Part shown: positions 1-64,000 of the stretch, piece by piece
Position numbering within the stretch: position 1 is the stretch's first letter
Layout: each line of letters begins with the position of its first letter
Source: Dehalococcoidia bacterium
Lineage (GTDB): Bacteria; Chloroflexota; Dehalococcoidia; Lucifugimonadales; Lucifugimonadaceae
Direction: 5' to 3'
Length of the DNA stretch: 64,000 bases
NCBI GenBank assembly: GCA_965204385.1
Contig: OZ241984.1
Coordinates: 2,644,984-2,708,983 of the forward strand
Notes under the pieces: generated by a model
What the model was told of the DNA's origin: nothing
The model's input: only the letters and a program-made list of their open reading frames with translations
Database searches by the model: none
Program-made: the position numbers and the translations under genes

Positions 1-68
1 TCTTCTTCGAGAGCGGTTTGGACGACGCGTCGGATGTGTTGACGCGAGAGAGGCAAACGATTGCCGCC

Positions 69-833
69 TCAGCTTTGGTTTGCGAGGAACTCTTCAAGAA
101 CCTCGTCGGGGAAGTCGGCGTTGGTGAAGACTTTCGAGACGTCGTCGAGTTCTTCGAGTTCGTCAAGCAAACGGAGAGCTTGGACCGCCTGCGATTTTTC
201 CAGCTCGACGGTGTTATTGGGTATCATCGCCAACTCGGCGTTTTCTACTCGCACGTTGTCCAATGCTTCGAGTTCGGTTTTGGCTCGTGCGAACTCGCTG
301 AATGGGAATGTGATGCTGACTAGGTCGTCTTCGATGTCGACGTCTTCTGCGCCAATGTCCATCACTTCAAGCGCGATTTCTTCGGGATCGGCACCGTCGA
401 CTTCCAATGTGACGAAGCCTTTCTGCTCGAAGTTCCACGAGACTGAGCCGTTGGCTGCCAAGTTGCCTCCGCCTCGGGTTATCTTCGATCGGATGCCCGA
501 GGTCGCACGGTTGCGGTTGTCGGTGAGGGTTTGGATGATGTAACCGGTTCCCCCGGGGCCGTAAGCCTCGTAAGTCAGCTCTTCGAGTGCGTTACCGTCC
601 GCACCCTTGCCGGACCCTTTGGCGACGGCTCGTTCGATCGTGTCTTTGGGCATGTTCTGCGCTTTGGCGTTATCGATAGCCAAGCGCAGTCGGAAGTTCA
701 TGTCGGGATCAGGTGCCCCTTCACGGGCAGCGACGGTTATCTCCCGCGTAAGTTTGGTGAAGAGCTGTCCGCGTTTAGCGTCGGCGGCACCCTTTTTGTG
801 CTTGATGGTGCTCCACTTAGAATGGCCTGACAT
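69..833 (-). CDS. yebC: YebC/PmpR-family probable transcriptional regulator
   Basis: Lies inside ORF 69..1070. The conserved family N-terminus MSGHSKWSTIKHKKG starts at ATG 831-833. The 79 upstream codons are Arg-rich and overlap the next gene, so they were trimmed. Confidence 0.9.
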   Translation of the reverse strand: MSGHSKWSTIKHKKGAADAKRGQLFTKLTREITVAAREGAPDPDMNFRLRLAIDNAKAQNMPKDTIERAVAKGSGKGADGNALEELTYEAYGPGGTGYIIQTLTDNRNRATSGIRSKITRGGGNLAANGSVSWNFEQKGFVTLEVDGADPEEIALEVMDIGAEDVDIEDDLVSITFPFSEFARAKTELEALDNVRVENAELAMIPNNTVELEKSQAVQALRLLDELEELDDVSKVFTNADFPDEVLEEFLANQS

Positions 834-913
834 TTCTTGCCCTCCTTCCGTATGGTCACCTCTGGATTCCAGCGTACGCTGGAATGACGGTGGTTGTGCG
901 AGGTACGAACAGT

Positions 914-1294
914 CTATTCGACGTCGATACCGGCCCGCATGTTTGATTTGGTGGCCGCGACACGCAGCAACGACTGCATGGCGTGTACTACTCGCCCGCG
1001 GCGTCCGATGACCTTGCCTTTGTCGGCGTCGGCGACTTTCAAGTTGATGTTTAGCCGCCCATCGCTCCACTGGGAGCGTACTTCGACAGCGTCGGCATCG
1101 TCAACGAGCACACGCGCGATGTATCCGATCATATCGCGCATCTCGGCTTCGCCTTCGACCTCACCGATGTCGTCTTCCGGCGCCGCCTCAGCCTCCGGGG
1201 TATCGGCATCGGAGATTATCTCATCGTCGGGCGTTTCGTCAGTGTGTTCTTGGGTCAGTTGATCGTTTTCGTTTTCGCGTTCGTCTTCACGCAT
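914..1294 (-). CDS. KH-domain RNA-binding protein (YlqC/UPF0109-like) with an acidic N-terminal extension
   Basis: C-terminus 'IGYIARVLVDDADAVEV...KGKVIGRRGRVVHAMQSLLRV' carries the KH GxxG-type motif. The ATG at 1292-1294 overlaps the rpsP stop (ATGCGTGA, 8-nt overlap). The rpsP-KH gene order is classic. Confidence 0.75.
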   Translation of the reverse strand: MREDERENENDQLTQEHTDETPDDEIISDADTPEAEAAPEDDIGEVEGEAEMRDMIGYIARVLVDDADAVEVRSQWSDGRLNINLKVADADKGKVIGRRGRVVHAMQSLLRVAATKSNMRAGIDVE

Positions 1295-1547
1295 TAGCCT
1301 TGACCTTGTCGAGGATCCCTTTAGACTTGAGCATTCTCTCGACGGGCTCAGAGGGCTTCGCGCCCTTTCGCAACCAATCGAGTGTTTTTGCCTCGTCAAA
1401 ATCTATCTGCGGCGGGTCTGGGAAGGGATCGTAGAAGCCCACTTGATCGATGTACCTGCCGGCAGCGGAATTGCGCTGGTCTGCTATGACGATGCGGTAG
1501 TAGGGGCGACCGCGCGAACCGATTCTCTTGAGTCTGATTCGAACCAT
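1287..1547 (-). CDS. rpsP: 30S ribosomal protein S16
   Basis: MVRIRLKRIGSRGRPYYRIVIADQRNSAAGRYIDQVGFYDP is the canonical bS16 N-terminus. 86 aa. Confidence 0.95.
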   Translation of the reverse strand: MVRIRLKRIGSRGRPYYRIVIADQRNSAAGRYIDQVGFYDPFPDPPQIDFDEAKTLDWLRKGAKPSEPVERMLKSKGILDKVKANA

Positions 1548-1731
1548 TTATCTCCAAGCGATGCTGAGATCGCGTCTTTCGCTTAGTCTGCGTCAACCAA
1601 ATCCGACGCAGGCGCTAAGTTTCGATTTTATCGCAGGTGCGATGGTGGGCAAAATGGGGTGGCAAAGGTAGACAGGATTGGCGGTATTCGAGTTGGCGCG
1701 CGCGTATGCGGTGGGGTGGCTTGATGATGAT

Positions 1732-1785
1732 GTGCAGGTTTCGGTTGTTTGGTTGGTAGGGGCAGGTTTCAAACCTGCCCCTACG
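1732..1785. repeat. Intergenic mosaic repeat (box 'gtgcaggtttcggttgtttggttgg' plus hairpin 'taggggcaggtttcaaacctgcccctac')
   Basis: The 25-nt box recurs at 46641-46665. The perfect 11-bp-stem hairpin is related to the hairpins at 6737-6810. Confidence 0.7.
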
Positions 1786-2135
1786 TGCGTTTGGTTGGCG
1801 GCGCGGAGGGGATGGGTGTAGCTGTAGCTGTATGTCGGGATGGGAACTTGCTTAAATAGATTTACTTGCATGAACAAGCAAGTGCTGGTTTAGAAGCAAG
1901 TTTGTACGGTGGCTGGTGGATCAGAACACAGTATTCTCGGTCATAGGCTGACGCATGTTGCTGAGCCTGAACCCATCGCCGATGCGTGGACAGCGAGTTC
2001 GATGCGTGCTTTAGCTCACGCCACTTCGGCCATCCTTGCAAGCCGCAGGGCACACCGCATTCTCGCTTCGCGAACGAGATGAGATCGTTTGCTAGGCTTG
2101 GAATCGATTGGATGCCGCAAGGATTGCGTCAGAAA

Positions 2136-2822
2136 ATGTTGGTTACAGTTCTTTTCTTCGCCGGTGCCCGAGAGAGGGTAGGTACCGGTCGCGTGGAGGT
2201 TGAGTTGACGCACGCGGCGGTTTTGGCGGACGTCGTGGATCGAGCGATCGGATTGGCGGGGAGTGATGCTGCGTTGCCGGCGGGTGTGATGTTGGCTCGC
2301 AATGGGGTTTACGTGGATCGGTCGGTCGTGGTTGAGGATGGTGATGAGATTGCGGTTATTCCTCCTGTTAGTGGTGGGTCAGAGGATGGTGTCGCGTGTG
2401 GGAGTGAGCATGTTTGGGTTACGGATGATGAGATCGATGCGGATGAGGTTGTTGGTCTGGTTGGTTCGGATCGGGATGGTGCGGTGGTGGTTTTTCATGG
2501 GATTACGCGAGACCATAATGAGGGGCGGGCAGTGTTGTGGTTGGAGTACGAGGCGTACTCTCCGATGGCGGAGGATGTGATGTCGCAAATCATTTCGGAG
2601 ATGCGCGAGAAGTGGGAGATCGGAGATGTTGCGGTTTGTCATCGCACTGGACGGGTTGACATCGGTGAGACGAGTATGGTGCTGGCGGTGAGTGCGGCGC
2701 ACCGTCGGCCGGCGTTTGAATCGGCGCTTTACTTCATCGACAGGTTGAAGGAGGTCGTGCCGATCTGGAAGAAGGAGTATTTTGAGGGTGGTGAGGTTTG
2801 GATCGGGGAGACGCCGGGGTAG
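2136..2822 (+). CDS. moaE: Molybdopterin synthase MoaD-MoaE fusion protein
   Basis: The N-terminal ~80 aa end in 'IAVIPPVSGG' (ThiS/MoaD C-terminal GG). The C-terminal part 'VVFHGITRDHNEG...LEYEAY..MA...VAVCHRTGRVDIGETSMVLAVSAAHRRPAFESALYFIDRLKEVVPIWKKE' is MoaE-like. The start was set at ATG 2136 (MLVTVLFFAG). Confidence 0.85.
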   Translation: MLVTVLFFAGARERVGTGRVEVELTHAAVLADVVDRAIGLAGSDAALPAGVMLARNGVYVDRSVVVEDGDEIAVIPPVSGGSEDGVACGSEHVWVTDDEIDADEVVGLVGSDRDGAVVVFHGITRDHNEGRAVLWLEYEAYSPMAEDVMSQIISEMREKWEIGDVAVCHRTGRVDIGETSMVLAVSAAHRRPAFESALYFIDRLKEVVPIWKKEYFEGGEVWIGETPG

Positions 2823-2904
2823 GGTATTTCTCGCGCGTTAAGTGGGGTTGAAACACGCCGTTACTTTACGAAAGTGAAGTTGTTGACAGCAAATCATGGG
2901 CTGC

Positions 2905-2979
2905 CCATCCCCTCCCAGGCCACCCCCTGCGTCCTCGCTGCGCTCGCCCGCGTCCCCCTCGCTTCACGAAGGGGACGGG
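2905..2979. repeat. Intergenic mosaic repeat ('cctcccaggcc-accccctgcg ... cgcttcacgaaggggacggg')
   Basis: Related to 6761-6839 ('ccttcccaggcgccccctgcg ... ctttgcgaaggggacg'). Confidence 0.6.
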
Positions 2980-2982
2980 AGT

Positions 2983-3966
2983 CTAGCTGATGTTCACGTC
3001 CGCCATGAAGGCTTCGATGTTGATATTTGTGTGGTTTGTTGCTTGGTTGTAGGTGGTGGATTGGTAGCCGTTGGTGGTTTCGATGAAGCGGGTGGAGTCG
3101 ATTTGGGTTGATTTGAGGGGTGCGTCGATATTGATGCGGGCGGCGATGGTGGGCGGAACGATGAGGTCGATGTCGGCTGCGGCTGCGTTGATGTCGATAT
3201 GTGTTTCGCGGGCTATGGTTGGGAGTTGGATTCTGATGTCTGTGACACCAGATTGGATGGTGAGTTTGCGGACGTTTAGGGTTCGGAGGTCGAGGTCCAA
3301 GTCTGCAACGCCCGAGGCGATGTCGATCTCGATTTCGACGTCGGTAGGCACGGTGAGCCTCCAATCTGCGAGACCGATTGGGACGTTCGTAGTGCTCGAA
3401 GTGCTGCTTGACGTAATGGTCTTGCCGTCTTGGGTGGTGTGGGTGGTGTCGCTAGAGTATGTGAGGTATGGGCCGGAAGACGCCAGACGGACCCTTAGGT
3501 TGCCGTTTGAGCGTTTGGTCGTGACACTGGCGGGTTGGTTCTTGAAGTCGACGGCCAACAGTCCGGTCGCTGTCTCGGCACCGGGCGTTTCAGCGGACAA
3601 CTGGAATCCCCCTGCCATGAAATCGGCGTTGAGGTGGAGCGTTTCTGTATCCGCAAGCGGCTCGACATAAGCGGCATGTAGCGGCTGGTTGGGGTCGTAC
3701 TCTGGCACTGAGTAGTACGCGACGGCGATCACTGCTACCAGAGTCGCAGCGATTACAGCCGCACGTAAGAGCGGGGTACGCTTTGCGAAGATGATCTCGA
3801 CGCCGATCAGAACCAGCAGCACTGGCCAGAACTTCGCAAGCTCGAACCATATGCCGAGTGAGACGACGTCGATCGTGGTTAGCAGCAGGAGAACGCCGAG
3901 TGCGAGGAGTAGAAGCCCTAAAAGGACGCCGCCTCCGCGCTTGCCGTCAGATGAGACCGAAGCCAT
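2983..3966 (-). CDS. Membrane protein, LiaF-like / toast-rack (DUF4097-type) C-terminal domain
   Basis: N-terminal TM helices (GVLLGLLLLALGVLLLLTT, FWPVLLVLIGVEII, AAVIAATLVAVIAVAYY) are followed by a beta-rich repeat region ('DVEIEIDIASGVADLDLDL...TIQSGVTDIRIQL...IDINAAAADIDLIV'). The family call rests on pattern memory only. Confidence 0.6.
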   Translation of the reverse strand: MASVSSDGKRGGGVLLGLLLLALGVLLLLTTIDVVSLGIWFELAKFWPVLLVLIGVEIIFAKRTPLLRAAVIAATLVAVIAVAYYSVPEYDPNQPLHAAYVEPLADTETLHLNADFMAGGFQLSAETPGAETATGLLAVDFKNQPASVTTKRSNGNLRVRLASSGPYLTYSSDTTHTTQDGKTITSSSTSSTTNVPIGLADWRLTVPTDVEIEIDIASGVADLDLDLRTLNVRKLTIQSGVTDIRIQLPTIARETHIDINAAAADIDLIVPPTIAARINIDAPLKSTQIDSTRFIETTNGYQSTTYNQATNHTNINIEAFMADVNIS

Positions 3967-3972
3967 AGCGAG

Positions 3973-4674
3973 TTAGCGTCTCGATGCGATGATGGTGGGC
4001 ACAAGGATGAGAAGCCCGAGGACGACGATTACAACCGGCCAAACGATGTCCCATCGTACCGAGCTGATGACGTTGAGTTCTCTCAAGAGCACGGTGGTGC
4101 CAATGGCGATCATGCCCACACCGAACGCGTTTCTGACGACGTGACGTTTTGGTGGGTCCGGGTTTGGGTTTGCTTCGACAGTGTCTTCAGAACCCCCATC
4201 TGAAGAGGCGTCGGTGGATGCGACCCTGGTCCTGCGATTGAGACTTATCAACGAGGGGAGCAGGATCGTTACGCCGACGAGGATGATGGTCGCGGGCCAG
4301 ATGATGTCCCATCGAATTGTGCCGATTGCATTGAGTTGGTTTAGGAGAGTGATCATGCCGATCACGATCAGGGAGATGCCGAATACGGTTCTGATGGCGT
4401 TGAACCCGATCTTGATGGCGCTTTCGGATTTGGCGCTTGAAGCGTCGTCCATCGGGTTGACCTCCTCGGTCATAGGTGGCCGGTCGTCGGGGATGATTGT
4501 TGCCAAAACGATGTATAGCAGCGCGGCGATACCGACGGTCGCCATCGTCAGCAGTACCCATCCCGTGCGTACGAGGATGGGATCGACATCGAAGAATTCG
4601 GCTAGGCCGCCGGCGACCCCGAACAGGAATCGGTTTTCACGGCTGCGGCGTAGTTTCTGTGCTTGTTGAGCCAT
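3973..4674 (-). CDS. PspC-domain membrane protein
   Basis: 'RSRENRFLFGVAGGLAEFFDVDPILVRTGWVLLTMATVGIAALLYIVLATIIP' is the PspC signature, followed by more TM segments. The start was set at ATG 4672-4674 (MAQQAQKLRR). The ORF extends to 4746. Confidence 0.7.
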   Translation of the reverse strand: MAQQAQKLRRSRENRFLFGVAGGLAEFFDVDPILVRTGWVLLTMATVGIAALLYIVLATIIPDDRPPMTEEVNPMDDASSAKSESAIKIGFNAIRTVFGISLIVIGMITLLNQLNAIGTIRWDIIWPATIILVGVTILLPSLISLNRRTRVASTDASSDGGSEDTVEANPNPDPPKRHVVRNAFGVGMIAIGTTVLLRELNVISSVRWDIVWPVVIVVLGLLILVPTIIASRR

Positions 4675-4759
4675 TGGACTTGTCCGTGGCGGGGGTGTTG
4701 GCGAGGGTGTGGTTGTTTGGGTGTTCTGATTGGAGCGGGAGGGCACGCCCCCGGGCCGC

Positions 4760-4812
4760 CCCTCTGGTTCCGGCTTTCGCCGGAATGACGTGGGTGAAGC
4801 CGGAATGACGGG
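4760..4812. repeat. REP-like element 'ggttccggctttcgccggaatgac' (family B)
   Basis: The same core occurs at 26905-26962, 29291-29350 and 50901-38. It contains the hairpin ccggc-tttc-gccgg. Confidence 0.7.
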
Positions 4813-4954
4813 GTCTATGCAAAGGTCATGCTATTACTTGGTTTGTTGGTTGCCAATCGGCAGGATGGCTGGAATCGAGTTGGCCAACTGGCTAGTTTGT
4901 TGTTCATACTTTTGGTTGGTGCGTAGGCGGATACGTGTTTGATAATCTTCGGAC

Positions 4955-6094
4955 ATGTTTGCGGGTCCGTTGCAAAGGTTGAGGGAGCTGCCTTTGGCGT
5001 TCGATCCGCCGGAGCAATCTTGGCGGGACTGGCTGTTGATGCTCGCGTTGGCCACGGTCGGTCTGCTTGAGGGCTTATTGCGAGCGGATGTCGGGTGGCG
5101 ACCGATCGTGGTCGGTGTTGCTGTGGTTGCGCCAGTGGTGGTTCCTTGGGCGCGTGCCCATCCGCTGGCGGCGGTTATCGTAGTTTTCGGTGGCTACGCG
5201 GTATTGCATGTCGACATGCTGATTGCGGGAGTTGACCGCAGCCTCGTCAATCCGTTTACCTTGCTGGTTGTGACGCACGTTCTGGTGCGTTGGGCGCCGG
5301 GTCGACACATCGCGATCGGTCTTGGGATTGCGGCGGTTTGTTGGATGATCGCTTGGAGCATTCCGTCGGAGAATCTGGCAGGAATGATCCTCAAGAGCGT
5401 GGTTATCACGTTGCCTGTCTTAACCGGGGCCGTCGCCCGACACATAGCGGAGCTGCGGCATCAACGAGATCTAGAGTCGCGTTTCAAAGAGCGCCATCAG
5501 ATTGCACGTGAGTTGCACGACACGTTGGCGCACAGAATGACTGCGATTGCGATTCAGGCCCAAGCCGGACGTGCATTGGCGGCATCGAATCCCGAAGCCG
5601 TGCTGGAGGCTTTGGAAACGATCGAAGAGACGGCGTCGGGCAGTCTGCAAGACATGCGTCAGATCATCGGGGTCCTCCGTGACGGCGATGCGGAAATCGA
5701 GGCGTTACATACGGTCGCGGATATCGAACGTGTTGCCAACGCCAACACTGGTGAAGCTCGGGTCAACGTGGATCTGATGGGCGACTTGGACGATCTCGCT
5801 GCATCGGTAGAAGCTGGGTTGTTCAGGGTGGCGCAGGAATCGATCACGAATGCCCGTCGTTATGCTCGACACGCTAGCCGGATATCGGTCCAGATCAACG
5901 GGTCTGATGATTCGGTTCATTTGACGGTGACAGACGACGGCGAGCCAGTCGGGGGCAGGGCGCATGTTGGATCGGGCTACGGGATTATTGGCATGACTGA
6001 ACGGGTGACCGCGCTGGGTGGTGAGCTCAATGCGGGTCGTGGTCCTGACGGTCGTTGGGTCGTTGATGCGCTCATTCCGAAGGCTAGAGGTTGA
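4955..6094 (+). CDS. Sensor histidine kinase (HisKA_3 / NarL-partner class)
   Basis: Multi-TM N-terminus, an H-box 'ARELHDTLAHRMTAIAIQAQAG' and a HATPase region 'ITNARRYA...TDDG...GYGIIGMTERV'. Confidence 0.85.
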   Translation: MFAGPLQRLRELPLAFDPPEQSWRDWLLMLALATVGLLEGLLRADVGWRPIVVGVAVVAPVVVPWARAHPLAAVIVVFGGYAVLHVDMLIAGVDRSLVNPFTLLVVTHVLVRWAPGRHIAIGLGIAAVCWMIAWSIPSENLAGMILKSVVITLPVLTGAVARHIAELRHQRDLESRFKERHQIARELHDTLAHRMTAIAIQAQAGRALAASNPEAVLEALETIEETASGSLQDMRQIIGVLRDGDAEIEALHTVADIERVANANTGEARVNVDLMGDLDDLAASVEAGLFRVAQESITNARRYARHASRISVQINGSDDSVHLTVTDDGEPVGGRAHVGSGYGIIGMTERVTALGGELNAGRGPDGRWVVDALIPKARG

Positions 6095-6097
6095 GTC

Positions 6098-6748
6098 GTG
6101 ACCGTTCGGGTTTTGATCGCTGACGACCAGCCGCTCATCCGTGCCGGTTTGCGGGTGATCCTAGACCACCAGCCTGACATTGAGGTCATCGGCGAGGTCG
6201 CCGACGGACGCCAAGCGGTGGCGCTCGCGCGCCAACTACAGCCCGATGTTTGTCTGTTTGACATCCGTATGCCGGAGATGGATGGGATTGAGGCTACCCG
6301 CATACTCGCCGGGCCTCAAGCCGAAACTCCCTTCGCCATCGTGATGATCACTACCTACGATTTGGACGAGTATGTGTACAACGCCTTACGAGCGGGCGCG
6401 CGCGGGTTCGTTCTCAAAGACGCAGGGCCGGAACTTTTGGGGCAAGCGATTCATGCGGCGGCGAATGGAGATGCGTTGATCAGTCCGAGCGTCACTGCGC
6501 GATTATTGTCCACGTTCGCGCGGGGTCGAGCTAAGAGTAGGGATGTTCAATCTCTGACACTTCTCACCGAGCGAGAGGAGGAGGTGTTGGCGCATGTTGC
6601 CAGGGGGTTGACCAACGCGGAGATCGGCGACGAACTGCATGTCAGCCTCAGCACCGTGAAAACTCACATCGCCAGCTTGATGACCAAACTAGAGGTGCGC
6701 AACCGAGTCGAACTGGCTATATGGGCGCATGAAACTGGACGGGTTTGA
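6098..6748 (+). CDS. Response regulator, NarL/LuxR family
   Basis: Receiver 'VRVLIADDQPLIRAGL...DVCLFDIRMPEMDGIEA' plus a C-terminal LuxR HTH 'LTEREEEVLAHVARGLTNAEIGDELHVSLSTVKTHI'. Confidence 0.9.
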   Translation: MTVRVLIADDQPLIRAGLRVILDHQPDIEVIGEVADGRQAVALARQLQPDVCLFDIRMPEMDGIEATRILAGPQAETPFAIVMITTYDLDEYVYNALRAGARGFVLKDAGPELLGQAIHAAANGDALISPSVTARLLSTFARGRAKSRDVQSLTLLTEREEEVLAHVARGLTNAEIGDELHVSLSTVKTHIASLMTKLEVRNRVELAIWAHETGRV

Positions 6749-6839
6749 AACCTGCCCGTCCCTTCCCAGGCGCCCCCTGCGAGCGGGACGGGTTTGAAAC
6801 CCGCCCCTACGGCGTCGCCCTGGCTTTGCGAAGGGGACG
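6737..6839. repeat. Intergenic mosaic repeat with two hairpins ('ggacgggtttgaaacctgcccgtcc', 'gggacgggtttgaaacccgcccc')
   Basis: It starts on the stop codon of the response regulator. The hairpins may double as a terminator. Related to 1758-1785 and 2905-2979. Confidence 0.65.
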
Positions 6840-6978
6840 ATAGAGGTTATAGTTGAGTTAATGATTTTGTGAGAATTAATGGTTTGTAGCCGCGGCTTGT
6901 AGTTCGCCGCACGTCACGCCATCCTGTTTTTGCTTCGGCGCGCTTACGCTTGTGTTAGACGGGCCGGAGTTCTTACTC

Positions 6979-7935
6979 ATGTCTCAATCGGCGATCCCAA
7001 ATAACAATCTCGTTCATGTGTCGAATCTGGTTAAGGATTACGACGAGTTGCGCGCGGTCGATGGTATCGACTTCGATGTGAAACGGGGTGAAACGTTCGG
7101 GTTGCTTGGTCCGAACGGAGCGGGTAAGACGACGACGATGCGGATGTTGGCGGGATTGTCGCCGGCTACGGCAGGGTCGATTTTCGTTGCCGGTATGGAC
7201 GTTGGGCAGTCGGGGCGTGACGTTCGGAACGTGATCGGCGTTGTGACGCAGCACGATGGGTTGGATAACTCATTGGTGGTGCGGAAGAATTTGGAGATGC
7301 ACGGTTATCTCGCCGGATTGTCGTATCGAGACGCGATCAAGCGGACGAAAGAGGTGCTGGGATTCTTCAACTTGGAGAGTCGTTCTTCGGCGAGCATTCA
7401 CGCGTTGTCGGGTGGGATGAAGCGGCGATTGGCGATTGCGCGGGCGATGATGGCGAGTCCGCAACTGTTGGTGATGGACGAGCCGACTACGGGGTTGGAT
7501 CCGCAGAGTCGGAACCGGGTTTGGGAGCAGTTGGGAGCGTTGAAGGAATCTGGCGTGACGATCATCATGTCGACGCACTACATGATCGAGGCTGAGACGT
7601 TGTGTGATCGGCTGGCGATCATGGATCACGGCAACATATTGGATATCGGAGAGCCTGACGAGGTTGTTCAGCATCATGTCGGGGCTGAAGTGGCGATGCT
7701 GCATGTTAGCGAGACGGCGACGCGGGAGGAACGGGCCGCGCTGAGGAGCAAGCTAGAGGAGGAGAAGCGCGATTACAGCGAGGTGGGGCCGCGGATTTTG
7801 GTGACTGCACCGCGGGGAACGAAGCCGGATGTTTCGACATTGACGGGTCTGGCTAAGATGCGAGTGACGTATCGCCCGGCGCACTTGGAGGATGTCTTCT
7901 TGGTGTTGACGGGAAGAGAGTTGAGGGACGAATGA
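6979..7935 (+). CDS. ABC transporter ATP-binding protein (DrrA/ABC-2 type)
   Basis: Walker A 'GPNGAGKTT', signature 'LSGGMKRRL', Walker B 'LLVMDEPTTGLD'. ATG at 6979; an alternative GTG lies at 6952. Confidence 0.9.
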   Translation: MSQSAIPNNNLVHVSNLVKDYDELRAVDGIDFDVKRGETFGLLGPNGAGKTTTMRMLAGLSPATAGSIFVAGMDVGQSGRDVRNVIGVVTQHDGLDNSLVVRKNLEMHGYLAGLSYRDAIKRTKEVLGFFNLESRSSASIHALSGGMKRRLAIARAMMASPQLLVMDEPTTGLDPQSRNRVWEQLGALKESGVTIIMSTHYMIEAETLCDRLAIMDHGNILDIGEPDEVVQHHVGAEVAMLHVSETATREERAALRSKLEEEKRDYSEVGPRILVTAPRGTKPDVSTLTGLAKMRVTYRPAHLEDVFLVLTGRELRDE

Positions 7936-8753
7936 GCACTGAAGCGATATTCATCAACGAGAACGGAACCGAGTTGAAGACGATCGCAGGTGTCCGGTTC
8001 CGGAGCATCTCGGCGCTGTGGTTGCGACACTGGTTCGCGTTTATTCGTTTTTGGAAGTACGCGGTGGCGTTCATGTTCGTCGAGCCGGTGGTGATGATGA
8101 TCGGCGTGGGTGTCGGTATAGGACGCTTGGTGCCGACGGTGCCGGGTACGGAGATACCGTATCCGGAGTTCGTTGCGCCGGGGATCATCGTGGGAAGTGC
8201 GATGTTTGTGCCAATGGTGGAGTGTTCGATGGGTGCTTATAACCGGATGGAGAACCAACTTTACGATACGCAGTTGACCGCCCCGTTGTCGGTGTTGGAG
8301 GTGTTGATAGCGGACATTTCGTTCGGCGTGACTCGTGCCTTCATCAGCATGGTGTCGATAACCGCGATCGCGGTGGCTTTCGGCTGGATCAATGAATGGA
8401 CAGTAGTTTTCGTGGTGGTTCCCGTATTTCTGGTATCGGTGCTTTTTGCGGGTGTCGGCTTCCTGTTCTCATCGACGGCGCCGCACGTGAACTTCGTGAC
8501 GTTGGTTTTCACCGTAGTTGGCACGCCGATGTTCATGTTCAGCGGGATCTTTTATCCGTTTGAGGTTTTGCCGTCGTGGGCGCAGGCGATATCGAATTTC
8601 ATTCCGTTGGCTCCGGCGGTGAATCTGAGCCGGGCGTTTGCGACGAACGCGATGGATGTATCTTTGATTTGGGACTTTCTGTTCTTGGTCGGGATGATCG
8701 CGGTGGTGTTGCCACTTGCGTATCTGCTGTTGCGTCGGAAGTTGATTTCTTGA
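7932..8753 (+). CDS. ABC-2 type transporter permease
   Basis: Six-TM protein, translationally coupled (ATGA overlap) to the ATPase. Confidence 0.8.
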   Translation: MSTEAIFINENGTELKTIAGVRFRSISALWLRHWFAFIRFWKYAVAFMFVEPVVMMIGVGVGIGRLVPTVPGTEIPYPEFVAPGIIVGSAMFVPMVECSMGAYNRMENQLYDTQLTAPLSVLEVLIADISFGVTRAFISMVSITAIAVAFGWINEWTVVFVVVPVFLVSVLFAGVGFLFSSTAPHVNFVTLVFTVVGTPMFMFSGIFYPFEVLPSWAQAISNFIPLAPAVNLSRAFATNAMDVSLIWDFLFLVGMIAVVLPLAYLLLRRKLIS

Positions 8754-8875
8754 ATTGAACTGGGATGGGAATGATGGGAAGGATCTGGTGGATGGTCGTT
8801 AGGTTTACTGCGCTGATGGGGCACAGCGTGCGGGGAAGAGACGTTGGGGGTTTAAAATGGAGAACATCAAGTAGC

Positions 8876-8968
8876 GGAGGGTTCGCATAGAGGCCTAGTG
8901 CGCCCGCCTGCTAAGTGGGTTGGGGGTGTTGAGCCCCCTCGCGGGTTCGAATCCCGCACCCTCCGCCA
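8876..8968 (+). tRNA. tRNA-Ser (anticodon GCU), class II with long variable arm, CCA encoded
   Basis: Hand fold. Acceptor GGAGGGT/ACCCTCC, anticodon stem CCCGC/GTGGG with loop CTGCTAA, variable arm GGGGGTGTTGAGCCCCC, T arm GCGGG-TTCGAAT-CCCGC, discriminator G plus CCA. Confidence 0.85.
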
Positions 8969-8969
8969 T

Positions 8970-9250
8970 TCACTCGTTTCACCGGGTCCCGCAACATGCC
9001 GTTCGGTACCGGTTCGGCCCTGTTGGGCTCGGCTCTGATCCCTGCTCTCGGCTTCGGGATGCTCATATTCTCCTCGCTGACGCCTTTCCAGCAGTTCGGC
9101 ATCGTGAACGCCATTACGATCGCCTATGCCTTGATTGCCGCGGTCGTGGTGGTACCTCCGGCGATGATCCTTTGGGCCGTTTACCGGCACTACCGGATGC
9201 GAATCGCGGCGGTGCACGCTAGAAGACGGTTGCGCGACAGGCGATCATGA
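8970..9250 (+). pseudogene. 3' remnant of an MMPL/RND transporter gene
   Basis: ORF 8996..9250 'TGSALLGSALIPALGFGMLIFSSLTPFQQFGIVNAITIAYALIAAVVVVPPAMILWAVY' aligns with the last ~70 aa of the intact MMPL at 55490..57970 ('TGSALLGSALTTALGFGVLIASPLLASQQFGITATITIVYSLIVSVLVVLPAMVVWGAY'). There is no upstream body, and it begins right after the tRNA. Confidence 0.65.
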
Positions 9251-9376
9251 CCAAAACCTCAGGTATGACGAACTCTTCGTTTCGAGACTCTTACCATGGC
9301 TTGTAAAGCCACGCGATACGGCGAACGTATTCCGTGAAGCGAACGTGGACATATTTTTGCGCTCTGCGAGCCGAAT

Positions 9377-9768
9377 CTACTCTTGCTTCTCACCCTTGGG
9401 CATTCGGTAGCCGATTCGAGGCTAAGCGAAGATGAAGGTCGAATCGCCCGCGTCGTCGCCCAACCTCCAGCGAAGCGTGGTTATGACGGTCCGCATCGGT
9501 GCCATTTCGGCCTCGACTCCCCAGACGCGTTGCAGAAGATGCTCGTAAGGCGTCACCCGCCCTGCGTTCAGTGACAGTTCGGCGAGTGTACGGTACTCGA
9601 TAGGGATCAGGCGGATTGACGCCCGGCAAGTGTGACGCTGCGCTCAATACAGTCGATAGTCAGGCCGCCCAGAAGGTAAGGCTCCGCCGGTTCGGGTACT
9701 TCCCGCTTACGCAGGGCCGCTCCGATCCTCGTTACGAGTTCGGTCGGAGAGAAGGGCTTGAGACCCAT
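9377..9768 (-). pseudogene. Decayed OmpR/PhoB-type response regulator (C-terminal winged-helix part only)
   Basis: Minus-strand reading gives 'KPFSPTELVTRIGAALRK...YLLGGLTIDCIERSVTLAGR'. A 1-nt frameshift then leads to 'IPIEYRTLAELSLNAGRVTPYEHLLQRVWG...MRTVITTLRWRLGDD...FIFA*PRIGYRMP', which contains an in-frame TAG. The receiver domain is absent. Confidence 0.7.
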
Positions 9769-10060
9769 CAAAGGGCGAGGTAAAGGGTTGACTCAAATGC
9801 CCGCTGCCTCTCAATCAGGTCGATTTCAGTTGTTGGAGGGAGTTCCTCTTGAAATCCCTGCTCGATAGCGTATTTCCGAAATAGGGCGGTATGCCGGCGT
9901 CGAAAGTCGAAGTGCAATCGTACTTGCGGATCTGAAGGCCATCTGGATATGGGACCAGAGACTGCGAGACTTGCCGGGCGACGGGCTTAGGCAGAGATGG
10001 ATTGAGCGCTTGCTCAAGGCTCAAAGTCCACACTCTTTGGTTCATCTCATCAGGCTCGGT

Positions 10061-12703
10061 CTAAACACGCAACTTCCGGTATCGCTCCGCCATTCGAAGT
10101 GATCGGGCGGACATTCTGTTACCAGCAACGCCCAGTGAGAAGTTGCGACGTTTGGGTGCCTTTTTCTCCTCCAAGGGATCTCCGTCCGCATCCGAAGCCG
10201 CGGTCGAAAGTGCGTCGTCCCGGACCGGCTGCGTGGATCCGCCTCTGCCCACGTTGAAAGACGCGATCACCACTTGCCCGACGACCACGAACGTCATGTA
10301 TGCCAAAGCGATAGTCCCATGAAGCAGGTAGCCGAGCTTCATCCGGTCCATCGCATCCTCGCGGCTGAAGCCCAAATCAGCAAAATCGATCTGCCAGGAC
10401 TGCAACAGGTTGTGGTCCGGCAGGATCTGCGAAACGCTCGGTAAGGAGTAGGAGGTCGATATTACGGCGATCCCCACGACGTAGGCAATAACAATGCTGC
10501 ATACCGACGCAGTCCGGAAGAAACGTCTGTCACTGTCCGAAAAATCCACCGACGGGTCACGGAGTACCTGCAGCCACGCGAACGTCAACGCCAGATTTGG
10601 GAAAACGAGCAAGATCTGAATCCAGACCGAAGCGCTGGAGATGAATAGGACGACAGCGTAGACGATAACCAAGGGGCGGGTGGCGACCAATACCGCCCGT
10701 TTCAGAGCGTTGCCCACTCCTCCGTCTGTAGGTCGATGCTTCTGTCGCATCAGATGGAACATCAGCCCGGCGGCTGACGCGAGCGCGAAGTTGACTAGGA
10801 GGGCGAACATGTACGGCATATGCGTGCCGGCGAGACCTTCAATCCTGTAGAAACCGTATTGATCCGTACCGATCGACGCGAACTGCAGTATCGGGGTGCT
10901 CAAAACCACAAACACGGAAATCCAGTAAAAATCGCGCGTTCCGGTGTTCCGGGTGGGGAACACTCGCGGATGAACCGATACCATGGCGATGGTGAGACAG
11001 ACGTACATGGCTGGCACCCAGGTGTCGCTCCAGTGGAGGAACGACATTGCTTGGCCGATGCCGACTATAGCCAGTGCTAACGGGAGGCAACGCACGAGTA
11101 GGAAGCTGACCGTCGGACGTGCGCCGAGCCTCGTGACCAGACCGGACAGCGGAAATGAAGATCGGAGATGGAAATCGAAGTGAGCCCCGGGGATTCGACG
11201 GCTCCCAGGTTGACTCTCCAAACCTAATCGCGTTAGTATGAAAGAGTTCAGTAAGCTGAAATTAAAGTTCTTCTTCGCTAAGCGTTCAAACCCGCGGTGC
11301 CAAGCCTGACGGCGGTGCCGTTTTGTTTCTTCCCGCTGGGATTCAGTTGCCGATAACGTAGACGATTCAATTGGGTGGATAGTTGCCTTTATCGGGATTT
11401 CCGCCCCGTTATCGGCTTCCTCACCACCTGATTCGACGGTATTTCCTCGCGCAATGTTAATCGAATCGTGGAGCAGTTGTAAACCTCCCTCACGCATTCC
11501 ATCGCTGATATCCGGGTTGCGTTCTTCATTCCGTGATCCGACCGGCGTGAACTCCGCCGCCGAACCGTAGTATTGCGCCACCGCGCCCCTTGCCGCGGTC
11601 TCGTTTCTAATGTAATGGGCTGGCATGCGCGGGGAGCGCCAACGCCCCGCAGTCATCAGTCTGGGAAGCTCTGTGCCCGCCCTTGCAAGATCCTGCGCCA
11701 TGCCTACCCGCGGTGAGTGTCCGCTGAACCCGTCGCCCAGCCCAGCGGCTTGCGCAGCACTCTTGATCCGTCTCGCGATCTGGTTTGCGCTCAGGCCGAA
11801 AATCGTGTCGTTCGTGTCCGAAGCTGCGCGAATGGATTCGAGGTCCATCATCGTCGGACCGGAAACGAAAAGCACCGCGGTCTCTCCTTCGGCGTCGGTC
11901 TTGGACCGTCTGATTAAGAGCCGACCTGTACCATCGGGCGCGGCATGAAGATCGCCCCATCGCAGCGAAGCGGCCTCGGACAACCTCAGCATCGCGTCGC
12001 GCATCAGCGAAATAATCGCGATGTCGGTGAGCCCCCTCCGCGCCGCGGCCTGGGTATTTTCAATCCCGCCATCTCGGTGTGAGCGCGGCAGTAGCGCCGT
12101 TTCTCTGATTTTCTGCAGCGCCTCTGCAGTTAGCGCCTCTGCCTGGCGTTGTTCACGACCCGCTTTGCGCGCCGCGCTTTTGAGGGCGTTCCTCACGTCC
12201 TGCGAGGCGCACGGATCGTTGAGTTCCGCCGCTCTGTGGGCGTATGAAACCGCGGCGGCGGCCGACCGCAGAGTGGCCGGTTTGTGTCCATGAACCTCCA
12301 TTCGCTCGGCGAGATACACCGCGACGTGAACCGGATCGGCCGGAAGCGCGGGCACTTTCTTGGATCGCGCCCAGTCCGCGAAGATGCGCCACTGCGTCTC
12401 GTAGCTTCGCCTAGTGTTTTCCGAGATCTCGTGACCTAGGATCGCATCCAGATTCTCTAAATCGGAACGCTCGAGGGCATCCGCGCCCGATTCGAGGGCG
12501 TCGGTCAGCTTCTCGTCGGGATGTGGATCCCGATCGTCCTCTCGCGCGGCGCCGGAACGCGCCGCGTGTCCACCATCTGCCGCTACGCGGCGGTCGTCGT
12601 CAAAGACAAACCCATCTTCTCCCTCATCTGTCACATCCCTCGACGTTTGCTGCTTGGCGCTTCCGTCATCGCCGATCGGCGCGCCCAAAAAACCACCAGT
12701 CAT
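10061..12703 (-). CDS. Tyrosine recombinase/integrase fused in frame to a C-terminal polytopic membrane domain
   Basis: The N-terminal half has a SAM-like core-binding region ('SENTRRSYETQWRIFADW...VAVYLAE') and a catalytic region ('DIAIISLMRDAMLRLSEAASLRW...SGHSPRVGMAQDLA...AGRWRSPRMPAHYIRN'). The C-terminal ~400 aa contain about 8 hydrophobic helices. It is one uninterrupted 883-codon ORF. ATG at 12703. Confidence 0.7.
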   Translation of the reverse strand: MTGGFLGAPIGDDGSAKQQTSRDVTDEGEDGFVFDDDRRVAADGGHAARSGAAREDDRDPHPDEKLTDALESGADALERSDLENLDAILGHEISENTRRSYETQWRIFADWARSKKVPALPADPVHVAVYLAERMEVHGHKPATLRSAAAAVSYAHRAAELNDPCASQDVRNALKSAARKAGREQRQAEALTAEALQKIRETALLPRSHRDGGIENTQAAARRGLTDIAIISLMRDAMLRLSEAASLRWGDLHAAPDGTGRLLIRRSKTDAEGETAVLFVSGPTMMDLESIRAASDTNDTIFGLSANQIARRIKSAAQAAGLGDGFSGHSPRVGMAQDLARAGTELPRLMTAGRWRSPRMPAHYIRNETAARGAVAQYYGSAAEFTPVGSRNEERNPDISDGMREGGLQLLHDSINIARGNTVESGGEEADNGAEIPIKATIHPIESSTLSATESQREETKRHRRQAWHRGFERLAKKNFNFSLLNSFILTRLGLESQPGSRRIPGAHFDFHLRSSFPLSGLVTRLGARPTVSFLLVRCLPLALAIVGIGQAMSFLHWSDTWVPAMYVCLTIAMVSVHPRVFPTRNTGTRDFYWISVFVVLSTPILQFASIGTDQYGFYRIEGLAGTHMPYMFALLVNFALASAAGLMFHLMRQKHRPTDGGVGNALKRAVLVATRPLVIVYAVVLFISSASVWIQILLVFPNLALTFAWLQVLRDPSVDFSDSDRRFFRTASVCSIVIAYVVGIAVISTSYSLPSVSQILPDHNLLQSWQIDFADLGFSREDAMDRMKLGYLLHGTIALAYMTFVVVGQVVIASFNVGRGGSTQPVRDDALSTAASDADGDPLEEKKAPKRRNFSLGVAGNRMSARSLRMAERYRKLRV

Positions 12704-13088
12704 CGCAATCAATCCCCTTCATAAAAAGTGCCGGTCAAACGGTTGATAAAGGCAATTATGCGACAGGGAGCGTGTTGCCGACGAAGTTGTGCAGAAAAAC
12801 GAAAGGCCAATCGTAGCGGTTGAAAAAAATCTGAAGATTCTGTGGAATCGATCGAACCGACGATCCAATCTGATCGTCGAAATCCCTGGTGGTTCGGGTA
12901 GATCGTTGACGGGCGCTTGGGCAATGAGGAGAGTGCGCCTAACGGCGCGAGGTTCAGGTGATTCTCGGCGAGATTCCCGGATCGATCAGACATCTTGCGC
13001 GGCGCAGTTTTCCCTTGGTTTCAAATCGCAATCCTTTGTGAATGGTTAATCGATACGCGAGTCGCGGGAGTGAACTTTGCAGACTTCT

Positions 13089-16000
13089 ATGCCACATAGC
13101 AACGAGAACGGCCTGATTAGAAGACGTTTCGCGAGCGTGCTGCGTCTGCGAGTTCCGGTCATTCTCGCCGCTGTCGCGGTGACGGCGCTGGTTTTGGGTG
13201 GTCTCGACCGGCCTGTGTTGGCCCAAACCCCTACCACCCCCACCGGTCTGACGGCGACCGCGGATTCTGCGACCAGCGTCTCGTTGAGTTGGGATACGAC
13301 GACCGACACAAATACTGCCGGCTACAAAGTTCTGCGGCGTGTGGGCACCACCGGGAATTTCACAGAGGTGGAAGACGACACTGGTTCCACCACGGCCTCC
13401 TACACCGACGACACTGTCTCCGGTGATACCACGTACCAGTATCAGGTTAAGGCGATTATGGGGACCAACGAATCGGCCGCTTCGAACACGGCAGAGGCGC
13501 GCACTCCTCCCGAGTCGGTCTGGAGTGCCACTCTGACGGTGGGGTCGGGAACTTTTCCCGGCACCCAAGTAGTCGACGAACACCTATTCGGGTACTTCGG
13601 CGTTTCGGGGGCAGATTTTGGCACCTTTTCGGACGATGATTTCGACATCGGCTCTACAACGTACACGGTAACCGCGGTGATGTACGGGCGGCTGACTGGT
13701 GATACGGACTTCAGGTTGTATGTGATCTTCTACGACGCCGACCTTAACGGGCTTCAATTGCCGGCGCGCTTCAAACAAATTAAAGTCGGCGATGACGTAT
13801 TCGACTTGGATGGCAATTGGGTTACAGCTAGGAGCATTTACTCAATCCCGGTCAGCGAATCGCCTTTCCCTGCCGTAGGGCAAACCGTCTCAGTCGAGAT
13901 CGCAACCTCGTTCCCGGTTGTGACGGTGGATACGGATACGGTCACGGACGGTGTGCAGAGCGACGCGTTGAGCGTCACTGAGGGCGCCACGGGGACATAC
14001 TCGATGGTCCTCGATACCGAGCCTACTGGCGATGTGACGGTGACACCGACCGCGCCGGATGGCTTGAGCGTCAGCCCGGACAGCCTCACGTTCACTAGGG
14101 GCAACTGGGAAACCGCGCAGTCCTTCACGGTCACGGCTGAGCAGGACGACGACCTGGCCGATGAGAGCGGTTTGGAGATCACCCACGCGGTTTCCGGCTA
14201 TGGGTCGCTGACAACGGCGGACGCGGTCACGGTGAACGTGACCGACGACGATACGGCCGACATCACGATCACGCCGACCACGCTGGCGGTCAACGAGGAA
14301 AGCACGGCGACCTACACCGTTGTGCTCGACTTCCAACCCAGTTCCGATGTCACCGTCACGCTTACGCAGCCCACCAATACCGACGTGACCGCGGACACAG
14401 ACACTTCGACGACGGACGTCGACGACACCACTCTGACCTTCACAAGTACGAACTGGAATACTCCTCAGACCGTCACCGTCAGCGCGGCTGACGACACCGA
14501 CATCACCAACGATACGGCGACGATCACCCATGCCGCGACGCAGCCCGGGACAACCGGTGAATATGAAGGCATCACTGTCGGTTCGGTCACGGTGAACGTC
14601 AACGACAACGACATCATCACATTGAGCGTGTCGTCGCTGACGGTGGAAGAGGGAGGCGCTAGCAAGACCTACACGGTGAAACTTGCCAGGCAGCCGAGTG
14701 CGAACGTGACGGTGACGCTCACGACATCGGCCGCTATCGGCTTGACGGTCGATACCAGTGCGACGGTGGGTCTCCAGAACACGCTGATGTTCACGATGGA
14801 CAACTACAACAATGCGCAGACGGTGACGGTTTTAGCGACCAACGACGCCGACGGTTTCGACAACACGGGAACGATCACGCACACCGTTAGCGGTGGCGGG
14901 TTGTCAGGTACTTCGGGATTGTCCACCACGGTGGATGACGACGAGACTGTGGGGCTGGTGTTCGGAGGGTCGGCGACGGATGGCGACGCCGACGGCGATT
15001 TCGAGATGACGGTGACCGAGGGCACCGATTCGGGGTCGAGCAACCAGTACACGGTGAAGCTCTCTTCGCAGCCGTTTCCCACCAATCAAAACGTGACGGT
15101 CAAGGTCACGGCGCCGGCAGGACTGCTGACGTTAAAGAAGACGGGCCAGACAACGGCGGCGAAGACCGTCAATCTGATATTCACGGGAACGAACTGGAAC
15201 ACCCCGCAGACGGTGACTGTCGTCGCGGGCGACGACGACGACAGTTTCGACGCGACCGGCATTTCGGTCACTCATGAAGCGAGCGGTGCAAACTTCGGTA
15301 GCGTTTCTGAGCCGATAGATTTCACCGTGGAGGACGACGACTCTCCGAGTCTGGTGTTTTCCAAGACGACGATCGACGTCGACGAGACTAACGCTACGGT
15401 CACGACGACGTACACGGTGAAGCTCGCCACACAGCCTTCCGAGACTGTGACTGTCACGCTGAGTCAGCCCACCAACACCGACGTGACTGTCGACACGAAT
15501 ACGACGGAGACGGGCAACCAGAACACTTTGATGTTCACGACCTCGAACTGGAACAACGCGCAAACGGTCACTGTCAGAGTAGCTTCAGACCGAGACGCGG
15601 CGGACGAATCGGCGACCATCACCTCTACCGCCTCTCAATCGGACACCTCTAAGGAGTACCACGGTGTCACGGGTGCGGATGTCACCGTAAATGTCGATGA
15701 CAACGAGTCGGCGACGATCACCGGCATTCCGGGGTCAACCACCGTTACAGAGCCAACAACGGGCACGAGCACACTCCACGTAGGCACGATCAGGCTGAGC
15801 GCACCTCCGACATCGCCCGTTACGTTGACGATGGCGGTCGAGGCAGTGACGCCGGCGCAGGTGATGGGCCAGAGCTGGACGGACCCGGACGTCAGCATGG
15901 CTCGTCAAACCTTGACGTTAAATGACGGTAACTGGAACATGGGAGTGGCCCTCCAGGTTGTTGTCGCTACCGACGACGACGCCGAGAACGACGTGGCACG

Positions 16001-19000
16001 GGTCACCTACACGGTCACCCAGAGCGGCGGTGCGCAGGAGTACGACGGGTACTCGATTGCCAACACCACCGTGAACGTCACGGACCCCGAAACACCGAAG
16101 GTTCAGTACAAGAAATCCACAGAAACCACGTTCGCCGATGAACCGGACTTAGACATGGATGAAGGCGGGACGATGAACGTCGACGTCCGGCTGACGCATC
16201 GTCCGCGTGGCAACGCGGTCGTGTCGGTGTCTGTTCCGTCGGGATCGGGGCTGGCGGTCACGCCGACCAATAGAAGACTCACGTTCACACCGAACGCTTG
16301 GACCTCGGCGCAGTCGATGCAGTACACGTTCTCGCATACAGCGGACGACGACGCCTTCAGTCAGGTTTACGAATTAGATTTTTCGGTCTCAGGTTACGGC
16401 TCCGACGCGACGGTGGAAGATCTCGAGTTGACGGTGGATGACGGTGACGACGTCGAGGCCTCGGTCGACCCCGTCGCCCCCGCCACCATGCTTCCGGACA
16501 CGGTAGATGAGCAGGATGCGACGGGCGTGAAGTACAAGATCTCGCTCGAAAGCAGACCTTCGACCAGCACCGGTGCGGCTGGGACGGTCAGCATCAGGAT
16601 CACCTCGTCCGACAGCACGGTGACGGCCACGCCGAACCCGGTGGTGTTGAATTCCAGCAACTGGGAAGACGGCGTGGTGGTCACGGTCAAGGCCGCGAAC
16701 GACGCCGACGGAGCGGACGAGGAAGTCACGTTGAGCCACGCCGCGACTTCGCAGGTCTCAGGAGAGAACGGCGACTACCACAACGTCGCGATTGACAACG
16801 TGGTCTTGACGATTGACGACAACGACACGCCGGCCGTGGAGTTCCATGCTGATGACATCGAAGTGGACAGCGTCACCGGCGTCCGGTCCATCGAAGTTGA
16901 TGAACCTAATACAAGGATTGCCGAGGTCGCGGATTTCCGCGTACGACTCACGACCGAACCGACTGATCGAGTCTTCGTGCAGGCGACGAATCCGACGGAC
17001 GACGAAGATGTGTGGTTGACGTTACTTACCCAGATTTCGAGGGGTTTCGTAGCTGGTGACTATCAGAACTGGAAAACGTTCGACGTTTTCTCCCGGGCTG
17101 ACGATGACACTGCCGACGAGACGGCGACGATCACGTTCTCGGTGACCCAGGACGGCTCTGGCTTTGACGAGTACGAGGATGTCGAGGTAGATGATCTGCT
17201 CATAAAGGTGATCGACCCGGACCGGTCCGCCGCGGTTGTGACGTCGGACGGATCGCCGGTCACAAAGTTGACCGTTCTAGAAGAAGGCATGTTGGACTAC
17301 CACGTCGCGCTTTCCCATGCGCCGGCGAGCGGCGACGAACTGACGGTCACGCTGACGGTCACCGGCGCGGGCACGCAGATAACGCTCGACACAGACACGG
17401 ATATGGCAGGCAATCAGAACACGCTGACATTCAATTCGACGAACTGGAACACTAGACAGCAAGTGACGGTGACCGGCGTCGCGGACACGAATCTGGTGGA
17501 CGAAAAGTACACCATCGCCCACGCAGTGACGGGAACCCGAGCGAGTACGACGGTGACCAATCTCGAGATCACCCGGTCGGACAACGACCGTCCCAACTTG
17601 GACCTCGGCGGCTTCGCGTCCCGCGTGGTGCCTGAAAACGATTCCATCTCTCTCGGAATAAAGCTGACGCAACAACCTTCCGATGATGTCACTTTGACGG
17701 TCACCGCGACCGGCAACACGGATGTCAAGTTCTCGACCGATGACTGCACCACGCTCGCGAGCACGGGAACCTTGACTTTTACCGACAGCAACTGGGACGA
17801 ATCGCAGAGTTTGAAGCTTTGCGCCGCGGAGGACTACGATGCCAGCAACGACTCGGCGTCTCTGACTTTCAGTGCGTCAGGCGGCGGGTACGACTCTTTG
17901 AGCTATCCGGCCTTTCCAGTCACGGTGAACGACAACGATACGGAGGGCATCACGGTATCTCCGAGCACGCTCGACATCACCGAGGTCGACGGAGGCGTCG
18001 GCACCGGCACCTACAACGTGAGCCTCAGCGCGGCTCCCACTGGAGGCGTCGTCACCGTCAACGTAAACGTGACGGACAACACCGACGTCACGACAAATCC
18101 GAGAACTCTCACCTTCGCGCTCAGCGACTGGACGGCCGCAGGGACGCAGACGGTGAGCAAATCGGTGGAGGTTCGCGTCGCGGACGACGACGGAGCGGGG
18201 GACGAAACGGCGGACATCAGCCATACCCAGAGCGGCGTGGCCTACGATGCCGGCACCGGCGGACTCGGAGGCGTGAGGGTGAACGTCACCGACACGGACA
18301 TCCGCGCTGTTGTTTTCGCCGCGGACGACCCGTTCGAATTCGACGAGGGCGGATCGAAGACGTACACCGTGAGGCTCGACACCGAGCCGACGGGCACGGT
18401 GACCGTCAGCATCGGCGATCCCGACGCGACCGACGACATTCGCGTGGACAAAACGGCTCTAGATTTCACGGCCAGAAACTGGAACTCGCCGCAGACGGTC
18501 AGAGTCAGCGCCGACGCGGACGACGATGCGGTGGACGACACGGTCACGATCACTCACACCGTCTCCGGCGCCGACTACGGCGCGAACGACGTGACAGCCG
18601 ATTCTTTGGACGTCAACGTCAACGACTTGAACGTGCGAGGCGTTGCTGTGGACACGGACCCGGACCGGGTAGGTCCTCAGGATGAGTTGGTAATCGGCGA
18701 AGGATTCTCCGGATCATATGAAGTCATGCTGGGCACCCAACCGGTCGGCGGCACGGTCACCGTCGCCATCACCTCTGACAACTCCGACGTCACGGTGTCC
18801 CCGACGTCGCTCGAATTCACCGCCACCGATTGGAACGATCCGCAAGATGTGACGGTGACCAGTGGGCAGGACGATGACTCGGATGCGGACACCGCAACGC
18901 TGTCTCACACGCCTTCGGGTGCAGACTATGCCGGTGTGACGGGTGGCCAAGTGACGGTGACGGTCAACGACGACGACGCTCCTTCCTTCTCGACCTCGGC

Positions 19001-21404
19001 TGCGAATGTGACGCTGGTCGAGCGGTCGGACGCCAACCTGACGGCGACTTCGAGCTACACCGTCGTGCTCGACACGCTGCCCGTCGGCGGCGACGTGACG
19101 ATCACGGTCAGCGTGGTCGGCAATTCGGACATCAAGATCGTGGACCCGGACGACGCCGCGAACCTTCTCGCCGAGCTGGAGCTCGAGTTCACCACCTCCA
19201 ACTGGAACCAACCCCAGACGGTTACGTTGGCGGCGTTGAACGATCCTGACGCGTTGGATGAAACGGGCGCGATCAACCACGTGGCGTCGGGAGCGAACTA
19301 CGGGAACAGAGCGCCCGACGTGAGAATGTCGATCTCGATTAGTGACACGACCCTCGCGGCCGTCGGCATCGATCCCACGATGCTGTCGATGACCGAAGGG
19401 CGCACCGCGACATACACCGTGGTTTTGCAGTCGCAGCCACTGTCCACCGTCTTCGTCACGGTAACTTCCTCCGACTCCGGCGCGGTTTCGGCGGCTCCCG
19501 GCAGGTTGACTTTCAATTCCACCAACTGGGATGAGGAGCAGACCGTCACGTTGACGGCGGTGTCGGATACCGACGCCGACAACGAGATGGCGACCATCAG
19601 CCACTCGTCTTCGAGCTCCAGCGACATCGGGTACGCGTCGCTGACGAACCTGGATTCGGTCACCGTGTCGGTAGTCGAGGATGGATCGGCCCGCACGGAC
19701 ACCTCTTCGTTCCTGCAGAGCTCATCATGTGACGGAAACGTCACGCTGACTTGGAACTCGCCCACATCGGACGACGCTGTGATCGCGTCGTACCAGATCG
19801 AGTGGCGTGCCAGCGATCAGCAGTACGACAGCAGCCGCTCAGTGACGGCCGCGGCGGGAAGCACGCGATACTTGTTGACTTCTTTGAAGAACGGTGTCCA
19901 GTACTCCGTCCGAGTGGTCGGCCTCGACGACGTCGGAACGCCGCTTTGGTCGCGCGAAACCACGGCGGCGCCTACTTCCAGGTCGTGCATAACAGACGTC
20001 CAATTCGGCAACATCCTGTACGACAGCGCACCGGTGACGGTTACGGTCGACGACCCCGAACCAGGCACGCAGGTGAACCTGCGGCACCGGAGCCTAAACC
20101 CCGGCGTTTGGAGCGACACCCAGGGCAAGCAGTTGGAGCCGGGTCAGAATGAGGTCACGTTCGACGTGCGCGGTTTGGTACCGGACCACGAGTACGAGGT
20201 CCAAATGTGGCTAGGAACCACAAGCGCGCCCCCTTCGACCGACGAAGGAACGGCATCGATTGCGCAGACGATCTTCAGCACTCCCGCGGCGCCCGAGGGT
20301 GTGACAGTCCGGGCATTCTCCGGAAGCGGCGGCGGTTCTATTGCGCGGATACTTCGCATCGAGCCGTCGATCGTATCGGTGAGACTGGGCAGTGGCGACG
20401 AGGTCCTTCTCTCGGTGGAGGTCTGGGGTCGCCAGGGCATTGCGGACAACGGGTTGGCCGACAAGGATCCTTCGGATGGCCGGCCGGAATTCGTCTGGAC
20501 GTCGGACGGTGGCGGGAGTTTTACGGAAGGCCGAGTGAAACCCGAGTGGAGCGATGGGCTGGCGAATGACCGTGAGGTCCTCTACGTGGCGCCGGAATCT
20601 TCCGGCACGCACACGGTGACGGTGAGTCTCGCCGACTCGCCGCAGTGCCTTTCGGTCCGTGAAGACGAGACTGAGCAAGATCATCTGGCGCGGTGCACGG
20701 CTCAGATCGAAGTGGTCGTGAAGCGCCGCACGGCGATCTCAATTTCGACAACGGCACCGGTGAACCCGCCTGGGACGATACCAGAGACGCTCACAGATTC
20801 GGACGGGATCGCGTATGCGGTTTTCACCCCGATCGAGGGCGGGAGCTTCGTAGGGGACGGTTTCTCCGTCACAGCGGGTCCCGGTGCGGTTGCCAACGGC
20901 GAGTTTATCGGAGTCGGTATGACCCCAACGGGCGACGCTTCGAACGTCGGCAAGACTTGGCATCGATACACGCTTGCGGGCTCTAGCTACTCCGTCGGCA
21001 TCATCGACTCGACTGCGGAACCGGTATCGGAGTACGCGTTGGGCGAACCCGTTTTGGCGTGCGTACCCATGCCCGGAAAGTTAGGCGGAAACATCAGCGA
21101 CATCGCGCTCGTCAAGACCGACGGCGACCGCGGACTGACGGTGTTGTCGACGCGAGTACGGATCACGCCTGAAGGTCCGTTGGTCTGCGGGGCACTGTCG
21201 ACGGTGCCCGCGACACTCGCCGTTGCCAGAGAGGGATCGCCCTTGGATCCGCCCGAAGAGGAACCGGTAACCATAGATGAACTTCCAGATACCGGCGGTT
21301 CAAGACTCGCCGTCTACCTGCTCGCAGCGTTCATGCTGATCGGGCTTGGCGGCTCCATCGGAGGGCGAAGGTTAGCACGCAGAGGCCGTGCGTCGAACCG
21401 CTAA
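13089..21404 (+). CDS. Giant (2771 aa) cell-surface repeat protein with LPXTG-type sortase anchor
   Basis: Signal peptide 'RLRVPVILAAVAVTALVLGGLDRPVLAQ'. FN3-like segments. At least 16 ~100-aa beta-sandwich repeats share 'LTFT..NW(N)..Q.VTV.A..D.D' and end in 'V(N/T)V(T/N)DDD'. The C-terminus is 'LPDTGGS' plus the hydrophobic 'RLAVYLLAAFMLIGLGGSIGG' plus 'RRLARRGRASNR'. Confidence 0.9.
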   Translation: MPHSNENGLIRRRFASVLRLRVPVILAAVAVTALVLGGLDRPVLAQTPTTPTGLTATADSATSVSLSWDTTTDTNTAGYKVLRRVGTTGNFTEVEDDTGSTTASYTDDTVSGDTTYQYQVKAIMGTNESAASNTAEARTPPESVWSATLTVGSGTFPGTQVVDEHLFGYFGVSGADFGTFSDDDFDIGSTTYTVTAVMYGRLTGDTDFRLYVIFYDADLNGLQLPARFKQIKVGDDVFDLDGNWVTARSIYSIPVSESPFPAVGQTVSVEIATSFPVVTVDTDTVTDGVQSDALSVTEGATGTYSMVLDTEPTGDVTVTPTAPDGLSVSPDSLTFTRGNWETAQSFTVTAEQDDDLADESGLEITHAVSGYGSLTTADAVTVNVTDDDTADITITPTTLAVNEESTATYTVVLDFQPSSDVTVTLTQPTNTDVTADTDTSTTDVDDTTLTFTSTNWNTPQTVTVSAADDTDITNDTATITHAATQPGTTGEYEGITVGSVTVNVNDNDIITLSVSSLTVEEGGASKTYTVKLARQPSANVTVTLTTSAAIGLTVDTSATVGLQNTLMFTMDNYNNAQTVTVLATNDADGFDNTGTITHTVSGGGLSGTSGLSTTVDDDETVGLVFGGSATDGDADGDFEMTVTEGTDSGSSNQYTVKLSSQPFPTNQNVTVKVTAPAGLLTLKKTGQTTAAKTVNLIFTGTNWNTPQTVTVVAGDDDDSFDATGISVTHEASGANFGSVSEPIDFTVEDDDSPSLVFSKTTIDVDETNATVTTTYTVKLATQPSETVTVTLSQPTNTDVTVDTNTTETGNQNTLMFTTSNWNNAQTVTVRVASDRDAADESATITSTASQSDTSKEYHGVTGADVTVNVDDNESATITGIPGSTTVTEPTTGTSTLHVGTIRLSAPPTSPVTLTMAVEAVTPAQVMGQSWTDPDVSMARQTLTLNDGNWNMGVALQVVVATDDDAENDVARVTYTVTQSGGAQEYDGYSIANTTVNVTDPETPKVQYKKSTETTFADEPDLDMDEGGTMNVDVRLTHRPRGNAVVSVSVPSGSGLAVTPTNRRLTFTPNAWTSAQSMQYTFSHTADDDAFSQVYELDFSVSGYGSDATVEDLELTVDDGDDVEASVDPVAPATMLPDTVDEQDATGVKYKISLESRPSTSTGAAGTVSIRITSSDSTVTATPNPVVLNSSNWEDGVVVTVKAANDADGADEEVTLSHAATSQVSGENGDYHNVAIDNVVLTIDDNDTPAVEFHADDIEVDSVTGVRSIEVDEPNTRIAEVADFRVRLTTEPTDRVFVQATNPTDDEDVWLTLLTQISRGFVAGDYQNWKTFDVFSRADDDTADETATITFSVTQDGSGFDEYEDVEVDDLLIKVIDPDRSAAVVTSDGSPVTKLTVLEEGMLDYHVALSHAPASGDELTVTLTVTGAGTQITLDTDTDMAGNQNTLTFNSTNWNTRQQVTVTGVADTNLVDEKYTIAHAVTGTRASTTVTNLEITRSDNDRPNLDLGGFASRVVPENDSISLGIKLTQQPSDDVTLTVTATGNTDVKFSTDDCTTLASTGTLTFTDSNWDESQSLKLCAAEDYDASNDSASLTFSASGGGYDSLSYPAFPVTVNDNDTEGITVSPSTLDITEVDGGVGTGTYNVSLSAAPTGGVVTVNVNVTDNTDVTTNPRTLTFALSDWTAAGTQTVSKSVEVRVADDDGAGDETADISHTQSGVAYDAGTGGLGGVRVNVTDTDIRAVVFAADDPFEFDEGGSKTYTVRLDTEPTGTVTVSIGDPDATDDIRVDKTALDFTARNWNSPQTVRVSADADDDAVDDTVTITHTVSGADYGANDVTADSLDVNVNDLNVRGVAVDTDPDRVGPQDELVIGEGFSGSYEVMLGTQPVGGTVTVAITSDNSDVTVSPTSLEFTATDWNDPQDVTVTSGQDDDSDADTATLSHTPSGADYAGVTGGQVTVTVNDDDAPSFSTSAANVTLVERSDANLTATSSYTVVLDTLPVGGDVTITVSVVGNSDIKIVDPDDAANLLAELELEFTTSNWNQPQTVTLAALNDPDALDETGAINHVASGANYGNRAPDVRMSISISDTTLAAVGIDPTMLSMTEGRTATYTVVLQSQPLSTVFVTVTSSDSGAVSAAPGRLTFNSTNWDEEQTVTLTAVSDTDADNEMATISHSSSSSSDIGYASLTNLDSVTVSVVEDGSARTDTSSFLQSSSCDGNVTLTWNSPTSDDAVIASYQIEWRASDQQYDSSRSVTAAAGSTRYLLTSLKNGVQYSVRVVGLDDVGTPLWSRETTAAPTSRSCITDVQFGNILYDSAPVTVTVDDPEPGTQVNLRHRSLNPGVWSDTQGKQLEPGQNEVTFDVRGLVPDHEYEVQMWLGTTSAPPSTDEGTASIAQTIFSTPAAPEGVTVRAFSGSGGGSIARILRIEPSIVSVRLGSGDEVLLSVEVWGRQGIADNGLADKDPSDGRPEFVWTSDGGGSFTEGRVKPEWSDGLANDREVLYVAPESSGTHTVTVSLADSPQCLSVREDETEQDHLARCTAQIEVVVKRRTAISISTTAPVNPPGTIPETLTDSDGIAYAVFTPIEGGSFVGDGFSVTAGPGAVANGEFIGVGMTPTGDASNVGKTWHRYTLAGSSYSVGIIDSTAEPVSEYALGEPVLACVPMPGKLGGNISDIALVKTDGDRGLTVLSTRVRITPEGPLVCGALSTVPATLAVAREGSPLDPPEEEPVTIDELPDTGGSRLAVYLLAAFMLIGLGGSIGGRRLARRGRASNR

Positions 21405-21622
21405 TTCACCACTCACCAAGGACTGCGCCATTGAGGTGGCACATCGCAGTTCTGATCGTGGTTGCGGCCGCGGGTCTGACGGCGATCTTCGTCCAGTTTT
21501 TCGGAATCGATGAGGGCCATTGGGCATCCGCGCCCACGCTCGACCCAATCACGGCCAGGGAGGTGCAGCACAACTGGACGTTCGTCCCGCCATCGCGGTA
21601 ATCAGAGGACAGGTTCCGACTG

Positions 21623-21967
21623 ATGTGCGCCACCGATGCAGCCCTGAACAACGACTACACCTTCAAATCCGTGACAACAAGATACAAACACACCTGCGGG
21701 CTAATTGACGGAAACACCGCAGGGCATGCAGATGGTGAGGCACTGTGCTGGGGCCGCAACACTGTCGGACAATCTGCACCGCCAGTTGCCTCAAATTCGA
21801 CAAATTTCAACTTTTCGCAGGTCGCCGTGCGCCGTCTGCACACATGCGGTTTGTTGGACGATCAGAACGGGCAACCGAGCGGCAAGGCGGTTTGTTGGGG
21901 CGATGACGGTCGGGGACAAGCCAGCGTGTGGTTGCCCTCTGGGCTGGGTTGTTCAAGAAATGCGTAG
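21623..21967 (+). CDS. RCC1-repeat (beta-propeller blade) protein fragment
   Basis: Two repeats of 'HTCGL.D......G.A.CWG.N..GQ'. An N-terminal TM segment is encoded in the same frame from TTG 21431 but is cut off by TAA 21599-21601, so this may be a pseudogene. Confidence 0.45.
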   Translation: MCATDAALNNDYTFKSVTTRYKHTCGLIDGNTAGHADGEALCWGRNTVGQSAPPVASNSTNFNFSQVAVRRLHTCGLLDDQNGQPSGKAVCWGDDGRGQASVWLPSGLGCSRNA

Positions 21968-22059
21968 CACCGTTGGTTTCAGATCCGGTCCGCCGGTTCG
22001 CTGGCAATTCGCTGAGAAATCGGGGAAAACTCGCGCCCGCTTTCTTTATCGCTTCATTC

Positions 22060-22527
22060 ATGACGATCACGGTGGTGATCGTTTCGGTAGCGTCGCTGTC
22101 CAAGTTGATGTCTCCGTCTTCTGACGCCTACGATCATTACGGGATCGACGACGATCGTTTCACGATCAATTCTCTCTCTGCAACCAGCACCGAACCCGGC
22201 AACATGATTTTGACTTGGGACGAAGCCGACCCTGTCCCGTCGAGATATCGCGTCACCTTGGGGATGCCGGACCAGGAAATAACGTTCGATGCTGTTGCGA
22301 ATGCAGATCTGACTGAGCAACCGAGTTTCTTGTTGAGGGGGCTCGCGCCGGGCGAGGTGTACAGAGACTGGGTGCAAGCCGAGTATGAAAGATCAGATGA
22401 TGGGACGATCCACTTGGGCCCTTGGAGTCCGCCTGTCGAAGTCATAGCCAGCGGAATTCCATCTGACACGAAGTCTCCCGAACCGCGGGAAACCGCTGTA
22501 ATCCAAACCACGGACAACGTCGACTAA
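22060..22527 (+). CDS. Small membrane-anchored FN3-like protein
   Basis: 'MTITVVIVSVASL' anchor, then 'LSATSTEPGNMILTWDEADPVPSRYRVTL...LAPGEVYRDWVQAEY' (FN3-like). The start is uncertain (the ORF opens at 21928). Confidence 0.4.
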   Translation: MTITVVIVSVASLSKLMSPSSDAYDHYGIDDDRFTINSLSATSTEPGNMILTWDEADPVPSRYRVTLGMPDQEITFDAVANADLTEQPSFLLRGLAPGEVYRDWVQAEYERSDDGTIHLGPWSPPVEVIASGIPSDTKSPEPRETAVIQTTDNVD

Positions 22528-22780
22528 AGGCGACAGCAAAGATCCTGATTCCACCGCTGTTCCACTATTACCGGGGTTATTGGAATCAGGAATTCGATTC
22601 ATTTCTCGATTGGGCGAAGATCAACGGACGCGGCGTGATGAATGCCATGTTCCGGACAACGTTGCCGAAGGGATGGAGTGAAGGCGAGTTTCGGTTCGGT
22701 CGGCTTGGGCTCGATACCTTGGTTTACCTTTCTTTGCCAGATCGTTCAAGGCGATTGACTTACTACGTAGATTCGACACG

Positions 22781-23800
22781 TCACGCCTTGTAGCAGGCGG
22801 CTAGGTGGCCTCTTCCCTTGTCTTCGAGTGGCGGGTGGTCGTTGTTTCGGCAGAAGTTGTCGGCGATTGGGCAGCGGTCGTAGAACCTGCATCGGGGGAG
22901 TGGATCGACTGGGACTGAGACGGAGCCTTTGATGTCGATTGGGTCTCTGGTCGCGCCGGGATCTGGGACGGGGACGGCTGACAGGAGCGCTTTCGTGTAG
23001 GGGTGAACGGGATTTTGGAGGACGTCTTCGGTCTCCCCCATCTCGACGATTTTGCCGAGATACATGACGGCGATTCGGTTGCACATGTACCTGGCGACGG
23101 CGAGGTCGTGTGTGATGTAGAGGTAGCTGATGCCTAGGCGATCTGCCAGCTCGCCCATGAGTTGCATGATGCCGGTCCTGATGGAGATGTCCAGCATCGA
23201 TGTCGGCTCGTCGGCGACGACGAACGACGGGTTCATCACCAGCGCTCTTGCTATCGCCACGCGTTGTCTCTGACCGCCTGACAACTCGTGGGGGAATCTG
23301 AACAGGAAGGAAGAAGGTGGTGTCAGACCGACCAAGCCGAGAGTTTCGGAAACACGTTCCAACCGCTGCGTGTGATCGCCCATCTTCTGGACCTGCAAAG
23401 GCTCGGCTACAGTGTCGAAGATCGTCCGTCTGGGATTCATCGACTCGTATGGGTCTTGGAACACCATCTGCGCCCTGCGTCTGAAATCTTTTAGAGGCTG
23501 TCCCTTGAGGTGTGCGATGTCCTCAAGATCGCCGGACTCGTTCTGGAAAAGTACTTGGCCGTCTGTAGGTTCTGCCAATCTCACCAGCATCCTGCCCGTG
23601 GTCGTCTTGCCGCATCCCGATTCGCCGACAATCCCGAGGGTTTCGCCTGCCATTAGATCAAACGAAACGCCGTCCACGGCGTGGACAAAGCTGGGATTTC
23701 GATCCCACCATCCCGAGGACAATGGGAATCGCTTGGAGAGGTCGACGGCCCTTAACAGCAGGCGAGAGGTGGTTGCGGGAATGGGTTGAGTGTCGATCAT
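22781..23800 (-). CDS. oppF: Oligopeptide/dipeptide ABC transporter ATP-binding protein (OppF/DppF type)
   Basis: Walker A 'GESGCGKTT', '[12 protein letters not shown]', '[11 protein letters not shown]' and the C-terminal Opp-type extension with Cys motif '[11 protein letters not shown]'. Confidence 0.9.
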
Positions 23801-23804
23801 CGCT

Positions 23805-24770
23805 TCACTCTTCCGATGGGTTCCAGCAAGCCGCCCATTGGTCACCGCGCTTTACTATCGGCGGTGCGGAGGTTCGGCATTCATCAGTCGCGTACGCGCA
23901 CCGCGGATTGAAGGCGCATCCGCCGGGTGGGTCCAGCAGGTTCGGGGGTTCTCCAGGCAAGCTGACCAGTTCGTGCTTCTCGCCTCTAACACTCGGGAAG
24001 GCAGACATGAGTGCGCGGGTATAGGGATGGATTGGTCTTGCGTATACGTCGGCAGTAGGTCCGAACTCGACGAGTTTCCCGGCATACATCACGCCGACTA
24101 CATCGCAGACCTCGGCGATCACGGCCATGTCGTGCGAGATGTAGATCATGCTCATGTCGAGTGAACGCTGGATCGCCTGCATCTCCCGGAGTATGTGGTC
24201 TTGGACGATCACGTCCAACGCGGTGGTTGGTTCGTCGGCGATGATGATGTCTGGTTCGCACGCCAACGCCATGGCGATGATGGCGCGCTGCCTCATGCCG
24301 CCGCTGTACTCGTGCGGGTAGCGCAGTATGTAGCTTGGATCGAGGCTGACTAGATCGAAAAGTTCTCTGACTCGCTCCATCGAGTCGCGGCCTGCCGACG
24401 GATAGTGCGCTTCTAACGCCTCTACGATCTGGTCTCCGACACGGTAGACGGGATCGAGCGAGTTCATCGCGGCTTGGAACACCATCGAGATGCGATCCCA
24501 TCGGTGGGGCCTCATTTCGTCTTCGCTGAGCGGCACGAGATCGACGCCGTTCAATGCGATGCTGCCCGAAACGAGCCTCGCATTGTCCGGTAGCAGCTTC
24601 AACAATGTCATTGCGATCGAAGACTTGCCGCAACCCGACTCGCCAACGAGCCCAAGCGACTGTCCGCGTTCCACCGAGAACGATACGCCGTCGACCGCAC
24701 GCACTACACCGGCTTGCGTCATATAGTGCATCTTCAAATCGTCGACGACTAGGACAGGATCGGAGGTCAT
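23805..24770 (-). CDS. oppD: Oligopeptide/dipeptide ABC transporter ATP-binding protein (OppD/DppD type)
   Basis: 'GESGCGKSS', 'YSGGMRQRAIIAMAL', 'IIADEPTTALD', 'GCAFNPRCAYA'. The ATG at 24770 overlaps the upstream stop (ATGA). Confidence 0.9.
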   Translation of the reverse strand: MTSDPVLVVDDLKMHYMTQAGVVRAVDGVSFSVERGQSLGLVGESGCGKSSIAMTLLKLLPDNARLVSGSIALNGVDLVPLSEDEMRPHRWDRISMVFQAAMNSLDPVYRVGDQIVEALEAHYPSAGRDSMERVRELFDLVSLDPSYILRYPHEYSGGMRQRAIIAMALACEPDIIIADEPTTALDVIVQDHILREMQAIQRSLDMSMIYISHDMAVIAEVCDVVGVMYAGKLVEFGPTADVYARPIHPYTRALMSAFPSVRGEKHELVSLPGEPPNLLDPPGGCAFNPRCAYATDECRTSAPPIVKRGDQWAACWNPSEE

Positions 24771-25717
24771 CGTCTCCTCAGCCTTGGATTCACTACCTCG
24801 TCGAGGGAGCGTCCGACGAGGTAGAAGGCGGAACATAGCAGGGTGATTGACAGGCTGGCCGGGAATATCAGCCACCAGAACTCGGCGACTTGGAGAAGGT
24901 ATCCAGCCGACTCGGTAGTGTGAATCATCAGTCCCCAACTCATCCGCACGTTGAGCAGGCCGAGGAAGCTCAGCACCGCTTCGGAGAAGATCGCGCTGGT
25001 GACGGTGAACATCATGTAGAGGAACGATAGCGGGAGTAGATTCGGCACGATATGCACCATGATGATGTGGAAGTGTCCGCCGCCCGCGCTCCTAGCGGCA
25101 TCGATGTATGGCTTAACTACCACGGACAGTGCCTGGGATTTCAGCACCACGCCAGTAGCGCCGAAGCCGGAAAGGATGCCGATCAACAGTGCCAGTTCGA
25201 AGTGTTCGACGCCGATTAGCGCGCTGAGCACGATGAGCACACTGATGGCGGGCATCATGATCATGATGTCGGCGAGCCTCATCAGGATCGTGTCGACGAT
25301 ACCCCCGAAGTATGCAGCGATCGCGCCTACCGATGTTCCGATGACGACAGTTACGGTTGCGGCGAGCAGGCCGAGCAGGAACTCCGACCTTGCGCTGAAC
25401 ATGAGCTGGCTGAGAATATCCCTGCCGAGTGGATCGGTTCCCAACGGGTGCTTCAGGCTTGGCGGCGCGGGTTGCTTAGTTTCGTCGAACGCGTAACCGA
25501 TGACCGGATCGTAGATGCGCGGTTCCCAGACGGTGTTCATCAGGATTGGGTGCGCCAGAGCGAGGATCGCGTAGGTGACTATTATCGCCAGTCCCAACAG
25601 GCCGATGCGAGTTCGGATGAAAAGCCCCCAGTTTTCGCGAATGGATCGAGAAGCCAGCCTCAGGCGGGCTCGCCAAACAGAGCTCGGTACGGCAGGTTGA
25701 GCGTCAATGGTTGCCAT
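24767..25717 (-). CDS. oppC: Peptide ABC transporter permease (OppC/DppC type)
   Basis: BPD_transp_1-like core plus the typical 'HPLGTDPLGRDILS' N-terminal motif. The start was set at 25717 (MATIDAQ), with a 1-nt TGATG overlap with oppB. Confidence 0.85.
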   Translation of the reverse strand: MATIDAQPAVPSSVWRARLRLASRSIRENWGLFIRTRIGLLGLAIIVTYAILALAHPILMNTVWEPRIYDPVIGYAFDETKQPAPPSLKHPLGTDPLGRDILSQLMFSARSEFLLGLLAATVTVVIGTSVGAIAAYFGGIVDTILMRLADIMIMMPAISVLIVLSALIGVEHFELALLIGILSGFGATGVVLKSQALSVVVKPYIDAARSAGGGHFHIIMVHIVPNLLPLSFLYMMFTVTSAIFSEAVLSFLGLLNVRMSWGLMIHTTESAGYLLQVAEFWWLIFPASLSITLLCSAFYLVGRSLDEVVNPRLRRR

Positions 25718-26865
25718 CAGTACCGGATCCTCGGGTCGAGATACGCGTACAGGATGTCCGCAACAAGGTGGGCGACTAGGACGAAGATACCGACGAATAC
25801 GAAAGCGCCGACTGCCAGCGGAAGGTCTTCTGTCAGCGTCGCCGATACGAGCGTCTGGCCCATACCGGGCCACGAGAATATCGACTCTGTGATGACGCCG
25901 CCATCTACCGCGAATGCGAGGCTGAAAATGAAGCTCGTGACGACCGGGAGCAGGGCGTTACGTGCGACGTGCTTGTCGCGGACGGCGCGCTCGGGTAATC
26001 CCTTCGCACGCGCGGCCATCACGAAGTCCTCCCGCATCGTTTCGAGCATGCTATTGCGGGTGAGGAGCATTGTGCCAGCGAAGCTGATCAACGTGAGCGT
26101 CGCAACGGGCAGGACCATGTGCCGCAAAATGTCCCAAGCGTAGGTCATCGTCCCCGACGCCATCCATACAGCAGCCACGGCGAGAGTAGCCAAAACCATG
26201 CTGACGATGCGTATGATACGTGCGTTGCTCATCCGCCTTTGCGCCGTGATAACGAACACTGTTAGCACGACGAATGACACCGCGAATGCTGTGATGATCA
26301 TCTGAGTGAACACCGAATTGGCGTCTACGGGTGCATCTCGCCATAAGACGGGATCGAGGAATTTGCCTATCGGGAACCAACCCGCTTTGAAAGCGAAGAG
26401 CCAGATCATCATCAGTCCGAACCACGGAGTGAAGACCGTGTAGAGCGTGACTCCGCTGACGGTGGAGGTGTATTCGAACCATCCCCCTCTCCGCCACGCG
26501 ACGACTTTTCCGAGGCCAAACCCAAGATAGAAGGAGAGCGCGGTCGCAGTCATGAACAGTACTACCGTCCTGGGCAGCCTCTCTTTGATGACGTCGGCCA
26601 CCGACCTCGGGTAGTGACTGAAGGAGATGCCGAAGTTGCCGGTGAAGGTATTTTTGATGTGGACTACGTACTGTTTCCACAGCGGTTCGTTCACGCCGAA
26701 CAGATCTTGTAGGCGCTCTCGCGTCTCTGGTGGCACATCAGGATTCAGCGCGTAGAAGTTGCTGACGTCTCCGGGTTGCGCGTTGACGATGAAGAAAACG
26801 AGCGACAGAAACACGAAGAGCGTGACGAGGATCTGCGCCGTCCTCTTCAGCAGGTACTTGGCCAT
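25717..26865 (-). CDS. oppB: Peptide ABC transporter permease (OppB/DppB type, long form)
   Basis: 'MAKYLLKRTAQILVTLFVFLSLVFF' is the typical OppB N-terminus, and the C-terminus is 'ADILYAYLDPRIRY'. Confidence 0.85.
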   Translation of the reverse strand: MAKYLLKRTAQILVTLFVFLSLVFFIVNAQPGDVSNFYALNPDVPPETRERLQDLFGVNEPLWKQYVVHIKNTFTGNFGISFSHYPRSVADVIKERLPRTVVLFMTATALSFYLGFGLGKVVAWRRGGWFEYTSTVSGVTLYTVFTPWFGLMMIWLFAFKAGWFPIGKFLDPVLWRDAPVDANSVFTQMIITAFAVSFVVLTVFVITAQRRMSNARIIRIVSMVLATLAVAAVWMASGTMTYAWDILRHMVLPVATLTLISFAGTMLLTRNSMLETMREDFVMAARAKGLPERAVRDKHVARNALLPVVTSFIFSLAFAVDGGVITESIFSWPGMGQTLVSATLTEDLPLAVGAFVFVGIFVLVAHLVADILYAYLDPRIRY

Positions 26866-26904
26866 CAGCCGGTCTTAAGGATCACGTCGGTAAAACTCCC
26901 GCTA

Positions 26905-26962
26905 CCCCGCCTGTGGCTTCCGGATTTCGCTGGAATGACGAAATGTTCTGCCGAAATGACGA
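26905..26962. repeat. REP-like element, family B ('ggcttccggatttcgctggaatgacg...ccgaaatgacg')
   Basis: Degenerate copy of the 4760-4812 element. Confidence 0.6.
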
Positions 26963-27020
26963 ACGGTTGCGCGGGGTGACGGGGTTTCGGGGTGGTTTCA
27001 CGACAAGGGGAGTGGGTTTC

Positions 27021-29114
27021 CTATTTGATCACTACTTCCTGTTGCATCCCGTTCTGTTGTTCCAGTCCGCCGAGCACCGAGGTGTAGGGGAACTCGATCC
27101 GTGACGGGCGGTACGCGTCCAACTTCGGTGTGGTGAATAGCGGCACGTAGGGCAGTTCTTCGGCTAGGAATTCTTGGAGTTGGAAAACCTTTTCGCGCGC
27201 TCCATCGATGGTCGTTTCAGAGAGCAGTCCAAGAGAGAGTTCGTCGAACTGGTTGTTGGCGTATCCGCCCCAGTTGTAACCGCCGCCGATCTCCGGGGAG
27301 TGTCTGCTGTGGAAGAAGTTCTCGAGGTAGTCCGGGAAGATCGAGAGTCCCCATCCGAGCATCCACATGTCGAGGTCTTCCGCGACGGTATCGCTGAAGA
27401 GCTCGTCTACGATCACGTTGAAACCGGTGAGGTGGGCGCGGACCGGTATCCCGATGTCGTTCATCCACCGGTCGGCCCAGATCGCGAATGTAGACCGCAT
27501 GGGATCGTATCCCGCGCTTGGCGCTATAAGCGTCATCTCGGGTACCGGCGTGCCGTCGGGCATCTTGAGACCCTTGCCTTGCTTGGCGACGAAGTTGCCG
27601 TCCTCGCTGATCTCTGGCTCTTCCTCGTATGTGAATCCCGCGCTCTTGAGAAGCTCGACGGCTTGGGCTATCCGCTCGCCGCGGCTCAAGTCCTTGCCGT
27701 AGGTCGGCACGTCTGCGTTGTGCCAGAACTCGTTGCCCTCGGGCACCATCGCATAGACAGGTATGGCCGCGTCTTGGAGGACTGTCCTTGCGACGAACTC
27801 CTTGTCGATTACCGTGGCGATGGCTTGTCTGAACTCGGTGATGTCCATCGGTGGTTTACGGACGTTGAAGCCGATGTATCGGACGCCGTTGTTGGCGTTC
27901 GTGGCAATCTGAAGGTCAGGGGTGTTCCTGACGCGGTCGAGGAAGCCTTTTTCGAGTCCTAGCGGGTTGAATACGTAGTCGATGTCGCCCTTTGTGAGAG
28001 CTAGGATCGCCGCATCTTGGTTGCCGTAGATGCTGAAAAGTTCGGACTCGACGTGTGGCCCGACGGTGTACTCGAGGACCTTGTCGCCGCCGGCTTCTCC
28101 GAAGTAGGTTGCGGAGTGTCCTGTTCGGTCATTGGACACCGAGTAGGCACCGTTGTCGTACAACGTGACTACCGTTCCGCTGTCGAAGTAGTTTGGATCG
28201 GTGTTGTTCTCGAAGAAAGCGCCGGGCTCCCACTTGTTAAAGGTGAAGCCGCCGAGTGTAGGCTCACCTTCGGGCACGTGCGCGAACAGTGCTTCTTGCT
28301 GCTGCTCGGCCTCACCAGCTTTTTTGGCCTCATCGACAACCGGTGCCCAGTAGTGCTCAGCGAGCACGGGCATGAAGCCGAGGCCGAATTGCCAGACGCT
28401 CAACCCGGGTGTCTGCGGATTGCCTTCTTCATCCGCGGTCTTGAAGTAGACCTTCAGCGTGTGAGAGTCAAGTGCTTCGACGCGGTCGAGGAAGGCTTGG
28501 TCGACCACTGATGCCCAGTTCGACGAGAGGTTCAAGTCCATGACGGTGTTAACGGTGAAGACGAAATCGTTTGCGTCCAGAGTTTCGCCGTCGCTCCACG
28601 CGACGTCGTTCCTGATGGGAACTTCTGCGGTCCAGAACTCGCCGTCACCGACGGTCTCTTTGATCAAATCTGTCGGGAAGTCGGCTGCGAGGCCCGGTAC
28701 CCAATCAAATCGCTGGTCGGAGTACCCGTACAACGCGCCGGAGTGACCGTCGAGCACGTACTGGGTCCATACAGAACCGGCTGGGCCGCCGTAATAGTTC
28801 CAGAAGTTCCTAGAGATCGGTTCCTCGAAAATGCCCATCTGGTAGATCGGCGGGCCCGCTGAAACCTCCGGCTCAGGAGTGGGTTCGACAATCTTTTCGA
28901 CTTCGACGATCTTCTCCACCACCTTTTCGACCTCGACCTCTTTGATGACCTCCTTCTCCACCTCCACTTCTTTGATGACTTCCACCGGCACCTCTTTGAT
29001 GATGGTGACGGGTTCCGGTTCATCTTGGCAAGCAGCAAGCAACACCGTTGCCAATACTGCCAATGTCAAGACCGTTTTTGTGGGCGTTTGGGGCGCCGGC
29101 AACGATAGCTTCAT
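27021..29114 (-). CDS. oppA: ABC transporter substrate-binding lipoprotein, family 5 (peptide/nickel type)
   Basis: Lipobox 'VLLAAC' after MKLSLPAP (ATG 29114), a long VE/K-rich tether, then an SBP_bac_5-like body. The 203 upstream codons of ORF 27021..29723 run through repeats and into the neighbouring gene and were rejected. Confidence 0.85.
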   Translation of the reverse strand: MKLSLPAPQTPTKTVLTLAVLATVLLAACQDEPEPVTIIKEVPVEVIKEVEVEKEVIKEVEVEKVVEKIVEVEKIVEPTPEPEVSAGPPIYQMGIFEEPISRNFWNYYGGPAGSVWTQYVLDGHSGALYGYSDQRFDWVPGLAADFPTDLIKETVGDGEFWTAEVPIRNDVAWSDGETLDANDFVFTVNTVMDLNLSSNWASVVDQAFLDRVEALDSHTLKVYFKTADEEGNPQTPGLSVWQFGLGFMPVLAEHYWAPVVDEAKKAGEAEQQQEALFAHVPEGEPTLGGFTFNKWEPGAFFENNTDPNYFDSGTVVTLYDNGAYSVSNDRTGHSATYFGEAGGDKVLEYTVGPHVESELFSIYGNQDAAILALTKGDIDYVFNPLGLEKGFLDRVRNTPDLQIATNANNGVRYIGFNVRKPPMDITEFRQAIATVIDKEFVARTVLQDAAIPVYAMVPEGNEFWHNADVPTYGKDLSRGERIAQAVELLKSAGFTYEEEPEISEDGNFVAKQGKGLKMPDGTPVPEMTLIAPSAGYDPMRSTFAIWADRWMNDIGIPVRAHLTGFNVIVDELFSDTVAEDLDMWMLGWGLSIFPDYLENFFHSRHSPEIGGGYNWGGYANNQFDELSLGLLSETTIDGAREKVFQLQEFLAEELPYVPLFTTPKLDAYRPSRIEFPYTSVLGGLEQQNGMQQEVVIK

Positions 29115-29290
29115 GACTAAACTCCCTCGCTTCTGATGACAGTCTACAGGCGATACGAAGCCGCCTCTCATTTTGGTGACGCGTTGAAGGAGACCGTTGC
29201 AGAACCTTCCCCCTTTGCCCAAATCGGCAAGGGGGAATTGAAGGGTGTTTAGACGCGGATCTGGCACTCCCTGCGAACTGCGACGCGCTG

Positions 29291-29500
29291 CCCCGGCGCC
29301 TCTGGATGGGTGTTCCGTGCCGTCAACGGTCGGCTTTCGCCGGAATGCTGTGAGTTTTGCGAGGGGCTCGTGGATCGGGGGCAACCCGGCGGCGCGTCCG
29401 GCCCGGGGCACTCCCTTTAAATCCCCCTCGGAGAGGGGGAGGGAAAGTAGCTTCGCTCTGCGTCCCCTTTCGCTCAGCGAAAGGGGACGCAGGTGTTGGT
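29291..29500. repeat. Composite intergenic repeat (family B core plus family A-like 'cgctctgcgtcccctttcgctcagcgaaaggggacgc' hairpin)
   Basis: Shares 'cggctttcgccggaatg' with family B. It shares the 'gcgtcccctttcgct...gcgaaaggggacg' hairpin with 38935-38968. Confidence 0.6.
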
Positions 29501-32500
29501 TTAGGGGAGGGTTATGGTGGCGTGGACGCGTTCGCCTTTGCCGGTTTCGTTTTGGCCCCTTACCCAGATCAAGTATGTGCGGCCCGGCTCCAGTTTGTTG
29601 TATGTGACCTTGGTCTTGGTAGCCTTGGGCCTCTTGGTTTTGCCGCTGCCGTGCTCGCCGTCTTCGGGTTTGAGATGGACGATGTAGCCGTTGGGCGCGC
29701 CGCCGGTTTCCGGTGCGCTCCACGTCACCGTTACGCTGTCCTCCGTCCGGGCAGTGACCTCAATTGAGACGACTGGGCCGGGCAGTTCGACCGTCTGTTG
29801 CTGTAGCTCAAACTGCGCTGCGGGGACCGTCACATCGAAGGTGTGGCTGACGCTGTTGCCGTCGGAATCCTGCGCGGTCACCGTGATCGTCGCCGTGCCT
29901 TCGCTCTTTCCGGTAACGGTCAGAGTCGAATAGTCGGCAGAGACTGATGCCGTGGCTACCGCATCGCTCGACGAATTCGCCGTCACCGTCAGCCCGTCTC
30001 CGTCGGCGTCGGTGAAGACGCCGGAGAGGGAGACTTCGTGGGGCGCGTCGATCTCCAGTTCGCTCACGTCGGCGATGGCGGATGCCACCACTGGCGCGGC
30101 TTTCACCGTGACGGTGAAGGTGTCGTCGACTGTTCCGCCGTTGCCGTCGTCGGCGGTTGCTGTGATCGTCGCCGTGCCGCGTGACTGGGCGGAAACCGTG
30201 AGCGTGGAGTAGTCGGAAGCGACGGACACGGTTGCGACGCTGTCGTCTGAGGATGCGGCGGTGATCGTCAGGTCGTCGCCGTCTGCGTCGTCGAAGACGC
30301 CGGACAGCGAAACTTCGCGTGTGCCGCTCGTGTTGACGATGGTGGCGTCCGAGATCGCGTTCGCAACCGTGGGCGCCTGGTTCGCAGGGGCCGGCACCGT
30401 GACGTCGAAAGCGTCGCTGACGCTGTTGCCGTCGGAATCCTGCGCGGTCACCGTGATCGTCGCCGTGCCTTCGCTCTTTCCGGTAACGGTCAGAGTCGAA
30501 TAGTCGGCAGAGACTGATGCCGTGGCTACCGCATCGCTCGACGAATTCGCCGTCACCGTCAGCGCGTCTCCGTCGGCGTCGGTGAAGACGCTGGAGAGAG
30601 AGACTTCGTGGGTTGCCTCGATCGCCAAACTGCTCACGTCGGCGATGGCGGATGCCACCACTGGCGCGGCTTTCACCGTGACGGTGAAGGTGTCATCGAC
30701 TGTTCCGCCGTTGCCGTCGTCGGCGGTTGCTGTGATCGTCGCCGTACCCCGCGTCTTGGCCGTAACCGTGAGCGTGGAGTAGTCGGAAGCGACGGACACG
30801 GTTGCGACGCTGTCGTCTGAGGATACGGCGGTGATCGTCAGGTCGTCTCCGTCTGCGTCGTCGAAGACGCCGGACAGCGAAACTTCGTGGGTGCCGCTCT
30901 CGTTGACGATGGTGGCGTCGGCTATGGAGCTTGCGACGGTGGGTGCCTCGTTGGGCGCGCCGACGGGCGTGGTGTGCACTCCCTTGGTCCGCACCCACTT
31001 GCTGGAATCCCCGCTTCGCTCGCTCATGTTGTTGCGATGCCCGACCGTGGAGCGGATGAAGACGCCGGTGGCGACATCGTTTTTGAGTCCGGTGATGGTG
31101 TATGTCTTCACGCCTGGGTCGACGGACACGCCGTCGTTCTTTCCGACGGCTCTGGGGTCTCGGTGGTTTGCCCATACGCCGAACTCTTGGCTCCAGCGCA
31201 GGGCGTGCCAGATCTCCGAGTCCTCGTAGCCTTCGCGTGAGGAGATGTTCCAAGTCACGGTCAGCGTGCCGTCGCCGGGGACCACCTGGATGTTCCACGG
31301 CTCCAGCCCCACGTCGTCGTTGACGATGGTGACGGCCGTCGTGCCGGTCTTGCCGGGCTCGACGGCCCAGAGCGGCTCGCCGACGTGCGTGAGCGTTACG
31401 GTGAGGCGTTCGTCCGCCTCGATCTCCTCGTCCTGGACGGTGGGCACACTGATGGTCGCGCTCCGCTGGCCCTCCGGCACCGTGACCGTGCTGACTATCT
31501 CGCCCACGTCATCGGCGGTCACGCCGTCGCCGTAGTCGGTCGTCACGTTGAACGTCACGCCGCCGCTGGTCGCGGGGCTGCCGAGGCTGACGGTGACCTG
31601 TCCCGTTTCGCCCTCTGTCACGCGCAGGTCCGGGTTCACGCTGAAGGTGCGCGGCGGCGGGTCGATGATGACGAGGTGGGTTTTGCTCTGGTCGCCGTTG
31701 GTTACCCTGACCCACACGTATGTGTTGGCCTTGTGGGCGTTTAGCGGGATCGCCCCGGTCAGGCCGTTTGCGCCCACCGCGGTGAAGGTGTTGGGCGGTT
31801 GGTCGTATGTCCCCTTGCCGTACTCGATCGTGCTTCCGGGCCAGTCCCCGCGCAGCAGCAGCTTGGCGTGGGTGGTGATCGCCTTCTCCCTGGTGTTGAT
31901 GCTGACGAACTCGCCCGGGATGACGGCGACCAGCGCCTGGCCGAGCGTCGCGTGGGGCTTGGCCTGCGCGATGTCCCAGCGGACGAAGCCGTCCACCGGC
32001 TGCCCGTTCTTCATCTCGTCGTAGTGGACGCGCACCTTTTGCAGGCCGGTGGTGACCGGGATGATGCGCACCCCGACCTTTGAAAACGCGCCCCAGGCCA
32101 GGGCGCCGCCTGTCTCCACCCAGGTCCAGGTGTTGGTGTTGCCCACCCGGTTCTCGTGGCGGATGGGCAGCCGGATCGACTGGCCGTTGTCCGTCAGCTC
32201 CAGGGTCGTGCCGTTGAGGTCGACGGTTCCGCCGTGCTCCTCCACGGTCAGTGTGACGCGGCGGGAGACCTCGTCGTGGCCGTGCCGAGCCACGAACTCG
32301 ACGGTGAGCTCCTTGATGTAGTAGCTGCGCAGCCCGCCGTACTTGGGCGCGTTGACCGAGAATCGGTTTCCTCCGATGACGCTGGGGTCGCCGCAGTCGA
32401 TGTCGCCGCCGCATCCGGCCTTGGCGTGGCTGTTGTTGATGCTGCGTGCAATCATGGTCGGCTGCCACTCCGTCACGCTGGGGCCGACCGGGTTCAGGTA

Positions 32501-35500
32501 GAGGCCCACGTCGACCAGCTGGTCGACCGCGTGCTCGTTCAGGGCGATGCCGGAGTCGAACCATTGGACGGTGTCCCCGTCGTCGTTCAACACGCCGTCC
32601 CGGAGCGGGAACGAGCGCCCGTCGAAGACGAGCGTCAGGCTGTTGCGCAGGCTCTCCGGGATTGCCTGCGTGAAGGTCAGGACCAGGGTTCTCGGCACGT
32701 TGTCGCCCAGGGACCTGGACCACATAGCGAAAATCCTGACTCCGCCGTATTGCCTGGAGGCCCGCCAGTCGTTGTCGCCCCGGCTTTCCGTGTCGGTTGA
32801 GGACCAGCCGGGCGCGCCGGCGAAGTAGAACGTGTCCTGCGAGAGCGTGGACGTGTCGTTGCAGCGGTCGCCCTCAGCGACATCAGTGTGGTTTTCGCAG
32901 CCCAGGAAGGACCCGTCGTCATAGAGGTCCCGCATGATCAATACGGAGGTCCAGACAGTGTTCCCGAGCTGCCCTGCCGCTCCGCCGCCGCCCGCCGACA
33001 GCACGAACAGGTAATTCTCGATAGTCCCAGAGAGCGCCGTTACAGCCACAGTGACTCTGCCCGCGCGCACCGGGATGGCGGCGCTGGACGCGCCGCTGGC
33101 CGTCGCCACTGTGTTCACCGTCATCGTGGCCTCGGGGTGATTCGCGGTGGGGGTGAACTTGACGTGGGTCGCGTTGGGCGAGATCTCAAACGTGTAGGTG
33201 CGCGTGGCCGGATCGAACTCCGGGCTCAGCTTGCCGCTGCCGGGGAAGGTCGTGCCGCCGTCCGCGCTGAAGCTGAACGACAGCGCGCTCAGCGTCGTGT
33301 CGTGGGGGTTGACCCTCACCGCCACGGAGGCGATGGAGAGGCTGCTCGGGTACTTCGGGTCGGTGCTCGTGGCGGCGTGCGTGATCGTGGACGAGCCCCC
33401 GGACACGCCCGTCACCGTGAACGTCTGCGCCACGTTCCAGTTGGTCGCCGTGAACGTGCGCGAGGCCGGCGCCACCGTCGCGTACGCCGGTGTGCCGCTG
33501 GTCGCCGCCACCACGACGCTCGCCGTGGGCTGCGAGTCCAGCACCACCGTGTAGGTCGTTGTCGCTCCGTCCTCGACGTCGCGCGTGGTCTCGCTGACCG
33601 TCACCCCGGCGGTGTCGTCGTCGCTGATCGTCAGCGTCACGCCCGTGACGGTCAGGCCGCTCACGGTGGTCGTGAGGATGACCGTCTCGTTGTCCTCGTC
33701 GACGTCGTCGTTGACGATCGTGACCGTACCCGTGGCGGAGCTCTGGCCCACGGCGATCGTGAATGCCGCGGGCAGCGAGTAGTCCGCCGTGGCCGTGGCG
33801 GTGCCTGTGGCGGTCAGCGTCACCGATACGGCCGTCGTGGCCGGCCGGTTCAGGGTGGCCGTGACCGTGACCGAGCCGCCGCTCTCGGCGATGGTGTTGC
33901 TCGCCGCGTTCGTCGTCAGCGCCAGCGTGCTGGGAGGCTGCGGCGTGACCGTCACCGCCACGGAGCCGATGGAGAGGCTGCTCGGGTACTTCGTGTCGGT
34001 GCTCGTGGCGGCGTGCGTGATCGTGGATGAGCCCGCGGCCACGCCCCTCACCGTGAAGGTCTGCGCCGTGTTCCAGTTCTGGGGCGTGAACGTCCGCGAC
34101 GCCGGCGCCACCGTGGCGTTGGCCGGCGTGCCGCTGGTCGGGGTGATCGTGACGTTCGCCGTGGGTTTCGAGTTCAGCACCACCGTGTAGGTCGTCGTCA
34201 TCGGCACCTGGACCGAGCGCGCGGTCTGGCTGACCGTCACCCCGGCGGTGTCGTTGTCCGTGATCGTCAGCGTCACCGGCGTGACCGTGAGGCCGCTCAC
34301 CGAAGTCGTGAGGATGACCGTCTCGTTGGCCTCGTCGATGTCGTCGTCGACGATCGTGACCGTGCCCGTGGCGAAGCTCTGGCCGGCGGCGATGGTGAAG
34401 GCCGAGGGCAGCGAGTAGTCCGTCGTCCCGGTGGCCGTGCCCGTGGCCGTCAGCGTGACCGAGACGGCCGTAGTCGCCGGCCGGTTCAGGGTGGCCGTGA
34501 CCGTCACCGTGCCGCCGTCCTCGGCGACGATGTTGTCCCCCGCGGTCGTCGTCAGCGCCAGCGTGGTGGGCGCCGTCTGCGAGGCGGCCATGACGGAGGC
34601 CGTCACCGAGGCGATGGTGATGCCGCTATAAGCCGTATCGGTGCTCGTGGCGGCGTGCGTGATCGTGGACGAGCCCGCCGCCACACCCGTGACCGTGACG
34701 GTCTGCGTCTGGTTCCAGTTGGTCGTCGTGAACGTCTTTGCCTGGTTGGTGACGGTGGCCACGCCCGTCGTGCCGCTGGTGGGCGTGACGACGACGCTCG
34801 CCGTGGGCGCCTTGTTGAGCTTGATCGTGTAGGTCGTCGTCGAGCCTGTGACCACGCTGGCGAACGTCTTGCTGACTATCACCCCCGCGGCGGGCGTGGC
34901 GGTGGGCGTGCCCGTCTGCGAGCTGGACCAGTCGCCCCAGCCGTTGCCGCTCTCCGGCTGCCCGTCCGTCGCCCGTACCTGCACGTGGTAGGACGTGCCG
35001 TTCGTCAGCCCCGTGATCTCGGCCGTGCCGTTCGTGCCCGAGGGCGTGATCGTGACCCAGCCCGTGGACGGGTCGCCCGCCGTGGTCGCGGTCTGGTTGC
35101 TCGCCGTCGTCACCTTGTAGCGGAGCTCGTAGCCCGTCACCGGCCCCACCGGCTTCGACCACGACGCCGTCAGCTTCTGCGCCCCCGCCGTCAGCGACAG
35201 GCCCGACGGCGCCGCCGGCGGGTCGTTGTCCCAGATGGTCACCAGGGTCGTGGCAGCCGTGCCCACGGTGTAGCCCGTGCCCGCGTTGAGCGTGATCTTG
35301 AACGTCTCATGCTCCTCGTTCACCGAGTCGTCCTCAATATTAATTTGGGGCATGAACGTGTACGTAGCGCCGGCTGCCGCCGTGAACGTCGTGGGATAAC
35401 CCGTCTCCAGGTCCGCGCTCAGGCTGGCCGGGTTGGTGTCGCCCGCCGCAACGGTGACCGAGCCGCTGATAGCGGTCTCGGTCTGGGTCTGGAGCCGCTC

Positions 35501-38462
35501 ACCGACAAGTCCCCCTTCAGAAACGGTGCGCCCTGCAGCCAAACTGATCGTAACCACAGGCGTCCCGGTGCCGAACGCCCAGGCGCCGTCTCCGCTGCTG
35601 CTCTCGGCGCGCACCCGCCACCGGTAGGTACGGCCGTTGTCCAAGCTTGAGAGCGTCTGCGACGCCGTGGGCGGCGAGGTCTCCGTGCCGCGCGCGGCCG
35701 CGACCCAGGCCGTAGCCGGATTGCTGCCCGAAGCCGCCGCGTCGTTGGCCACCATCCCCGTGCCCGTCGACGGGGCATAGGTGTAGTGCACGTCGTAGCC
35801 GGTCAGTGTCCCGGCAGGCGCGGTCCAGCTCAACGCAAGCGAACCATCACCCGCGTCGGCGGACAGCGCCGTGGGCGCGGCCGGCGTGACCGTCACCATC
35901 ACGGAGCCGATGGAGAGGCTGCTCGGATACTTCGTGTCCGTGCTCGTCACGGCGTGGGTGATCGTGGATGAGCCCGCGGCCACGCCCGTCACCGTGAACG
36001 TCTGTGCCGTGTTCCAGTTGGTCGCCGTGAACGTGCGCGACGCCGGCGCCACCGTGGCGTTGGCCGTCGTGCCGCTGGTCGCCCCCACCACGACGTTGGC
36101 CGTGGGTTTCGAGTTCAGCACCACCGTGTAGGTCGTAGTCGAGGCCGCCTGGACCGAGCGCGTGGTCTGGCTGACCGTCACCCCGGCGGTGTCGTCGTCC
36201 GTGATCGTCAGCGTCACGGGGGTGACCGTGAGGCCGCTCACCGTGGTCGCGAGGATGACCGTCTCGTTGTCCTCGTCGATGTCGTCGTCGACGATCGTGA
36301 CCGTGCCCGTGGCGGAGGTGGAGCCGATGGGGATCGTGAAGGCCGAAGGCAGCGAGTAGTCCGCCGTGCCCGTGGCGGTGCCAGTCGCCGTCAGCGTCAC
36401 CGAGACCGCCGTCGTGGCGGCGCGGTTGAGGGTGGCCGTCACCGTGACGTTGCCGCCGTCCTCGGCGATGGTGTTGCTCGCCGCGTTCGTCGTCAGCGCC
36501 AGCGTCGTGGGCGGCTGCGCCGTGCTGTACATGGGCTGCCGCTCCCCGCCGTTCACCTGGATTTGCCGCACGTTGTTGGAGCTGGTCCACGTAGACCCCG
36601 ACGGCGACGCCGAGTTCTGCCAGCGTGCGGTGTTCGCGATGCCCCAATCGGTCTCGTACCCCGTATCCTCAGAGGTCGACGTCGTCCAGTCGATATTGAG
36701 GCGGCCACTTTGGGTTAGGGTCGGGTCGTAGAGCACGAAGTGGTAGGTCGTGTTTGCTGCAAGGTGGGTGCCCGCGGGCGCAGTGAAGACTTCGATGGAC
36801 CTGCTGTTGACCCCAAGGGAAGATGGCCTCGTCAGGTCGGCGAGCTTGGCGTTGGGGGAGCCGTTGTTGTCGGACCACAGCTCCCCGGTAAGGCTCGTGA
36901 TGACGATGTTCTCGACGATTTGGATTAGGACGACCCCGATGCTGGTCAGCGCGTACCCGTCGCTGTGGGCGCCCGTCCTGAACGCCTGGGCGTGCGTGAA
37001 AGCGAAGCCGCCCTTTTGCGGGCCCGCGGGCGTCTGCCCCGTGTTGCTCACCAGCGTCGACGGCGCAAGGACCGTGGCCGTGACGGAGGGGAGGCTCAGG
37101 CTGCTCCCGTAGTTCGTGTCCGTGCTGGACGCCGCGTGCGTGATCGTCGACGTCCCCGCCGTCACGCCCGTGATGGTGACCTCCTGCGCGTCGTTCCAGT
37201 TGGTCGTGGTGAAGGTGAGGGCGCTGGAGACCGTCGCCACGCCCGTCGTGCCGCTCGACGGCGTGATGGTGACCGAGGCTGTGGGCTGCGTGTTGAGCTT
37301 GACCTCGTACACCTCCGTGGAGCCGTCGATGACGCCGACGGCGGTGGAGCTGAGGGTGATGCCGGGCGTGGCCGTCTTGGCGGCGCCCTTGACGCTGAAG
37401 GACAGCACCTCGCTGTTGCCCAGTTCCGTCCAGGGGACAAACTGGTTGCCGGTGTGGGTGTTAGCGGTGTTCGCGATGCTGAAGCCCGCAGCTTTGCCTG
37501 CGTCCTCATTGTCGCTCTCCGTACCGCTGAGCAGGAGATTCACTCCCCCGGTCCAGGCGCTTGAACCGATCACCACGTAGTACGTCGTGCTTGCCGCGAG
37601 GGTGGTGCCCGTGGGCGCAGCGAAGGTCACGGGCCCCGTCGTCACGCTCGATGCCGTCGATGGCACGACCAGGTCCGCAAGCTTGGTGCCCAGGTCGTCA
37701 AGACCGGTGGTCAGCGCCGCACCGCCTGAAGTCCACACCGACGCGGTCAGCGTGCCCAGGTGAGCGTCCGTCAGGCTTGCAGTTTTGGTGGCGACATGGA
37801 AGTCGATGCCCGTGAGCGTGTAGCCGGCGGCGTTGCTCCCCGTCGTGAACGCGGTGACGTACTCATCGCTGGGCCGGTAACCGCCTGAGCCCGTTGCCTG
37901 CCCCACATTGCTGACCAGGCTGTCGGTCGCGGCGCGCGTGACGACGATGGTGTAGGTCTTGGTCGTCGTGCCGTCCTGGGCCGTGACCTTGACGTTGATC
38001 TCGTTCGCGCCCACGTCCAGCGCGAGCGCGCTGCTGGCCGAGCCGCTCGTCACCGTCGCCAGGGTGGTCCCCTTGCCCGCCTGGATGGTCGCGCTGGCGT
38101 GGTTCCTGGTAGGCGTGACCTTGATGTGCGTGACGCTGTTGGTCACCGTGGCGATGTAGTCCTCGGTGGCCGCGGCGAACGCGGGGTCGAGGGTGAGCGT
38201 GCCCGTGAAGGACGAGCCGTCGGTGCTGGTGCTGCCGGTGAGGGCGCTGAGGGTGGCGTCGGTGGACTGGGCCTGTGCATGGGCGGGCGGCGCGTGGTTG
38301 ACGAAGAAGACCGACAGCGCAAAGAGCGCGACGGTCAGGAGGAGGAGCGGAGAGAGGCGGAGGGCTAGGTTAGAACGGTTGTTTGAATATAGGGGGGGGG
38401 GTAACTGGCATGGTCGACCGCAAGACGTGTGTCTTGCTGTTGTGGTTTCCGGTGTCGAGCAT
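29501..38462 (-). CDS. Giant secreted repeat protein (cadherin-like beta-sandwich, Calx-beta, FN3, Ig-like domains); its 5' end needs a -1 correction in a G10 tract
   Basis: The continuous frame runs 29501..38467 (the track starts it at GTG 38146). It encodes a signal peptide 'RSNLALRLSPLLLLTVALFALSVFFVNHAPPAHA/QAQ' with no in-frame ATG/GTG/TTG. ATGs at 38462 (SD AGGAGG, 10-nt spacer) and 38411 lie in the adjacent frame. Calx-beta signatures 'TADYSLP..FTI..G....TVTIVDDDIDE.NETV'. FN3 'LSWTAP...GY.V.Y'. There is no LPXTG at the C-terminus. Confidence 0.8.
29819..30958. repeat. Tandem 570-bp duplication (2 copies) inside the giant gene
   Basis: Antisense shadow ORFs repeat at exactly +570 nt (29691/30261/30831 and 29952/30522). 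The encoded 190-aa units 'APTVA..I.DATIVN.SGT.EVSLSGVFDDADGDDLTITA...' are about 93% identical, with stretches over 150 nt identical. Confidence 0.85.
38392..38401. repeat. G10 (C10 on the coding strand) homopolymer at codons 4-7 after ATG 38411
   Basis: Run length is confirmed by the plus-strand ORF 38166..38513, which reads '...EYRGGGNW...' (agg ggg ggg ggt). Confidence 0.95.
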
Positions 38463-38472
38463 GGTTGTCATG

Positions 38473-38478
38473 CCTCCT
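38473..38478 (-). promoter_or_regulatory. Shine-Dalgarno AGGAGG for the giant gene
   Basis: Plus strand 'cctcct', 10 nt upstream of ATG 38462 on the minus strand. Confidence 0.6.
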
Positions 38479-38711
38479 ATAGCCCAACGTCTAAGTCGGA
38501 TTCCCCAAGTTAGGTGATCCGCGCGTTCCTGTTCGGAGCTTCAGGATAGTACAGGATATCAAATCGTCTTAACTGCCTGTACATCTCCATATGCTGCGTA
38601 ATTGTTGAGTTCATATTTGTGTAACTCAACGTATAGTACAGCGCGAGTCTAGATTGCGCTGCGGGCGCGCTGTAAATGTCCATCCAGAGGGGCAGTGGGC
38701 GACGCGGCCAT

Positions 38712-38970
38712 TACGCGCCCCCTTCGTCCTTCTGCCACGTCGTAGCCGTAGTTACTCGGCGTGGCACATTTCCCCCGTGAGCGGGGGAAACCCGGCCGCC
38801 CTGCAACCCCGGGCATACCCCTGCGTTCGCTTCGCTCCCGCGTCCCCTTTCGCTTTGTCCTTCGGACATTTCCCCGTGATCGGGGGAGACCCGGCCGCCC
38901 TTCTGCCCCCGGGCATACCCCTGCGTTCGCTTCGCTCCCGCGTCCCCTTTCGCTGGGCGAAAGGGGACGG
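38712..38970. repeat. Mosaic intergenic repeat, family A, with internal ~110-bp tandem duplication
   Basis: The head 'cgcccccttcgtccttctgccacgtcgtagccgtagttac' is followed by two copies (38766-38854, 38876-38954) of 'acatttcccc.gtga.cggggga.acccggccgccc....cccccgggcatacccctgcgttcgcttcgctcccgcgtcccctttcgct'. Other copies lie at 44750-44938 and 51349-51472. Confidence 0.85.
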
Positions 38971-39255
38971 TGGTTGTAACGCCGCGCACCGCATCGGGTG
39001 TCCACGAGGGTTTGGCCCAGCGGTGTTTGTTGTTTGGTTGGGTTAGGGAAGGTTGATGGTGGTGCGGACGCGGTCGCCTTTGACGTTTTTGACGATGGTT
39101 GTCGGGGCACAACCAGCACCGGCACTCGGAAGAGTCGGCTTCGTGCCGCCTGCTACGCCGCGACGATGGCTGTGATGTAGGTTCTGAATAGGTTGCGGAG
39201 GCGCCATAACAAGCATTTTCTGCTGCGAATGCTCTGGTCGGCGTGAGGACGACGA

Positions 39256-41304
39256 TCAGAGCAGTTCTCTTCTGAAACTCTCGACCCATCGTCGCTGATG
39301 GTGTGGCAGACCGTTTACGCGCACGTCGAGGTCTATCGAGACGTGGAACGCGTCGCGAGTGCTGCGGACGTTGGCTGAGGTGTCAACATTGATCACGCCG
39401 TCGGTTCGGGTGATGGTCCTGAAGTGTTGCCCGATGGCCGTCGTATCGGCGGGGTCCCGATTGTTCGCCCACACCTCCAACTTCGATTCCATCTTTATGG
39501 TTATGTCGTTGCTGGCACGGTTCTCGTCGACACGGTGCAGCTTTAATCCGGTACGATCCCTTAGCAAGTCCTGCGTGATTTCCCATGGGATCAAATTGGG
39601 AGAGCTGACCGGATACTGAGTCGGGTTGGCGGACGGCTCGTACTGCATCTCGTCGGGCGGCAATTCGCCATCGGCGGCTCTCCGGGTTGGGACAACTGGG
39701 AGTTCGAGGTAGGACTCGTGCTCGTTGTCGCGGTAGATGCGGTTAGTTCCGTTGTACGGCGTTGGCCATAGGTTCGGAAAGTCGGCGCTGCTGATGGAAA
39801 GACGGACTCTGTGGCCGGGTTGGAATCTCCATGCTGTGGCATCAAGATCGATGTGCAGTTCGTAGGCTTCACCCGGCTTCATGGGCTCCGGGTCGGTGAG
39901 CGAGTTGCGACGAGTTCCGTTGAGTACGCCGATGGTGACTTGCGCGCTCTTACCGTCCGGGGCGACGTCTGAGAGACGGGCCACGAACGCCATTACCGGT
40001 GCGGTCGAGCTGGCGTGGATCACGGCCTTGCCCATACCGATGATTTCGAGCGGTTCATCCAATGGTTCGGAGGTGTAGTTCACCGAATAGATTTCGTCAA
40101 TACGCTGGTCGCCGGGCAAGCCATAAGGTACGCCCGCGCTCCAGAGACCGCCTGCAATGCCCACTGACGGTCGGTACTCGTACTCGTCATAATCGTCGCA
40201 GGCGTTAAAAGGATCGTTTGGACACAACTGGTCACCGAGATTAAACCGACGCGTCGAAGCGCCTGGGATGGGGAAAGACGGTTCGCATCGCCAGTAGCCG
40301 GAGGTGCGGGTGCGGAACGCATCCGGCACGTCGAATGTTTGGACGTAGACGTTGATATCAGGCTCGTCCATGATGCCGTTTTCGATGCCTTTGAGCCAGT
40401 AATCGCACCAACGGACTGTGAGATGCTCGCGCGCCAGCGATGGGCCCGGTGTTTCGCAGTCCGGGCCTGAGTGATTCCAAGGGCCGATGAGCACCTTGTT
40501 TGGAGCCGTCATGTGTTGTGATGTCCTGAGTGGCGAATTGCAGTAGCCGTCGCGCCATCCACCGATGAGCAGCGCCGATGCCTTGATGTCGTCGTAGCGG
40601 CCGCGAATGCTGCCGTCTCGCCAGTATTCGGAATCAGTTTGATTGGCGAGCCATGTTAGGAGGTAAGGAGTGTTCTGCTCGAGGCGCGCCTCCCAAAGCT
40701 CAGCCCATCTTTCTCCGCTGTACTCGGGGTACGGCGGCATCGAGTTCATGCCGATCATGGAGCATCCGTAAGCGCCGATGTCGTAATAGCAACGCCACGC
40801 TCCACCGCGATAGTGGCAATCGTCGGTGTATCTGTCATCGGTGTAGTTCCAAGGGATGATCGTCACGAGATGTGGCGGCGCCAAAGCCGCGACCTGCACG
40901 CTTGTGAACCCTCCGTACGAGCCGCCGGTCATGGCAACTTTGCCGTCGCACCAGTCCTGATCGGGGATCCACTCGACAACATCGAAACCGTCGCGCTGTT
41001 CGACAATGCGATACTCGTCGTCGTTCGCCCCTTCGCTAGAGCCAGTGCCGCGACAGTCGACACGTGCACCGATGTAACCGTGTTGCGCCCAGTGGTGTTG
41101 CATTCCCGTTAATGGTTGCTGGTCGTCTTTGCGGTACGGGATGTAGGTGAGGATGACGGGCCAGGGGCCTACGCCCTCTGGAATGTGAATGTCCATCGCG
41201 AGTTTGGTACCGTCACGAGTAGGTGCCATGATGTTTTTGACGAATCTGATGCCGTCTGCGCTGACCGCCATTGGTCGGACGCCAGAGTAGGTTTCGTTTG
41301 CCAT
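39256..41304 (-). CDS. CocE/NonD-family hydrolase (X-Pro dipeptidyl-peptidase S15-like)
   Basis: 'APTRDGTKLAMDIHIPEGVGPWPVILTYIPYRKDD', 'ARVDCRGTGSSEG', 'VAMTGGSYGG' (nucleophile elbow GxSxG) and a C-terminal beta-sandwich. ATG at 41304. Confidence 0.85.
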   Translation of the reverse strand: MANETYSGVRPMAVSADGIRFVKNIMAPTRDGTKLAMDIHIPEGVGPWPVILTYIPYRKDDQQPLTGMQHHWAQHGYIGARVDCRGTGSSEGANDDEYRIVEQRDGFDVVEWIPDQDWCDGKVAMTGGSYGGFTSVQVAALAPPHLVTIIPWNYTDDRYTDDCHYRGGAWRCYYDIGAYGCSMIGMNSMPPYPEYSGERWAELWEARLEQNTPYLLTWLANQTDSEYWRDGSIRGRYDDIKASALLIGGWRDGYCNSPLRTSQHMTAPNKVLIGPWNHSGPDCETPGPSLAREHLTVRWCDYWLKGIENGIMDEPDINVYVQTFDVPDAFRTRTSGYWRCEPSFPIPGASTRRFNLGDQLCPNDPFNACDDYDEYEYRPSVGIAGGLWSAGVPYGLPGDQRIDEIYSVNYTSEPLDEPLEIIGMGKAVIHASSTAPVMAFVARLSDVAPDGKSAQVTIGVLNGTRRNSLTDPEPMKPGEAYELHIDLDATAWRFQPGHRVRLSISSADFPNLWPTPYNGTNRIYRDNEHESYLELPVVPTRRAADGELPPDEMQYEPSANPTQYPVSSPNLIPWEITQDLLRDRTGLKLHRVDENRASNDITIKMESKLEVWANNRDPADTTAIGQHFRTITRTDGVINVDTSANVRSTRDAFHVSIDLDVRVNGLPHHQRRWVESFRRELL

Positions 41305-41486
41305 ATGCTTGTCACCAATCCCAAGGGTCGATGGCCAGAATATCGGCTTAAGCCGATTGTGACAATCCAAATGTCTGTAACGTGGGTCGCGGACTGAATT
41401 CTGAGGTCGTCGCTCGCTCACCGAGGCGTATACTGATGCGTGCCTCCGAAGGATCCGCCACATGCGAAGCGGTGAAGTTAGCCGAC

Positions 41487-42407
41487 ATGAGCGCCGACAT
41501 CAACGTCATCTTGACTATGGACTGCGAGCCCGCGCTGTTCGAATGCTCGCCGCTGGCGATCAAGCTATCCGGCACTGGTCCGGCTACGCACGAAGAGGGT
41601 GAGAGGTCTATCAGAGCCTATGCGGAGGCAGCCGATAAAGAAGGGTATCCGGTGACACTATTCGCGCACCCGGAAGTCGCCGTCGCTCAGACAGCGCTGT
41701 TGCTCGAATTACAGCAGGCAGGGGCGTGCCTCGGGATGCATCTTCATCCTTACAAGTTCGATCCTGTTCGGTATCCGCGGGACCTCGGCGCGTTCACGGC
41801 TGGAAAGCAAGCCGAGATGATCTCTGCCGCTTCGGAGGTGTGGTCGAATTCTCTAGGTCAACATCCGAGATTTTTCCGAGGCGGTGTCTATTCGGCCAAC
41901 GACGCAACGTTCGGTGTTCTCTTGGATCTCGGTTTCGAAGGCGGTAGTCTGTCGGTTCCGGGGAGAGTGTTGCCGAGGGCGATGGCGATTTGGGCGGGAG
42001 CGGAGCTATATCCGCACCGTGCCAACCTCTCGTTCCGACACATCAGCGGAGACAGCGATTTCATCGAGGTTCCGATGTCGTCTGATATATCGAGACCGAT
42101 GGACAGTGGGGAGCTGGGCGAGATTGGGTTCGAATGGCCGTATGTGGCATCGCAGAAGTACGGGCACGCAGCAATTGTGCGAAATGTGATCAAACGGGGA
42201 ATCAAGGATGGTGCCACCTTTCCGACGTACGTTACGAACACCCATCAAGACCAGGACTACGCAGATCCTGATCATCCGGCGAGTGTGAATTTACGGACGA
42301 TCTTCGCAACATTGCGCGAAACGGCGTTGGAATTTGGAATAGGGCTCAGCGGTCGTACGATTGCCGACATGTGCGACCTAGTACGTAGCAACGATTCTGG
42401 GGATTGA
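41487..42407 (+). CDS. Putative polysaccharide-deacetylase-like (CE4-like) hydrolase
   Basis: 'NVILTMDCE', 'VTLFAHPEV', 'LGMHLHPY' and 'FRGGVYSAND' resemble the divergent deacetylase fold. The call is weak and the start is uncertain (41382/41436/41487). Confidence 0.45.
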   Translation: MSADINVILTMDCEPALFECSPLAIKLSGTGPATHEEGERSIRAYAEAADKEGYPVTLFAHPEVAVAQTALLLELQQAGACLGMHLHPYKFDPVRYPRDLGAFTAGKQAEMISAASEVWSNSLGQHPRFFRGGVYSANDATFGVLLDLGFEGGSLSVPGRVLPRAMAIWAGAELYPHRANLSFRHISGDSDFIEVPMSSDISRPMDSGELGEIGFEWPYVASQKYGHAAIVRNVIKRGIKDGATFPTYVTNTHQDQDYADPDHPASVNLRTIFATLRETALEFGIGLSGRTIADMCDLVRSNDSGD

Positions 42408-42456
42408 CGCGATAGGTCCCCACGGCCACGAATCATCAGACAGGACATTTCCAGCC

Positions 42457-43872
42457 ATGACACGCATTCTCATCGCCGCATTCGATGGTCTCCAACCTTC
42501 ACAGGTTCGGGCTGATCTCGCGCCGAATCTTGCCGAATTTGCCAGTGGAGGTGTCACTTTTGCGAAGAACCACCCGGTTTTTCCTACTGTGACGCGGATA
42601 AACGTGGCTAGCTTGGTTACGGGTCGGCATCCGGGGGCACATGGACTAGCAGGCAACAATGTTGTGATGCGAGATTTTGACGCAAACAACGTGATTGAGG
42701 CGATGGAACCGGTGCTCACGCGGGTGGCGGAGAAGACAGGCGGAGTTTTGCTGGTACCGACTTTGGGGGACATCCTGCACCATCATGGCGAAGGTTTCGT
42801 GGCTGTCGGTGTCGGAACTTCAGGCAACGCGTATGTGCAGAATCCACGTGCTGAGACTTTGGGCGGTGCGACGATCCATCCAGAGTTTTGCCTTCCCAGG
42901 CGTTTGCATGACGAACTTGCCGACCGTTTTGGTCCGTGGCCAGAAAAGGAAACACCTAATGTGGCGCAGATGCGGCACGGCGCGGATGTGTTGACGGAGT
43001 ATGTGCTGGCAGAGCGTGATCCGGCGGTGGCGTTGATCTGGTTCTCGGAACCTGACAGCTCGAACCACAAGGCGGGTGTGGGTGCCGCGTTGTCTAACCG
43101 GGCGCTTGCGGCTGCTGATGAGCAGTTCGGGCGGATCATGGAGTGGCTGGATCGTGAAGGACGGTTGAGCGAGACTGATGTGTTCGTGGTGTCGGATCAT
43201 GGGTACGCGACGATCGAGAGTGTTGTGGACGTTGGGGCAGAGTTGAAGTCGGCTGGTTTTAGCGACGTTTTGGCCGCGGCGAACGGCGGTGGGGTGCTCT
43301 TTTATGCGCACGAATCCGATTCGGCGACTGTGGAGTGTCTAGCGACTTGGCTGAGCCGCCAGCCGTGGTGCGGTGCGTTGCTGGCTTCGGAACGCGTTGG
43401 AGATGTGCCGGGGACACTGCCCGCGAGCGTGGCGAATATCGAGGGGCCGAGGAGTCCTGATTTGACGATGGCGTTTAAGTGGAACTCGGCGCCCAACGAT
43501 GCCGGTTATCCGGGAAGCACGGTTTCTTGGGGAGGCGAAGTTGGTGTCGGAACGCATGGTGGGATGAGTAAACATGAGTTGCGGAACACGCTGATCGCGC
43601 GGGGACCGAGTTTCCGTAGATTGGCGGTGGTGGATGTGCCGACAGGGAATATCGATGTCGCTCCGACGATTCTGCATCTATTGGGACTCCAATGCGGCGA
43701 GGAGATGGATGGGCGGGTTCTGTACGAGGCGCTTGTTGGGAGTGATGAGTCAACAGAGGTTGAAAGTCGAACGGTGACGCACGTCGCTGAGTTGGGTGAT
43801 TACCGACAAGAGGTGAGTGTGACGACGGTGGGTGACACGGTCTATCTGGATGAAGGTACCGCTTTTCACTGA
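42457..43872 (+). CDS. Alkaline-phosphatase-superfamily enzyme (nucleotide pyrophosphatase/phosphodiesterase-like)
   Basis: 'ILIAAFDGLQPSQV...PNLAEFASGGVTF...FPTVTRINVASLVTGRHPGAHGL', 'SEPDSSNHKAG', 'VVSDHGY', 'GTHGG' (metal and nucleophile motifs). Confidence 0.8.
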   Translation: MTRILIAAFDGLQPSQVRADLAPNLAEFASGGVTFAKNHPVFPTVTRINVASLVTGRHPGAHGLAGNNVVMRDFDANNVIEAMEPVLTRVAEKTGGVLLVPTLGDILHHHGEGFVAVGVGTSGNAYVQNPRAETLGGATIHPEFCLPRRLHDELADRFGPWPEKETPNVAQMRHGADVLTEYVLAERDPAVALIWFSEPDSSNHKAGVGAALSNRALAAADEQFGRIMEWLDREGRLSETDVFVVSDHGYATIESVVDVGAELKSAGFSDVLAAANGGGVLFYAHESDSATVECLATWLSRQPWCGALLASERVGDVPGTLPASVANIEGPRSPDLTMAFKWNSAPNDAGYPGSTVSWGGEVGVGTHGGMSKHELRNTLIARGPSFRRLAVVDVPTGNIDVAPTILHLLGLQCGEEMDGRVLYEALVGSDESTEVESRTVTHVAELGDYRQEVSVTTVGDTVYLDEGTAFH

Positions 43873-43922
43873 TCCCCGCATTCGCGAGGATGACGACGCA
43901 TTGAGTCCAAATCAGGCAAGTT

Positions 43923-44222
43923 TTATCTGAAAGTTGCAAGGTGATATAAGTTCTTGCTGGAAATCGAACCTTCCTCGTAGCAAGAGAACCAATCGCCTGC
44001 GTTCGGAATGTTTGCCATATCTGCTTCAGCGTTTTTGGCAGCGTCCTTTGAATCCCAGTAGACGATGTCGGTGTAACTGCCATCACTCTCTTTATGAATT
44101 TCCCACTTGACGAAGCCTGGCTGTCGGCGCATCCAACTTTCCAAGACATCACGCGCAACCTCCAATAGCCGGTCGTCAGATACATTTTCCGCGAGCCGAT
44201 AGCTGATTACATCTTTGTACAT
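43923..44222 (-). CDS. Small ABM/Dabb-fold-like protein
   Basis: 99 aa. 'FVKWEIHKESDGSYTDIVYWDSKDAAKNAEA' resembles the antibiotic-biosynthesis-monooxygenase-like ferredoxin fold. Translationally overlapped with the upstream ORF. Confidence 0.5.
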   Translation of the reverse strand: MYKDVISYRLAENVSDDRLLEVARDVLESWMRRQPGFVKWEIHKESDGSYTDIVYWDSKDAAKNAEADMANIPNAGDWFSCYEEGSISSKNLYHLATFR

Positions 44223-44581
44223 TTCGTGCCTCCCTGATCGTGTTTCAGTCTCAAACGCCTAATCTCTTCGTCAGTTAATCGCTCATCAGGTTTCACCGTA
44301 GTCTCTTCGATTAGTTCCAGTGCAAACTCGCGGTTGGTTAGCCACTCCCAACGATCGGCATTAACGGGGCTTGGATGTGGACGCACGTCATCTGGCCCAA
44401 TTGCTTCGGAAATCGAATAGAGGTAGCCGGGCATCGAGCCGTCGTGCTTGATTTCGCCCTCGTCCGACCAAGACACGATTGAAGGTCGATGGGAGAACGC
44501 CTTTGCGACGTTCTTGTTTCGTGTGACTGAACTCCCTGGCCGGAGCCTCGAAAACCGTTGTTGTGATCCGTGGAACCACAT
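44207..44581 (-). CDS. Hypothetical protein, possible Arr-like ADP-ribosyltransferase fold
   Basis: 'WFHGS..R...L.PGSSVT' and 'PGYLYSISEAIGPDDVRPHP' resemble 'FYHGT...L..GDLLT' and 'GYIYIVEPTGPFEDDPN' of rifampin ADP-ribosyltransferase (from memory). Confidence 0.4.
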   Translation of the reverse strand: MWFHGSQQRFSRLRPGSSVTRNKNVAKAFSHRPSIVSWSDEGEIKHDGSMPGYLYSISEAIGPDDVRPHPSPVNADRWEWLTNREFALELIEETTVKPDERLTDEEIRRLRLKHDQGGTKCTKM

Positions 44582-44659
44582 ACCACTGTCAGTTGTAATT
44601 CAGCGTCGGCACTGTTTGGATGATTGATCCTACCAGCGTACTCAGGTCTGCCCAACACG

Positions 44660-44938
44660 AACGTTTGTCCTTTTCGTAAGACGAAAGGGGCGCGAGCGCA
44701 GCGAGCGGGGTATGCCCGGGCGGATGGGGCGGGCAGGCAAGGCGGCGACGCGCCGCCTTCGTCCTTCTACCACGTCGTAGCCGTAGTTACGCTGTGTGGC
44801 ACATTTCCCCGGGGAGCGGGGGCAACGCTGCCTCCCGTCCGCCCCGGGCATCCCCTGCGTTCGCTTCGCTCCGCGTCCCCTTACGCTGAAGCGAAGGGGA
44901 CGGTGCACTGGCGACCACGAGGGATCGCCCCTACGAGA
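44660..44938. repeat. Mosaic intergenic repeat, family A copy preceded by an inverted partial unit
   Basis: 44750-44938 aligns with 38712-38860. 44667-44728 is the reverse complement of the 'cccgggcataccc...gcgtcccctttcg' module. Confidence 0.8.
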
Positions 44939-44967
44939 TGATGAGGTGTGTAGATGTTTGCAACTGG

Positions 44968-45984
44968 TTAGAAGTCGTTGCGGACTTTTACTGTGTTGCC
45001 GGTGCGGAGGGATTCCCAGCAGGCTAGGCCGGTTGAGACGACTTTGGCTCCTTCGCGGACGCCGACCCAGGGTTTTGTGCCGTTTAGGACGCAGTCGGCC
45101 ATGTGGCGCATCATGATGATCATCTCGCCGTGGTGGCCGCGGTGCGGGGGCATGTGGGTGTGGTACTCGCGTTCTGGGAGGTTGCCTTGAGGATCGAGCG
45201 TCTTTACGTTGTTGCGTATCGTTCCCTTGGTGCCGAACACGGTTACGGAGTTCATCCGCGCTCCGCCGGGGCGGACCATGCCGCACTGATTTGCCACGCG
45301 TCCGATCTTCCCGCTTGTGAACTTGACGTTGATGAAGAAGCAGTCCTCCTGCGGGTATTCCGGCGCGACGCCGCTGCGCAGACCGACGCAATGGACTTCG
45401 TCGATGTCGCCCATAAACCACCGCAGAGCGTCTATCGGATGGCATGCGCCACCCAGGATGAGGTCTTGCGGCATCTGATATCGCCATGGTGTTCTTTTGT
45501 AGACGGGTCGCAGATCGTGGACGTAGTCCGCCTCTGCCATGAACAGTTCACCGATCTCGCCTGCATCGCAAGCTCGTTTGGCGTCGATAAGGTCCAGACG
45601 TCCACGCATAGACTGCGATACCAGAAGCACTTGGCCGGTGCGATCCACGGCTTCGACTACGCTCTCGATCTCGCCCATCGTGTAGACCATGGACTTGGTG
45701 ACCATGACATGTTTGCCGTTTTCGAGTGCGGTGATGATTTGGCGGGCGTGGAGAGGGCCTGGGGTGTATATGCCGATGATGTCGAGGTCGTCGCGTGCGG
45801 CCAATTCGTCGAAATCGTTGGTGACCGCATCGATACCGTGCTCTCTAGACGCCGATTCGAGCCGGTCTTCATTGATGTCGCACAGCGCCGTCACCCGGAT
45901 CGGCAACTCGTGTTCGGGATTGTTGGCTTGCAGCAACGTATCTCCGTGGCCCAGCCCGGCCAGTCCCATCCTAAGTGTGGTCAC
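44968..45984 (-). CDS. Gfo/Idh/MocA-family NAD(P)-dependent oxidoreductase
   Basis: 'LRMGLAGLGHG' Rossmann N-terminus, 'GKHVMVTKSM' (EKP-like motif region) and a C-terminal alpha/beta domain. Confidence 0.85.
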   Translation of the reverse strand: MTTLRMGLAGLGHGDTLLQANNPEHELPIRVTALCDINEDRLESASREHGIDAVTNDFDELAARDDLDIIGIYTPGPLHARQIITALENGKHVMVTKSMVYTMGEIESVVEAVDRTGQVLLVSQSMRGRLDLIDAKRACDAGEIGELFMAEADYVHDLRPVYKRTPWRYQMPQDLILGGACHPIDALRWFMGDIDEVHCVGLRSGVAPEYPQEDCFFINVKFTSGKIGRVANQCGMVRPGGARMNSVTVFGTKGTIRNNVKTLDPQGNLPEREYHTHMPPHRGHHGEMIIMMRHMADCVLNGTKPWVGVREGAKVVSTGLACWESLRTGNTVKVRNDF

Positions 45985-46549
45985 GTCCGCTCTCCTTTAG
46001 TTTTGCAATCACGGCATCCCAGCGTTCAGGCATGTCGCTCCTATTCATAACAGGTTTGAAGCCCATCGAGAGGTAAACGTGGATCGCGGGCAGCCTCCAG
46101 TCGTCGGTGCCGAGCTCGATCGTAGTACAACCGCGAGACACGAGAAACTTGGCCACCGCCGTGCATGTGGCCTTTCCCAAGCCTTTGCCTCGGTGGTCCG
46201 GGTGTGTCACTACAAAGTCAAGAATGCCGACATCCGACGGTTTGCCGCCGGCGAGATCCTGATTGTGGGGTTGGTTGCCGATCCTTGAGGCGAACGTAGC
46301 GGCTACGATCTGTCCGCCGTGCTCTGCGAGACTCGATCCCTCTCTGCGCTCCGGGTTCTCCAAGTAATCCAGCACCCGTGCCTCTGTCCAGTCAGTGAAT
46401 CCGCCTTGACGGAGCGCGTCGGCCCAACTCGGAACATCACCGGATCGGTATGGGCGCAAAGCGTAACCGGTCGGCACGACAACATCGGGCAATCGGCATA
46501 CCGCTTCCTTTTCAATGACCATACGGAGTTGTTTAGGAGGGAGGGTCAT
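45971..46549 (-). CDS. GNAT-family N-acetyltransferase
   Basis: 'VVTHPDHRGKGLGKATCTAVAKFLVSRG' is acetyl-CoA-binding motif A (R/Q-x-x-G-x-G/A). 14-nt overlap with the downstream oxidoreductase. Confidence 0.85.
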   Translation of the reverse strand: MTLPPKQLRMVIEKEAVCRLPDVVVPTGYALRPYRSGDVPSWADALRQGGFTDWTEARVLDYLENPERREGSSLAEHGGQIVAATFASRIGNQPHNQDLAGGKPSDVGILDFVVTHPDHRGKGLGKATCTAVAKFLVSRGCTTIELGTDDWRLPAIHVYLSMGFKPVMNRSDMPERWDAVIAKLKESGRDHT

Positions 46550-46640
46550 TGTCGGATGAAGTGGTCTCTTTTGAACTGGGATGGGCGGGATTGGAATGAT
46601 GGACTGTGATTTGAGGCGTGTCTGGTTGGCCTGCGGGTGA

Positions 46641-46765
46641 GTTGCAGGTTTCGGTTGTTTGGTTGGGGGGACGACCGCAAGGGTTCGCCCCTACGGGTGG
46701 TTTACGGGCACCCTCACCCTAGCCCTCTCCCATCAAGGGAGAGGGGATTGTGGGATTGGTTTTTC
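46641..46765. repeat. Composite intergenic repeats
   Basis: 'gttgcaggtttcggttgtttggttgg' matches 1732-1757. It also holds the hairpins 'ggggacgaccgcaagggttcgcccc' and 'ccctctcccatcaagggagaggg', and then the 'gattgtgggattgg' motif also seen around the GxxExxY gene. Confidence 0.65.
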
Positions 46766-47426
46766 GAATCATCGCCGCGTCGATTGGGGTCATCGCGTGC
46801 GGTTCGGGGTTTGTAATTTATAAAAAGCCAGCGTAGGCGGTGTCGCCAGACCATCCGCCGTTCGGGCCGCTCGCCGATAGGTTCCGCGTCCCGTCTTCAC
46901 TCAGTTCTTCACTCCTCGTTAGCGCTGTGTACCTCGCCCGCACGACGTCGCGGACAGGCGTGTGTGGATAGGTGGGAGAGTCGCCCGAACCTTTAACGTG
47001 GATCGATGTTTCACAGGCGACCATTGGGATGGTCGCGATGCGGACATCGATCCACGCCTGGCTTGCAAGGCGGAGCCAGCCACGCTCCGCGAACGGGCAC
47101 CGAAGCAAAGTATCTCCTCCGTAACCGGTTTTGTGGTCGCGTTTCGCCCGAACCTATCATGGGCTTGCAGCGGGTTCCGTCGCCTTGCGTCCGTGGAGCA
47201 GTCGATTTCACCGTCGAGACGGCTTATAAGGTCGCCCACGTCCGCCCGGTTAGCCCCGCCCGCGGACCTTTCATTATTGTTGTCGTTGTCAGCAGCATCG
47301 AAATCGGAGAAAGGTGCACGCTCTCCCGCTCGACGCGGCGATGGTTCTGAGCGCTCTCGCCGGCGGTCGATAAGCCGGACTTGGCGCTTGGTGTTGATAA
47401 TAATACATATGTTGTATTGATGTCAA

Positions 47427-47486
47427 GTCTGAATTGGGATTCTTGGGATTGGATGGGGGATTTTTGGGATTTTGTTGTTGGTTGAA
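47427..47486 (+). repeat. Left copy of ~60-bp direct repeat flanking the GxxExxY gene
   Basis: 'gtctgaattgggattcttgggattggatgggggatttttgggattttgttgttggttga', compared with the right copy at 47966. Confidence 0.8.
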
Positions 47487-47584
47487 GGGGGTTTTGGTCG
47501 GGATGTGGCGTGGTGGTGGTGGGTTGGTTGATGTATGCTTGCGTGTTCAGATATTGGTTTCGTCGGTTTTTGGAGGTCCGTTTG

Positions 47585-47971
47585 ATGTTGGATGATGCGA
47601 GTTTGAAGCATCAGGAGTTGACGCATCGGATTATTGGCTGTGCGATGAAGGTGCATCGAGGGATCGGGTACGGGTTCCAGGAGGTGATTTATCAGCGTGC
47701 CTTGAGGTCTGAGATGGAGCGTGCCGGATTATCGTTTGAACGGGAGTGCGAAATGCCGGTGTTTTACGAGAGGGAGCAGGTGGGTACGCGTCGGGTGGAC
47801 TTTTTGGTGGAGGGTGTGGTTCTGGTGGAGTTGAAGGCGGTTTCGATGTTGGATGATCTGCACTTGGTGCAGTTGAGAAACTACCTGCAGGTGTTTGGGT
47901 TGGAGGTTGGGCTGTTGTTGAACTTCGGGGCTCGGAGTTTGGAGTTCAAGCGGTTGAGGCATGTTGTCTGA
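47585..47971 (+). CDS. GxxExxY protein (PD-(D/E)XK-like family)
   Basis: 'LTHRIIGCAMKVHRGIGYGFQEVIYQRAL..E.....L.FERE...PVFYE...VGTRRVDFLVEGVVLVELKA' carries the eponymous G-F-Q-E-V-I-Y motif. ATG at 47585. Confidence 0.85.
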   Translation: MLDDASLKHQELTHRIIGCAMKVHRGIGYGFQEVIYQRALRSEMERAGLSFERECEMPVFYEREQVGTRRVDFLVEGVVLVELKAVSMLDDLHLVQLRNYLQVFGLEVGLLLNFGARSLEFKRLRHVV

Positions 47972-48026
47972 ATTGGGATTTGTGGGATTATTTGGGGGAT
48001 TTTTGGGATTTGGTGTTAGTTGGTGA
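47966..48026 (+). repeat. Right copy of ~60-bp direct repeat flanking the GxxExxY gene
   Basis: 'gtctgaattgggatttgtgggattatttgggggatttttgggatttggtgttagttggtga'. It starts 3 nt before the stop codon. Confidence 0.8.
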
Positions 48027-48209
48027 GGGATTCTGATTGGGTTTGCCGTTGGTTGTTGTTTGGAGGTCGTTGGGGATCGATTTGTCGGCGATGGCGGTGA
48101 AGCTGGTGGAATAGCGGGCTGGGAATGAGCTTGGGTTGATGTGTGGTGTTCAGGCTATTGCTCGGCCGGATATTCCGAAGCGGATAGATCCTGAGCCGGC
48201 GCGCCGCCG

Positions 48210-48434
48210 TTGAGCGAGTCGAAGGTGGTGTTGTATGGGACGCAGGGCGGGAACTGCAACGGGTGTGGGATGCATTTCTTGCCGCAGCATCTGACGGTGG
48301 ACCACATCATCGCACGGTCGGAGGGTGGGACTGATCACCTTGACAACTTGCAGCTGCTTTGCGGGCACTGCAACTCGTTGAAGGGGGATCGTCCGATGGA
48401 GTATTTGCGGTCGCGGTTGGTGAGGGCTGTGTAA
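48210..48434 (+). CDS. Small HNH endonuclease
   Basis: 'CNGCG......LTVDHIIARSEGGTDHLDNLQLLCGHCNSLKG' (CxxC...DH...N...CxxCN). Only a TTG start is available, and the frame opens just 5 codons earlier. It may be a stand-alone remnant of a longer gene. Confidence 0.7.
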   Translation: MSESKVVLYGTQGGNCNGCGMHFLPQHLTVDHIIARSEGGTDHLDNLQLLCGHCNSLKGDRPMEYLRSRLVRAV

Positions 48435-48435
48435 A

Positions 48436-48448
48436 GGGGGGGGGGGGG
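48436..48448. repeat. G13 homopolymer between two convergent gene ends
   Basis: The run length is confirmed by the antisense ORF 48150..48467, which reads 'ITPPPPL' (acc ccc ccc ccc cct). Confidence 0.95.
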
Positions 48449-48459
48449 TGATTTGAGAC

Positions 48460-49608
48460 TTATACACCTGACTGCACGAATCCCACAGGTTCGATTTCGT
48501 GCATCTCTTGGAGATAGTACTTGGGTCTTGACAGCCCTGATTTTTGTGGAATTCTTATCACTCGGCAGACGGCTTCATATTGTTGACCAATTACCACGTT
48601 CCTGAGTGAGGTAGCGTTTGCTGAACTCATCCCGGATATGTATCTGCCTTTGGTCGACATTCCCCATCCACCGGTTCGCAGATTGGCTTTAGCCAACGTG
48701 CCCGTGAAAGTAACTGTCTCTGGCTCAAGACCGACCCGTTGGGACAAAGCGTTGGCTACGGTGTTTATGGTGTGCTTGGTCGCGACGCCCCGGCGCGCAG
48801 ATGAGAAAGAAGGAGTAGCCCAACTGTACTCGACGCCTGTTTGTTGTTTGTTTAAAGTCGCGATGAATTTCGAGAAGGAGTTCGTTAAGCGGCTTCGGCT
48901 CCCCAACATCGCGACTGCTTCATCTAGGTCGTCCAAACAATTGAAAAGATGATCGATTACTTCGAGACCGCGCGTTAATTCCGACCTCCCATTTCCATCA
49001 GGTGGTCGAACGGCTTCTAGAACCATGCGATAGGACCCTTGGGCCGCCGGCACAAGGACCCGCATTGCGGACGCATCAGTCTTGTCGATGTTCCTCTTCT
49101 CTGAGGCTGGCAATTCGCTCAATGCTGCGTTATAGGCGTGGTCGACCATAGTGTTGAGATGCTTCAACAATTCAGCCAGAGCATCGATGCGGATGGGGGA
49201 TTCAAGGCCGAAGGAGAATACGCAATTTTTGCGTTCGCGGGCGTAGCCCAATGCCGGATCATCGCTGTACGAATAATCCAAAGTGAATCCCGGTTCGGGC
49301 AGGTATTTCTCGACGACCTGTTCTTGAGAACACGGTTCCAGATGCATTTGCTCGCCGAACGGCATGTCGGCTTCGACAGTAAACCACTGGCGACCTGCCG
49401 CGCGAAGAATCAAGTCCCTTAGATCAAGGTCGCCAGAAAGGAAGTTATCCAACTGCCCTTGTGAAACGCCAGCCGCCAAGTAGAAGGGGTGAGTACGTTC
49501 GCCATCGATCAAGGTCGCCACGTAGTTCCCGTCGATCGAGTCTTTAGCGGCGAAGATATCGATACCGTCGCAGTATGAAAGGATCTCTGTGGGAGTGACT
49601 GTTGTCAT
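48460..49608 (-). CDS. Hypothetical protein (382 aa), second gene of a two-gene operon
   Basis: ATG 49608 is preceded by GAGGTGGAG and overlaps the upstream stop (ATGA). I recognise no family. GC is lower than in the flanks. Confidence 0.65.
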   Translation of the reverse strand: MTTVTPTEILSYCDGIDIFAAKDSIDGNYVATLIDGERTHPFYLAAGVSQGQLDNFLSGDLDLRDLILRAAGRQWFTVEADMPFGEQMHLEPCSQEQVVEKYLPEPGFTLDYSYSDDPALGYARERKNCVFSFGLESPIRIDALAELLKHLNTMVDHAYNAALSELPASEKRNIDKTDASAMRVLVPAAQGSYRMVLEAVRPPDGNGRSELTRGLEVIDHLFNCLDDLDEAVAMLGSRSRLTNSFSKFIATLNKQQTGVEYSWATPSFSSARRGVATKHTINTVANALSQRVGLEPETVTFTGTLAKANLRTGGWGMSTKGRYISGMSSANATSLRNVVIGQQYEAVCRVIRIPQKSGLSRPKYYLQEMHEIEPVGFVQSGV

Positions 49609-50030
49609 TGCTCCACCTCGTGCCCACAGTTTAGCGCGTCGAAATCCGCGTACGGCCACCAAGTCCAATGGGCTGGGTTTTTGAATGTCTTCGCGATGTA
49701 TCCAGAACCTAGACCTAGTTCCATTCTAAAGATGCGCATCGCGCCCCTGAATTCTCGTTGTCGACTTTTGACTGCATCCAGAGTATCCCATACGGAAAGT
49801 CCTGATGCTTCGCATTCCGCTCCCTTGTAGACTCGGTCAGGGAACTTCTTGCTTTCGGAATCGAAGTCCCGTTGTTTGGGCGGGATCGAACGCACCAAAC
49901 GATACACGACCCGAGTCTCGACGATTTCGGTTGCTCCGACGCTCTCAGGGCAACCTTGAGGCAAATCCTCCCTGAAATCACTCAAGCCCAATTCAAAAGC
50001 AGACACGTCGCCCCACGAACTTTCAGTCAT
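49605..50030 (-). CDS. Hypothetical protein (141 aa), first gene of a two-gene operon
   Basis: ATG at 50030. 'VVYRLVRSIPPKQRDFDSES...ASGLSVWDTLDAVKS...HWTWWP'. I recognise no family. Confidence 0.6.
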   Translation of the reverse strand: MTESSWGDVSAFELGLSDFREDLPQGCPESVGATEIVETRVVYRLVRSIPPKQRDFDSESKKFPDRVYKGAECEASGLSVWDTLDAVKSRQREFRGAMRIFRMELGLGSGYIAKTFKNPAHWTWWPYADFDALNCGHEVEQ

Positions 50031-50453
50031 TTCGGGAGGTTACCGCGCTGCCAGCGTGTGATCACTCAGCCTATTCCTCGTCTCTGAGATACCGCCAATC
50101 CTTCTTGGGCTCGGTTTTCAGCATCATGCGGGCAATCTTGGGAGTATCTCTCATGATCGATTCAATCTCATAGGAGAGTTCCTGAAATCCCGTCCTTTTC
50201 CATGCGTCAATTGTAAAGAATTTCGGAAGGGGATCATATGGCTAACTGCACATCTAGCCCGTGAGATCTACGAACCACCGCAACCAAGATGCGGCAGGAA
50301 ACAGGAAATGTTGTGTTAACAGCAATGGGATCGTTATAAATGGCGCAACGACCACCCAAGCTTCACAGTCCCGTTTCCATAGGGCGTCCCAAATCATCCC
50401 CAGCACGGTCATGCCGTCGTAACTGTAGATATATTTCTCGCGCCTGCACATTC

Positions 50454-50830
50454 TCAAAGGGGATTCTGCTCATACGATGCTGAGAACACGACGGCGAACT
50501 TAGCGGTTCGCATTGCTACATCTTCTGCTAGAGCATCATCCATGGTGAGGTGGTAGAAGTAGACGTGGAATTTCTCAGCGACTGCGAATAGGTGTTCGGC
50601 GGAAGAATCTTCATGCTAGGCGGCTAGTCGTCTCGCGGCGGTTTTTCAAGGCTCGGTGGCTCTGGTACGGCCAGCGGCGTTCTTGTGCGATGGACATGAT
50701 GGGGTGGGCTGCGGCGCCCCATAGCTTTTCTTTTCTGCGCCTTGCAAGGCATCGCCGCGTTCGAATTCGTCGTCGGATGCGGCGAAGAAGTCAAGTGCGA
50801 TCTGGCGGTGCTCTCTGGCTGAGATTGTGG
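50454..50830 (-). pseudogene. Frameshifted relic of a HEPN-like/PaREP1-like helical protein
   Basis: Three frames join to 'ISAREHRQIALDFFAASDDEFERGDALQGAEK / LWGAAAHPIMSIAQERRWPYQSHRALKN...RLA* / HEDSSAEHLFAVAEKFHVYFYHLTMDDALAEDV...'. There is no start codon, and there are at least 2 frameshifts and a stop. Confidence 0.45.
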
Positions 50831-50900
50831 TGGTTGCCGTGCCTTGGGACGCTCCAGTGTTGATTCTACTGCCTGTTCTCCGATCCTATGGATGGACGTT

Positions 50901-50938
50901 CCCCGCCCCTCTGGATTCCGGCTTTCGCCGGAATGACA
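50901..50938. repeat. REP-like element, family B
   Basis: 'ccccgcccctctggattccggctttcgccggaatgac' matches 4760-4790. Confidence 0.7.
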
Positions 50939-50997
50939 GTGCGGGCATCAGTAAGCTGGTGCGCTATGCAACCTGTTGGATGTCCCACAGGAAGGAT

Positions 50998-51312
50998 TTA
51001 GGGTCTCGCCGCATAAATCTGCTCCCGGGTCTCGTCGACGGATTTTCGGAAGTAGGGGTTTTTGATGGCGGTATCGTCGATGAGGTCGACGGTTCGGTTG
51101 AATAAGCTTTCGAGATCTTCCTTCAGGTCGATGTGGTTGCCGTACCACGGTTTTAGGGGTGCGTCGCCGAACTCGACTAGGAAGTCGATGTCGCTTTTTT
51201 CGGGGTTGAAGTCGCCGACGGCTGCGGAGCCGAAGACTTCCAGGCGTTTGACATGGTGACGTCGGCAGATTTCGGCTAGTTCGTCGGAGTGTTGGGTGAT
51301 TAGGGGGATCAT
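50998..51312 (-). CDS. Nucleotidyltransferase-domain protein (MntA-like antitoxin type)
   Basis: 'LEVFGSAAVGDFNPEKSDIDFLVEF' is the G-S-x10-D-x-D minimal NTase motif. 104 aa. Confidence 0.8.
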   Translation of the reverse strand: MIPLITQHSDELAEICRRHHVKRLEVFGSAAVGDFNPEKSDIDFLVEFGDAPLKPWYGNHIDLKEDLESLFNRTVDLIDDTAIKNPYFRKSVDETREQIYAARP

Positions 51313-51348
51313 GGTGTTGATGGGGTTAAGGATAGTTTAGGGGTGGTA

Positions 51349-51472
51349 CGCGCCCCCTTCGCCCTTCTGCCACGTCGTAGCCGTAGTTACTCTCCGTGTC
51401 ACATTTCCCCCGCGAGCGGGGGCAACCCGGCCGCCCGCCCCGGGCGACCACGAGGGATCGCCCCTGCGGGGG
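51349..51472. repeat. Mosaic intergenic repeat, family A copy
   Basis: 'cgcccccttcgcccttctgccacgtcgtagccgtagttac...cacatttcccccgcgagcgggggcaacccggccgcc...gaccacgagggatcgcccc' aligns with 38712 and 44750. Confidence 0.8.
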
Positions 51473-51485
51473 TTTTGGAAATGTC

Positions 51486-53570
51486 TCATCGCAGCGACAT
51501 CACGAGATTCAGGTGTTCATCGATGGTGCAGTTTGCGTCGGGTCCGATGAAGACGGTCGACTCTCGCTCTTCGACGATTGCCGGGCCGTTAAGAGTCGAT
51601 CCGGGATTGAGGCTGTAGCGATCAAATACTGGGCAATCGACGAAACGGTTTTCGTCGGTGAGGTAAACCGGGCGTTCTCCCTTGATCGGTACCGATTCGG
51701 CGTTTGATCTTGCGGATTGGAATCGTATTTCGGGGCGTGGTGGTGGCTCGGATGCTGTCATTCGCCAAGTTATTGTCTCTACGGGAACTTCGTTCAGCAC
51801 GCGCCCGAACAGTGCTTCGTATGTGGTGTCGAAGGCGGTCGCGAGTTCATCTTGGGATGTTGGGCCTAGGTTGCCGTCGGGGACGGGAACGACAATCTCG
51901 AAACCTTGTCCGACGTACCTCATGTCCGCGCTGCGTTGGATTTCGATGTCTTCAGTTTTCACTCCAGCCGATTCGATGAGGTCGATGGCGGTCGCTTCCA
52001 TGGACTTGAAGATGTCGTTTACGTGGCCCCAGTCAACGTCGTCGAGCTGGCTGATGTAGCTCTGGACGGCGGAGTATGATTTTGGCGCGACCAGCATTCC
52101 CAACGATGACATGACGCCTGCTCCCAACGGGCAGATCACCTTGTTCACCCCGAGCAGTTTCGCTACTCCATAAACGTGTAGCGGACCCGCGCCGCCGAAC
52201 GCGACGAGTGCGCTGCCTCGGATGTCGAGCCCTTGCTCGGCGGCGTGCATTCGTGCGGCGGTGGCCATGTTTTCGTTGACTACTTCGTGGATGCCTCGCG
52301 CGGCTTGGGTCACGCTCATGCCCATCGGCGCGGCGAGTCGGGCATCGATGGCTGTCCGAGCGGCATCTGGATCTAAGGCCATCTCGCCACCTAGGAAGTA
52401 ATCAGGATTGAGTAGCCCCAGCACCAGATCTGCGTCGCTGACGGTCGGTTCTATTCCACCTAACCCGTAACACGCAGGTCCAGGATCGGCGCCTGCGCTC
52501 TGCGGTCCGACCTTCATCAGTCCCAAAGGGTCGATGTATGCGATGCTGCCGCCGCCGGCGCCGATTTCGATCATGTCGATCGCTGGGACTTTGAGCGTTA
52601 GGCCGCTGCCTTTCTTGAAGCGATGCTCGCGTGCGGCTTCAAATTCGTTTGTGCGCGACGGCGATCCGTCGGTGATAAGACATAGTTTGGCGGTCGTGCC
52701 ACCCATGTCGAATGACAGCAGGTCTCGGTGTCCGAGGGTTTCACCGTAGTAAGCGGCCGCCATTGCACCGGCTGCCGGACCGGATTCGATCAGGCGCACC
52801 GGGAAAGATCTTGCTGCTTCCAATGTGGTAATCCCGCCTTCAGAAAGCATCAGATAGATGATGCCTCCGAATCCGAGCGACCTCAATCCGTGTTCCATCT
52901 CAGCGAGGTGTCTTCGTAATGGCGGATCTACGTAGGCGTTGGCAACGGTGGTAGAGGTGCGTGGATATTCGCGCACCTCGGGTGCGATGTCGGATGACAG
53001 TGACACGGTGTAGTGGGGATGTCGCTTGCTTAGGTAGTCGCGGATTGCAAGTTCGTGGGACGGGTTTCTGTATGAGTGGAGGAGCGCGACGGCGATTGTT
53101 TCGACGCCGCTTTTCTCGAAGGTTGCCATGATCTGGCCGAGTGATTCAAGATCGAGCGGAACCAGAACTTCCCCGTCAAAGCTCATTCGCTCAGGTACCG
53201 GTCTCCTGAGGTGTCTCGGTACTAGAGGTTCGGCACGTCGAGCGGTGAGGTCGTACATGTCGTACCGCTGCTCGGTGCCAGTCTCTAGGACGTCTCGAAA
53301 CCCCTCGGTGGTGATGAGGCCAACCTTTACGCCCTTGCGTTCCAGCAAGAGATTGGCGACCAGCGTCGTGCCGTAGGTGACCAGTGAAATGTCGCTGACC
53401 TCGAATCCGGATCGTTCCGCGGTTTCGCGAGTGCCTCGGACTATCCCAACTGCGAGGTCGTCTTGGGAGGTCAGAGTCTTGCCGATGGAGAAGAAACCGG
53501 TGTCCGAGTCGTGGGCAACGAAGTCAGTAAACGTACCGCCGACGTCGACGCCGAGACGTACTTCCGACAT
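51486..53570 (-). CDS. hyuA: Hydantoinase/oxoprolinase family protein, A subunit (HyuA-like)
   Basis: 'LGVDVGGTFTDFV' N-terminus, 'SFDMGGTTAK', and length 694 aa. Confidence 0.9.
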   Translation of the reverse strand: MSEVRLGVDVGGTFTDFVAHDSDTGFFSIGKTLTSQDDLAVGIVRGTRETAERSGFEVSDISLVTYGTTLVANLLLERKGVKVGLITTEGFRDVLETGTEQRYDMYDLTARRAEPLVPRHLRRPVPERMSFDGEVLVPLDLESLGQIMATFEKSGVETIAVALLHSYRNPSHELAIRDYLSKRHPHYTVSLSSDIAPEVREYPRTSTTVANAYVDPPLRRHLAEMEHGLRSLGFGGIIYLMLSEGGITTLEAARSFPVRLIESGPAAGAMAAAYYGETLGHRDLLSFDMGGTTAKLCLITDGSPSRTNEFEAAREHRFKKGSGLTLKVPAIDMIEIGAGGGSIAYIDPLGLMKVGPQSAGADPGPACYGLGGIEPTVSDADLVLGLLNPDYFLGGEMALDPDAARTAIDARLAAPMGMSVTQAARGIHEVVNENMATAARMHAAEQGLDIRGSALVAFGGAGPLHVYGVAKLLGVNKVICPLGAGVMSSLGMLVAPKSYSAVQSYISQLDDVDWGHVNDIFKSMEATAIDLIESAGVKTEDIEIQRSADMRYVGQGFEIVVPVPDGNLGPTSQDELATAFDTTYEALFGRVLNEVPVETITWRMTASEPPPRPEIRFQSARSNAESVPIKGERPVYLTDENRFVDCPVFDRYSLNPGSTLNGPAIVEERESTVFIGPDANCTIDEHLNLVMSLR

Positions 53571-55199
53571 CTACTGTCTGCTCCGTCGGTTGAGGCCGTA
53601 GATTTCTTTGGCTGCGGTTTCCGAGATTAGTTCGTTGCGGAGATCCTCGCGCACCAATTCCAAGTCGCGTTCTTGGGGGATTCCGTATCCACCGCCTCCA
53701 GCGGTTACTAGATGAATGACCTCGCCTGGGCCGAGTGCTGTGCGCCCTTTGGCCGGTAGCGCGCGCCCGTTTTGTTCAGGTTCCGTCGCCATTCCGTGGG
53801 CTCCGGCGCGACCACCTGCTTGACCACCGCTCAGCCCCTCCGCCGGGAAATCCCACCGCTCGGACATCACCGACAACTCTGACCGCCTGGGCGACTTGAC
53901 TTCGATCACGATATCTTGCCCGCATCCTCCGCGATACCGTCCGGGGCCGCCGGAGTCGGCGAGTAGCTCTTTCTTCCAGAACACTAAGGGCGAGACGGAC
54001 TCGGAGACCTCGACAGAGCCCGGTATGGAGTTGGTGGGGAATGGGCAGCAGTGGATGCCATCTTCGGTGCTGCTGGCACCCATTCCGCCGCTAAGGAACT
54101 GCATAAGTGAGAACGGACGCATGGAACCATCCACGCCGGAAAAGAACGAGATGTATTGCGGTGTCGAACCAGAGTCGGCTAGCACGGTGTCCGGTAGTAC
54201 CGGTGCGAGTGCGCCGAATACCGCCGCCGTGATGCAATGACCTGTCAGGTGGCGCGACGACACGGCCCTTGGATAGGTGGCGTTGAGAATGCTACCTTCG
54301 GGTGCTTTGATGGTGAACGGACGGTAGGATCCCTCGTTGCGATACGTGAGCGAATCTAAGACGCATTTGAGCGGGTAGGTGGTGAATGCCCATGTGTAGG
54401 CGTATACGACATTCACGCCGCCTTGGTCGACCTGCTCCGAAGTTCCGGCAAAATCGACCTCCAACTCGTCGTTGTCGATTGTGATCGCGCAAGCAATCTG
54501 GATGGGATCGTCGAATCCGTCGAGTGAAATTGTGTGGGAATATGTTCCGTCGGGTAGATTTCGAACGGCACGTCGCATTACATCTTCGGCGCGCGACTGG
54601 ATGTTTTGGCTCAGCGATTCCAACAGGTTTACGCCGTACTCCTCCATGAAGCTGACGAGTTGGCGGCCCGCAATCTCGCAACCAGCCACCATCGCCATGA
54701 AATCGCCTATGACGGGTTCTGGGACACGCACGTTGTAGCGGATCAACTCGAAGAGGTCTTCGTTCGGTTCCCCGGCGGAGAAGAGCTTCATGGGCGGCAC
54801 GCCGAGTCCTTCTTCGAATACCGATCGGTTGTCGGCGGAAAAGATCGAACCACCAATGTCGGATGCGTGGGCGATGATGCCGGAGAAGGCTACGAGCTGA
54901 CCGTCCAGAAACACGGGTGTCGCCATTGAGAAGTCGGGGCGATGGCCCGTGCCCATCCACGGGTCGTTGGTTATGACTACGTCGCCCGGTTGCCACGTCT
55001 CATGCGGAAAGCGCTTGAGGAAGTGCTTCACTGTGCGCGACATGGTGCCGACGAATGACGGGATCGAGCCTCGGTTCTCCGCCAGCGTGTCACCGTTGCG
55101 GTCCATCAGGACGCATGCATAGTCGTTGCTCTCACGCACGACAGTCGAGAAAGAAGTGCGTACGAGTGTCGTCGCCGACTGATCTGCAATGGAGATCAA
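53571..55199 (-). CDS. hyuB: Hydantoinase B/oxoprolinase family protein (HyuB-like); true start probably upstream
   Basis: 'LISIADQSATTLVRTSFSTVVRESNDYACVLMD' and 'GGGGYG' near the C-terminus. The conserved family N-terminus 'DPVTLEILWNRL' is encoded in frame upstream of the first canonical start (TTG 55199). Confidence 0.85.
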   Translation of the reverse strand: MISIADQSATTLVRTSFSTVVRESNDYACVLMDRNGDTLAENRGSIPSFVGTMSRTVKHFLKRFPHETWQPGDVVITNDPWMGTGHRPDFSMATPVFLDGQLVAFSGIIAHASDIGGSIFSADNRSVFEEGLGVPPMKLFSAGEPNEDLFELIRYNVRVPEPVIGDFMAMVAGCEIAGRQLVSFMEEYGVNLLESLSQNIQSRAEDVMRRAVRNLPDGTYSHTISLDGFDDPIQIACAITIDNDELEVDFAGTSEQVDQGGVNVVYAYTWAFTTYPLKCVLDSLTYRNEGSYRPFTIKAPEGSILNATYPRAVSSRHLTGHCITAAVFGALAPVLPDTVLADSGSTPQYISFFSGVDGSMRPFSLMQFLSGGMGASSTEDGIHCCPFPTNSIPGSVEVSESVSPLVFWKKELLADSGGPGRYRGGCGQDIVIEVKSPRRSELSVMSERWDFPAEGLSGGQAGGRAGAHGMATEPEQNGRALPAKGRTALGPGEVIHLVTAGGGGYGIPQERDLELVREDLRNELISETAAKEIYGLNRRSRQ

Positions 55200-55489
55200 C
55201 CTGTTCCAAAGGATCTCCAGTGTTACTGGATCAAATTCTGTCTTGGTGTTCGTCGACGTGACCTCCGACCTCGGCTTTCGATTCGCGCTTGTCGAACGAT
55301 TAGGGATGCGACCATCTCGATGAATGACGCGCGAATTCTAGCACCTGTGAAGGCACCAATAATCGATGACTATCGTTACAGGACGTTCGCGTGATATTGA
55401 TTAGTTTGCGCTCGAATATATGTCATCCAGCGTCGATTTACTCTCATTGAACCAGAAAATAGTCGCTTCGGCCCGTGATAAACTGCGCG

Positions 55490-57970
55490 ATGCAAATGAA
55501 CCAGGTACTCGAAAGGATGAGCTGGCTGGTCACGGCGCGCCCGTGGGTCACGATCATCGTCCTCGTCATCGTCACCGTTGTCCTTGCCGCCGGAGCTAAT
55601 CTCCGTGCACCGCCGACGGAAGGTGCGAGTGTGGCGTTTTTGCCGCCAGGGCATGCGATTGCGAACGCGACGCGCGAGATTGACGAATTCTTCGGCGACT
55701 CTGGCGAGATCAGCATAGTAACCATCATTTTCCGCGGGGACGCGTTGACGCCAAGCGGTTTGACTCAGATGGACGGTCTCCTTGATGAGATCGTCGGGGA
55801 CTCTGGCGTAAGCGAGTTGCTGGTGCCGGTCGGTGCCGTGGTCGCGCCGTCGACCGTGATCGGCGCATTGGTGCAAGCCCAAGGCGGAGATGCGATAACT
55901 CAGGAAGTAATCGATTTCGCGCGGACGATTCCGGAGGTTCAAGGAGCGCTAGATGCGATGACCGGGACCGACACGGACGGCACGCAGGTGGCGATCGCAA
56001 ACATCCGTCTTACCGACACCGGTGACGAACGCATCCAGATAGCTGAGCGTCGGATTTACGAGTTGGCCGATGAGAACGAAGGTCCATTGAGCGTCAGCAG
56101 TTTGTCCTCTGTGATCGTCGAGGATGAATACACGGAGGCCACGGAGTCGGGTATGGGACCGCTGATCGGTCTGGCACTGGTGCTGATCGCTTTGCTGCTT
56201 CTGGTCTTCACGCGCACCTTCTCAGATATGTTGTTGACGCTGACCGGACTCATCTTTTCGATCGTCTGGATTGTCGGCGCAGAGGGTTGGCTAGGGCCAA
56301 ACGGTCTAAGCCTGATAGGACCACCGAGTTCGCTCACTGCGATGATTCCAGTGATCGTCATCAGCCTCACTGTGGATTATGCGATTCAAGCTATCTCGCA
56401 CTACCGTGAACAGCGAATTGAGGGTCTTGCGGTTGTTCCGGCGATACGCAAGGGGATAAGCATTGTCATGATCCCGTTGACTCTGGCCGCGGTGACGACG
56501 ATCGTAGCTTTCTTGGCTACGCTGTTCTCGCCGATCGGAGTGATTGCCGACTTCGGCGTTGTTGCAGGACTGGGCGTTGGGTTGAGTTTGATCGTTATGC
56601 TGACGCTGATACCGGCCGGCCGGGTGATTATTGATCGCCGGCGCGAGTCACGCGGCACATTGGCGCCTCCGCGGCCGATCTCGAACGCGTTACCAGGAAT
56701 CACACCGGTGGCGGAACTGATCGGGAGAGCGGTCACGCGATGGCCAGTGCCCTTCATCGCGGCGATTATTGCAGTGACGATCGGGCTAGGGTTCGCCGCA
56801 ACGGGACTGAAATCTGAATTCAACATCCGGGATATCCTCCCGCGCGGTGGGAGTGTGCTGGCGGATATGAACACCCTCGACGCATCAGTCGGCGGTTCAA
56901 CGGAGGTTGCCAGTGTGCTTGTGAAGGCAGAGGTGACGGAGATTCGGACGCTATTGAATCTTGAAGACCTTACGACCGCATTTGCGGACGAAAACCGCCG
57001 GCCGGCGGCCGTTGCGGGACCGATTCAGACGTCTTACTACGATTACCTTTACGACTGGATCGAAGACAGTGGGGAACCCGGAGACAGATACGATCCGGAA
57101 CTCGCTGCGATGTTCCAAGAAGCGTCCGAAGGAGTGCATCTTGATCCGAGTTTGATGCAGCGGATCTTGGATAGGCTCGGAGCAGAGGAACCCGAGCTTG
57201 TGCGCTTGCTGATAAACGATCCGGATGGTATCGACACAATGTTGCTCCAGTTTCCGGCGTACACCAACGATCCCGATGGGACGAAGGAGCTTCAAGAAGA
57301 TATCGAGGCGCTGTGGCAAGGCGATGACGCCGCAGTTACAGCGACTTCGGAAAGCATCCTCGGCGTGACGGTGCAGGGCCAGATCACCGACCGACAGACC
57401 GAGGCGATCAGCACAACTATCGCCATCGCGCTGGTTATCCTCTCAGTCTTCTTTTGGGTGACTTTGCGACAGCCTGCATTAGGCCTCGTCGCTGTTGGAC
57501 CCATCGTACTCGTCCTGATATGCGTGCTTGGAACGATGGCACTGCTGGGTATTCCATATTCATTGATCACCTCGATCATCACGGCATTGTCGATCGGTAT
57601 CGGTGTGGACTACACGATCCATGTGATCCATCGATATCGCGAGGAGTTCTCCCGTCTGCGTGACCCGGAGAAGGCGGCGATACGCACATTAAGCACCACA
57701 GGATCGGCGTTGTTGGGCTCTGCGCTGACGACGGCGCTCGGCTTTGGAGTGCTGATCGCCTCGCCGCTGCTTGCATCTCAACAGTTCGGCATCACAGCGA
57801 CGATAACAATCGTCTACTCGCTGATAGTGTCCGTTTTGGTAGTGCTTCCCGCGATGGTGGTCTGGGGCGCGTACCAGAACATGCGGTTACGGTCGATGGT
57901 TGAGCGGGAGTGGGCGGAACTCGACGAAGCGATCGAGGGCATCCACGAACGCTACGACCGAGAAGCGTAG
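55490..57970 (+). CDS. MMPL/RND-superfamily (HpnN-like) lipid transporter
   Basis: Two-fold 1+5 TM architecture with large loops. 'SVSSLSSVIVEDEY' and 'ALSIGIGVDYTIHVIHRYREE' are RND/MMPL TM-bundle motifs. ATG at 55490 (GTG 55475 is also possible). Confidence 0.85.
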   Translation: MQMNQVLERMSWLVTARPWVTIIVLVIVTVVLAAGANLRAPPTEGASVAFLPPGHAIANATREIDEFFGDSGEISIVTIIFRGDALTPSGLTQMDGLLDEIVGDSGVSELLVPVGAVVAPSTVIGALVQAQGGDAITQEVIDFARTIPEVQGALDAMTGTDTDGTQVAIANIRLTDTGDERIQIAERRIYELADENEGPLSVSSLSSVIVEDEYTEATESGMGPLIGLALVLIALLLLVFTRTFSDMLLTLTGLIFSIVWIVGAEGWLGPNGLSLIGPPSSLTAMIPVIVISLTVDYAIQAISHYREQRIEGLAVVPAIRKGISIVMIPLTLAAVTTIVAFLATLFSPIGVIADFGVVAGLGVGLSLIVMLTLIPAGRVIIDRRRESRGTLAPPRPISNALPGITPVAELIGRAVTRWPVPFIAAIIAVTIGLGFAATGLKSEFNIRDILPRGGSVLADMNTLDASVGGSTEVASVLVKAEVTEIRTLLNLEDLTTAFADENRRPAAVAGPIQTSYYDYLYDWIEDSGEPGDRYDPELAAMFQEASEGVHLDPSLMQRILDRLGAEEPELVRLLINDPDGIDTMLLQFPAYTNDPDGTKELQEDIEALWQGDDAAVTATSESILGVTVQGQITDRQTEAISTTIAIALVILSVFFWVTLRQPALGLVAVGPIVLVLICVLGTMALLGIPYSLITSIITALSIGIGVDYTIHVIHRYREEFSRLRDPEKAAIRTLSTTGSALLGSALTTALGFGVLIASPLLASQQFGITATITIVYSLIVSVLVVLPAMVVWGAYQNMRLRSMVEREWAELDEAIEGIHERYDREA

Positions 57971-58094
57971 CAGACGCTGGGCTTAAGATTTTCTCCCAAC
58001 TTTCGGGGAAATGTCTCGAGGATAAAGGGGGAGAAATGCCCGTAGTAAACCCGCCCTCTTGGGAATGGCGGTGGTTGTTTCAAAAGTTTCTCGC

Positions 58095-59129
58095 CTAAAG
58101 GGGTTTACGGGCTAGGAAACAGTAGAGCGGAGTGAAGATACCCGACTTGCCACCCGCGACGTAAGCGTCTGCGGTGCGATCCAGGAGTCGGACAACGTCT
58201 GCGGAGCCTTTGGGCAGAATCCGCACCACCTCGGCGAACTTTGTTCCAGCAACTGCCGCTTTACGGCCCCACGGTAGCCTGCGCAAGGCACTGCCTAACG
58301 TTCCGTGGCGACTTTCCATAGGTTGGTACCAAGGTGTTGACGGTCCTAGTTGGACGTCTCGATCTATCCCTTCCAAGACTCGGAATCCCACAGTTTCGAG
58401 CGCTTGGTTAACTTCCTGAAACGTCGCAATGTCGTTTAGCGCAATGCCACGCATCAGATCTTGCTTGATTTCTTGATGCCGGTCATCGCTCGGATCGAAC
58501 TCGTCCGTCAAACACATCTCCTGTCCCCAAAACAGGGCTCCGGGTTTCAGCACTCGGAAAATCTCGGCAAAGGCTCCTTGCTTGTCGGGCGCATGGCATG
58601 TCGACTCGATGGCGTAACCACGGTCGAATGTGTTGTCTTCGATGGTGCTCATATCCATAAAGCTGCACGGGTTGAGATCGACCATGTGGTCGATGTTGGC
58701 TTCAGCATTCAACTGTCTCGCCATCCCCAATTGGATGGCGTTGATGTTGATGCCGACGACTTTCACTCCCGCCTCGCGCACGACGCGACGCATCGGACCG
58801 CCAACGCCGCAACCAACGTCTATAACATTCATGCCCGGTTGCAGTTCTAGCTTTGAGATCATCAATCGTTGATGTCTGACTTTGGATTGCTTGAGGCTTT
58901 CATGAGGCGTCAAGGGCGCGAAGTGGAGCGATTCACCCCAGCCCCAGATCATGAATCCGCTACAAAGGTCGTAGTAGTCTTTAACGGTTTCGGCGTGGTC
59001 GTAGCCGTTCGCGCTGTCGGCTTCCGACTTCGCTCGATCTACCCAGCTGTCGAGATGTTGCACGCGGCGTGTGACATCGGAATCTCCGTACGCGTCTCTC
59101 AGCTCTTTCGATAGTTTGCCCAGCTGCAT
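58095..59129 (-). CDS. Sterol 24-C-methyltransferase (ERG6/SMT1) family SAM-dependent methyltransferase
   Basis: 'YYDLCSGFMIWGWGESLHFAP', 'VIDVGCGVGGP', 'FDRGYAIESTCHAP', 'PWYQP' and 'YVAGGKSGIFTPLYCFLARKP' match the four SMT signature regions and the ERG6 C-terminus (from memory). ATG at 59129; an alternative GTG lies at 59171. Confidence 0.85.
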   Translation of the reverse strand: MQLGKLSKELRDAYGDSDVTRRVQHLDSWVDRAKSEADSANGYDHAETVKDYYDLCSGFMIWGWGESLHFAPLTPHESLKQSKVRHQRLMISKLELQPGMNVIDVGCGVGGPMRRVVREAGVKVVGININAIQLGMARQLNAEANIDHMVDLNPCSFMDMSTIEDNTFDRGYAIESTCHAPDKQGAFAEIFRVLKPGALFWGQEMCLTDEFDPSDDRHQEIKQDLMRGIALNDIATFQEVNQALETVGFRVLEGIDRDVQLGPSTPWYQPMESRHGTLGSALRRLPWGRKAAVAGTKFAEVVRILPKGSADVVRLLDRTADAYVAGGKSGIFTPLYCFLARKPL

Positions 59130-59249
59130 CGCGTGCTTCTTCCGATCGTTAGTTGGTCTGCGATGAAGCACAGGTCAGAATTCCGAACCATCGATTCCCC
59201 TCCTTCATCGGGGTGCGGATCGGGTCCCGAGGTGATGTCATGTGGCGGG

Positions 59250-61277
59250 TCACGCAGGTATTTCGCGCCTCTGTTCGGCGACGTGGAATTTCAACTTCTT
59301 GCTCACAGAAAGCGACGGGAACGGGTCGATCTTAAGCTTGTAGTTCGCAGGCACTTCGAGCGTGAAATAGTGCGCGATCATTAACAGGTTGATGGCCAGA
59401 TGCAGTTCCATCTGCCTTGAACCGAGGCATGTGTGTGTCCCTAGCCCGAAGGGTGCGTAACCGGAACCGTGATGCTCGTTGCGCGGAGGCAGGTAACGGT
59501 CGATATCGAATTTCCAGGGATCGGGGAAGACATCCTCCATGTAATGGGCGGCGGCTTGAGCGATGTGTACCTGCGTGCCTTCCCGTAATTCGTGTCCTTC
59601 GACTGAACACGTATTCATCACAGTTCGCATCGACATCGGGACGATCGAATAAAGCCTAAAAGTCTCCAAGATGAAACGGATGGTCACGTCGATTGCTTCC
59701 GGGGTGAAGGCGTCGCGATCCGGATCGCCGTCGGCGAACAAGACATCTGCCTCACCGCGAATGCGTTCGTAAAGCTCTGGCTGCGATGCCATTGAATAAA
59801 CACAGAAGCCAAGGGCGTCGCCGAGGTACACGCTGGCGATTAGCGGCGCAGATAGCGCAAACCTGAGGTTAGATTCCGGTACAAACTGGGGATCGCTCGC
59901 ATGCAGACTCAACAGGTCATCAGCAAGGTCCCGAGGACATCCAGAGCGTTGGGCGGGTGTATGGCCGCTCTGGACTCGATTCAGCAGCACGTCGATGCTC
60001 TTCTTGCGGCGTTTCATACCCGGGGTGTTCAGCATGAACTTAGGCAATATTTTCACTACGTGAGTGCTGAGTGCTCGTGTTTTATATTCGACGAGGTCGT
60101 CGATGAGGTCCTGCGAATCAACGCTGATCATGATCGGAGAGTTTTGCGAGTTGATCATCAGTCGGCACATCCGGACTGCGGGCATAGAGTCGCCAACTGT
60201 CCAATCGGACATAAAGTTCCGGGCGTTGTTGTAGACGAGTTCCAGATGGCTTTCCAACCTCGAACGCGAGTAGGCGGAGTTCATGGACTTTCGGAAACGG
60301 AAGTGGTCGGCACCGTCCAGCGCGGGCAGTATTCCAGAAGCTCCATAGACCTTTTCGAAGTCTTCTAGGTAGTCTCGAGCTCGCAGATAGTTGCGTCCGT
60401 GCCTATGTGCCCAGTAATTTGTCTCAGCGCCGGCTAAAACGGTAATTGGTTGCTTCCGAAAAGGTGGACGAATCTGAAAGACTGGACCGTGCTTTTCTGC
60501 GAGTTGAGCAAAGAATGCATTCAAATTACCGTCGCGAAGATGACGATTGAACACCAATTCGCGGAGCGGTGCGACTGGGATCGGCCTGGACAGAGATGGA
60601 CGTCGAAGCGCCGGTCCGACAAGGGTCTCGGATACCGCTTTACTGATCGAACGCGCGATCAGATCCATCTGGCATATAAGCGCAATACGCTCTTCTGCCT
60701 CTTCATCGAGTTGGAATATGAAGCGGATAACATCGCAGGTATTGATAAGTGAGATGATGATGATGTCCCGTGGGTCGGGGATCTCGTCGTTGAATATCTC
60801 GTTAGCAATGCGGGCTTTGACGAATTGAAGCGCTGTGCCGTCTTGGGAACTGGTCATCATCTCTGAGTGCCACACTTTGCTAGACAGCGTCCAGTAATCT
60901 CCTTCGTGGTGATCGAGAATCTCTAAGTCGACCAATCGTTCCAGGACCGAATCGATAACGGCATCTGCGTGTGAAGCAAAACGCTCGATCCAATACTGGG
61001 TGTCGCGTTGAGTTGGTTCGCCCCCGATCGCCTTAAGGAACGGGTCAAGCACAGGATCGCCAGTTTCTGTTTCGTCGATAAGAAACAGAGATTCCATATC
61101 GGTATCGATGCGAGATTGGAGCGACAGTTCAGCGAGTACGGCTCCTACGACGGCGCAGTTCAAGTCCCAACCCGCAATTTGCCTAAAGTACCCGGTTTCC
61201 TCATTGAGAAGCATGAGGATGAGTTCCTGCGGCAGAGTGAGTTGGTGGGTTACCGTTTCGTCTATAGTCAGTGTCAT
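59250..61277 (-). CDS. GPP34 (GOLPH3/VPS74-like) domain fused to cytochrome P450
   Basis: The N-terminal ~225 aa 'LTLPQELILMLLNEETGYF......WDLNCAVVGAVLAELSLQSRID' are GPP34-like. The C-terminus has the P450 ExxR 'ETFR' and the haem loop 'FGLGTHTCLGSRQMELHL'. It is a single ORF. Confidence 0.85.
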   Translation of the reverse strand: MTLTIDETVTHQLTLPQELILMLLNEETGYFRQIAGWDLNCAVVGAVLAELSLQSRIDTDMESLFLIDETETGDPVLDPFLKAIGGEPTQRDTQYWIERFASHADAVIDSVLERLVDLEILDHHEGDYWTLSSKVWHSEMMTSSQDGTALQFVKARIANEIFNDEIPDPRDIIIISLINTCDVIRFIFQLDEEAEERIALICQMDLIARSISKAVSETLVGPALRRPSLSRPIPVAPLRELVFNRHLRDGNLNAFFAQLAEKHGPVFQIRPPFRKQPITVLAGAETNYWAHRHGRNYLRARDYLEDFEKVYGASGILPALDGADHFRFRKSMNSAYSRSRLESHLELVYNNARNFMSDWTVGDSMPAVRMCRLMINSQNSPIMISVDSQDLIDDLVEYKTRALSTHVVKILPKFMLNTPGMKRRKKSIDVLLNRVQSGHTPAQRSGCPRDLADDLLSLHASDPQFVPESNLRFALSAPLIASVYLGDALGFCVYSMASQPELYERIRGEADVLFADGDPDRDAFTPEAIDVTIRFILETFRLYSIVPMSMRTVMNTCSVEGHELREGTQVHIAQAAAHYMEDVFPDPWKFDIDRYLPPRNEHHGSGYAPFGLGTHTCLGSRQMELHLAINLLMIAHYFTLEVPANYKLKIDPFPSLSVSKKLKFHVAEQRREIPA

Positions 61278-61457
61278 CAGTTTCGCCGACGTTCCTGCGC
61301 CTGATAGACTTGGAACACATGGACTAGCCACTTTAAGGGATACTGTATCACACTGAATCAGAGGGTTTCTAGGTGCGATTCAGCGCAGGGCTAGAACGTT
61401 TGCAGAGTTCTGATCAGGTTGAGGTCACCCGGACTTCCGGCCGAAATTCACCAAACG

Positions 61458-62504
61458 ATGGTAACTCGACATAGCGTGCGAGCGGTCACTCAGACGCCTG
61501 CTCCGTTTCCCGAAGGCTGGTACTTCATCGCCAAGCGTGAAGCCATCGAAAAAGCTACCCTCGTTGCGAAAACATGGATGGGGGAAAGCGTCCTTGTTTG
61601 GTGTGACGGTAACGGGGCGATCTGCGTGTCGGAATCAGTCTGTCCCCACTTGGGATCCGATCTAGGCCCTGAAGCAGGAGGATGCGTACGCGGAGGCAGG
61701 ATAATATGTCCTTTTCACGGCTACGAATTCGATACAACTGGTCAGTGCGTAGCTACTCCATTCGCTCCTCCTCCAAAGACCGCCAAACTGCGGGTCTATG
61801 AGACGCAAGAGGTAGCGGGGATGGTCTTCGCATGGTGGGGGATAGATGGGAGACCGCCGCAATGGAGATTACCGTCGGATGATTTGGAACAATCAGACTG
61901 GACTGACTTAAAGGTCAATACCCTCCGTTTTCCCGGCCATCCACAGAGCACGACAGAGAATTCAGTGGACCTGGCGCACCTACGCTATGTCCACGGCTAC
62001 GACAACGTTGACGTGATCGTAGACGCCGACATCGACGGCCCGCTTTTGCAGACAGCATTCGACTTCAAAAGAACCCGCACTATCGCTAGGTGGGTAAACA
62101 TGACCTTTGAGGTCTCGGCTAGAACGCTGATCTACGGTCTGGGATACTCGTACGTCTCAATTAGGGAGCATTCGATTGGGATGGACATGAGACTCTGGGT
62201 GCTGGCTACGCCGGTCGACGGTACGCTTATGGACCTGTCACTCGCTTCGCAGATCCGGGAACTACGAAGCCCCAAACGATTGTTCGCGGGGCTAGGCTTC
62301 CTCCCAACGCGATGGCGTGCGCCGATCATGAACAAGTTCATGGCGGCTGAGCAACGCAACGATGTTTTGCAAGACGTTGTAATCTGGAGCCGCCAACAGC
62401 ACAAGACCCGTCCGCGTCTATGCCGTTCCGACGGTAAGATCATGCCATTCCGTTACTACTGCGCGCAGTTCTATCCAGAATCGAGCGAAAACGGTGCCGC
62501 CTGA
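61458..62504 (+). CDS. Rieske [2Fe-2S] non-haem-iron oxygenase, alpha-subunit-like
   Basis: 'CPHLGSDLGPEAGGCVRGGRIICPFHGYEF' (CxH-x17-CxxH). The C-terminal catalytic-domain-sized region contains 'VDLAHLRYVHGYDN' (candidate Fe ligands). Confidence 0.85.
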   Translation: MVTRHSVRAVTQTPAPFPEGWYFIAKREAIEKATLVAKTWMGESVLVWCDGNGAICVSESVCPHLGSDLGPEAGGCVRGGRIICPFHGYEFDTTGQCVATPFAPPPKTAKLRVYETQEVAGMVFAWWGIDGRPPQWRLPSDDLEQSDWTDLKVNTLRFPGHPQSTTENSVDLAHLRYVHGYDNVDVIVDADIDGPLLQTAFDFKRTRTIARWVNMTFEVSARTLIYGLGYSYVSIREHSIGMDMRLWVLATPVDGTLMDLSLASQIRELRSPKRLFAGLGFLPTRWRAPIMNKFMAAEQRNDVLQDVVIWSRQQHKTRPRLCRSDGKIMPFRYYCAQFYPESSENGAA

Positions 62505-62513
62505 TGACCCCAG

Positions 62514-63908
62514 CTAGGCTTTCCGAAAGCGCGATCCGTACAGGATGCTGCCGTAGTAGTTGAAAACTCTCTTGGCTTCCGGATCGTCGAAGGGATAATC
62601 TGCACCGATCTGTCTCGCGGCCGCTAGTCCGGTGATAAAGCAGGTTTCCTGGCTGTTAATCAGTGTGTGGGCGCCGCAGTGCCAAGTTTGTCGTCTCCCT
62701 TGTACGAAGCGGAAGAGATTGACGATCAATGCGACGTGACGCACATCGTGGATGATGTGTTGAAACCGATGCCGTTTGAGGATTTTCCGCTCGTCGATCG
62801 GATTGACGGGATTGTATGTAACCAGACAAGGCTTGTCTGATCTATTAACCCAAGGTTGCTGGTTGTGCATTATGTAGGTGACTTCATAGTTGTCCGGTTT
62901 CGGGCCGTACTGCTGGATGTGATTGCTACGGGTTTCGAGAGGTTGCGTTTCGTTGCTGGGAAGAACTGATGCATCGTGGTGGACGACCGCTTCATGATGC
63001 AGCGAGTCGTCGTAACGGATCGAAGAGAGTATGTAACGTTCCAGCCGTGTGGGATTGTCGAGGATCGCCAGCGCTTGATCCGCGTTGCACGCGAATATCA
63101 CGTCGTCGAACGCCTCTTGAACTCCCTCCGCATCCTCGAGCACCACCGACTCCGCATTGCGGTAGACCTTTCGGACTGGCCGGCTCAGATAGATTTTGTC
63201 GCGGAAGTTGGCCGTTAGGTTTTCGTAGATGCGGCGCGTACCTTGATCCCAAGTCCACATAGGTGTAGCCCGTTCGATATCGAAGAAATCTAGATACCGG
63301 GTGAATAGAGCGGCGGGCATGTCGAATACGTTGGTCGCCAGTACGAAGTTGACGAACATCGGCTTGAGGACTTGGTACTTGAACTCATCCGAGAAGCGTC
63401 CAAGTTTCAACAGGGTGCCCATACTGATGTAGTTGAAGGGGTTGAGGGCGTTGAGGAACTTAGACCGCGACCGGGTCAGCCAACCGATCCGGTACATGCG
63501 CTTCAACAACCGTTGGAACTTCGCAATCTCGGATTGCAAATCCTCCTTAATCTCGGAATCGTAGTCATGGGCATATATGCGCCCTCCGTACTCAACCGTG
63601 TAGCTAAATTTGGTGTCGAGTAGCTCGATACCGAATTGCTGCATCAAAAGAACGATGTGGTGATACACCGACGGTATGCAGGCGGTGACTGAGATGTCGA
63701 AAGGGATCGAGCTGCCATCATCCTGCGGCATGTCGACGGTAACAGCGTTGCCGCCAATCTGATCCTGAGCCTCGAAGATACGAAAGTCGAACCGATCAGA
63801 GTGATGGTGCAAGCCCCATGCAGCGCCTAAACCTGCAACACCTCCGCCGACTATGGCGATTCGTCTAGGCATCGGTCCTTTTCCAACCTGTTTCGTAGCG
63901 GATTTCAT
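62514..63908 (-). CDS. FAD/NAD(P)-binding oxidoreductase, COG2907 'amine-oxidase-like' family
   Basis: 'RIAIVGGGVAGLGAAWGL...FRIFEAQDQIGGNA' dinucleotide fold, and a C-terminal 'WHCGAHTLINSQETCFITGLAAARQIG'. Confidence 0.8.
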   Translation of the reverse strand: MKSATKQVGKGPMPRRIAIVGGGVAGLGAAWGLHHHSDRFDFRIFEAQDQIGGNAVTVDMPQDDGSSIPFDISVTACIPSVYHHIVLLMQQFGIELLDTKFSYTVEYGGRIYAHDYDSEIKEDLQSEIAKFQRLLKRMYRIGWLTRSRSKFLNALNPFNYISMGTLLKLGRFSDEFKYQVLKPMFVNFVLATNVFDMPAALFTRYLDFFDIERATPMWTWDQGTRRIYENLTANFRDKIYLSRPVRKVYRNAESVVLEDAEGVQEAFDDVIFACNADQALAILDNPTRLERYILSSIRYDDSLHHEAVVHHDASVLPSNETQPLETRSNHIQQYGPKPDNYEVTYIMHNQQPWVNRSDKPCLVTYNPVNPIDERKILKRHRFQHIIHDVRHVALIVNLFRFVQGRRQTWHCGAHTLINSQETCFITGLAAARQIGADYPFDDPEAKRVFNYYGSILYGSRFRKA

Positions 63909-64000
63909 CGTGACGCCACGCCGAATTACTTTCCAGCGCGGTAAATCATCCTAAAACCGCTGGCCAAGTGAACACACCATTTTGCCAAAATCGACTAAGT

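Follow-up and report, generated by a model that had tools for sequence, protein, structure and literature searches.

Phase variation driven by homopolymers is a textbook phenomenon, known from a few host-adapted pathogens. In the opa genes of Neisseria, a hypermutable CTCTT repeat separates the start codon from the hydrophobic core of the signal peptide, several paralogous surface-protein genes per genome share a conserved 5′ end, and the translational frame sets the ON or OFF state. Published reports on nalP/mspA of Neisseria meningitidis and on Campylobacter jejuni and Haemophilus describe G/C runs of ~8–14 nt within the 5′ part of genes for secreted or surface proteins, where slipped-strand mispairing shifts the frame and several loci per genome make up a phasome (PMC3723659, PMC6321876, PMC5084427). 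In Listeria monocytogenes, a 5′ poly(A) homopolymer a few codons into the adhesin gene inlA leads to either a truncated peptide or the full protein, and slippage was measured at ~1,000 times the point-mutation rate (PMC2831843). An out-of-frame ORF is also reached via a slippery run in prfB-type +1 frameshifting and in transcriptional slippage (Thermus dnaX, IS630-family transposases).

The 64,000-nt stretch of Dehalococcoidia (Chloroflexota) DNA analysed here, referred to as the window, contains a locus that resembles each of these systems in part. As in opa, the repeat lies between a start codon and the core of a signal peptide, and the 5′ end is common to several genes; unlike this cassette, opa carries a pentamer repeat, its proteins and leaders are unrelated, and its hosts are human-adapted Proteobacteria. 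The opa genes also lack the second internal Shine–Dalgarno sequence and start, or the upstream-ORF arrangement, found in relatives of the cassette. The tracts of Neisseria, Campylobacter and Haemophilus arose independently in unrelated genes, whereas here one homologous leader cassette stands before many genes, and its tracts reach 17–26 nt in an uncultured lineage. The inlA tract is A7 rather than C10–19 and belongs to a single gene rather than to a family cassette. As at the recoding sites, the downstream ORF is out of frame, and the assembled state of the window needs a +1 shift; however, those sites have fixed length and phase and conserved stimulators, whereas length and phase of the cassette vary among homologues.

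Table 1. Features of the 5′ cassette and the giant gene in the window
Feature	Position	Strand	Remarks
Untranslated 5′ segment of the cassette, conserved, ahead of the leader Shine–Dalgarno	38479..38660	minus	nucleotide alignment with upstream regions in L031, L002, L004 and L005
Leader Shine–Dalgarno AGGAGG	38478-38473	minus	read from sequence
Leader ORF as assembled	38370..38462	minus	ATG 38462, 30 codons, TAA 38372-38370
7-bp hairpin GCAAGAC-acac-GTCTTGC	38420..38437	minus	in the leader, 18 nt ahead of the tract
Poly-C tract, proposed hypermutable element	38392..38401	minus	C10 on the coding strand, G10 on the plus strand
Remainder of the n-region and predicted signal peptide (..YSNNRSNLALRLSPLLLLTVALFALSVFFVNHAPPAHA/QAQ)	38276..38391	minus	without its own Shine–Dalgarno or start codon
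Giant, predicted secreted protein, mature part	29501..38275	minus	Cadherin-like beta sandwich, Calx-beta, fn3 and Big_2/Big_9 repeats

The positions given in the initial annotation for the leader Shine–Dalgarno, the leader start, a further in-frame ATG at 38411 and the leader stop are all correct (Table 1). The AGGAGG precedes the leader ATG by 10 nt, and another ATG of the same frame, at 38471, is too near to the AGGAGG. The leader is translated as MLDTGNHNSKTHVLRSTMPVTPPPIFKQPF; its frame runs through the tract, which lies 20 codons past the leader start. That annotation also rightly placed the giant ORF in the neighbouring frame, with a textbook signal peptide after the tract. This frame is open from 38467, just past TGA 38470-38468, to 29501 (2,989 codons), and the giant ORF is uninterrupted over 2,963 codons. 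A scan of it for ATG, GTG and TTG finds none ahead of GTG 38146, and an alternative start within the giant-gene frame was rejected on this ground. The absence of an earlier start had been claimed, together with a distance of about 75 codons between GTG 38146 and the cleavage site; the actual distance is 43 codons from AHA/QAQ and 82 codons from the tract. The signal peptide is homologous to those of P0022, P0025, P0028 and P0033 and of every cassette gene. Together with the Cadherin-like, Calx-beta, fn3 and Big_2 repeats, it predicts a surface or secreted product. Compared with the commoner layout of such genes, ~50 nt with GGGAGG-N6-ATG are absent from the window.

Tract lengths of C9 or C12 in silico join ATG 38462 to the signal peptide, as had been proposed, and yield a single ORF of ~2,986 aa. 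Conversely, C10 and C11 yield peptides of 30–32 aa only. A change of one repeat unit toggles the in silico product between full-length and truncated, the behaviour of a contingency locus. A sigma-70 consensus scan for a promoter gave zero minus-strand matches, and Rfam covariance models gave no match at E ≤ 1 over 38200–38900. At the place of the window's leader hairpin, other loci have a different, GC-rich hairpin (GCCGCCU..GGGCGGC). In most loci the hairpin lies 11–18 nt upstream of the tract without adjoining it, and its sequence varies by locus. Minimum-free-energy folds leave the C run predicted unpaired in the mRNA, and pairing of the run with the Shine–Dalgarno was rejected for this reason.

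The C10 run is not a product of chance. The window holds 67 G/C runs of length 5, one of length 6 and, above that, only G10 and a G13; counts drop ~4–5 fold per extra base, and because of this decay far fewer than one run of at least 10 is expected in the window. The run spectrum of 180 kb of related loci is bimodal, with 6 runs of 7, none of 8–9 and 20 of 10–26. A chance origin was rejected on both spectra, and the tract stands, like that of a contingency locus, far above background in a 5′ coding region. The purity of the run is likewise non-random. Selection for polyproline fails to explain a pure C run because codon choice disagrees (CCC accounts for 17.7% of Pro codons, and CCC-CCC occurs in 0 of 86 Pro-Pro pairs), and it was rejected as the cause of the tract.

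In Dehalococcoidia MAGs and metagenome contigs, ~20 genes for secreted proteins have the cassette of Shine–Dalgarno, ATG, leader and poly-C upstream, with homology that extends to the nucleotide sequence, and the module precedes homologous signal peptides in L002, L004–L009, L016–L020, L022, L023, L025, L026, L029, L031 and L032. The motif AGGAGGCAYGAYARCCATGYTC is kept in all cassette loci and occurs once in the window, against 0 expected by chance. Eighteen of the 24 genome matches to the leader motif are Dehalococcoidia MAGs, and the general leader pattern has one, uninformative match in JGI metagenomes, at a contig end. The leader peptide of the window (MLDTGNHNSK..MPVTPP) is homologous to that of the other loci (MFD(T/E)GS.SSRVRRLLRAAMPxTPP) and agrees as well with the true N-termini of genes that have no tract (L003:6768, L005:1063). 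The proteins encoded behind the cassette are secreted and of Ig-like, cadherin-like, fn3 or Calx-beta type, classes reported to be enriched in sponge symbionts (PMC8163846).

Length and phase of the tract are hypervariable among these loci. The lengths are 7, 7, 10, 10, 11, 11, 12, 12, 13, 14 (four times), 15, 16 (three times), 17 (three times), 19 and 26, many of them read from long-read metagenome assemblies, some at low coverage (1.5x–7x), in which calls of long runs can err by one base. Five loci are fused, 10 are at +1 (one base too long) and 5 are at +2 (two too long), a split not different from uniform (chi-square p = 0.29). L004 has C17 and L007 has C13; over 3.5 kb the two share ~98.7% identity and differ by only four internal indels, the tract among them. 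Tract length is thus polymorphic between related loci with conserved flanks, as at contingency loci; this holds among the related loci compared. Exact-protein look-ups and a window-specific DNA pattern run on metagenome contigs found no strain-level orthologue. The main-ORF frame is open from tract to signal peptide in 18 of the 18 loci scored.

The start-less layout of the window recurs in L018, L025 and L031. L031 (C15), a close relative, is in frame, with an in-frame product of only 123 aa, and L025 carries a spurious open frame. Most relatives retain their own Shine–Dalgarno and start codon downstream of the tract, so that the tract there sits in an upstream leader ORF and not strictly inside the gene. 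This upstream ORF ends 22–49 nt before the gene start or shares bases with it, its TGA overlapping the ATG (ATGA). Of the 16 starts examined, 14 have the gene Shine–Dalgarno in a predicted hairpin of −18 to −27 kcal/mol; the predicted hairpin is weaker (−13 kcal/mol) in L016 and L023.

Because a cassette of start plus C run, with 7–26 C's in three phases, recurs before secreted-protein genes, a slippage-driven on/off switch is the most likely explanation. Within the conserved 5′ cassette, the C10 run is probably the hypermutable element, which would add a new lineage to those with slipped-strand contingency loci. The unit (Shine–Dalgarno, ATG, ~20-codon leader and poly-C) stands before genes for secreted, adhesin-like proteins in sponge-type Dehalococcoidia. 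In the window, the ribosome-binding site and the start codon of the giant gene itself have been lost, so that its translation would be possible only from the leader ATG. With 3n C's (9, 12, 15), the ribosome would read MLDTGNHNSKTHVLRSTMPVTPP(P)LYSNNRSNLALRLSPLLLL... into the signal peptide and a 2,960-codon body (ON), and the first ~23 codons of the leader would extend the pre-protein at its N-terminus. The assembled length of 10 is a case of 3n+1 C's, with which translation would end at TAA 38372, and with 3n+2 at a stop two codons further; both states would be OFF. Slipped-strand mispairing in replication would alter the tract length and give mixed ON and OFF cells for the surface protein. 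Comparison between loci and strains suggests that such switching may occur at high frequency within a population. The ON product would presumably be exported and may mediate adhesion.

The assembled OFF state could itself be an artefact, and there is a small but real chance that the homopolymer was miscalled and that a true C9 or C12 leaves the gene in frame behind a genuine tract. Related contigs bear names of the long-read-assembler type, the low-coverage relatives have many frame breaks within giant genes, and 10 of ~14 long-read loci exceed the in-frame length by exactly one base, versus 3 of 4 short-read loci in frame, a difference that calling bias could explain. However, a short C7 in a chromosome-level assembly (L016) is likewise out of frame, all three phases are present, and the spread of lengths, up to 12 nt across loci and 4 nt between flanks ~98.7% identical, is much larger than one-base errors. 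A miscall touches the current state only and is compatible with a phase-variable locus. As to the nature of the element, the initial annotation had weighed a contingency locus against a homopolymer error, and the conserved cassette, the range of lengths, the occurrence of all phases, the C17–C13 pair and the start-less relative in frame at C15 favour the former. Recoding from a fixed C10, by +1 ribosomal frameshifting (tRNA-Pro slippage on CCC-C) or by RNA-polymerase slippage, would instead supply a constant full-length fraction; this is improbable. The assembled state needs exactly +1, which is also the commonest phase among relatives (10 of 20); CCC-C is a classic +1-prone site, runs of at least nine identical bases can support transcriptional slippage, and a hairpin lies upstream of the tract. 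Yet programmed sites are fixed in length and phase, whereas the cassette varies in both (phases 5:10:5); no stimulatory stop or rare codon appears to be conserved past the tract, the slippage-prone runs known are A/T and not G/C, and the hairpin ends 11–18 nt ahead of the tract.

Gene decay, in which the ~50-nt loss of the gene's own Shine–Dalgarno and ATG together with an out-of-frame tract would have left a silent pseudogene, is very improbable. The GGGAGG-N6-ATG of the commoner layout is indeed deleted, and 3 of the 4 start-less loci are out of frame; however, the giant ORF is still uninterrupted, at least 3 other genomes have the start-less layout together with conserved signal peptides, nothing closes the fusion frame, and the tract of L031 is in frame. 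The tract might also act as a regulatory leader rather than a switch, either as an EF-P-dependent polyproline-stalling upstream ORF or as a C-rich Rho-loading site that tunes the downstream gene. This reading draws on the relatives, most of which have the tract in a separate upstream ORF and the gene Shine–Dalgarno sequestered in a hairpin, and on the predicted single-stranded state of the tract. It is extremely improbable. The window has no downstream start codon to regulate. Moreover, selection for polyproline would allow synonymous codons although the runs are pure C, and tract length varies, and with it the frame of the upstream ORF.

A broader form of the slippage switch is possible but doubtful: the cassette may be a portable three-state translational switch spread over many secreted-protein genes of sponge-associated Dehalococcoidia, from which the start-less form of the window would derive as a version with two states, ON and OFF. 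One phase of the common layout would fuse the leader to the pre-protein. In the second, the leader ORF would end 22–49 nt upstream of a start whose Shine–Dalgarno is locked in a hairpin, and in the third it would end at the TGA overlapping the gene ATG, which would permit coupled re-initiation. The loci together would then constitute a phasome for surface display in an uncultured environmental symbiont phylum.

Full-text searches of the accessible literature found no report of homopolymer phase variation in Chloroflexota or sponge symbionts; the probable slippage switch would be the first of its kind to be described in this phylum. If it operates as proposed, uncultured Dehalococcoidia symbionts would stochastically vary their repertoire of giant cadherin-like/fn3 adhesins, which would bear on persistence in, or evasion of phagocytosis by, a filter-feeding host. 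Cassette genes will routinely be annotated in MAGs as truncated, start-less or pseudogenes, and tract lengths in long-read assemblies are neither to be trusted nor to be "polished" away.

Two other features of the window were considered as cassette candidates and rejected. The second giant gene (13077-21404) lacks a tract, and its signal peptide is of the ordinary type. The second long tract listed in the initial annotation, the G13, does exist; as a second 5′ switch it fails, having no leader homology and lying 3′ of two convergent ORFs. It sits in an insertion (a strain-specific island) that is absent from the syntenic relative L033, which has 83–87% nucleotide identity to the window (94% for hydantoinase B) over a compared stretch that excludes the giant gene.

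On the minus strand between 38100 and 38700, the Shine-Dalgarno (SD) sequence, ATG codons, run of ten C's (C10) and leader stop listed in the initial annotation are all present. The giant ORF is open in the frame adjoining that of the leader, and directly after C10 this frame encodes LYSNNRSNLALRLSPLLLLTVALFALSVFFVNHAPPAHA/QAQ (the bar marks the cleavage site). Its predicted product contains Cadherin-like, Calx-beta, fn3 and Big_2/Big_9 domains. The earliest ATG, GTG or TTG in the giant-ORF frame is GTG 38146, which lies 82 codons beyond the tract and 43 codons beyond the cleavage site, not about 75 as annotated. Frame computation bore out the claim that C9 or C12 joins the ATG to the giant ORF: in silico, removing one C or adding two yields a single ORF of about 2,986–2,989 codons. 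A hairpin (GCAAGAC/GTCTTGC) lies in the leader ORF 5' of the tract. Most cassette loci have such a hairpin 11–18 nt 5' of the tract with sequences differing between loci (GCCGCCU/GGGCGGC in most of the others), which may be structural conservation or a side effect of encoding RRLLRAA.

Features of the window and of related loci (L numbers)
Feature	Position	Strand	Remark
Leader SD, AGGAGG	38478-38473	minus	read from the 38100-38700 sequence
Leader start ATG	38462	minus	10 nt past SD
Extra in-frame leader ATGs	38471, 38411	minus	38471 too near the SD
C10 run	38401-38392	minus	
Leader-frame stop TAA	38372-38370	minus	preceded by MLDTGNHNSKTHVLRSTMPVTPPPIFKQPF
Giant ORF	38467 to 29501 (open)	minus	frame adjoining the leader's
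Leader hairpin	38420-38437; L002:4893-4913		5' of tract
SD hairpin of own-start genes	L002:4979-5032		equivalents in L003-L009, L016, L019, L020, L022, L023, L026, L029
Cassette with two runs	L005:2885-2937		short-read scaffold
Duplicated leader segment	L032:8800-9700		5x contig
Tract in non-homologous leader	L001:3001-4707		C14
G13 run	48436-48448		in 25-nt gap between convergent ORFs
HNH endonuclease ORF, 74 aa	48210-48434	+	G13 begins 1 nt past stop
DUF6575-like ORF	48460-49668	-	stop 11 nt from G13
PDDEXK_3 nuclease	47510-47971		inside ~4.9-kb segment
Segment of ~4.9 kb	46577-51487		holds G13
Dispersed-repeat copies	38712-38830, 38866-38930, 44748-44864, 51347-51436; L033:16457-16576		
192-aa ORF	38711-39289		probably spurious
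Phage-integrase-domain ORF, 883 aa	10061-12712		
Second giant gene, 2,775 aa	13077-21404		
Oligopeptide ABC transporter operon	22781-29723	minus	
SBP ORF, 900 aa	27021-29723		true start probably further in

The C10 run is more than chance, given the steep decay of run lengths. Among G/C runs in the window, 67 have five bases and one has six, and only G10 and G13 are longer; 180 kb of cassette loci hold six runs of seven, none of eight or nine, and 20 of at least ten. Selection for polyproline was ruled out as a source of the run by the rarity of CCC in the window's genes (17.7% of proline codons) and the lack of CCC-CCC in any of their 86 Pro-Pro pairs.

A search with the repaired N-terminus of the giant protein retrieved shorter paralogues (P0022, P0025, P0028 and P0033) that carry an almost identical signal peptide. 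Their DNA carries, upstream, a module of ATAGGAGGCAYGAYAGCC-ATG, a leader of ~20 codons (MF(D/N)..SSRVRRLLRAAMPxT) and a pure C run. Scanning one genome per species for the leader motif gave 24 matches, 18 of them in Dehalococcoidia MAGs (several chromosome-level), which carry two or three copies per genome; the other six are about as many as expected by chance. A profile search added more members, as did the locus around the closest domain homologue. Judged by this cassette's homology at the nucleotide level, the window most likely belongs to a Dehalococcoidia (Chloroflexota) genome. Over about 20 cassettes, tracts range from 7 to 19 C's, plus one C26, and relative to the downstream ORF five are in frame, ten are one base too long and five two too long, a distribution not different from uniform (p = 0.29). 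The related loci L004 and L007 carry C17 and C13, respectively, despite ~98.7% identity over 3.5 kb, and the tract is one of only four internal indels in their alignment. Thus, the annotated possibility of a contingency locus is backed by a conserved cassette whose tract length and phase are unstable among loci, and the C10 locus has the sequence-level features of such a locus. The longest tract observed, C26, shares its cassette (L005) with a C14 run 13 nt away. In L032, the leader segment is duplicated and a C17 tract precedes a giant gene that is split into many ORFs; in L001, a related giant protein has an in-frame C14 tract in an N-terminal leader that is not homologous to that of the cassette. 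These two loci suggest that the poly-C strategy extends beyond one leader family.

Cassette genes have two layouts. In the commoner one, the gene keeps its own GGGAGG-N6-ATG about 45–60 nt 3' of the tract, and depending on phase the leader is fused to the gene, stops 22–49 nt 5' of the gene start, or ends in a TGA overlapping it (ATGA). The second codon of these genes nearly always begins with A, creating the overlap with one upstream-ORF phase, which suggests translational coupling. The GGGAGG is predicted to pair with CCUCC just inside the gene (+13 to +18) in a hairpin whose loop holds the ATG or GTG. Of 16 starts examined, 14 form hairpins of −18 to −27 kcal/mol, and L016 and L023 form weaker ones of −13 kcal/mol. 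This three-outcome layout could be a new variant. One paralogue (L003) has such an own start and no cassette, and two further genes lack a tract, their leader running straight into the hydrophobic core. The internal start is absent in the window, L018, L025 and L031, where ..GTTCTA(A/G)..CTA.CCCTCCGCC.. directly follows the tract and precedes the signal peptide, so expression requires the correct tract phase. Three of these four loci (the window, L018 and L025) are out of frame at the tract; L031, whose leader is most closely related to that of the window, is in frame with C15.

Judged from sequence, the best-supported explanation is phase variation at the level of translation through classical slipped-strand mispairing. 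A tract of 3n C's would be ON, with the leader read into the giant protein, whereas 3n+1 or 3n+2 C's would give only a peptide of 30–32 aa. Switching within the population may be frequent and reversible, and the giant product is presumably exported and adhesive. Alternatively, the tract could be real but miscalled, the assembled C10 actually being C9 or C12: long-read metagenome contigs of 1.5–36x coverage make up many of the relatives, and tracts in long-read loci tend to be in the +1 phase, whereas of the four short-read loci three are in frame. Against this, one chromosome-level assembly has a C7 tract that is likewise out of frame, and length differences between loci far exceed one base.

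Programmed +1 frameshifting or transcriptional slippage might also reach the giant ORF, but the varying tract length and phase argue against it, since a programmed site would conserve both. That the giant gene is a pseudogene is at odds with its intact 2,963-codon ORF and with the recurrence of the start-less layout in other loci. A role as a regulatory upstream ORF or Rho-loading site, plausible where genes have the common layout, is inapplicable in the window, because no downstream start exists there. No known RNA family in Rfam matched the locus.

The proposed switch has functional parallels. In the Neisseria opa genes, a multigene adhesin family, a repeat likewise lies within the sequence encoding the signal peptide; similar poly-G/C tracts lie inside coding regions in Neisseria, Campylobacter and Haemophilus, and a poly(A) tract in inlA is functionally similar (PMC2831843). 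Full-text searching of a literature library turned up no account of such loci in either Chloroflexota or symbionts of sponges. Sample labels, a homologue from Candidatus Synechococcus spongiarum and the finding, reported for sponge MAGs, that cadherin and fn3 genes are enriched (PMC8163846) suggest a possible sponge origin. The locus would carry a paradigm known from pathogens over to a symbiont phylum that is uncultured, which existing read data could test.

G13 was rejected as a second 5' switch: it lies 3' of both convergent ORFs, no homology to the leader cassette was found at it, and the syntenic relative L033 lacks its ~4.9-kb segment. The edge of this island carries a copy of a dispersed repeat (about 90–120 nt, 86–93% identity among copies), and one copy and, in tandem, a partial one lie directly 5' of the window cassette, where the overlapping 192-aa ORF has no Pfam match. 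The phage-integrase-domain ORF adjoins the second giant gene, which encodes an fn3-containing secreted protein; its signal peptide is ordinary, and the gene lacks a homopolymer tract. The giant gene behind C10 is followed directly, on its own strand, by the transporter operon (SBP_bac_5, two permeases, two ATPases), whose SBP ORF, as listed, overlaps the giant gene's 3' end by ~220 nt.

Follow-up and report, generated by a model that had tools for sequence, protein, structure and literature searches.

In which process do five adjacent genes of a Dehalococcoidia bacterium take part, which encode a transporter, a methyltransferase of the sterol C-24 methyltransferase (SMT) family, a GPP34-cytochrome P450 fusion, a Rieske oxygenase and a FAD enzyme? 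The genes lie in the window, by which we mean the whole stretch of 64,000 nucleotides analysed here. A first-pass annotation had read them as a cluster for methylation, oxidation and trafficking of a sterol-like lipid. On balance, sequence comparisons lead us to consider it probable that the locus represents a lipid-tailoring and transport module which is typical of sponge and coral symbionts and has been disseminated horizontally, and that this module acts on sterols.

Gene arrangement and protein families

The MMPL/HAE3-type RND transporter gene (55475..57970, + strand; 831 aa, including an SSD-like transmembrane region) converges, across a gap of 124 bp, on the gene of the SMT-family SAM-dependent methyltransferase (58095..59129, - strand; ATG start, 344 aa). 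The fusion gene ('GPP34_L'; 59250..61331, - strand; 693 aa counted from the GTG at 61331) lies 120 bp upstream of the latter and is co-directional with it. Divergent from the fusion, at a distance of 87 bp, is the gene of a KshA-like Rieske non-heme-iron oxygenase (61419..62504, + strand; 361 aa), which converges within 9 bp with that of an amine-oxidase-fold FAD enzyme (AO; 62514..63908, - strand; 464 aa). The window translations place all five open reading frames as first annotated, with the same spacings and orientations, and contain every peptide quoted at that time, including CPHLG-x17-CPFHG. For the methyltransferase an alternative upstream start (GTG at 59171) is possible; the 344-aa ATG version equals the orthologues in length.

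All five genes are intact, as seen from their translations, Pfam domains and motifs. Each of the anticipated domains (Sterol_MT_C, Methyltransf_11, GPP34, p450, Rieske, MMPL and Amino_oxidase) was matched in Pfam. Since the E-values of the five proteins range from 1e-16 to 1e-42 and the arrangement is kept in dozens of genomes, the module is far beyond chance. Divergent from the transporter gene are genes for the A and B subunits of a hydantoinase/oxoprolinase (51486..55199, - strand; Hydantoinase_A 289.6 bits, Hydantoinase_B 486.9 bits). Distant homologues (33-42% identity) lie beside the module in seven other loci (L049, L054, L064, L065, L072, L081 and L101); these genes are possibly accessory neighbours, of uncertain membership.

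The fusion combines a GPP34 domain (aa 33-235, 60627..61235, - strand; 100.2 bits) and a P450 domain (aa 265-677, 59301..60539, - strand; 121.4 bits) in a single protein. Its true start is likely the ATG at 61277 (residue 19), the position at which orthologues most frequently begin (27/74). The heme ligand Cys635 is invariant in all 74 orthologues and E556 is present in 73; the I-helix G504-D505 pair is kept across orthologues, with a threonine next in only 28. The best full-domain relatives of the P450 in the PDB are CYP51 enzymes (54-58 bits), CYP21 and CYP17 being also near. Orthology to CYP51 was ruled out because identity to the bona fide CYP51 of a sterol cluster (locus L002) is 24%, over the C-terminal half. 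Neither the window translation nor the orthologue N-termini contain a hydrophobic or signal-like N-terminal segment. In microsomal P450s the membrane anchor is at the N-terminus; the cytoplasmic GPP34 domain occupies this position and, to judge from its position alone, might tether the P450 to the membrane or present a lipid to it.

The Rieske protein matches the Pfam families Rieske (59.6 bits) and KshA_C (86.8 bits), and its top PDB matches are KshA 3-ketosteroid 9-alpha-hydroxylases (84-89 bits). It shares the domain architecture of KshA, and the cluster ligands (CxH/CxxH) and iron ligands (DxxHxxxxH) are aligned, although the HMMER alignment, rich in mismatches, is confined to some 170 N-terminal residues and a short stretch near the C-terminus. 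Unlike KshA/KshB, it has no adjacent KshB-type reductase in the window and stands in an anabolic rather than catabolic context; no ferredoxin or reductase partner for either the P450 or the Rieske enzyme was found among the module genes. The suggestion that it might be the bacterial C-4 demethylase was rejected, given 32 bits against the SdmA model (cutoff 600) and 20% identity. The FAD enzyme matches Amino_oxidase (65.8 bits) and NAD_binding_8 (40.8 bits). In the PDB it comes closest to LkcE (89.9 bits over the full length) and to 2b9w (42.5 bits), a fatty-acid double-bond isomerase. Alignment of its orthologues reveals long invariant blocks.

The transporter matches MMPL (146.7 bits), Sterol-sensing (42.7) and Patched (41.9); SSD-like matches are common among RND proteins and not sterol-specific. 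With HpnN (hopanoid) and BstA (sterol) it has in common the RND superfamily, an MMPL/HAE3-like topology and linkage to polycyclic-lipid genes. However, its NCBIfam scores lie far under both equivalog cutoffs (HpnN 104 bits against 752, BstA 28 against 1400), which excludes orthology to either, and the HpnN-type pump first proposed gives way to a generic HAE3/MMPL protein (HAE3 239.7 bits, cutoff 351.9).

Recurrence and spread among symbionts

More than 1900 homologues of the SMT were found, the best 120 of them at 75-100% identity. Relatives at 73-89% identity occur in 552 species-representative genomes from at least 10 phyla, all metagenome-assembled, with many bins named for sponges or corals. 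Neighbours within 10 kb were surveyed at the best 80 of the 552 species-level SMT loci. GPP34-P450 adjoins the SMT in 75 of the 80 (median gap 58 bp), and a KshA-like Rieske gene is nearby in 67, an RND-superfamily pump in 63 and the FAD enzyme in 40; the identical five-gene set was found again in 13 other Chloroflexota genomes. The view that the five genes form a conserved module is thereby upheld. An independent collection, centred on GPP34-P450 (42 informative loci), yielded an RND pump in 29, a Rieske gene in 28, an SMT in 17 and AO in 12. As fewer than half of these loci have an SMT, it is not obligatory for the core. This recurrent core consists of GPP34-P450, the KshA-like Rieske enzyme and an RND pump, to which the SMT and the flavoenzyme are often added. 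An outgroup SMT (42% identity) is likewise paired with GPP34-P450, together with a TonB receptor.

The type of pump tracks lineage. Only in Chloroflexota do orthologues of the window transporter (63-84% identity) lie beside the SMT, at 20 of the 22 loci of that phylum, and the MMPL gene is the module's Chloroflexota-specific transport partner. An OEP-MFP-AcrB pump replaces it in Gemmatimonadota, Latescibacterota, Acidobacteriota and others, a swap that further separates the window pump from HpnN and BstA; the phyla with these tripartite pumps are diderm. Nitrospirales loci encode another MMPL protein and an outer-membrane beta-barrel protein.

The module appears to have been spread by gene transfer across many bacterial phyla of sponges and corals. 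Identity to the window is alike inside and outside Chloroflexota (SMT ~76%; AO ~75% overall, 73-78% inside and 69-79% elsewhere), and loci of different phyla have only module genes in common. The tree within the SMT clade mixes phyla, grouping Gemmatimonadota with Latescibacterota (98%), and Acidobacteria with Longimicrobiales, Bryobacterales and Rhodothermales (88%). The identifiable MAG and contig names of carriers are of sponge or coral origin. The window fusion, identical in architecture to GPP34_L of sponge symbionts and found in the same phyla, clearly belongs to that monophyletic, symbiont-exclusive family, for which Ferreira et al. (2025, PMC11706023) give a frequency of 80-96% among symbiont genomes in these phyla, no occurrence in 85 free-living genomes, and expression in situ.

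The methyltransferase and the substrate

The SMT matches Sterol_MT_C (62.1 bits, cutoff 21.7), CMAS (62.9) and Methyltransf_11 (58.7). In a tree with named SMTs these are its closest named relatives, and the window type forms a separate clade (100% bootstrap). The clade keeps the catalytic and SAM-binding residues (H90, E195, D125, G127, G129 and P133 in the alignment). It has fixed changes in sterol-binding Regions I and IV (Y81M, E82V/I, F89L, Y223Q and D249I), affecting positions that are conserved, according to PMC10070321, among all functional SMTs. The window SMT belongs to a distinct, ultra-conserved sub-clade whose sterol pocket is remodelled. Active bacterial SMTs (Brown et al. 2023; Brown & Welander 2025 preprint) are alike in family (Methyltransf_11 + Sterol_MT_C) and habitats; the window SMT differs in forming its own clade, in lacking F89 and T78 and in having M81, Q223 and I249.

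Nitrospirales carry the window-type SMT and another one, the SMT2-like '1 of 2' type (38-42% identity between the two). The latter is active and yields (epi)codisterol (PMC10070321). One orthologue (L037:10001-11035), to which the window SMT is 75% identical, matches 'Nitrospira sp., coral reef 2 of 2' of Brown et al. in gene order and in its 35.63% identity to ERG6. By deduction, this orthologue was without activity on both desmosterol and 24-methylenecholesterol, which leaves C-24 activity of the clade unproven. The initial description as a eukaryote-type sterol C-24 methyltransferase homologue is borne out for the family, by the Sterol_MT_C domain and the tree, but not for the reaction.

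A sterol substrate is supported because in Nitrospirales SdmB, SdmA, ERG24, CYP51, SQMO-OSC and SMT2 lie directly beside the module, and because the closest relatives of its oxygenases are of steroid type (KshA, CYP51). To this extent the reading as a sterol-lipid module is supported; its C-24 methylation is not supported, and its HpnN-type pump needs correction. As first noted, squalene epoxidase and oxidosqualene cyclase (OSC) genes are absent from the window; among the best 120 OSC relatives, none is on its 2,993,443-bp contig. A substrate made elsewhere or acquired from a host is a reasonable idea: ~21% of Ircinia symbiont MAGs, Dehalococcoidia included, have sterol core clusters (PMC9531527), as against the far higher frequency of GPP34-P450.

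In our preferred reading, a sterol from a separate ERG24-CYP51-OSC cluster, or taken up from host or community, would be processed at the cytoplasmic membrane. Hydroxylation or desaturation with O2 could fall to the P450 and the Rieske enzyme. Rather than the plain delta-24 bond of desmosterol or 24-methylenecholesterol, the SMT may methylate another olefin; its substrate would probably be an intermediate from its partner enzymes or from a canonical SMT. The flavoenzyme might then desaturate, isomerise or reduce the alkylated chain, by analogy with UfaM-UfaD-UfaO, and the RND pump would carry substrate or product across the envelope.

Would a non-sterol lipid serve as well? Squalene, a hopanoid, a carotenoid, a polyprenol or a membrane acyl chain could be methylated at an olefin by the SMT-like enzyme, desaturated by AO and oxygenated by the other two, as in UfaM/UfaD/UfaO. 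Amine-oxidase-fold and SMT-like enzymes can use acyclic isoprenoids or acyl chains, which counts against a sterol. Botryococcus SMT-like triterpene methyltransferases act on squalene. AO is a member of the amine-oxidase/phytoene-desaturase superfamily with LkcE and 2b9w as relatives, the CMAS score equals that of Sterol_MT_C, most module-bearing loci are without a sterol gene inside 10 kb, and the assayed orthologue is apparently inactive on two sterols. We nevertheless regard this as rather unlikely in view of the Sterol_MT_C domain and SMT-family placement, the KshA- and CYP51-like relatives, the complete sterol clusters directly beside the module in Nitrospirales and the restriction to animal-associated bacteria, which fits a eukaryote-type lipid.

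The fusion has also been proposed as a host-directed effector whose GPP34 domain binds host PI4P and blocks phagosome maturation (Ferreira et al. 2025), in which case its neighbours would be unrelated or loosely related cargo. Its exclusive, in several phyla near-universal and expressed presence in symbionts favours this, as do PI4P binding by eukaryotic GPP34 proteins (PMC11706023) and the giant eukaryotic-like repeat proteins encoded in the window genome. Against it, the strictly kept heme-binding and EXXR motifs imply a functional monooxygenase dependent on heme and on redox partners in the cytoplasm, the N-terminus is without a signal-peptide-like stretch, and hitch-hiking by chance is hard to credit when the order with metabolic enzymes and inner-membrane pumps recurs in at least 10 phyla. 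Similarity of the GPP34 domain to yeast Vps74 is marginal (E=0.25), and in this weak alignment V or A stands at the position of R97, a PI4P-binding arginine of Vps74. An effector role in place of lipid tailoring is improbable, yet the two ideas are compatible and not mutually exclusive.

It seems quite improbable that the SMT is a canonical C-24 methyltransferase finishing de novo 24-alkyl sterols while its partners supply ordinary missing steps, for instance C-22 or C-7 desaturation or side-chain reduction. Family membership agrees with this, and the Nitrospirales clusters are without a recognised desaturase, isomerase or side-chain reductase, which the module could supply. The known C-22 desaturases are P450s and are CYP51-derived, so the CYP51-related P450 would be compatible. 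Yet Nitrospirales already own the active '1 of 2' enzyme, the pocket substitutions are fixed, the orthologue is by deduction inactive on delta-24 substrates and the module is far commoner than OSC clusters in symbionts. Entry into steroid catabolism by uptake and by side-chain and ring oxidation (compare CYP125, KshA and KstD in actinobacterial cholesterol degradation) would bring together a KshA-like oxygenase, a P450, a flavoenzyme and a transporter, but is very improbable because a SAM-dependent C-methyltransferase is anabolic, KshB, Hsa, Fad and Mce genes are absent among the recurring neighbours, and the Nitrospirales module is embedded in a biosynthetic cluster.

Relation to described systems

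UfaM-UfaD-UfaO (Lemke et al. 2020, PMC7380195) offers a precedent in logic, with an olefin SAM methylase, a phytoene-desaturase-like NAD/FAD desaturase and an O2-dependent enzyme. It differs in its phospholipid acyl-chain substrate and its CFA-synthase-like methylase without Sterol_MT_C, and AO is likened to UfaD by this logic. The Ircinia ERG24-CYP51-LSS clusters (Kelly et al. 2022, PMC9531527) are alike in ecology, purifying selection and inter-phylum transfer, and Nitrospirales versions of such clusters are contiguous with the module. The window, however, is without the core genes of these and the SdmA/SdmB pathways, and the module is a separate unit, more widespread than the sterol core clusters.

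The first claim of novelty stands in part. Bacterial SMTs (2023, PMC10070321), transferred symbiont sterol clusters (2022, PMC9531527) and GPP34-P450 (2025, PMC11706023) were each published separately; a literature search found no paper linking the three, and the linkage is apparently undescribed. Neither PMC10070321 nor the 2025 preprint discusses the conserved partners of the SMT; the main text of PMC10070321 has 0 occurrences each of 'P450' and 'Rieske'. PMC11706023, with 0 occurrences each of 'sterol' and 'methyltransferase', interprets GPP34_L as a PI4P-binding anti-phagocytosis factor and examines flanking genes for the short form only. Here, by contrast, GPP34_L shares conserved modules with RND pumps, a KshA-like oxygenase, an SMT and a flavoenzyme, and is also found beside sterol clusters. 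With the substrate and chemistry that we infer, the module would tie a proposed 'symbiosis factor' to sterol chemistry.

The five-gene locus and its predicted products

The five open reading frames lie where the first-pass annotation had placed them: an MMPL pump (55475-57970, + strand), the sterol methyltransferase (SMT; 58095-59129, - strand), the GPP34-P450 fusion (59250-61331, - strand), the Rieske oxygenase (61419-62504, + strand) and a FAD enzyme (62514-63908, - strand). The successive gaps measure 124, 120, 87 and 9 bp. Every peptide motif quoted in that annotation was recovered, CPHLG-x17-CPFHG included, and each of its domain predictions was confirmed with Pfam at scores well over the curated cutoffs. 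The SMT carries Sterol_MT_C (PF08498) at residues 296-357 (62.1 bits against a cutoff of 21.7) together with CMAS and Methyltransf_11. GPP34 (100.2 bits) and p450 (121.4 bits) reside in a single polypeptide, and the Rieske protein combines Rieske (59.6 bits) and KshA_C (86.8 bits) domains. The pump matches MMPL (146.7 bits) as well as the Sterol-sensing and Patched families, and the FAD enzyme matches Amino_oxidase (65.8 bits), an assignment at superfamily level. Promoter and terminator scans gave signals no more frequent than chance, neither a riboswitch nor any other Rfam RNA lay close to the module, and no flanking repeats or att-like sites were present.

The closest solved relatives of the module enzymes act on steroids or lipids. 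The best PDB matches of the Rieske protein are KshA enzymes (84-89 bits), with which its metal ligands align, and it possesses the Rieske CxH...CxxH motif, the mononuclear-iron DxxHxxxxH motif and the KshA_C domain of this type. No KshB-type reductase or ferredoxin was found among the conserved neighbours or in the stretch of the window from 50 to 64 kb. The idea that the Rieske protein is a paralogue of SdmA, the oxygenase of bacterial sterol C-4 demethylation, was rejected (NCBIfam NF052579, 32.4 bits against a cutoff of 600; 20% identity to the SdmA of the compared locus L002). For the P450 domain, the best full-domain match is CYP51 (54-58 bits), followed by CYP21, CYP17 and CYP11A1. It is nevertheless not a CYP51 paralogue or orthologue, as it shares only 24% identity over 203 residues with the CYP51 of the L002 cluster. 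The flavoenzyme matches LkcE over its full length (90 bits) and 2b9w (42.5 bits), a fatty-acid double-bond isomerase. Lastly, the pump scores far below the NCBIfam cutoff for HpnN, the transporter type that the first-pass annotation had cited as an example (104.3 against 751.85). Membership in BstA (28.3 against 1400) and NF052374 (69.8 against 1100) was equally rejected, and the HAE3 subfamily model scored 239.7 against a cutoff of 351.9. These scores show the pump to be a generic HAE3/MMPL protein.

The fusion protein has the architecture of GPP34_L, a family of sponge symbionts, with GPP34 at the N-terminus, P450 at the C-terminus and the heme ligand Cys635 in 74 of 74 sequences. The EXXR glutamate is retained in 73 of the 74 orthologues. 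In the I-helix (residues 504-506, window 59817-59825) the tripeptide G-D-A replaces the usual acid-Thr pair. The G-D element is conserved in the orthologues and is followed by Thr in only 28 of 74, which may reflect atypical oxygen activation or substrate-assisted catalysis. The commonest start among orthologues corresponds to residue 19 of the window protein (ATG at 61277), and no signal-like N-terminus was detected. Microsomal P450s have a membrane anchor at the N-terminus. Since the GPP34 domain occupies this position, we infer a membrane-tethering or lipid-presenting role for it. Its alignment with Vps74 (E=0.25) is too weak for mapping the residues of the PI4P pocket of GOLPH3/Vps74.

Distribution and conservation of the gene neighbourhood

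The search for homologues of the window SMT scored more than 1900 proteins, the top 120 of them at 75-100% identity. A scan with one genome per species returned 552 relatives, of which the best 80 (73-89% identical) derive without exception from metagenome-assembled genomes (MAGs). They belong to Dehalococcoidia/Chloroflexota, Gemmatimonadota (including Ca. Palauibacter), Latescibacterota, Nitrospirales, Nitrospinota, Acidobacteriota, Binatia, Opitutales, Rhodothermales and Actinomycetota, the nearest being Dehalococcoidia MAGs at 89% and 84%. The bin names APA, IRC, SB066x, RHO, COS and Plut point to sponge and coral datasets; APA bins originate from Aplysina aerophoba and SB0661 bins from Ircinia ramosa (PMC11706023). 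In an independent search, a GPP34-P450 alignment run against 241 million JGI metagenome records yielded 87 relatives confined to a few contig series. Those that could be identified are all sponge metagenomes (LXNJ, Petrosia; LXNI, Sarcotragus; Ga0209021 and JGIcombinedJ30088, Aplysina), in agreement with the restriction of GPP34_L to sponge and coral symbionts. The fusion is reported to be expressed in situ and to occur in 80-96% of the genomes of symbiotic Dehalococcoidia, Gemmatimonadota, Latescibacterota, Nitrospirota and Rhodothermia, as against 0 of 85 free-living genomes (PMC11706023).

Synteny was assessed by tblastn with the window proteins against 80 species-level SMT loci, considering neighbours within 10 kb. 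Because many contigs are short, the resulting counts are lower bounds. Greedy clustering of open reading frames produced many GC-rich shadow frames, and conclusions were therefore taken from the tblastn-based tables. GPP34-P450 accompanies the SMT in 75/80 loci, and the two genes are separated by 58 bp in the median and by at most 300 bp in 59 loci. The KshA-like Rieske gene is present in 67/80, an RND-superfamily pump in 63/80 and the flavoenzyme in 40/80. Thirteen other Chloroflexota genomes carry exactly the same five genes as the window. We found no published account of a conserved linkage between SMT, GPP34-P450, KshA-like Rieske oxygenase, flavoenzyme and RND pump; the first-pass annotation had likewise been aware of none. 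The literature searched also contained no account of the exchange of transporters between lineages or of the separate SMT clade, and no paper in it names both GPP34 and a sterol methyltransferase.

The type of pump changes with the lineage. Among the 80 loci, the MMPL pump of the window occurs in 20 of 22 from Chloroflexota and in no other group. An OEP-MFP-AcrB tripartite pump takes its place in Gemmatimonadota (14/18) and Latescibacterota (10/10), and also in Acidobacteriota, Opitutales and Rhodothermales, while Nitrospirales and relatives carry a different 764-aa MMPL/SSD protein with an outer-membrane beta-barrel protein. As Chloroflexota are generally monoderm, the type of pump appears to suit the architecture of the cell envelope, an argument for counting transport among the functions of the module.

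When the search started from the GPP34-P450, 42 informative loci contained an RND pump in 29 cases, the Rieske gene in 28, the SMT in 17 and the flavoenzyme in 12; several harboured tandem GPP34-P450 copies. The recurrent core thus consists of GPP34-P450, Rieske oxygenase and RND pump, with SMT and flavoenzyme as frequent add-ons in several paralogous variants. Tandem duplicates are joined by a second type of GPP34-P450, which is only 41-46% identical to that of the window and often lies 1-8 kb from the SMT (L110, L118, L119, L126; L015, L018, L022, L025-27, L032, L050, L067, L084-85, L148-154), which indicates that several variants of the module coexist. The outgroup SMT P0246 (42% identical) likewise has a GPP34-P450 behind it, with a TonB-dependent receptor next in line; the pairing of SMT and GPP34-P450 is therefore older than the tight clade of the window. 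The receptor gene (L086:13509-16490, - strand) is flanked by DNA methyltransferase and HNH genes, a context that hints at outer-membrane uptake and a mobile setting.

Further details of the neighbourhood deserve mention. In the window, hydantoinase/oxoprolinase A and B genes (51486-55199, - strand) directly adjoin the module, and distant homologues (33-42% identity) do so at L049, L054, L064, L065, L072, L081 and L101, in several unrelated MAGs. They could represent an ATP-dependent accessory step or a coincidence. In the predicted 477-aa protein P0071, the last ~130 residues of a KshA-like Rieske oxygenase run in frame into a full SMT; whether read-through, fusion or gene-calling artefact, it mirrors the tight adjacency of the two genes. 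At L002 and L003, only a KshA_C fragment of ~97-99 aa is left upstream of the SMT.

A distinct methyltransferase clade

A cluster-representative search, exhaustive over 1.84 billion, gave 255 matches at E<=1e-30. Beyond the clade of the window SMT, full-length relatives fall off to 56%, 50% and then at most 43% identity. In a midpoint-rooted neighbour-joining tree built from SMT-like sequences alone, the nearest relatives are all SMT-like, among them the references rice SMT1-like, Cladosporium ERG6 and the Ca. Poriferisocius SMT. The window clade has 100% bootstrap support, a long stem and short internal branches, and stands apart from fungal ERG6 (98%) and from the Nitrospirales '1 of 2' clade (100%), named after the first of two SMT genes of 'Nitrospira sp., coral reef' (Brown et al. 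2023, PMC10070321). Within the clade the branching mixes phyla: Gemmatimonadota join Latescibacterota (98%), and Acidobacteria, Longimicrobiales, Bryobacterales and Rhodothermales form another group (88%). Furthermore, median identity to the window is equal inside and outside Chloroflexota, at ~76% for the SMT and ~75% for the flavoenzyme. Together, these patterns are those expected of strongly constrained genes that have been transferred between phyla.

Residue positions follow the numbering of yeast ERG6, the sequence of which was validated by its clustering with Cladosporium ERG6 and by reproducing a tabulated identity of 35.63%. The SAM motif DxGxGxxGP (Region II) and the catalytic pair are intact, with D125, G127, G129, P133, H90 and E195 in 80/80 clade members. 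The sterol-binding Region I deviates. In place of Y/F81-E-Y/F-GWGxxFHF and T78, the window SMT reads S78, M81, I82, W83 and L89 (GWGESLHF). Every functional SMT is reported to retain both GWGxxFHF and T78 (Brown & Welander 2025 preprint). Across the clade, Y81M and F89L are found in 80/80 members, Y223Q and D249I in 79/80 and Y83W in 64/80, and E82V/I, T78S/N and T219L are also fixed or nearly so. The PDB search returned no SMT structure. By the tree and these substitutions, the window SMT belongs to a distinct clade with a remodelled sterol pocket.

A Nitrospira locus connects this clade to published work. L037 (JAAXIB010000027.1, isolate Plut_88904) holds an orthologous locus on the contig that yielded one of the gene clusters of Brown et al. 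ERG6 aligned with L037:10001-11032 gives 124/348 identical residues (35.63%), exactly the published value for gene 2682229270 ('2 of 2', the orthologue of the window SMT). Moreover, the gene order reproduces the published numbering, with SMT '1 of 2' as 274, the flavoenzyme as 273, the Rieske oxygenase as 271 and SMT '2 of 2' as 270; gene 272 is the frame at the position of the outer-membrane beta-barrel cluster. It can be deduced indirectly that 'Nitrospira 2 of 2' showed no activity towards either desmosterol or 24-methylenecholesterol. Intact catalytic residues and strong conservation argue for an enzyme that is active all the same, on a substrate other than these, which its genomic partners plausibly produce.

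Substrate supply and possible function

The locus is probably a membrane-associated module for sterol tailoring and trafficking, the reading that we find best supported. A sterol substrate is backed by Nitrospirales MAGs, in which a complete sterol cluster (3-beta-HSD/SdmB, SdmA, ERG24, CYP51, a 1141-aa SQMO-OSC fusion, a second SMT) directly adjoins the module. The P450 and Rieske enzymes would carry out O2-dependent oxidation or desaturation, and the SMT would methylate a non-standard olefin. The flavoenzyme might desaturate, isomerise or reduce the alkylated chain, a step for which UfaM-UfaD-UfaO (PMC7380195) offers an analogous case, and the envelope-matched RND pump would move substrate or product.

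A non-sterol isoprenoid or an acyl chain as the substrate is a fairly unlikely alternative. The similarity of the flavoenzyme to 2b9w and the deduced inactivity of the SMT orthologue on two sterols fit such a molecule, and the steroid-related PDB matches of the Rieske and P450 proteins and the sterol clusters of Nitrospirales speak for a sterol. Quite improbable is that GPP34 serves as a host-directed effector with unrelated neighbours. GPP34_L was proposed to be a secreted PI4P-binding anti-phagocytosis protein (Ferreira et al. 2025, PMC11706023), in a paper which mentions neither sterols nor methyltransferases; on the other side stands the close and recurrent linkage of the fusion gene to the SMT, Rieske and pump genes.

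The window itself holds no sterol core gene within its 64 kb, as the first-pass annotation had noted for squalene epoxidase and oxidosqualene cyclase (OSC). Among the best 120 of more than 1300 OSC homologues, none lies on the 2,993,443-bp contig of the window, and those on SMT-bearing chromosomes are limited to Nitrospirales and a few other contigs. ERG24-CYP51-LSS clusters were reported in 115/537 Ircinia symbiont MAGs from 10 phyla including Dehalococcoidia, under purifying selection and with horizontal transfer (PMC9531527). Since GPP34-P450 is far more prevalent than these clusters, a comparison across two different datasets, many carriers are suggested to act on sterols made elsewhere. 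That a plain C-24 SMT here completes de novo sterol synthesis seems very improbable. Steroid catabolism is hardly credible despite the KshA-like protein, as genes for catabolism do not recur at the loci and methylation by an SMT is an anabolic reaction.

The SQMO-OSC fusion itself (L002:4597-8022) has relatives P0121-P0240 at 77-99% identity among the best 120 matches, with source names from Nitrospira, Acidimicrobiia, Rhodospirillales and Alphaproteobacteria MAGs. This core sterol gene has thus also spread across symbiont phyla.

A more far-reaching version of the tailoring model can be formulated, which in so specific a form is rather improbable. The module would be near-universal in symbionts of high-microbial-abundance sponges and remodel sterols derived from the host or the community. 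The divergent SMT would methylate a non-canonical olefin of the side chain, such as delta-25(27) or delta-24(28), leading to C-26/27/28 alkylation, after the P450, Rieske and flavoenzyme steps, and the GPP34-P450 'symbiosis factor' would be a sterol-modifying enzyme. If so, the 'unconventional' sponge sterols would have a bacterial source, and this would extend to precursors of the 26-methylstigmastane-type biomarkers with which early animals are dated.

Functional bacterial SMTs (2023), the horizontally acquired sterol clusters of sponge symbionts (2022) and GPP34-P450, a symbiont-exclusive 'eukaryotic-like' protein (2025), have been known separately. Our analysis suggests that these three literatures meet in one conserved, horizontally spread module. 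This would give GPP34-P450 a concrete and testable biochemical function, the oxidation of sterols or lipids at the membrane, and an SMT sub-clade is delimited which is apparently inactive on standard substrates and whose true substrate probably comes from its genomic partners. Whether the enzymes of sponge-specific sterol side-chain alkylation reside in the sponge, in bacteria or in both is an open question (PMC12541326), which underlies the use of C30/C31 steranes as evidence of the earliest animals. The module offers a defined set of four enzymes and a pump for addressing it.

Other parts of the window may also relate to symbiosis. Two giant open reading frames (13077-21404, + strand, 2775 aa; 29501-38146, - strand, 2881 aa) contain fn3, Calx-beta, Big_2 and cadherin-like domains, the second within a 30-38 kb stretch of 66-70% GC compared with ~57% elsewhere in the window. 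By their domains they look like eukaryotic-like adhesin-type proteins, and such eukaryotic-like proteins are reported to be enriched in sponge symbionts (PMC11706023). The sole tRNA of the window, tRNA-Ser GCT (8876-8968, + strand), lies ~1.1 kb from an 883-aa open reading frame with a phage-integrase domain (10061-12712, - strand) downstream of it. The two form a classic genomic-island signature, which possibly bounds the region of the giant repeat-protein genes.

Follow-up and report, generated by a model that had tools for sequence, protein, structure and literature searches.

Why should a bacterium of a sponge-symbiont lineage fuse a GOLPH3/Vps74-like (GPP34) domain to a cytochrome P450, and on what substrate might such a protein act? 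The question is raised by a minus-strand gene at 59250..61277 of the window, i.e. the whole 64,000-nucleotide stretch of DNA analysed here, for which ORF and Pfam analyses gave a GPP34-cytochrome P450 fusion of 675 aa starting from the ATG at 61277.

One gene for two domains and its family

The uninterrupted ORF on the minus strand extends from 59250 to 61331 and would encode 693 aa if translation started at the GTG at 61331, which is in frame and adds 18 aa. Since the homologues among the relatives listed are essentially all 672-680 aa long, the start was placed at ATG 61277, which makes 59250-61277 exact, and 675 aa were also predicted by the gene call on the identical public contig. In the 693-aa form, residues 33-235 matched Pfam GPP34 (PF05719; 100.2 bits against a gathering cut-off of 29.1, E 2.1e-28, profile positions 1-200 of 201), and residues 265-677 matched Pfam p450 (PF00067; 121.4 bits, E 5.7e-35). 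In the 675-aa form, the GPP34 domain occupies residues 15-217 (60627..61235, minus strand; Pfam, profile alignment and fold match) and the P450 domain residues 247-659 (59301..60539, minus strand; Pfam, PDB matches and Foldseek). The two are joined by a basic, proline-rich linker of residues 218-246 ('TLVGPALRRPSLSRPIPVAPLRELVFNRH'; 60540..60626, minus strand) with a pI of 12, whose residues 221-229 have low pLDDT and whose P222 and P234 are invariant. The initial annotation had described one ORF of about 675 aa with a GPP34-like N-terminal region followed by a complete P450, and this description held throughout: the ORF is intact, the GPP34 assignment is backed by the profile match and by a fold match to GOLPH3/Vps74, and both the ExxR motif and the Cys-ligand loop of the P450 were located.

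A P450 is often found no more than five genes away from a GPP34_S gene (Ferreira et al. 2025, PMC11706023), and therefore split forms exist, from which a fusion might arise when adjacent GPP34_S and P450 genes are merged through sequencing or assembly error. There is practically no chance of this here, as hundreds of independent assemblies, closed long-read MAG chromosomes among them, carry a continuous ORF of ~675 aa, and the linker contains the two invariant prolines. The recurrence of the single two-domain ORF already refutes such an artefact.

The domain combination is not new, because it has been published as GPP34_L (GPP34+cytP450), a group of 656 proteins exclusive to sponge symbionts that is the second commonest GPP34 architecture and is reported in 80% of Dehalococcoidia sponge-symbiont genomes (Ferreira et al. 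2025, Microbiome 13:4, PMC11706023). Thus, the earlier suggestion of an undescribed architecture is incorrect. The accompanying remark that bacterial GPP34 proteins normally stand alone is half true for sponge symbionts, in which 47.5% of these proteins are fused to other domains, among them a Rieske domain and an ABC ATPase (PMC11706023). Our protein has the architecture, size and taxonomic setting of GPP34_L, with no structural difference, and is a bona fide member of this family typical of bacterial sponge symbionts, which is monophyletic, multi-copy, expressed and spread over many phyla (PMC11706023).

Among 2339 proteins with E <= 1e-5, both domains were found in all of the best 120 relative clusters (at least 66% identity). 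At 50% identity, 368 clusters scored E < 1e-30, with many full-length members of 655-690 aa sharing 27-42% identity; dozens of full-length relatives in this identity range came from MAGs of at least 7 phyla and from sponge metagenomes. The two-domain ORF was present in 163 relatives from GTDB species genomes (80 loci examined), in 100 relatives from JGI metagenomes (79 loci examined) and in 45 full-length representatives of the 50%-identity clusters, Pfam agreeing in 10 of the 10 scanned. GPP34-GPP34-P450 and GPP34-GPP34 proteins were also found among the relatives. The closest relatives are encoded by Dehalococcoidia/SAR202 MAGs (85-90% identity), and the sponge-type relatives by Dehalococcoidia/SAR202, Poriferisocius, Poriferisodalis and Palauibacter MAGs. 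The window itself, which also codes for two giant fn3/cadherin-like proteins, probably belongs to a symbiont of the Dehalococcoidia/SAR202 type. JGI matches were located on contigs of Aplysina, Petrosia and Sarcotragus metagenomes; the 79 JGI loci represent a small set of metagenome projects, with 33 loci traced to sponges via Brown's Supplementary Table 2 and a further 25 (MKWU01) assigned to sponges by inference.

The PI4P pocket and the P450 domain

When the AlphaFold model of the N-terminal 240 residues (pLDDT 76, pTM 0.78) was compared with the PDB, GOLPH3/Vps74 structures were the sole matches (TM 0.51-0.70, E 3e-8 to 4e-4), the best being 9qpq_B (TM 0.70, E 3e-8) and the next unrelated structure scoring E 0.6. 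A pairwise PDB search with the GPP34 domain reached E 0.27 to Vps74 at best, and a profile of 19 homologues matched 3kn1 with E 3.7e-5. The domain thus shares its Pfam family and its fold, a helical domain with a beta-hairpin that is N-terminal or stand-alone, with GOLPH3/Vps74 (3KN1, 9QPQ, 2ZIH; TM 0.64-0.70). However, it is only ~18% identical to them, lacks the 10-residue loop that precedes the R171 helix in GOLPH3, and, unlike GOLPH3/Vps74, is fused to an enzyme in a bacterium without Golgi, COPI or glycosyltransferase clients.

The PI4P pocket of GOLPH3 is reportedly (Dippold 2009; Wood 2009) formed by W81, R90, R171 and R174 of the human protein, a numbering that we checked against the 9qpq alignment. 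Profile alignment placed W81 at W37, a Trp kept in this clade. R90 is replaced by V44 with high posterior probability, and its column holds A, V, S, T or G in all 46 diverse members and is never basic. R171 and R174 correspond to D105, in a column of D/E in relatives, and to I108, an Ile in this clade; for both, alignment confidence is lower and the helix register agrees. Furthermore, the domain is strongly acidic (net charge -27 and pI 4.2 for residues 1-220; family median pI 4.7), which argues against a basic membrane-binding surface and makes the domain ill suited to bind the anionic membranes of bacteria directly. With three of the four pocket residues unconserved and with this charge, the GPP34 domain is, to judge from its sequence, most likely not a PI4P sensor of the GOLPH3 type. 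The initial annotation had suggested that it docks the P450 on the membrane or delivers a lipid substrate; docking, if any, would have to rely on hydrophobic contacts or on another protein. No signal peptide or transmembrane segment was found in the fusion, whose N-terminus reads MTLTIDETVTHQ and whose most hydrophobic 19-aa window scores 1.84. We also considered the domain as a cryptic redox partner, acidic like ferredoxins, and rejected this idea, as C41, C181 and C202 are invariant only in the close clade and a cofactor motif is absent.

The P450 domain carries the ExxR motif 'ETFR' (59655-59666, minus strand; motif search) and the Cys-ligand loop 'FGLGTHTCLG' (59421-59450, minus strand), which matches FxxGxxxCxG; both are kept family-wide. 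Its I-helix is atypical, with 'ASVYLGD' (59817-59837, minus strand) replacing AGx(E/D)T. Among 46 diverse members, the acid position is hydrophobic throughout, and the Thr position holds Thr in 33 and is Tyr in this clade, so that ordinary monooxygenase chemistry is not assured. Against PDB sequences, the best matches were a CYP102-like P450 (4e-19) and CYP51 (1e-14 to 1e-15), and Foldseek gave TM ~0.7 to CYP184A1, CYP204A3, CYP21A2, CYP51 and CYP17A1 at 15-21% identity, with CYP11A1 also among the best fold matches. An identity of only 15-21% to the CYP51 and CYP102 types places the domain in a different CYP family. For orthology to CYP51, for which we required >40% identity (the CYP family rule) together with the CYP51 signature motifs, the identity found was ~19%, and no NCBIfam equivalog came near its cut-off.

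Bacterial fusions of eukaryote-like (E-class) P450s are also known in the CYP51-ferredoxin of Methylococcus capsulatus (6MCW/7SNM), which acts on sterols, and in the CYP102 P450 BM3, and both types are among the best matches of the P450 here. In these two proteins the second domain follows the P450 and holds a redox cofactor, whereas in our protein it is an N-terminal GPP34 domain with no cofactor motif and no conserved Cys set, from a family of lipid-binding or adaptor proteins. The full-length AlphaFold model (pLDDT 68.6, pTM 0.57) gives no reliable GPP34-P450 interface. In microsomal P450s, a hinge follows the membrane anchor. By analogy, the position of the linker may correspond to that hinge.

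Genes next to the fusion

Immediately downstream of the fusion (~120 nt, same strand) lies a homologue of the sterol C-24 methyltransferase SMT/ERG6 (344 aa; 58095..59129, minus strand), identified by a Sterol_MT_C match of 62 bits and by methyltransferase domains, as the initial annotation had recognized. The plus strand at 61458..62504 encodes, divergently from the fusion, a Rieske non-haem iron oxygenase of the KshA-like type (348 aa; Pfam Rieske and KshA_C, 87 bits), with the motifs CPH...CPFH and D..H....H. Its best PDB match is KshA (2e-24), spanning the N-terminal 170 residues, and it is not an SdmA orthologue, scoring 32 bits against an NCBIfam cut-off of 600. It is followed on the minus strand by a flavin oxidoreductase of the 'amine oxidase' fold (FAD_AO, 452 aa; 62514..63872; Pfam Amino_oxidase), whose best PDB matches are LkcE (1.4e-24) and 2b9w (3e-10). 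On the other side, the plus strand at 55475..57970 encodes an MMPL/HAE3-type RND membrane transporter of 831 aa with a region like a sterol-sensing domain (Pfam MMPL 147, Sterol-sensing 43 and Patched 42 bits; NCBIfam HAE3 240 and HpnN 104 bits), the 'sterol-sensing' match being unspecific and reflecting general RND/Patched homology.

To count these neighbours, we ran tblastn with the window's neighbours against the 10 kb around the fusion in 159 independent loci (80 from GTDB species genomes and 79 from JGI sponge metagenomes). The Rieske gene was found near the fusion in 91 loci (50/80 GTDB, 41/79 JGI), the FAD_AO gene in 57 (36/80 and 21/79), with 68-78% identity across phyla, the MMPL gene in 55 (34/80 and 21/79) and the SMT gene in 52 (21/80 and 31/79). 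At least one of the four partners lay within 10 kb in 131 of the 159 loci (67/80 GTDB; 64/79 JGI, where many contigs are short). This linkage was seen in 7 named phyla, and also for fusions of only 41-46% identity. Moreover, in unbiased ORF clustering of 80 loci, these four alone were widely shared, the next best gene occurring in at most 13 loci. The recurrent co-localization with SMT, Rieske, FAD_AO and MMPL genes, by which we judged the existence of a module, was therefore observed. The fusion itself shows 64-67% identity across phyla, with tandem duplicates and several loci per genome, and one copy is interrupted by an IS element; together, these features suggest that it is most likely part of a horizontally exchanged module.

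A hydantoinase A/B pair upstream was considered as part of the module and dropped, being shared with only 1 of 80 loci. No sterol genes were found in the remainder of the window, and no cyclase within the window or among the conserved neighbours of 80 loci. Small ferredoxin-like ORFs were sought around 81 loci, with spurious motif matches as the only outcome, so that no dedicated redox partner is conserved, nor is a reductase conserved nearby. When GPP34-Rieske fusions were sought with the Rieske protein, none occurred among the best 120 matches, which are all ~350 aa long.

Our literature search found no paper linking GPP34-P450 to SMT, Rieske proteins or sterols. The conserved four-gene neighbourhood is apparently unreported, because the study that defined GPP34_L, which proposed a secreted PI4P-binding effector and did not analyse the flanks of GPP34_L, mentions sterols 0 times (PMC11706023).

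A possible role in sterol tailoring

We propose that the fusion is a cytoplasmic oxygenase belonging to a sterol-tailoring module that is shared horizontally, and that its GPP34 domain serves for docking or as an adaptor rather than as a PI4P sensor, a proposal for which we see about an even chance. In this proposal, the protein would be a haem-thiolate oxygenase of the bacterial cytoplasm that works close to, or at, the inner membrane and whose substrate, a sterol or similar lipid, would be imported or come from the host. It would share a small, horizontally exchanged gene set with a lipid transporter (MMPL/RND), a methyltransferase for sterol side chains, a Rieske protein like KshA and a flavin oxidoreductase of the desaturase/isomerase type. 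Where eukaryote-like P450s have an N-terminal membrane anchor, this protein has the GPP34 domain, which would serve for targeting or as an adaptor (or for lipid handling) and bring the P450, itself soluble, into contact with its substrate or with a membrane partner. The fusions of GPP34 to a Rieske domain and to an ABC ATPase (PMC11706023), both of them soluble catalytic units working at membranes, are consistent with such an adaptor, as are the GPP34-GPP34-P450 and GPP34-GPP34 proteins.

It is the neighbour genes that point to a sterol as the substrate of the P450. The initial annotation had suggested a lipid or sterol-like substrate from the adjoining SMT homologue, a reasonable inference that is now stronger, as the SMT gene recurs within 10 kb in about a third of the loci along with the Rieske, flavin oxidoreductase and MMPL genes. 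The best structural relatives of the Rieske protein are KshA steroid 9-alpha-hydroxylases, and the fold matches of the P450 include the CYP51, CYP21A2, CYP17A1 and CYP11A1 enzymes. Furthermore, 8 of 10 symbiont SMTs methylated desmosterol (Brown et al. 2023, PMC10070321), and one of our loci lies on contig LXNJ01000389.1, whose SMT was among those assayed in that study, in the gene order SDR-SMT-...-FAD_AO-fusion-MMPL-Rieske-MFS-LppX/LprG lipoprotein. Against a sterol count the distant similarity of the Rieske protein to KshA and the fact that LkcE, the closest solved relative of FAD_AO, acts on a polyketide amide. Since an SMT gene is present in only ~1/3 of loci, it may be that only some members of the family act on a sterol.

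The module resembles known bacterial sterol systems in several respects. Its SMT homologues come from the sponge metagenomes in which symbiont SMT clusters were described, and as in those clusters and in SdmAB/BstABC of Methylococcus, a Rieske oxygenase and an RND-type transporter stand beside sterol enzymes; unlike there, the Rieske protein is not SdmA and no cyclase was found in the window or among the conserved neighbours. Brown's de novo cluster (JGIcombinedJ30088_10000835), which contains SMO-OSC, ERG11, ERG24, sdmA and sdmB (PMC10070321), was examined as a fusion locus and rejected, as it has a normal ERG11/CYP51 and no GPP34-P450, and no fusion match fell on that contig. P450, Rieske and GPP34 are nowhere mentioned in the supplements of that study (PMC10070321).

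The only published proposal for the family takes it in another direction: sponge-symbiont GPP34 proteins, P450-fused ones included, would be secreted effectors that attach to host PI4P on phagosomes and keep phagolysosomes from maturing, the P450 being accessory (Ferreira et al. 2025, PMC11706023). This is consistent with the restriction of the family to symbionts of sponges (and some corals) and its absence from free-living relatives, with the largely sponge origin of the JGI loci (33/79 traced, 25 inferred), with a eukaryote-like domain that retains the GOLPH3 fold and, in this clade, W81, and with gene expression in Aplysina aerophoba. The P450 is, moreover, nearer to eukaryote-type (CPR-dependent) than to classical bacterial P450s and could in principle use a host reductase. 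Nevertheless, we consider the effector proposal unlikely for the fusion, as three of the four PI4P-pocket residues are unconserved, the R90 column is never basic in 46 members, and the GPP34 domain is strongly acidic; the fusion has no signal peptide, and its tight, recurrent linkage is to an inner-membrane transporter and cytoplasmic lipid-modifying enzymes, not to secretion genes. The authors themselves offered the PI4P idea as untested (PMC11706023).

Two further explanations concern the fate or the nature of the substrate, and each has, in our view, only a small chance of being right. One is a catabolic module in which the P450, like CYP125/CYP142, and a KshA-like oxygenase would take the first steps in breaking down host sterols or other lipids for carbon. 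As in actinobacterial steroid catabolism (KshA/KshB, CYP125), a Rieske protein with a KshA C-terminal domain, for which KshA is the best solved relative, lies near a P450 and an MMPL gene, and the flanks in Acidimicrobiia often contain SDRs, a family III CoA-transferase, an acyl-CoA dehydrogenase-like gene, an FMO/BVMO-like flavoprotein and a second class-I P450. However, such catabolic-looking neighbours occur in at most 13 of 80 loci and in a single lineage, similarity to KshA is low, and the P450 is of another class, unrelated to CYP125/142/124 in the PDB ranking. No KshB, KstD, HsaA-D or other 9,10-seco pathway genes were found among the conserved neighbours of 80 loci, and a methyltransferase that adds side-chain carbon would be an odd partner for degradation. 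The other explanation, to which we assign similarly low probability, is that the SMT-type enzyme methylates a different sponge-abundant hydrophobic metabolite, such as a polyketide, alkaloid, terpenoid or unusual fatty acid. The resemblance of the flavoprotein to LkcE suggests polyketide chemistry, and its weaker match to 2b9w (annotated as a 'putative aminooxidase'), which we take to be a fatty-acid isomerase, suggests fatty-acid chemistry; CYP184A1, the best fold match of the P450, was crystallized with oleic acid, MMPL transporters carry many lipid classes, and about two-thirds of the loci lack an SMT gene. Sterol_MT_C, on the other hand, is specific to sterol C-24 methyltransferases, the Rieske protein has the KshA C-terminal domain, and related symbiont SMTs methylate desmosterol in vitro (PMC10070321), one assayed SMT sitting in such a module.

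The sterol-tailoring proposal can be carried further, to a version that we put forward tentatively and consider rather less probable than its failure. The GPP34-P450 would be the signature enzyme of an exchanged module with which symbionts of many phyla import host sterols (MMPL), re-tailor them (SMT, then oxidation or desaturation by P450, Rieske protein and flavoprotein) and use or return them, the GPP34 domain having been converted from a PI4P sensor to a sterol-handling or partner-docking domain. Bacteria without a cyclase might then contribute to the unconventional sterols of demosponges, and sterol remodelling, not PI4P mimicry, would provide the link to persistence in the host.

For a very abundant, symbiosis-specific family, PI4P binding by a secreted effector has been the sole hypothesis in print. 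The SMT/Rieske/flavoprotein/MMPL neighbourhood, the loss of the PI4P pocket, the acidic domain and the odd I-helix provide a concrete alternative, in which symbionts would remodel sterol-type lipids. For enzymology, the family would represent a new, compact P450 family with a built-in partner domain of non-redox type. Sterol remodelling also bears on how symbionts survive in a phagocytic host, and on the geobiological dispute over the makers of the sponge 24-isopropyl and 26-methyl sterols: if the proposal is true, symbionts that lack a sterol cyclase would help to make the side-chain-alkylated precursors of the disputed 'sponge' biomarkers.

Domain composition and distribution of the GPP34-P450 fusion

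A single unbroken ORF on the minus strand of the window (59250-61331) encodes 693 aa from a GTG codon; starting from the ATG at 61277, it encodes 675 aa, the length of nearly all homologs, in exact agreement with the coordinates of the initial annotation (59250-61277). That annotation had also placed a GPP34 and a P450 domain in this one polypeptide, and Pfam searches bore this out. The N-terminal region matched GPP34 (PF05719; residues 33-235 in 693-aa numbering, 15-217 in 675-aa numbering) over the whole profile with 100.2 bits (E = 2.1e-28; Pfam-A cut-off 29.1). It is followed by a P450 domain (PF00067; residues 265-677 of the 693-aa form; 121.4 bits, E = 5.7e-35), whose ExxR motif (ETFR) and Cys-ligand loop (FGLGTHTCLG) were confirmed by translation. 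The AlphaFold model of residues 1-240 (pLDDT 76, pTM 0.78) matched only GOLPH3 and Vps74 in the PDB (top match 9qpq_B, TM 0.70, E = 3e-8), the next unrelated match having an E value of 0.6. It is extremely improbable that an assembly artefact lies behind the fusion.

The architecture, which the initial annotation had not seen described, is already known, and the protein is a member of the GPP34_L family of Ferreira et al. (2025, Microbiome 13:4, PMC11706023). That paper distinguishes short (GPP34_S) from long (GPP34_L) GPP34 proteins. Of the 663 long ones, 656 combine GPP34 with a cytochrome P450; these are present in 1-6 copies per genome, with expression in Aplysina aerophoba. Among sponge Dehalococcoidia genomes, 80% have GPP34_L. 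In our searches, both domains were present in all of the 120 best clusters listed (at least 66% identity), with Chloroflexi, Opitutae, Nitrospira SB0662 and Ca. Palauibacter appearing among their names. A GTDB scan with one genome for each species yielded 163 relatives, the best 80 of which are from MAGs of Dehalococcoidia, Acidimicrobiia (Ca. Poriferisocius, Poriferisodalis and Aldehydirespirator), Latescibacterota, Gemmatimonadota, Arenicellales, Binatia, Bacteroidota and Vicinamibacteria. Because the fusions of Dehalococcoidia MAGs are 85-90% identical to that of the window, the window is of the Dehalococcoidia type. The 79 JGI metagenome loci fetched (241 million records) all lie on contigs of a few projects; Supplementary Table 2 of Brown et al. 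(PMC10070321) assigns 33 of them (LXNJ, LXNI, Ga0209021, JGIcombinedJ30088) to metagenomes of Petrosia, Sarcotragus or Aplysina, and we infer an Aplysina link for 25 more (MKWU01), since one of these loci (L081) mirrors the SAR202 bin127 locus (L002). The others carry Ga02xxxxx and JGI247xx prefixes.

HMMER, run exhaustively against 1.84 billion cluster representatives, yielded 368 clusters with E < 1e-30, among them dozens of full-length proteins (655-690 aa) that are merely 27-42% identical, with both domains in those checked. The fusion is thus old and diversified. By Pfam, one cluster representative has a GPP34-GPP34-P450 architecture (P0131, 872 aa) and another GPP34-GPP34 without P450 (P0192, 444 aa); neither is mentioned in the available text of PMC11706023. 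A relative with 83% identity, adjoined by Rieske and flavoprotein genes (L009, contig JAAXHR010000286.1), comes from a MAG of the isolate 'Plut_88894', a name that points to a coral, Porites lutea, and not to a sponge as its putative source; Ferreira et al. likewise refer to coral symbionts.

Gene neighborhood and spread of the module

The fusion gene is followed, ~120 nt downstream on the same strand, by a sterol C-24 methyltransferase (SMT) homolog (58095-59129, minus strand; Sterol_MT_C, 62 bits), convergent with an MMPL/HAE3 RND transporter gene (55475-57970; Pfam/NCBIfam). Upstream and divergent is a Pfam-assigned Rieske oxygenase with a KshA C-terminal domain (61458-62504), beyond which lies a flavin 'amine oxidase'-fold protein (62514-63872; Pfam). 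In the Rieske protein, the CPH...CPFH and D..H....H motifs are intact, and its top solved relatives are KshA enzymes (2e-24); its identity as SdmA was ruled out (32 bits, where 600 is the cut-off). The top solved relatives of the flavoprotein are LkcE (1.4e-24) and 2b9w (3e-10), the latter presumably a Propionibacterium fatty-acid double-bond isomerase. No further sterol-related genes were found elsewhere in the 64-kb window. The hydantoinase/oxoprolinase A and B pair adjoining the MMPL gene (51486-55199, minus strand) was excluded from the module, being common to just one of the 80 related genome loci (L008).

The G+C content of 58000-64000 (52.5-55%, versus 56-60% for most of the window) fits a foreign origin, although taken alone it is no strong argument for one. 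A public contig (L160) is identical across the fusion gene and has the same adjacent gene order; past the right end of the window (5959-7260 of this locus), DUF402, DUF2177, GNAT acetyltransferase, multicopper oxidase and gamma-glutamyl transpeptidase genes lie beyond the flavoprotein, none of which is conserved as a fusion neighbor in the 80 genome loci. Elsewhere in the window, two giant ORFs, 13077-21404 (plus strand, 2775 aa) and 29501-38146 (minus strand, 2881 aa, in an unusually G+C-rich stretch of 66-70% versus ~57% elsewhere), carry fn3, cadherin-like, Calx-beta and Big_2 domains and look like eukaryote-like adhesins typical of sponge symbionts. An 883-aa ORF immediately preceding the first (10061-12712, minus strand) has a phage-integrase domain and may signal a mobile element.

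Conservation of the neighbors was assessed by tblastn against the fetched loci, each covering up to 10 kb on either side. The KshA-like Rieske gene was found at 50 of the 80 genome loci and 41 of the 79 metagenome loci (many of them short contigs), the flavoprotein at 36 and 21, MMPL at 34 and 21, and SMT at 21 and 31, respectively, with at least one of the four partners at 67/80 and 64/79. Fusions with partner genes span seven named phyla, and partners also lie beside fusions whose identity to the query is just 41-46% (L147-L159). In an unbiased control, clustering every non-overlapping ORF from the 80 loci ranked the partner families second to fifth behind the fusion, and the next-best family, at no more than 13 loci, was confined to one lineage. 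By our own reasoning rather than computation, a few copies per family in a 3-4 Mb genome would give a chance co-occurrence within 20 kb of a few per cent.

Across phyla, the partner proteins share 55-78% identity, the fusion often occurs in tandem duplicates or at several loci, and an IS element interrupts one copy, which together indicate that the module has spread horizontally. A second copy, tandem or close and 57-62% identical to the query, is present at L018, L021, L024, L027, L028, L031, L035, L047, L049, L103, L110, L111 and L118, and contig Ga0209754_1000018 carries two separate fusion loci (L118, L145). The cut copy, a second one in a Ca. Palauibacter MAG (L075, 2752-5977), ends after ~90 residues of the P450 domain at an IS element with a transposase ORF (4898-5977); the end of the KshA-like Rieske gene there (3810) overlaps the upstream GTG start (3797) of the cut ORF.

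Predicted properties of the P450 and GPP34 domains

The full-length AlphaFold model is weaker (pLDDT 68.6, pTM 0.57), and its P450 part superposes on CYP184A1, CYP204A3, CYP21A2, M. capsulatus CYP51, CYP17A1 and BM3 with TM ~0.7 at 15-21% identity. By sequence, its top solved relatives are a CYP102-like P450 (4e-19) and CYP51s (1e-14 to 1e-15). These matches place the P450 in the eukaryote-like class and outside every structurally characterised CYP family; against NCBIfam, the fusion came near the cut-off of no equivalog. The ExxR motif and the FxGxxHxCxG loop are kept family-wide. The usual P450 I-helix motif is A/G-G-x-(D/E)-T. In this family it reads A-G-(L/I)-T, a hydrophobic residue standing in for the acid; in the clade of the window it reads A-S-V-Y-L-G-D, where Tyr takes the place of Thr. 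No conserved ferredoxin or reductase was found near the fusion in the genome loci. Hydroxylation of the ordinary O2-dependent kind is thus likely, though not certain, and the chemistry may instead be substrate-assisted or peroxide-dependent.

Ferreira et al. (PMC11706023) propose that GPP34 proteins are secreted effectors binding PI4P. We aligned a profile of 19 homologs to human GOLPH3: W81 of the PI4P pocket corresponds to W37 of the fusion (675-aa form), invariant in the window's clade, and R90 to V44 in a stretch of high posterior probability. R171 and R174 correspond to D105 and I108 at lower posterior, an alignment supported by the following LV/LV helix, which keeps register; the 10-residue loop ahead of this helix in GOLPH3 is absent. 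Across 46 diverse family members, the W81 column is variable, the R90 column (A36/V4/S4/T/G) is basic in none, the R171 column is mainly D/E, and the R174 column is Arg in half but I/L/V in the window's clade. Residues 1-220 have a net charge of -27 and a pI of 4.2 (GPP34 domain family median 4.7), while P450 domains are neutral to basic (median 9.2). No signal peptide or hydrophobic segment was found in the fusion. As judged from sequence, the GOLPH3-type basic PI4P pocket is not conserved, which weakens both the effector hypothesis, now unlikely in our view, and simple electrostatic membrane docking.

For GPP34, this would leave a role as a protein adaptor or in handling a hydrophobic ligand. 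Its position is that of the membrane anchor in eukaryote-like P450s, ahead of a basic proline-rich hinge (residues 218-246); it also occurs duplicated (Pfam) and, according to PMC11706023, in fusions with a Rieske oxygenase and with an ABC ATPase. These features fit a module that would recruit soluble catalytic domains to a substrate or partner associated with the membrane. A role as a cryptic Fe-S partner was tested and ruled out.

Proposed link to sterol-type lipids

One fusion locus from Petrosia ficiformis (L122, LXNJ01000389.1) is among the contigs whose SMT was assayed by Brown et al. (PMC10070321), who found that 8 of 10 symbiont SMTs methylated desmosterol, the individual active enzymes being shown in a figure only. 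Its gene order is SDR, SMT, symporter, flavoprotein, fusion, MMPL, Rieske, MFS transporter and LppX/LprG-type lipid-binding lipoprotein. The last two genes (15774-18004; lipoprotein of LppX/LprAFG type), directly beside the Rieske/MMPL part, recall LprG and Rv1410c, a mycobacterial lipid-export pair. The de novo sterol cluster of Brown et al. (SMO-OSC, ERG11, ERG24, two SMTs, sdmAB) is another locus without the fusion. A link between GPP34-P450 and SMT appears neither in these two papers nor in wider literature searches: 'sterol' has no occurrence in Ferreira et al., nor do P450, Rieske or GPP34 in the text and supplements of Brown et al.

Sterol catabolism is an improbable alternative, and we hold a non-sterol substrate to be similarly doubtful. 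We give about an even chance to the best-supported reading, in which the fusion would act as a cytoplasmic oxygenase inside a horizontally shared module that would tailor and transport sterol-type lipids, in which GPP34 would serve as a targeting or adaptor domain rather than as a PI4P binder.
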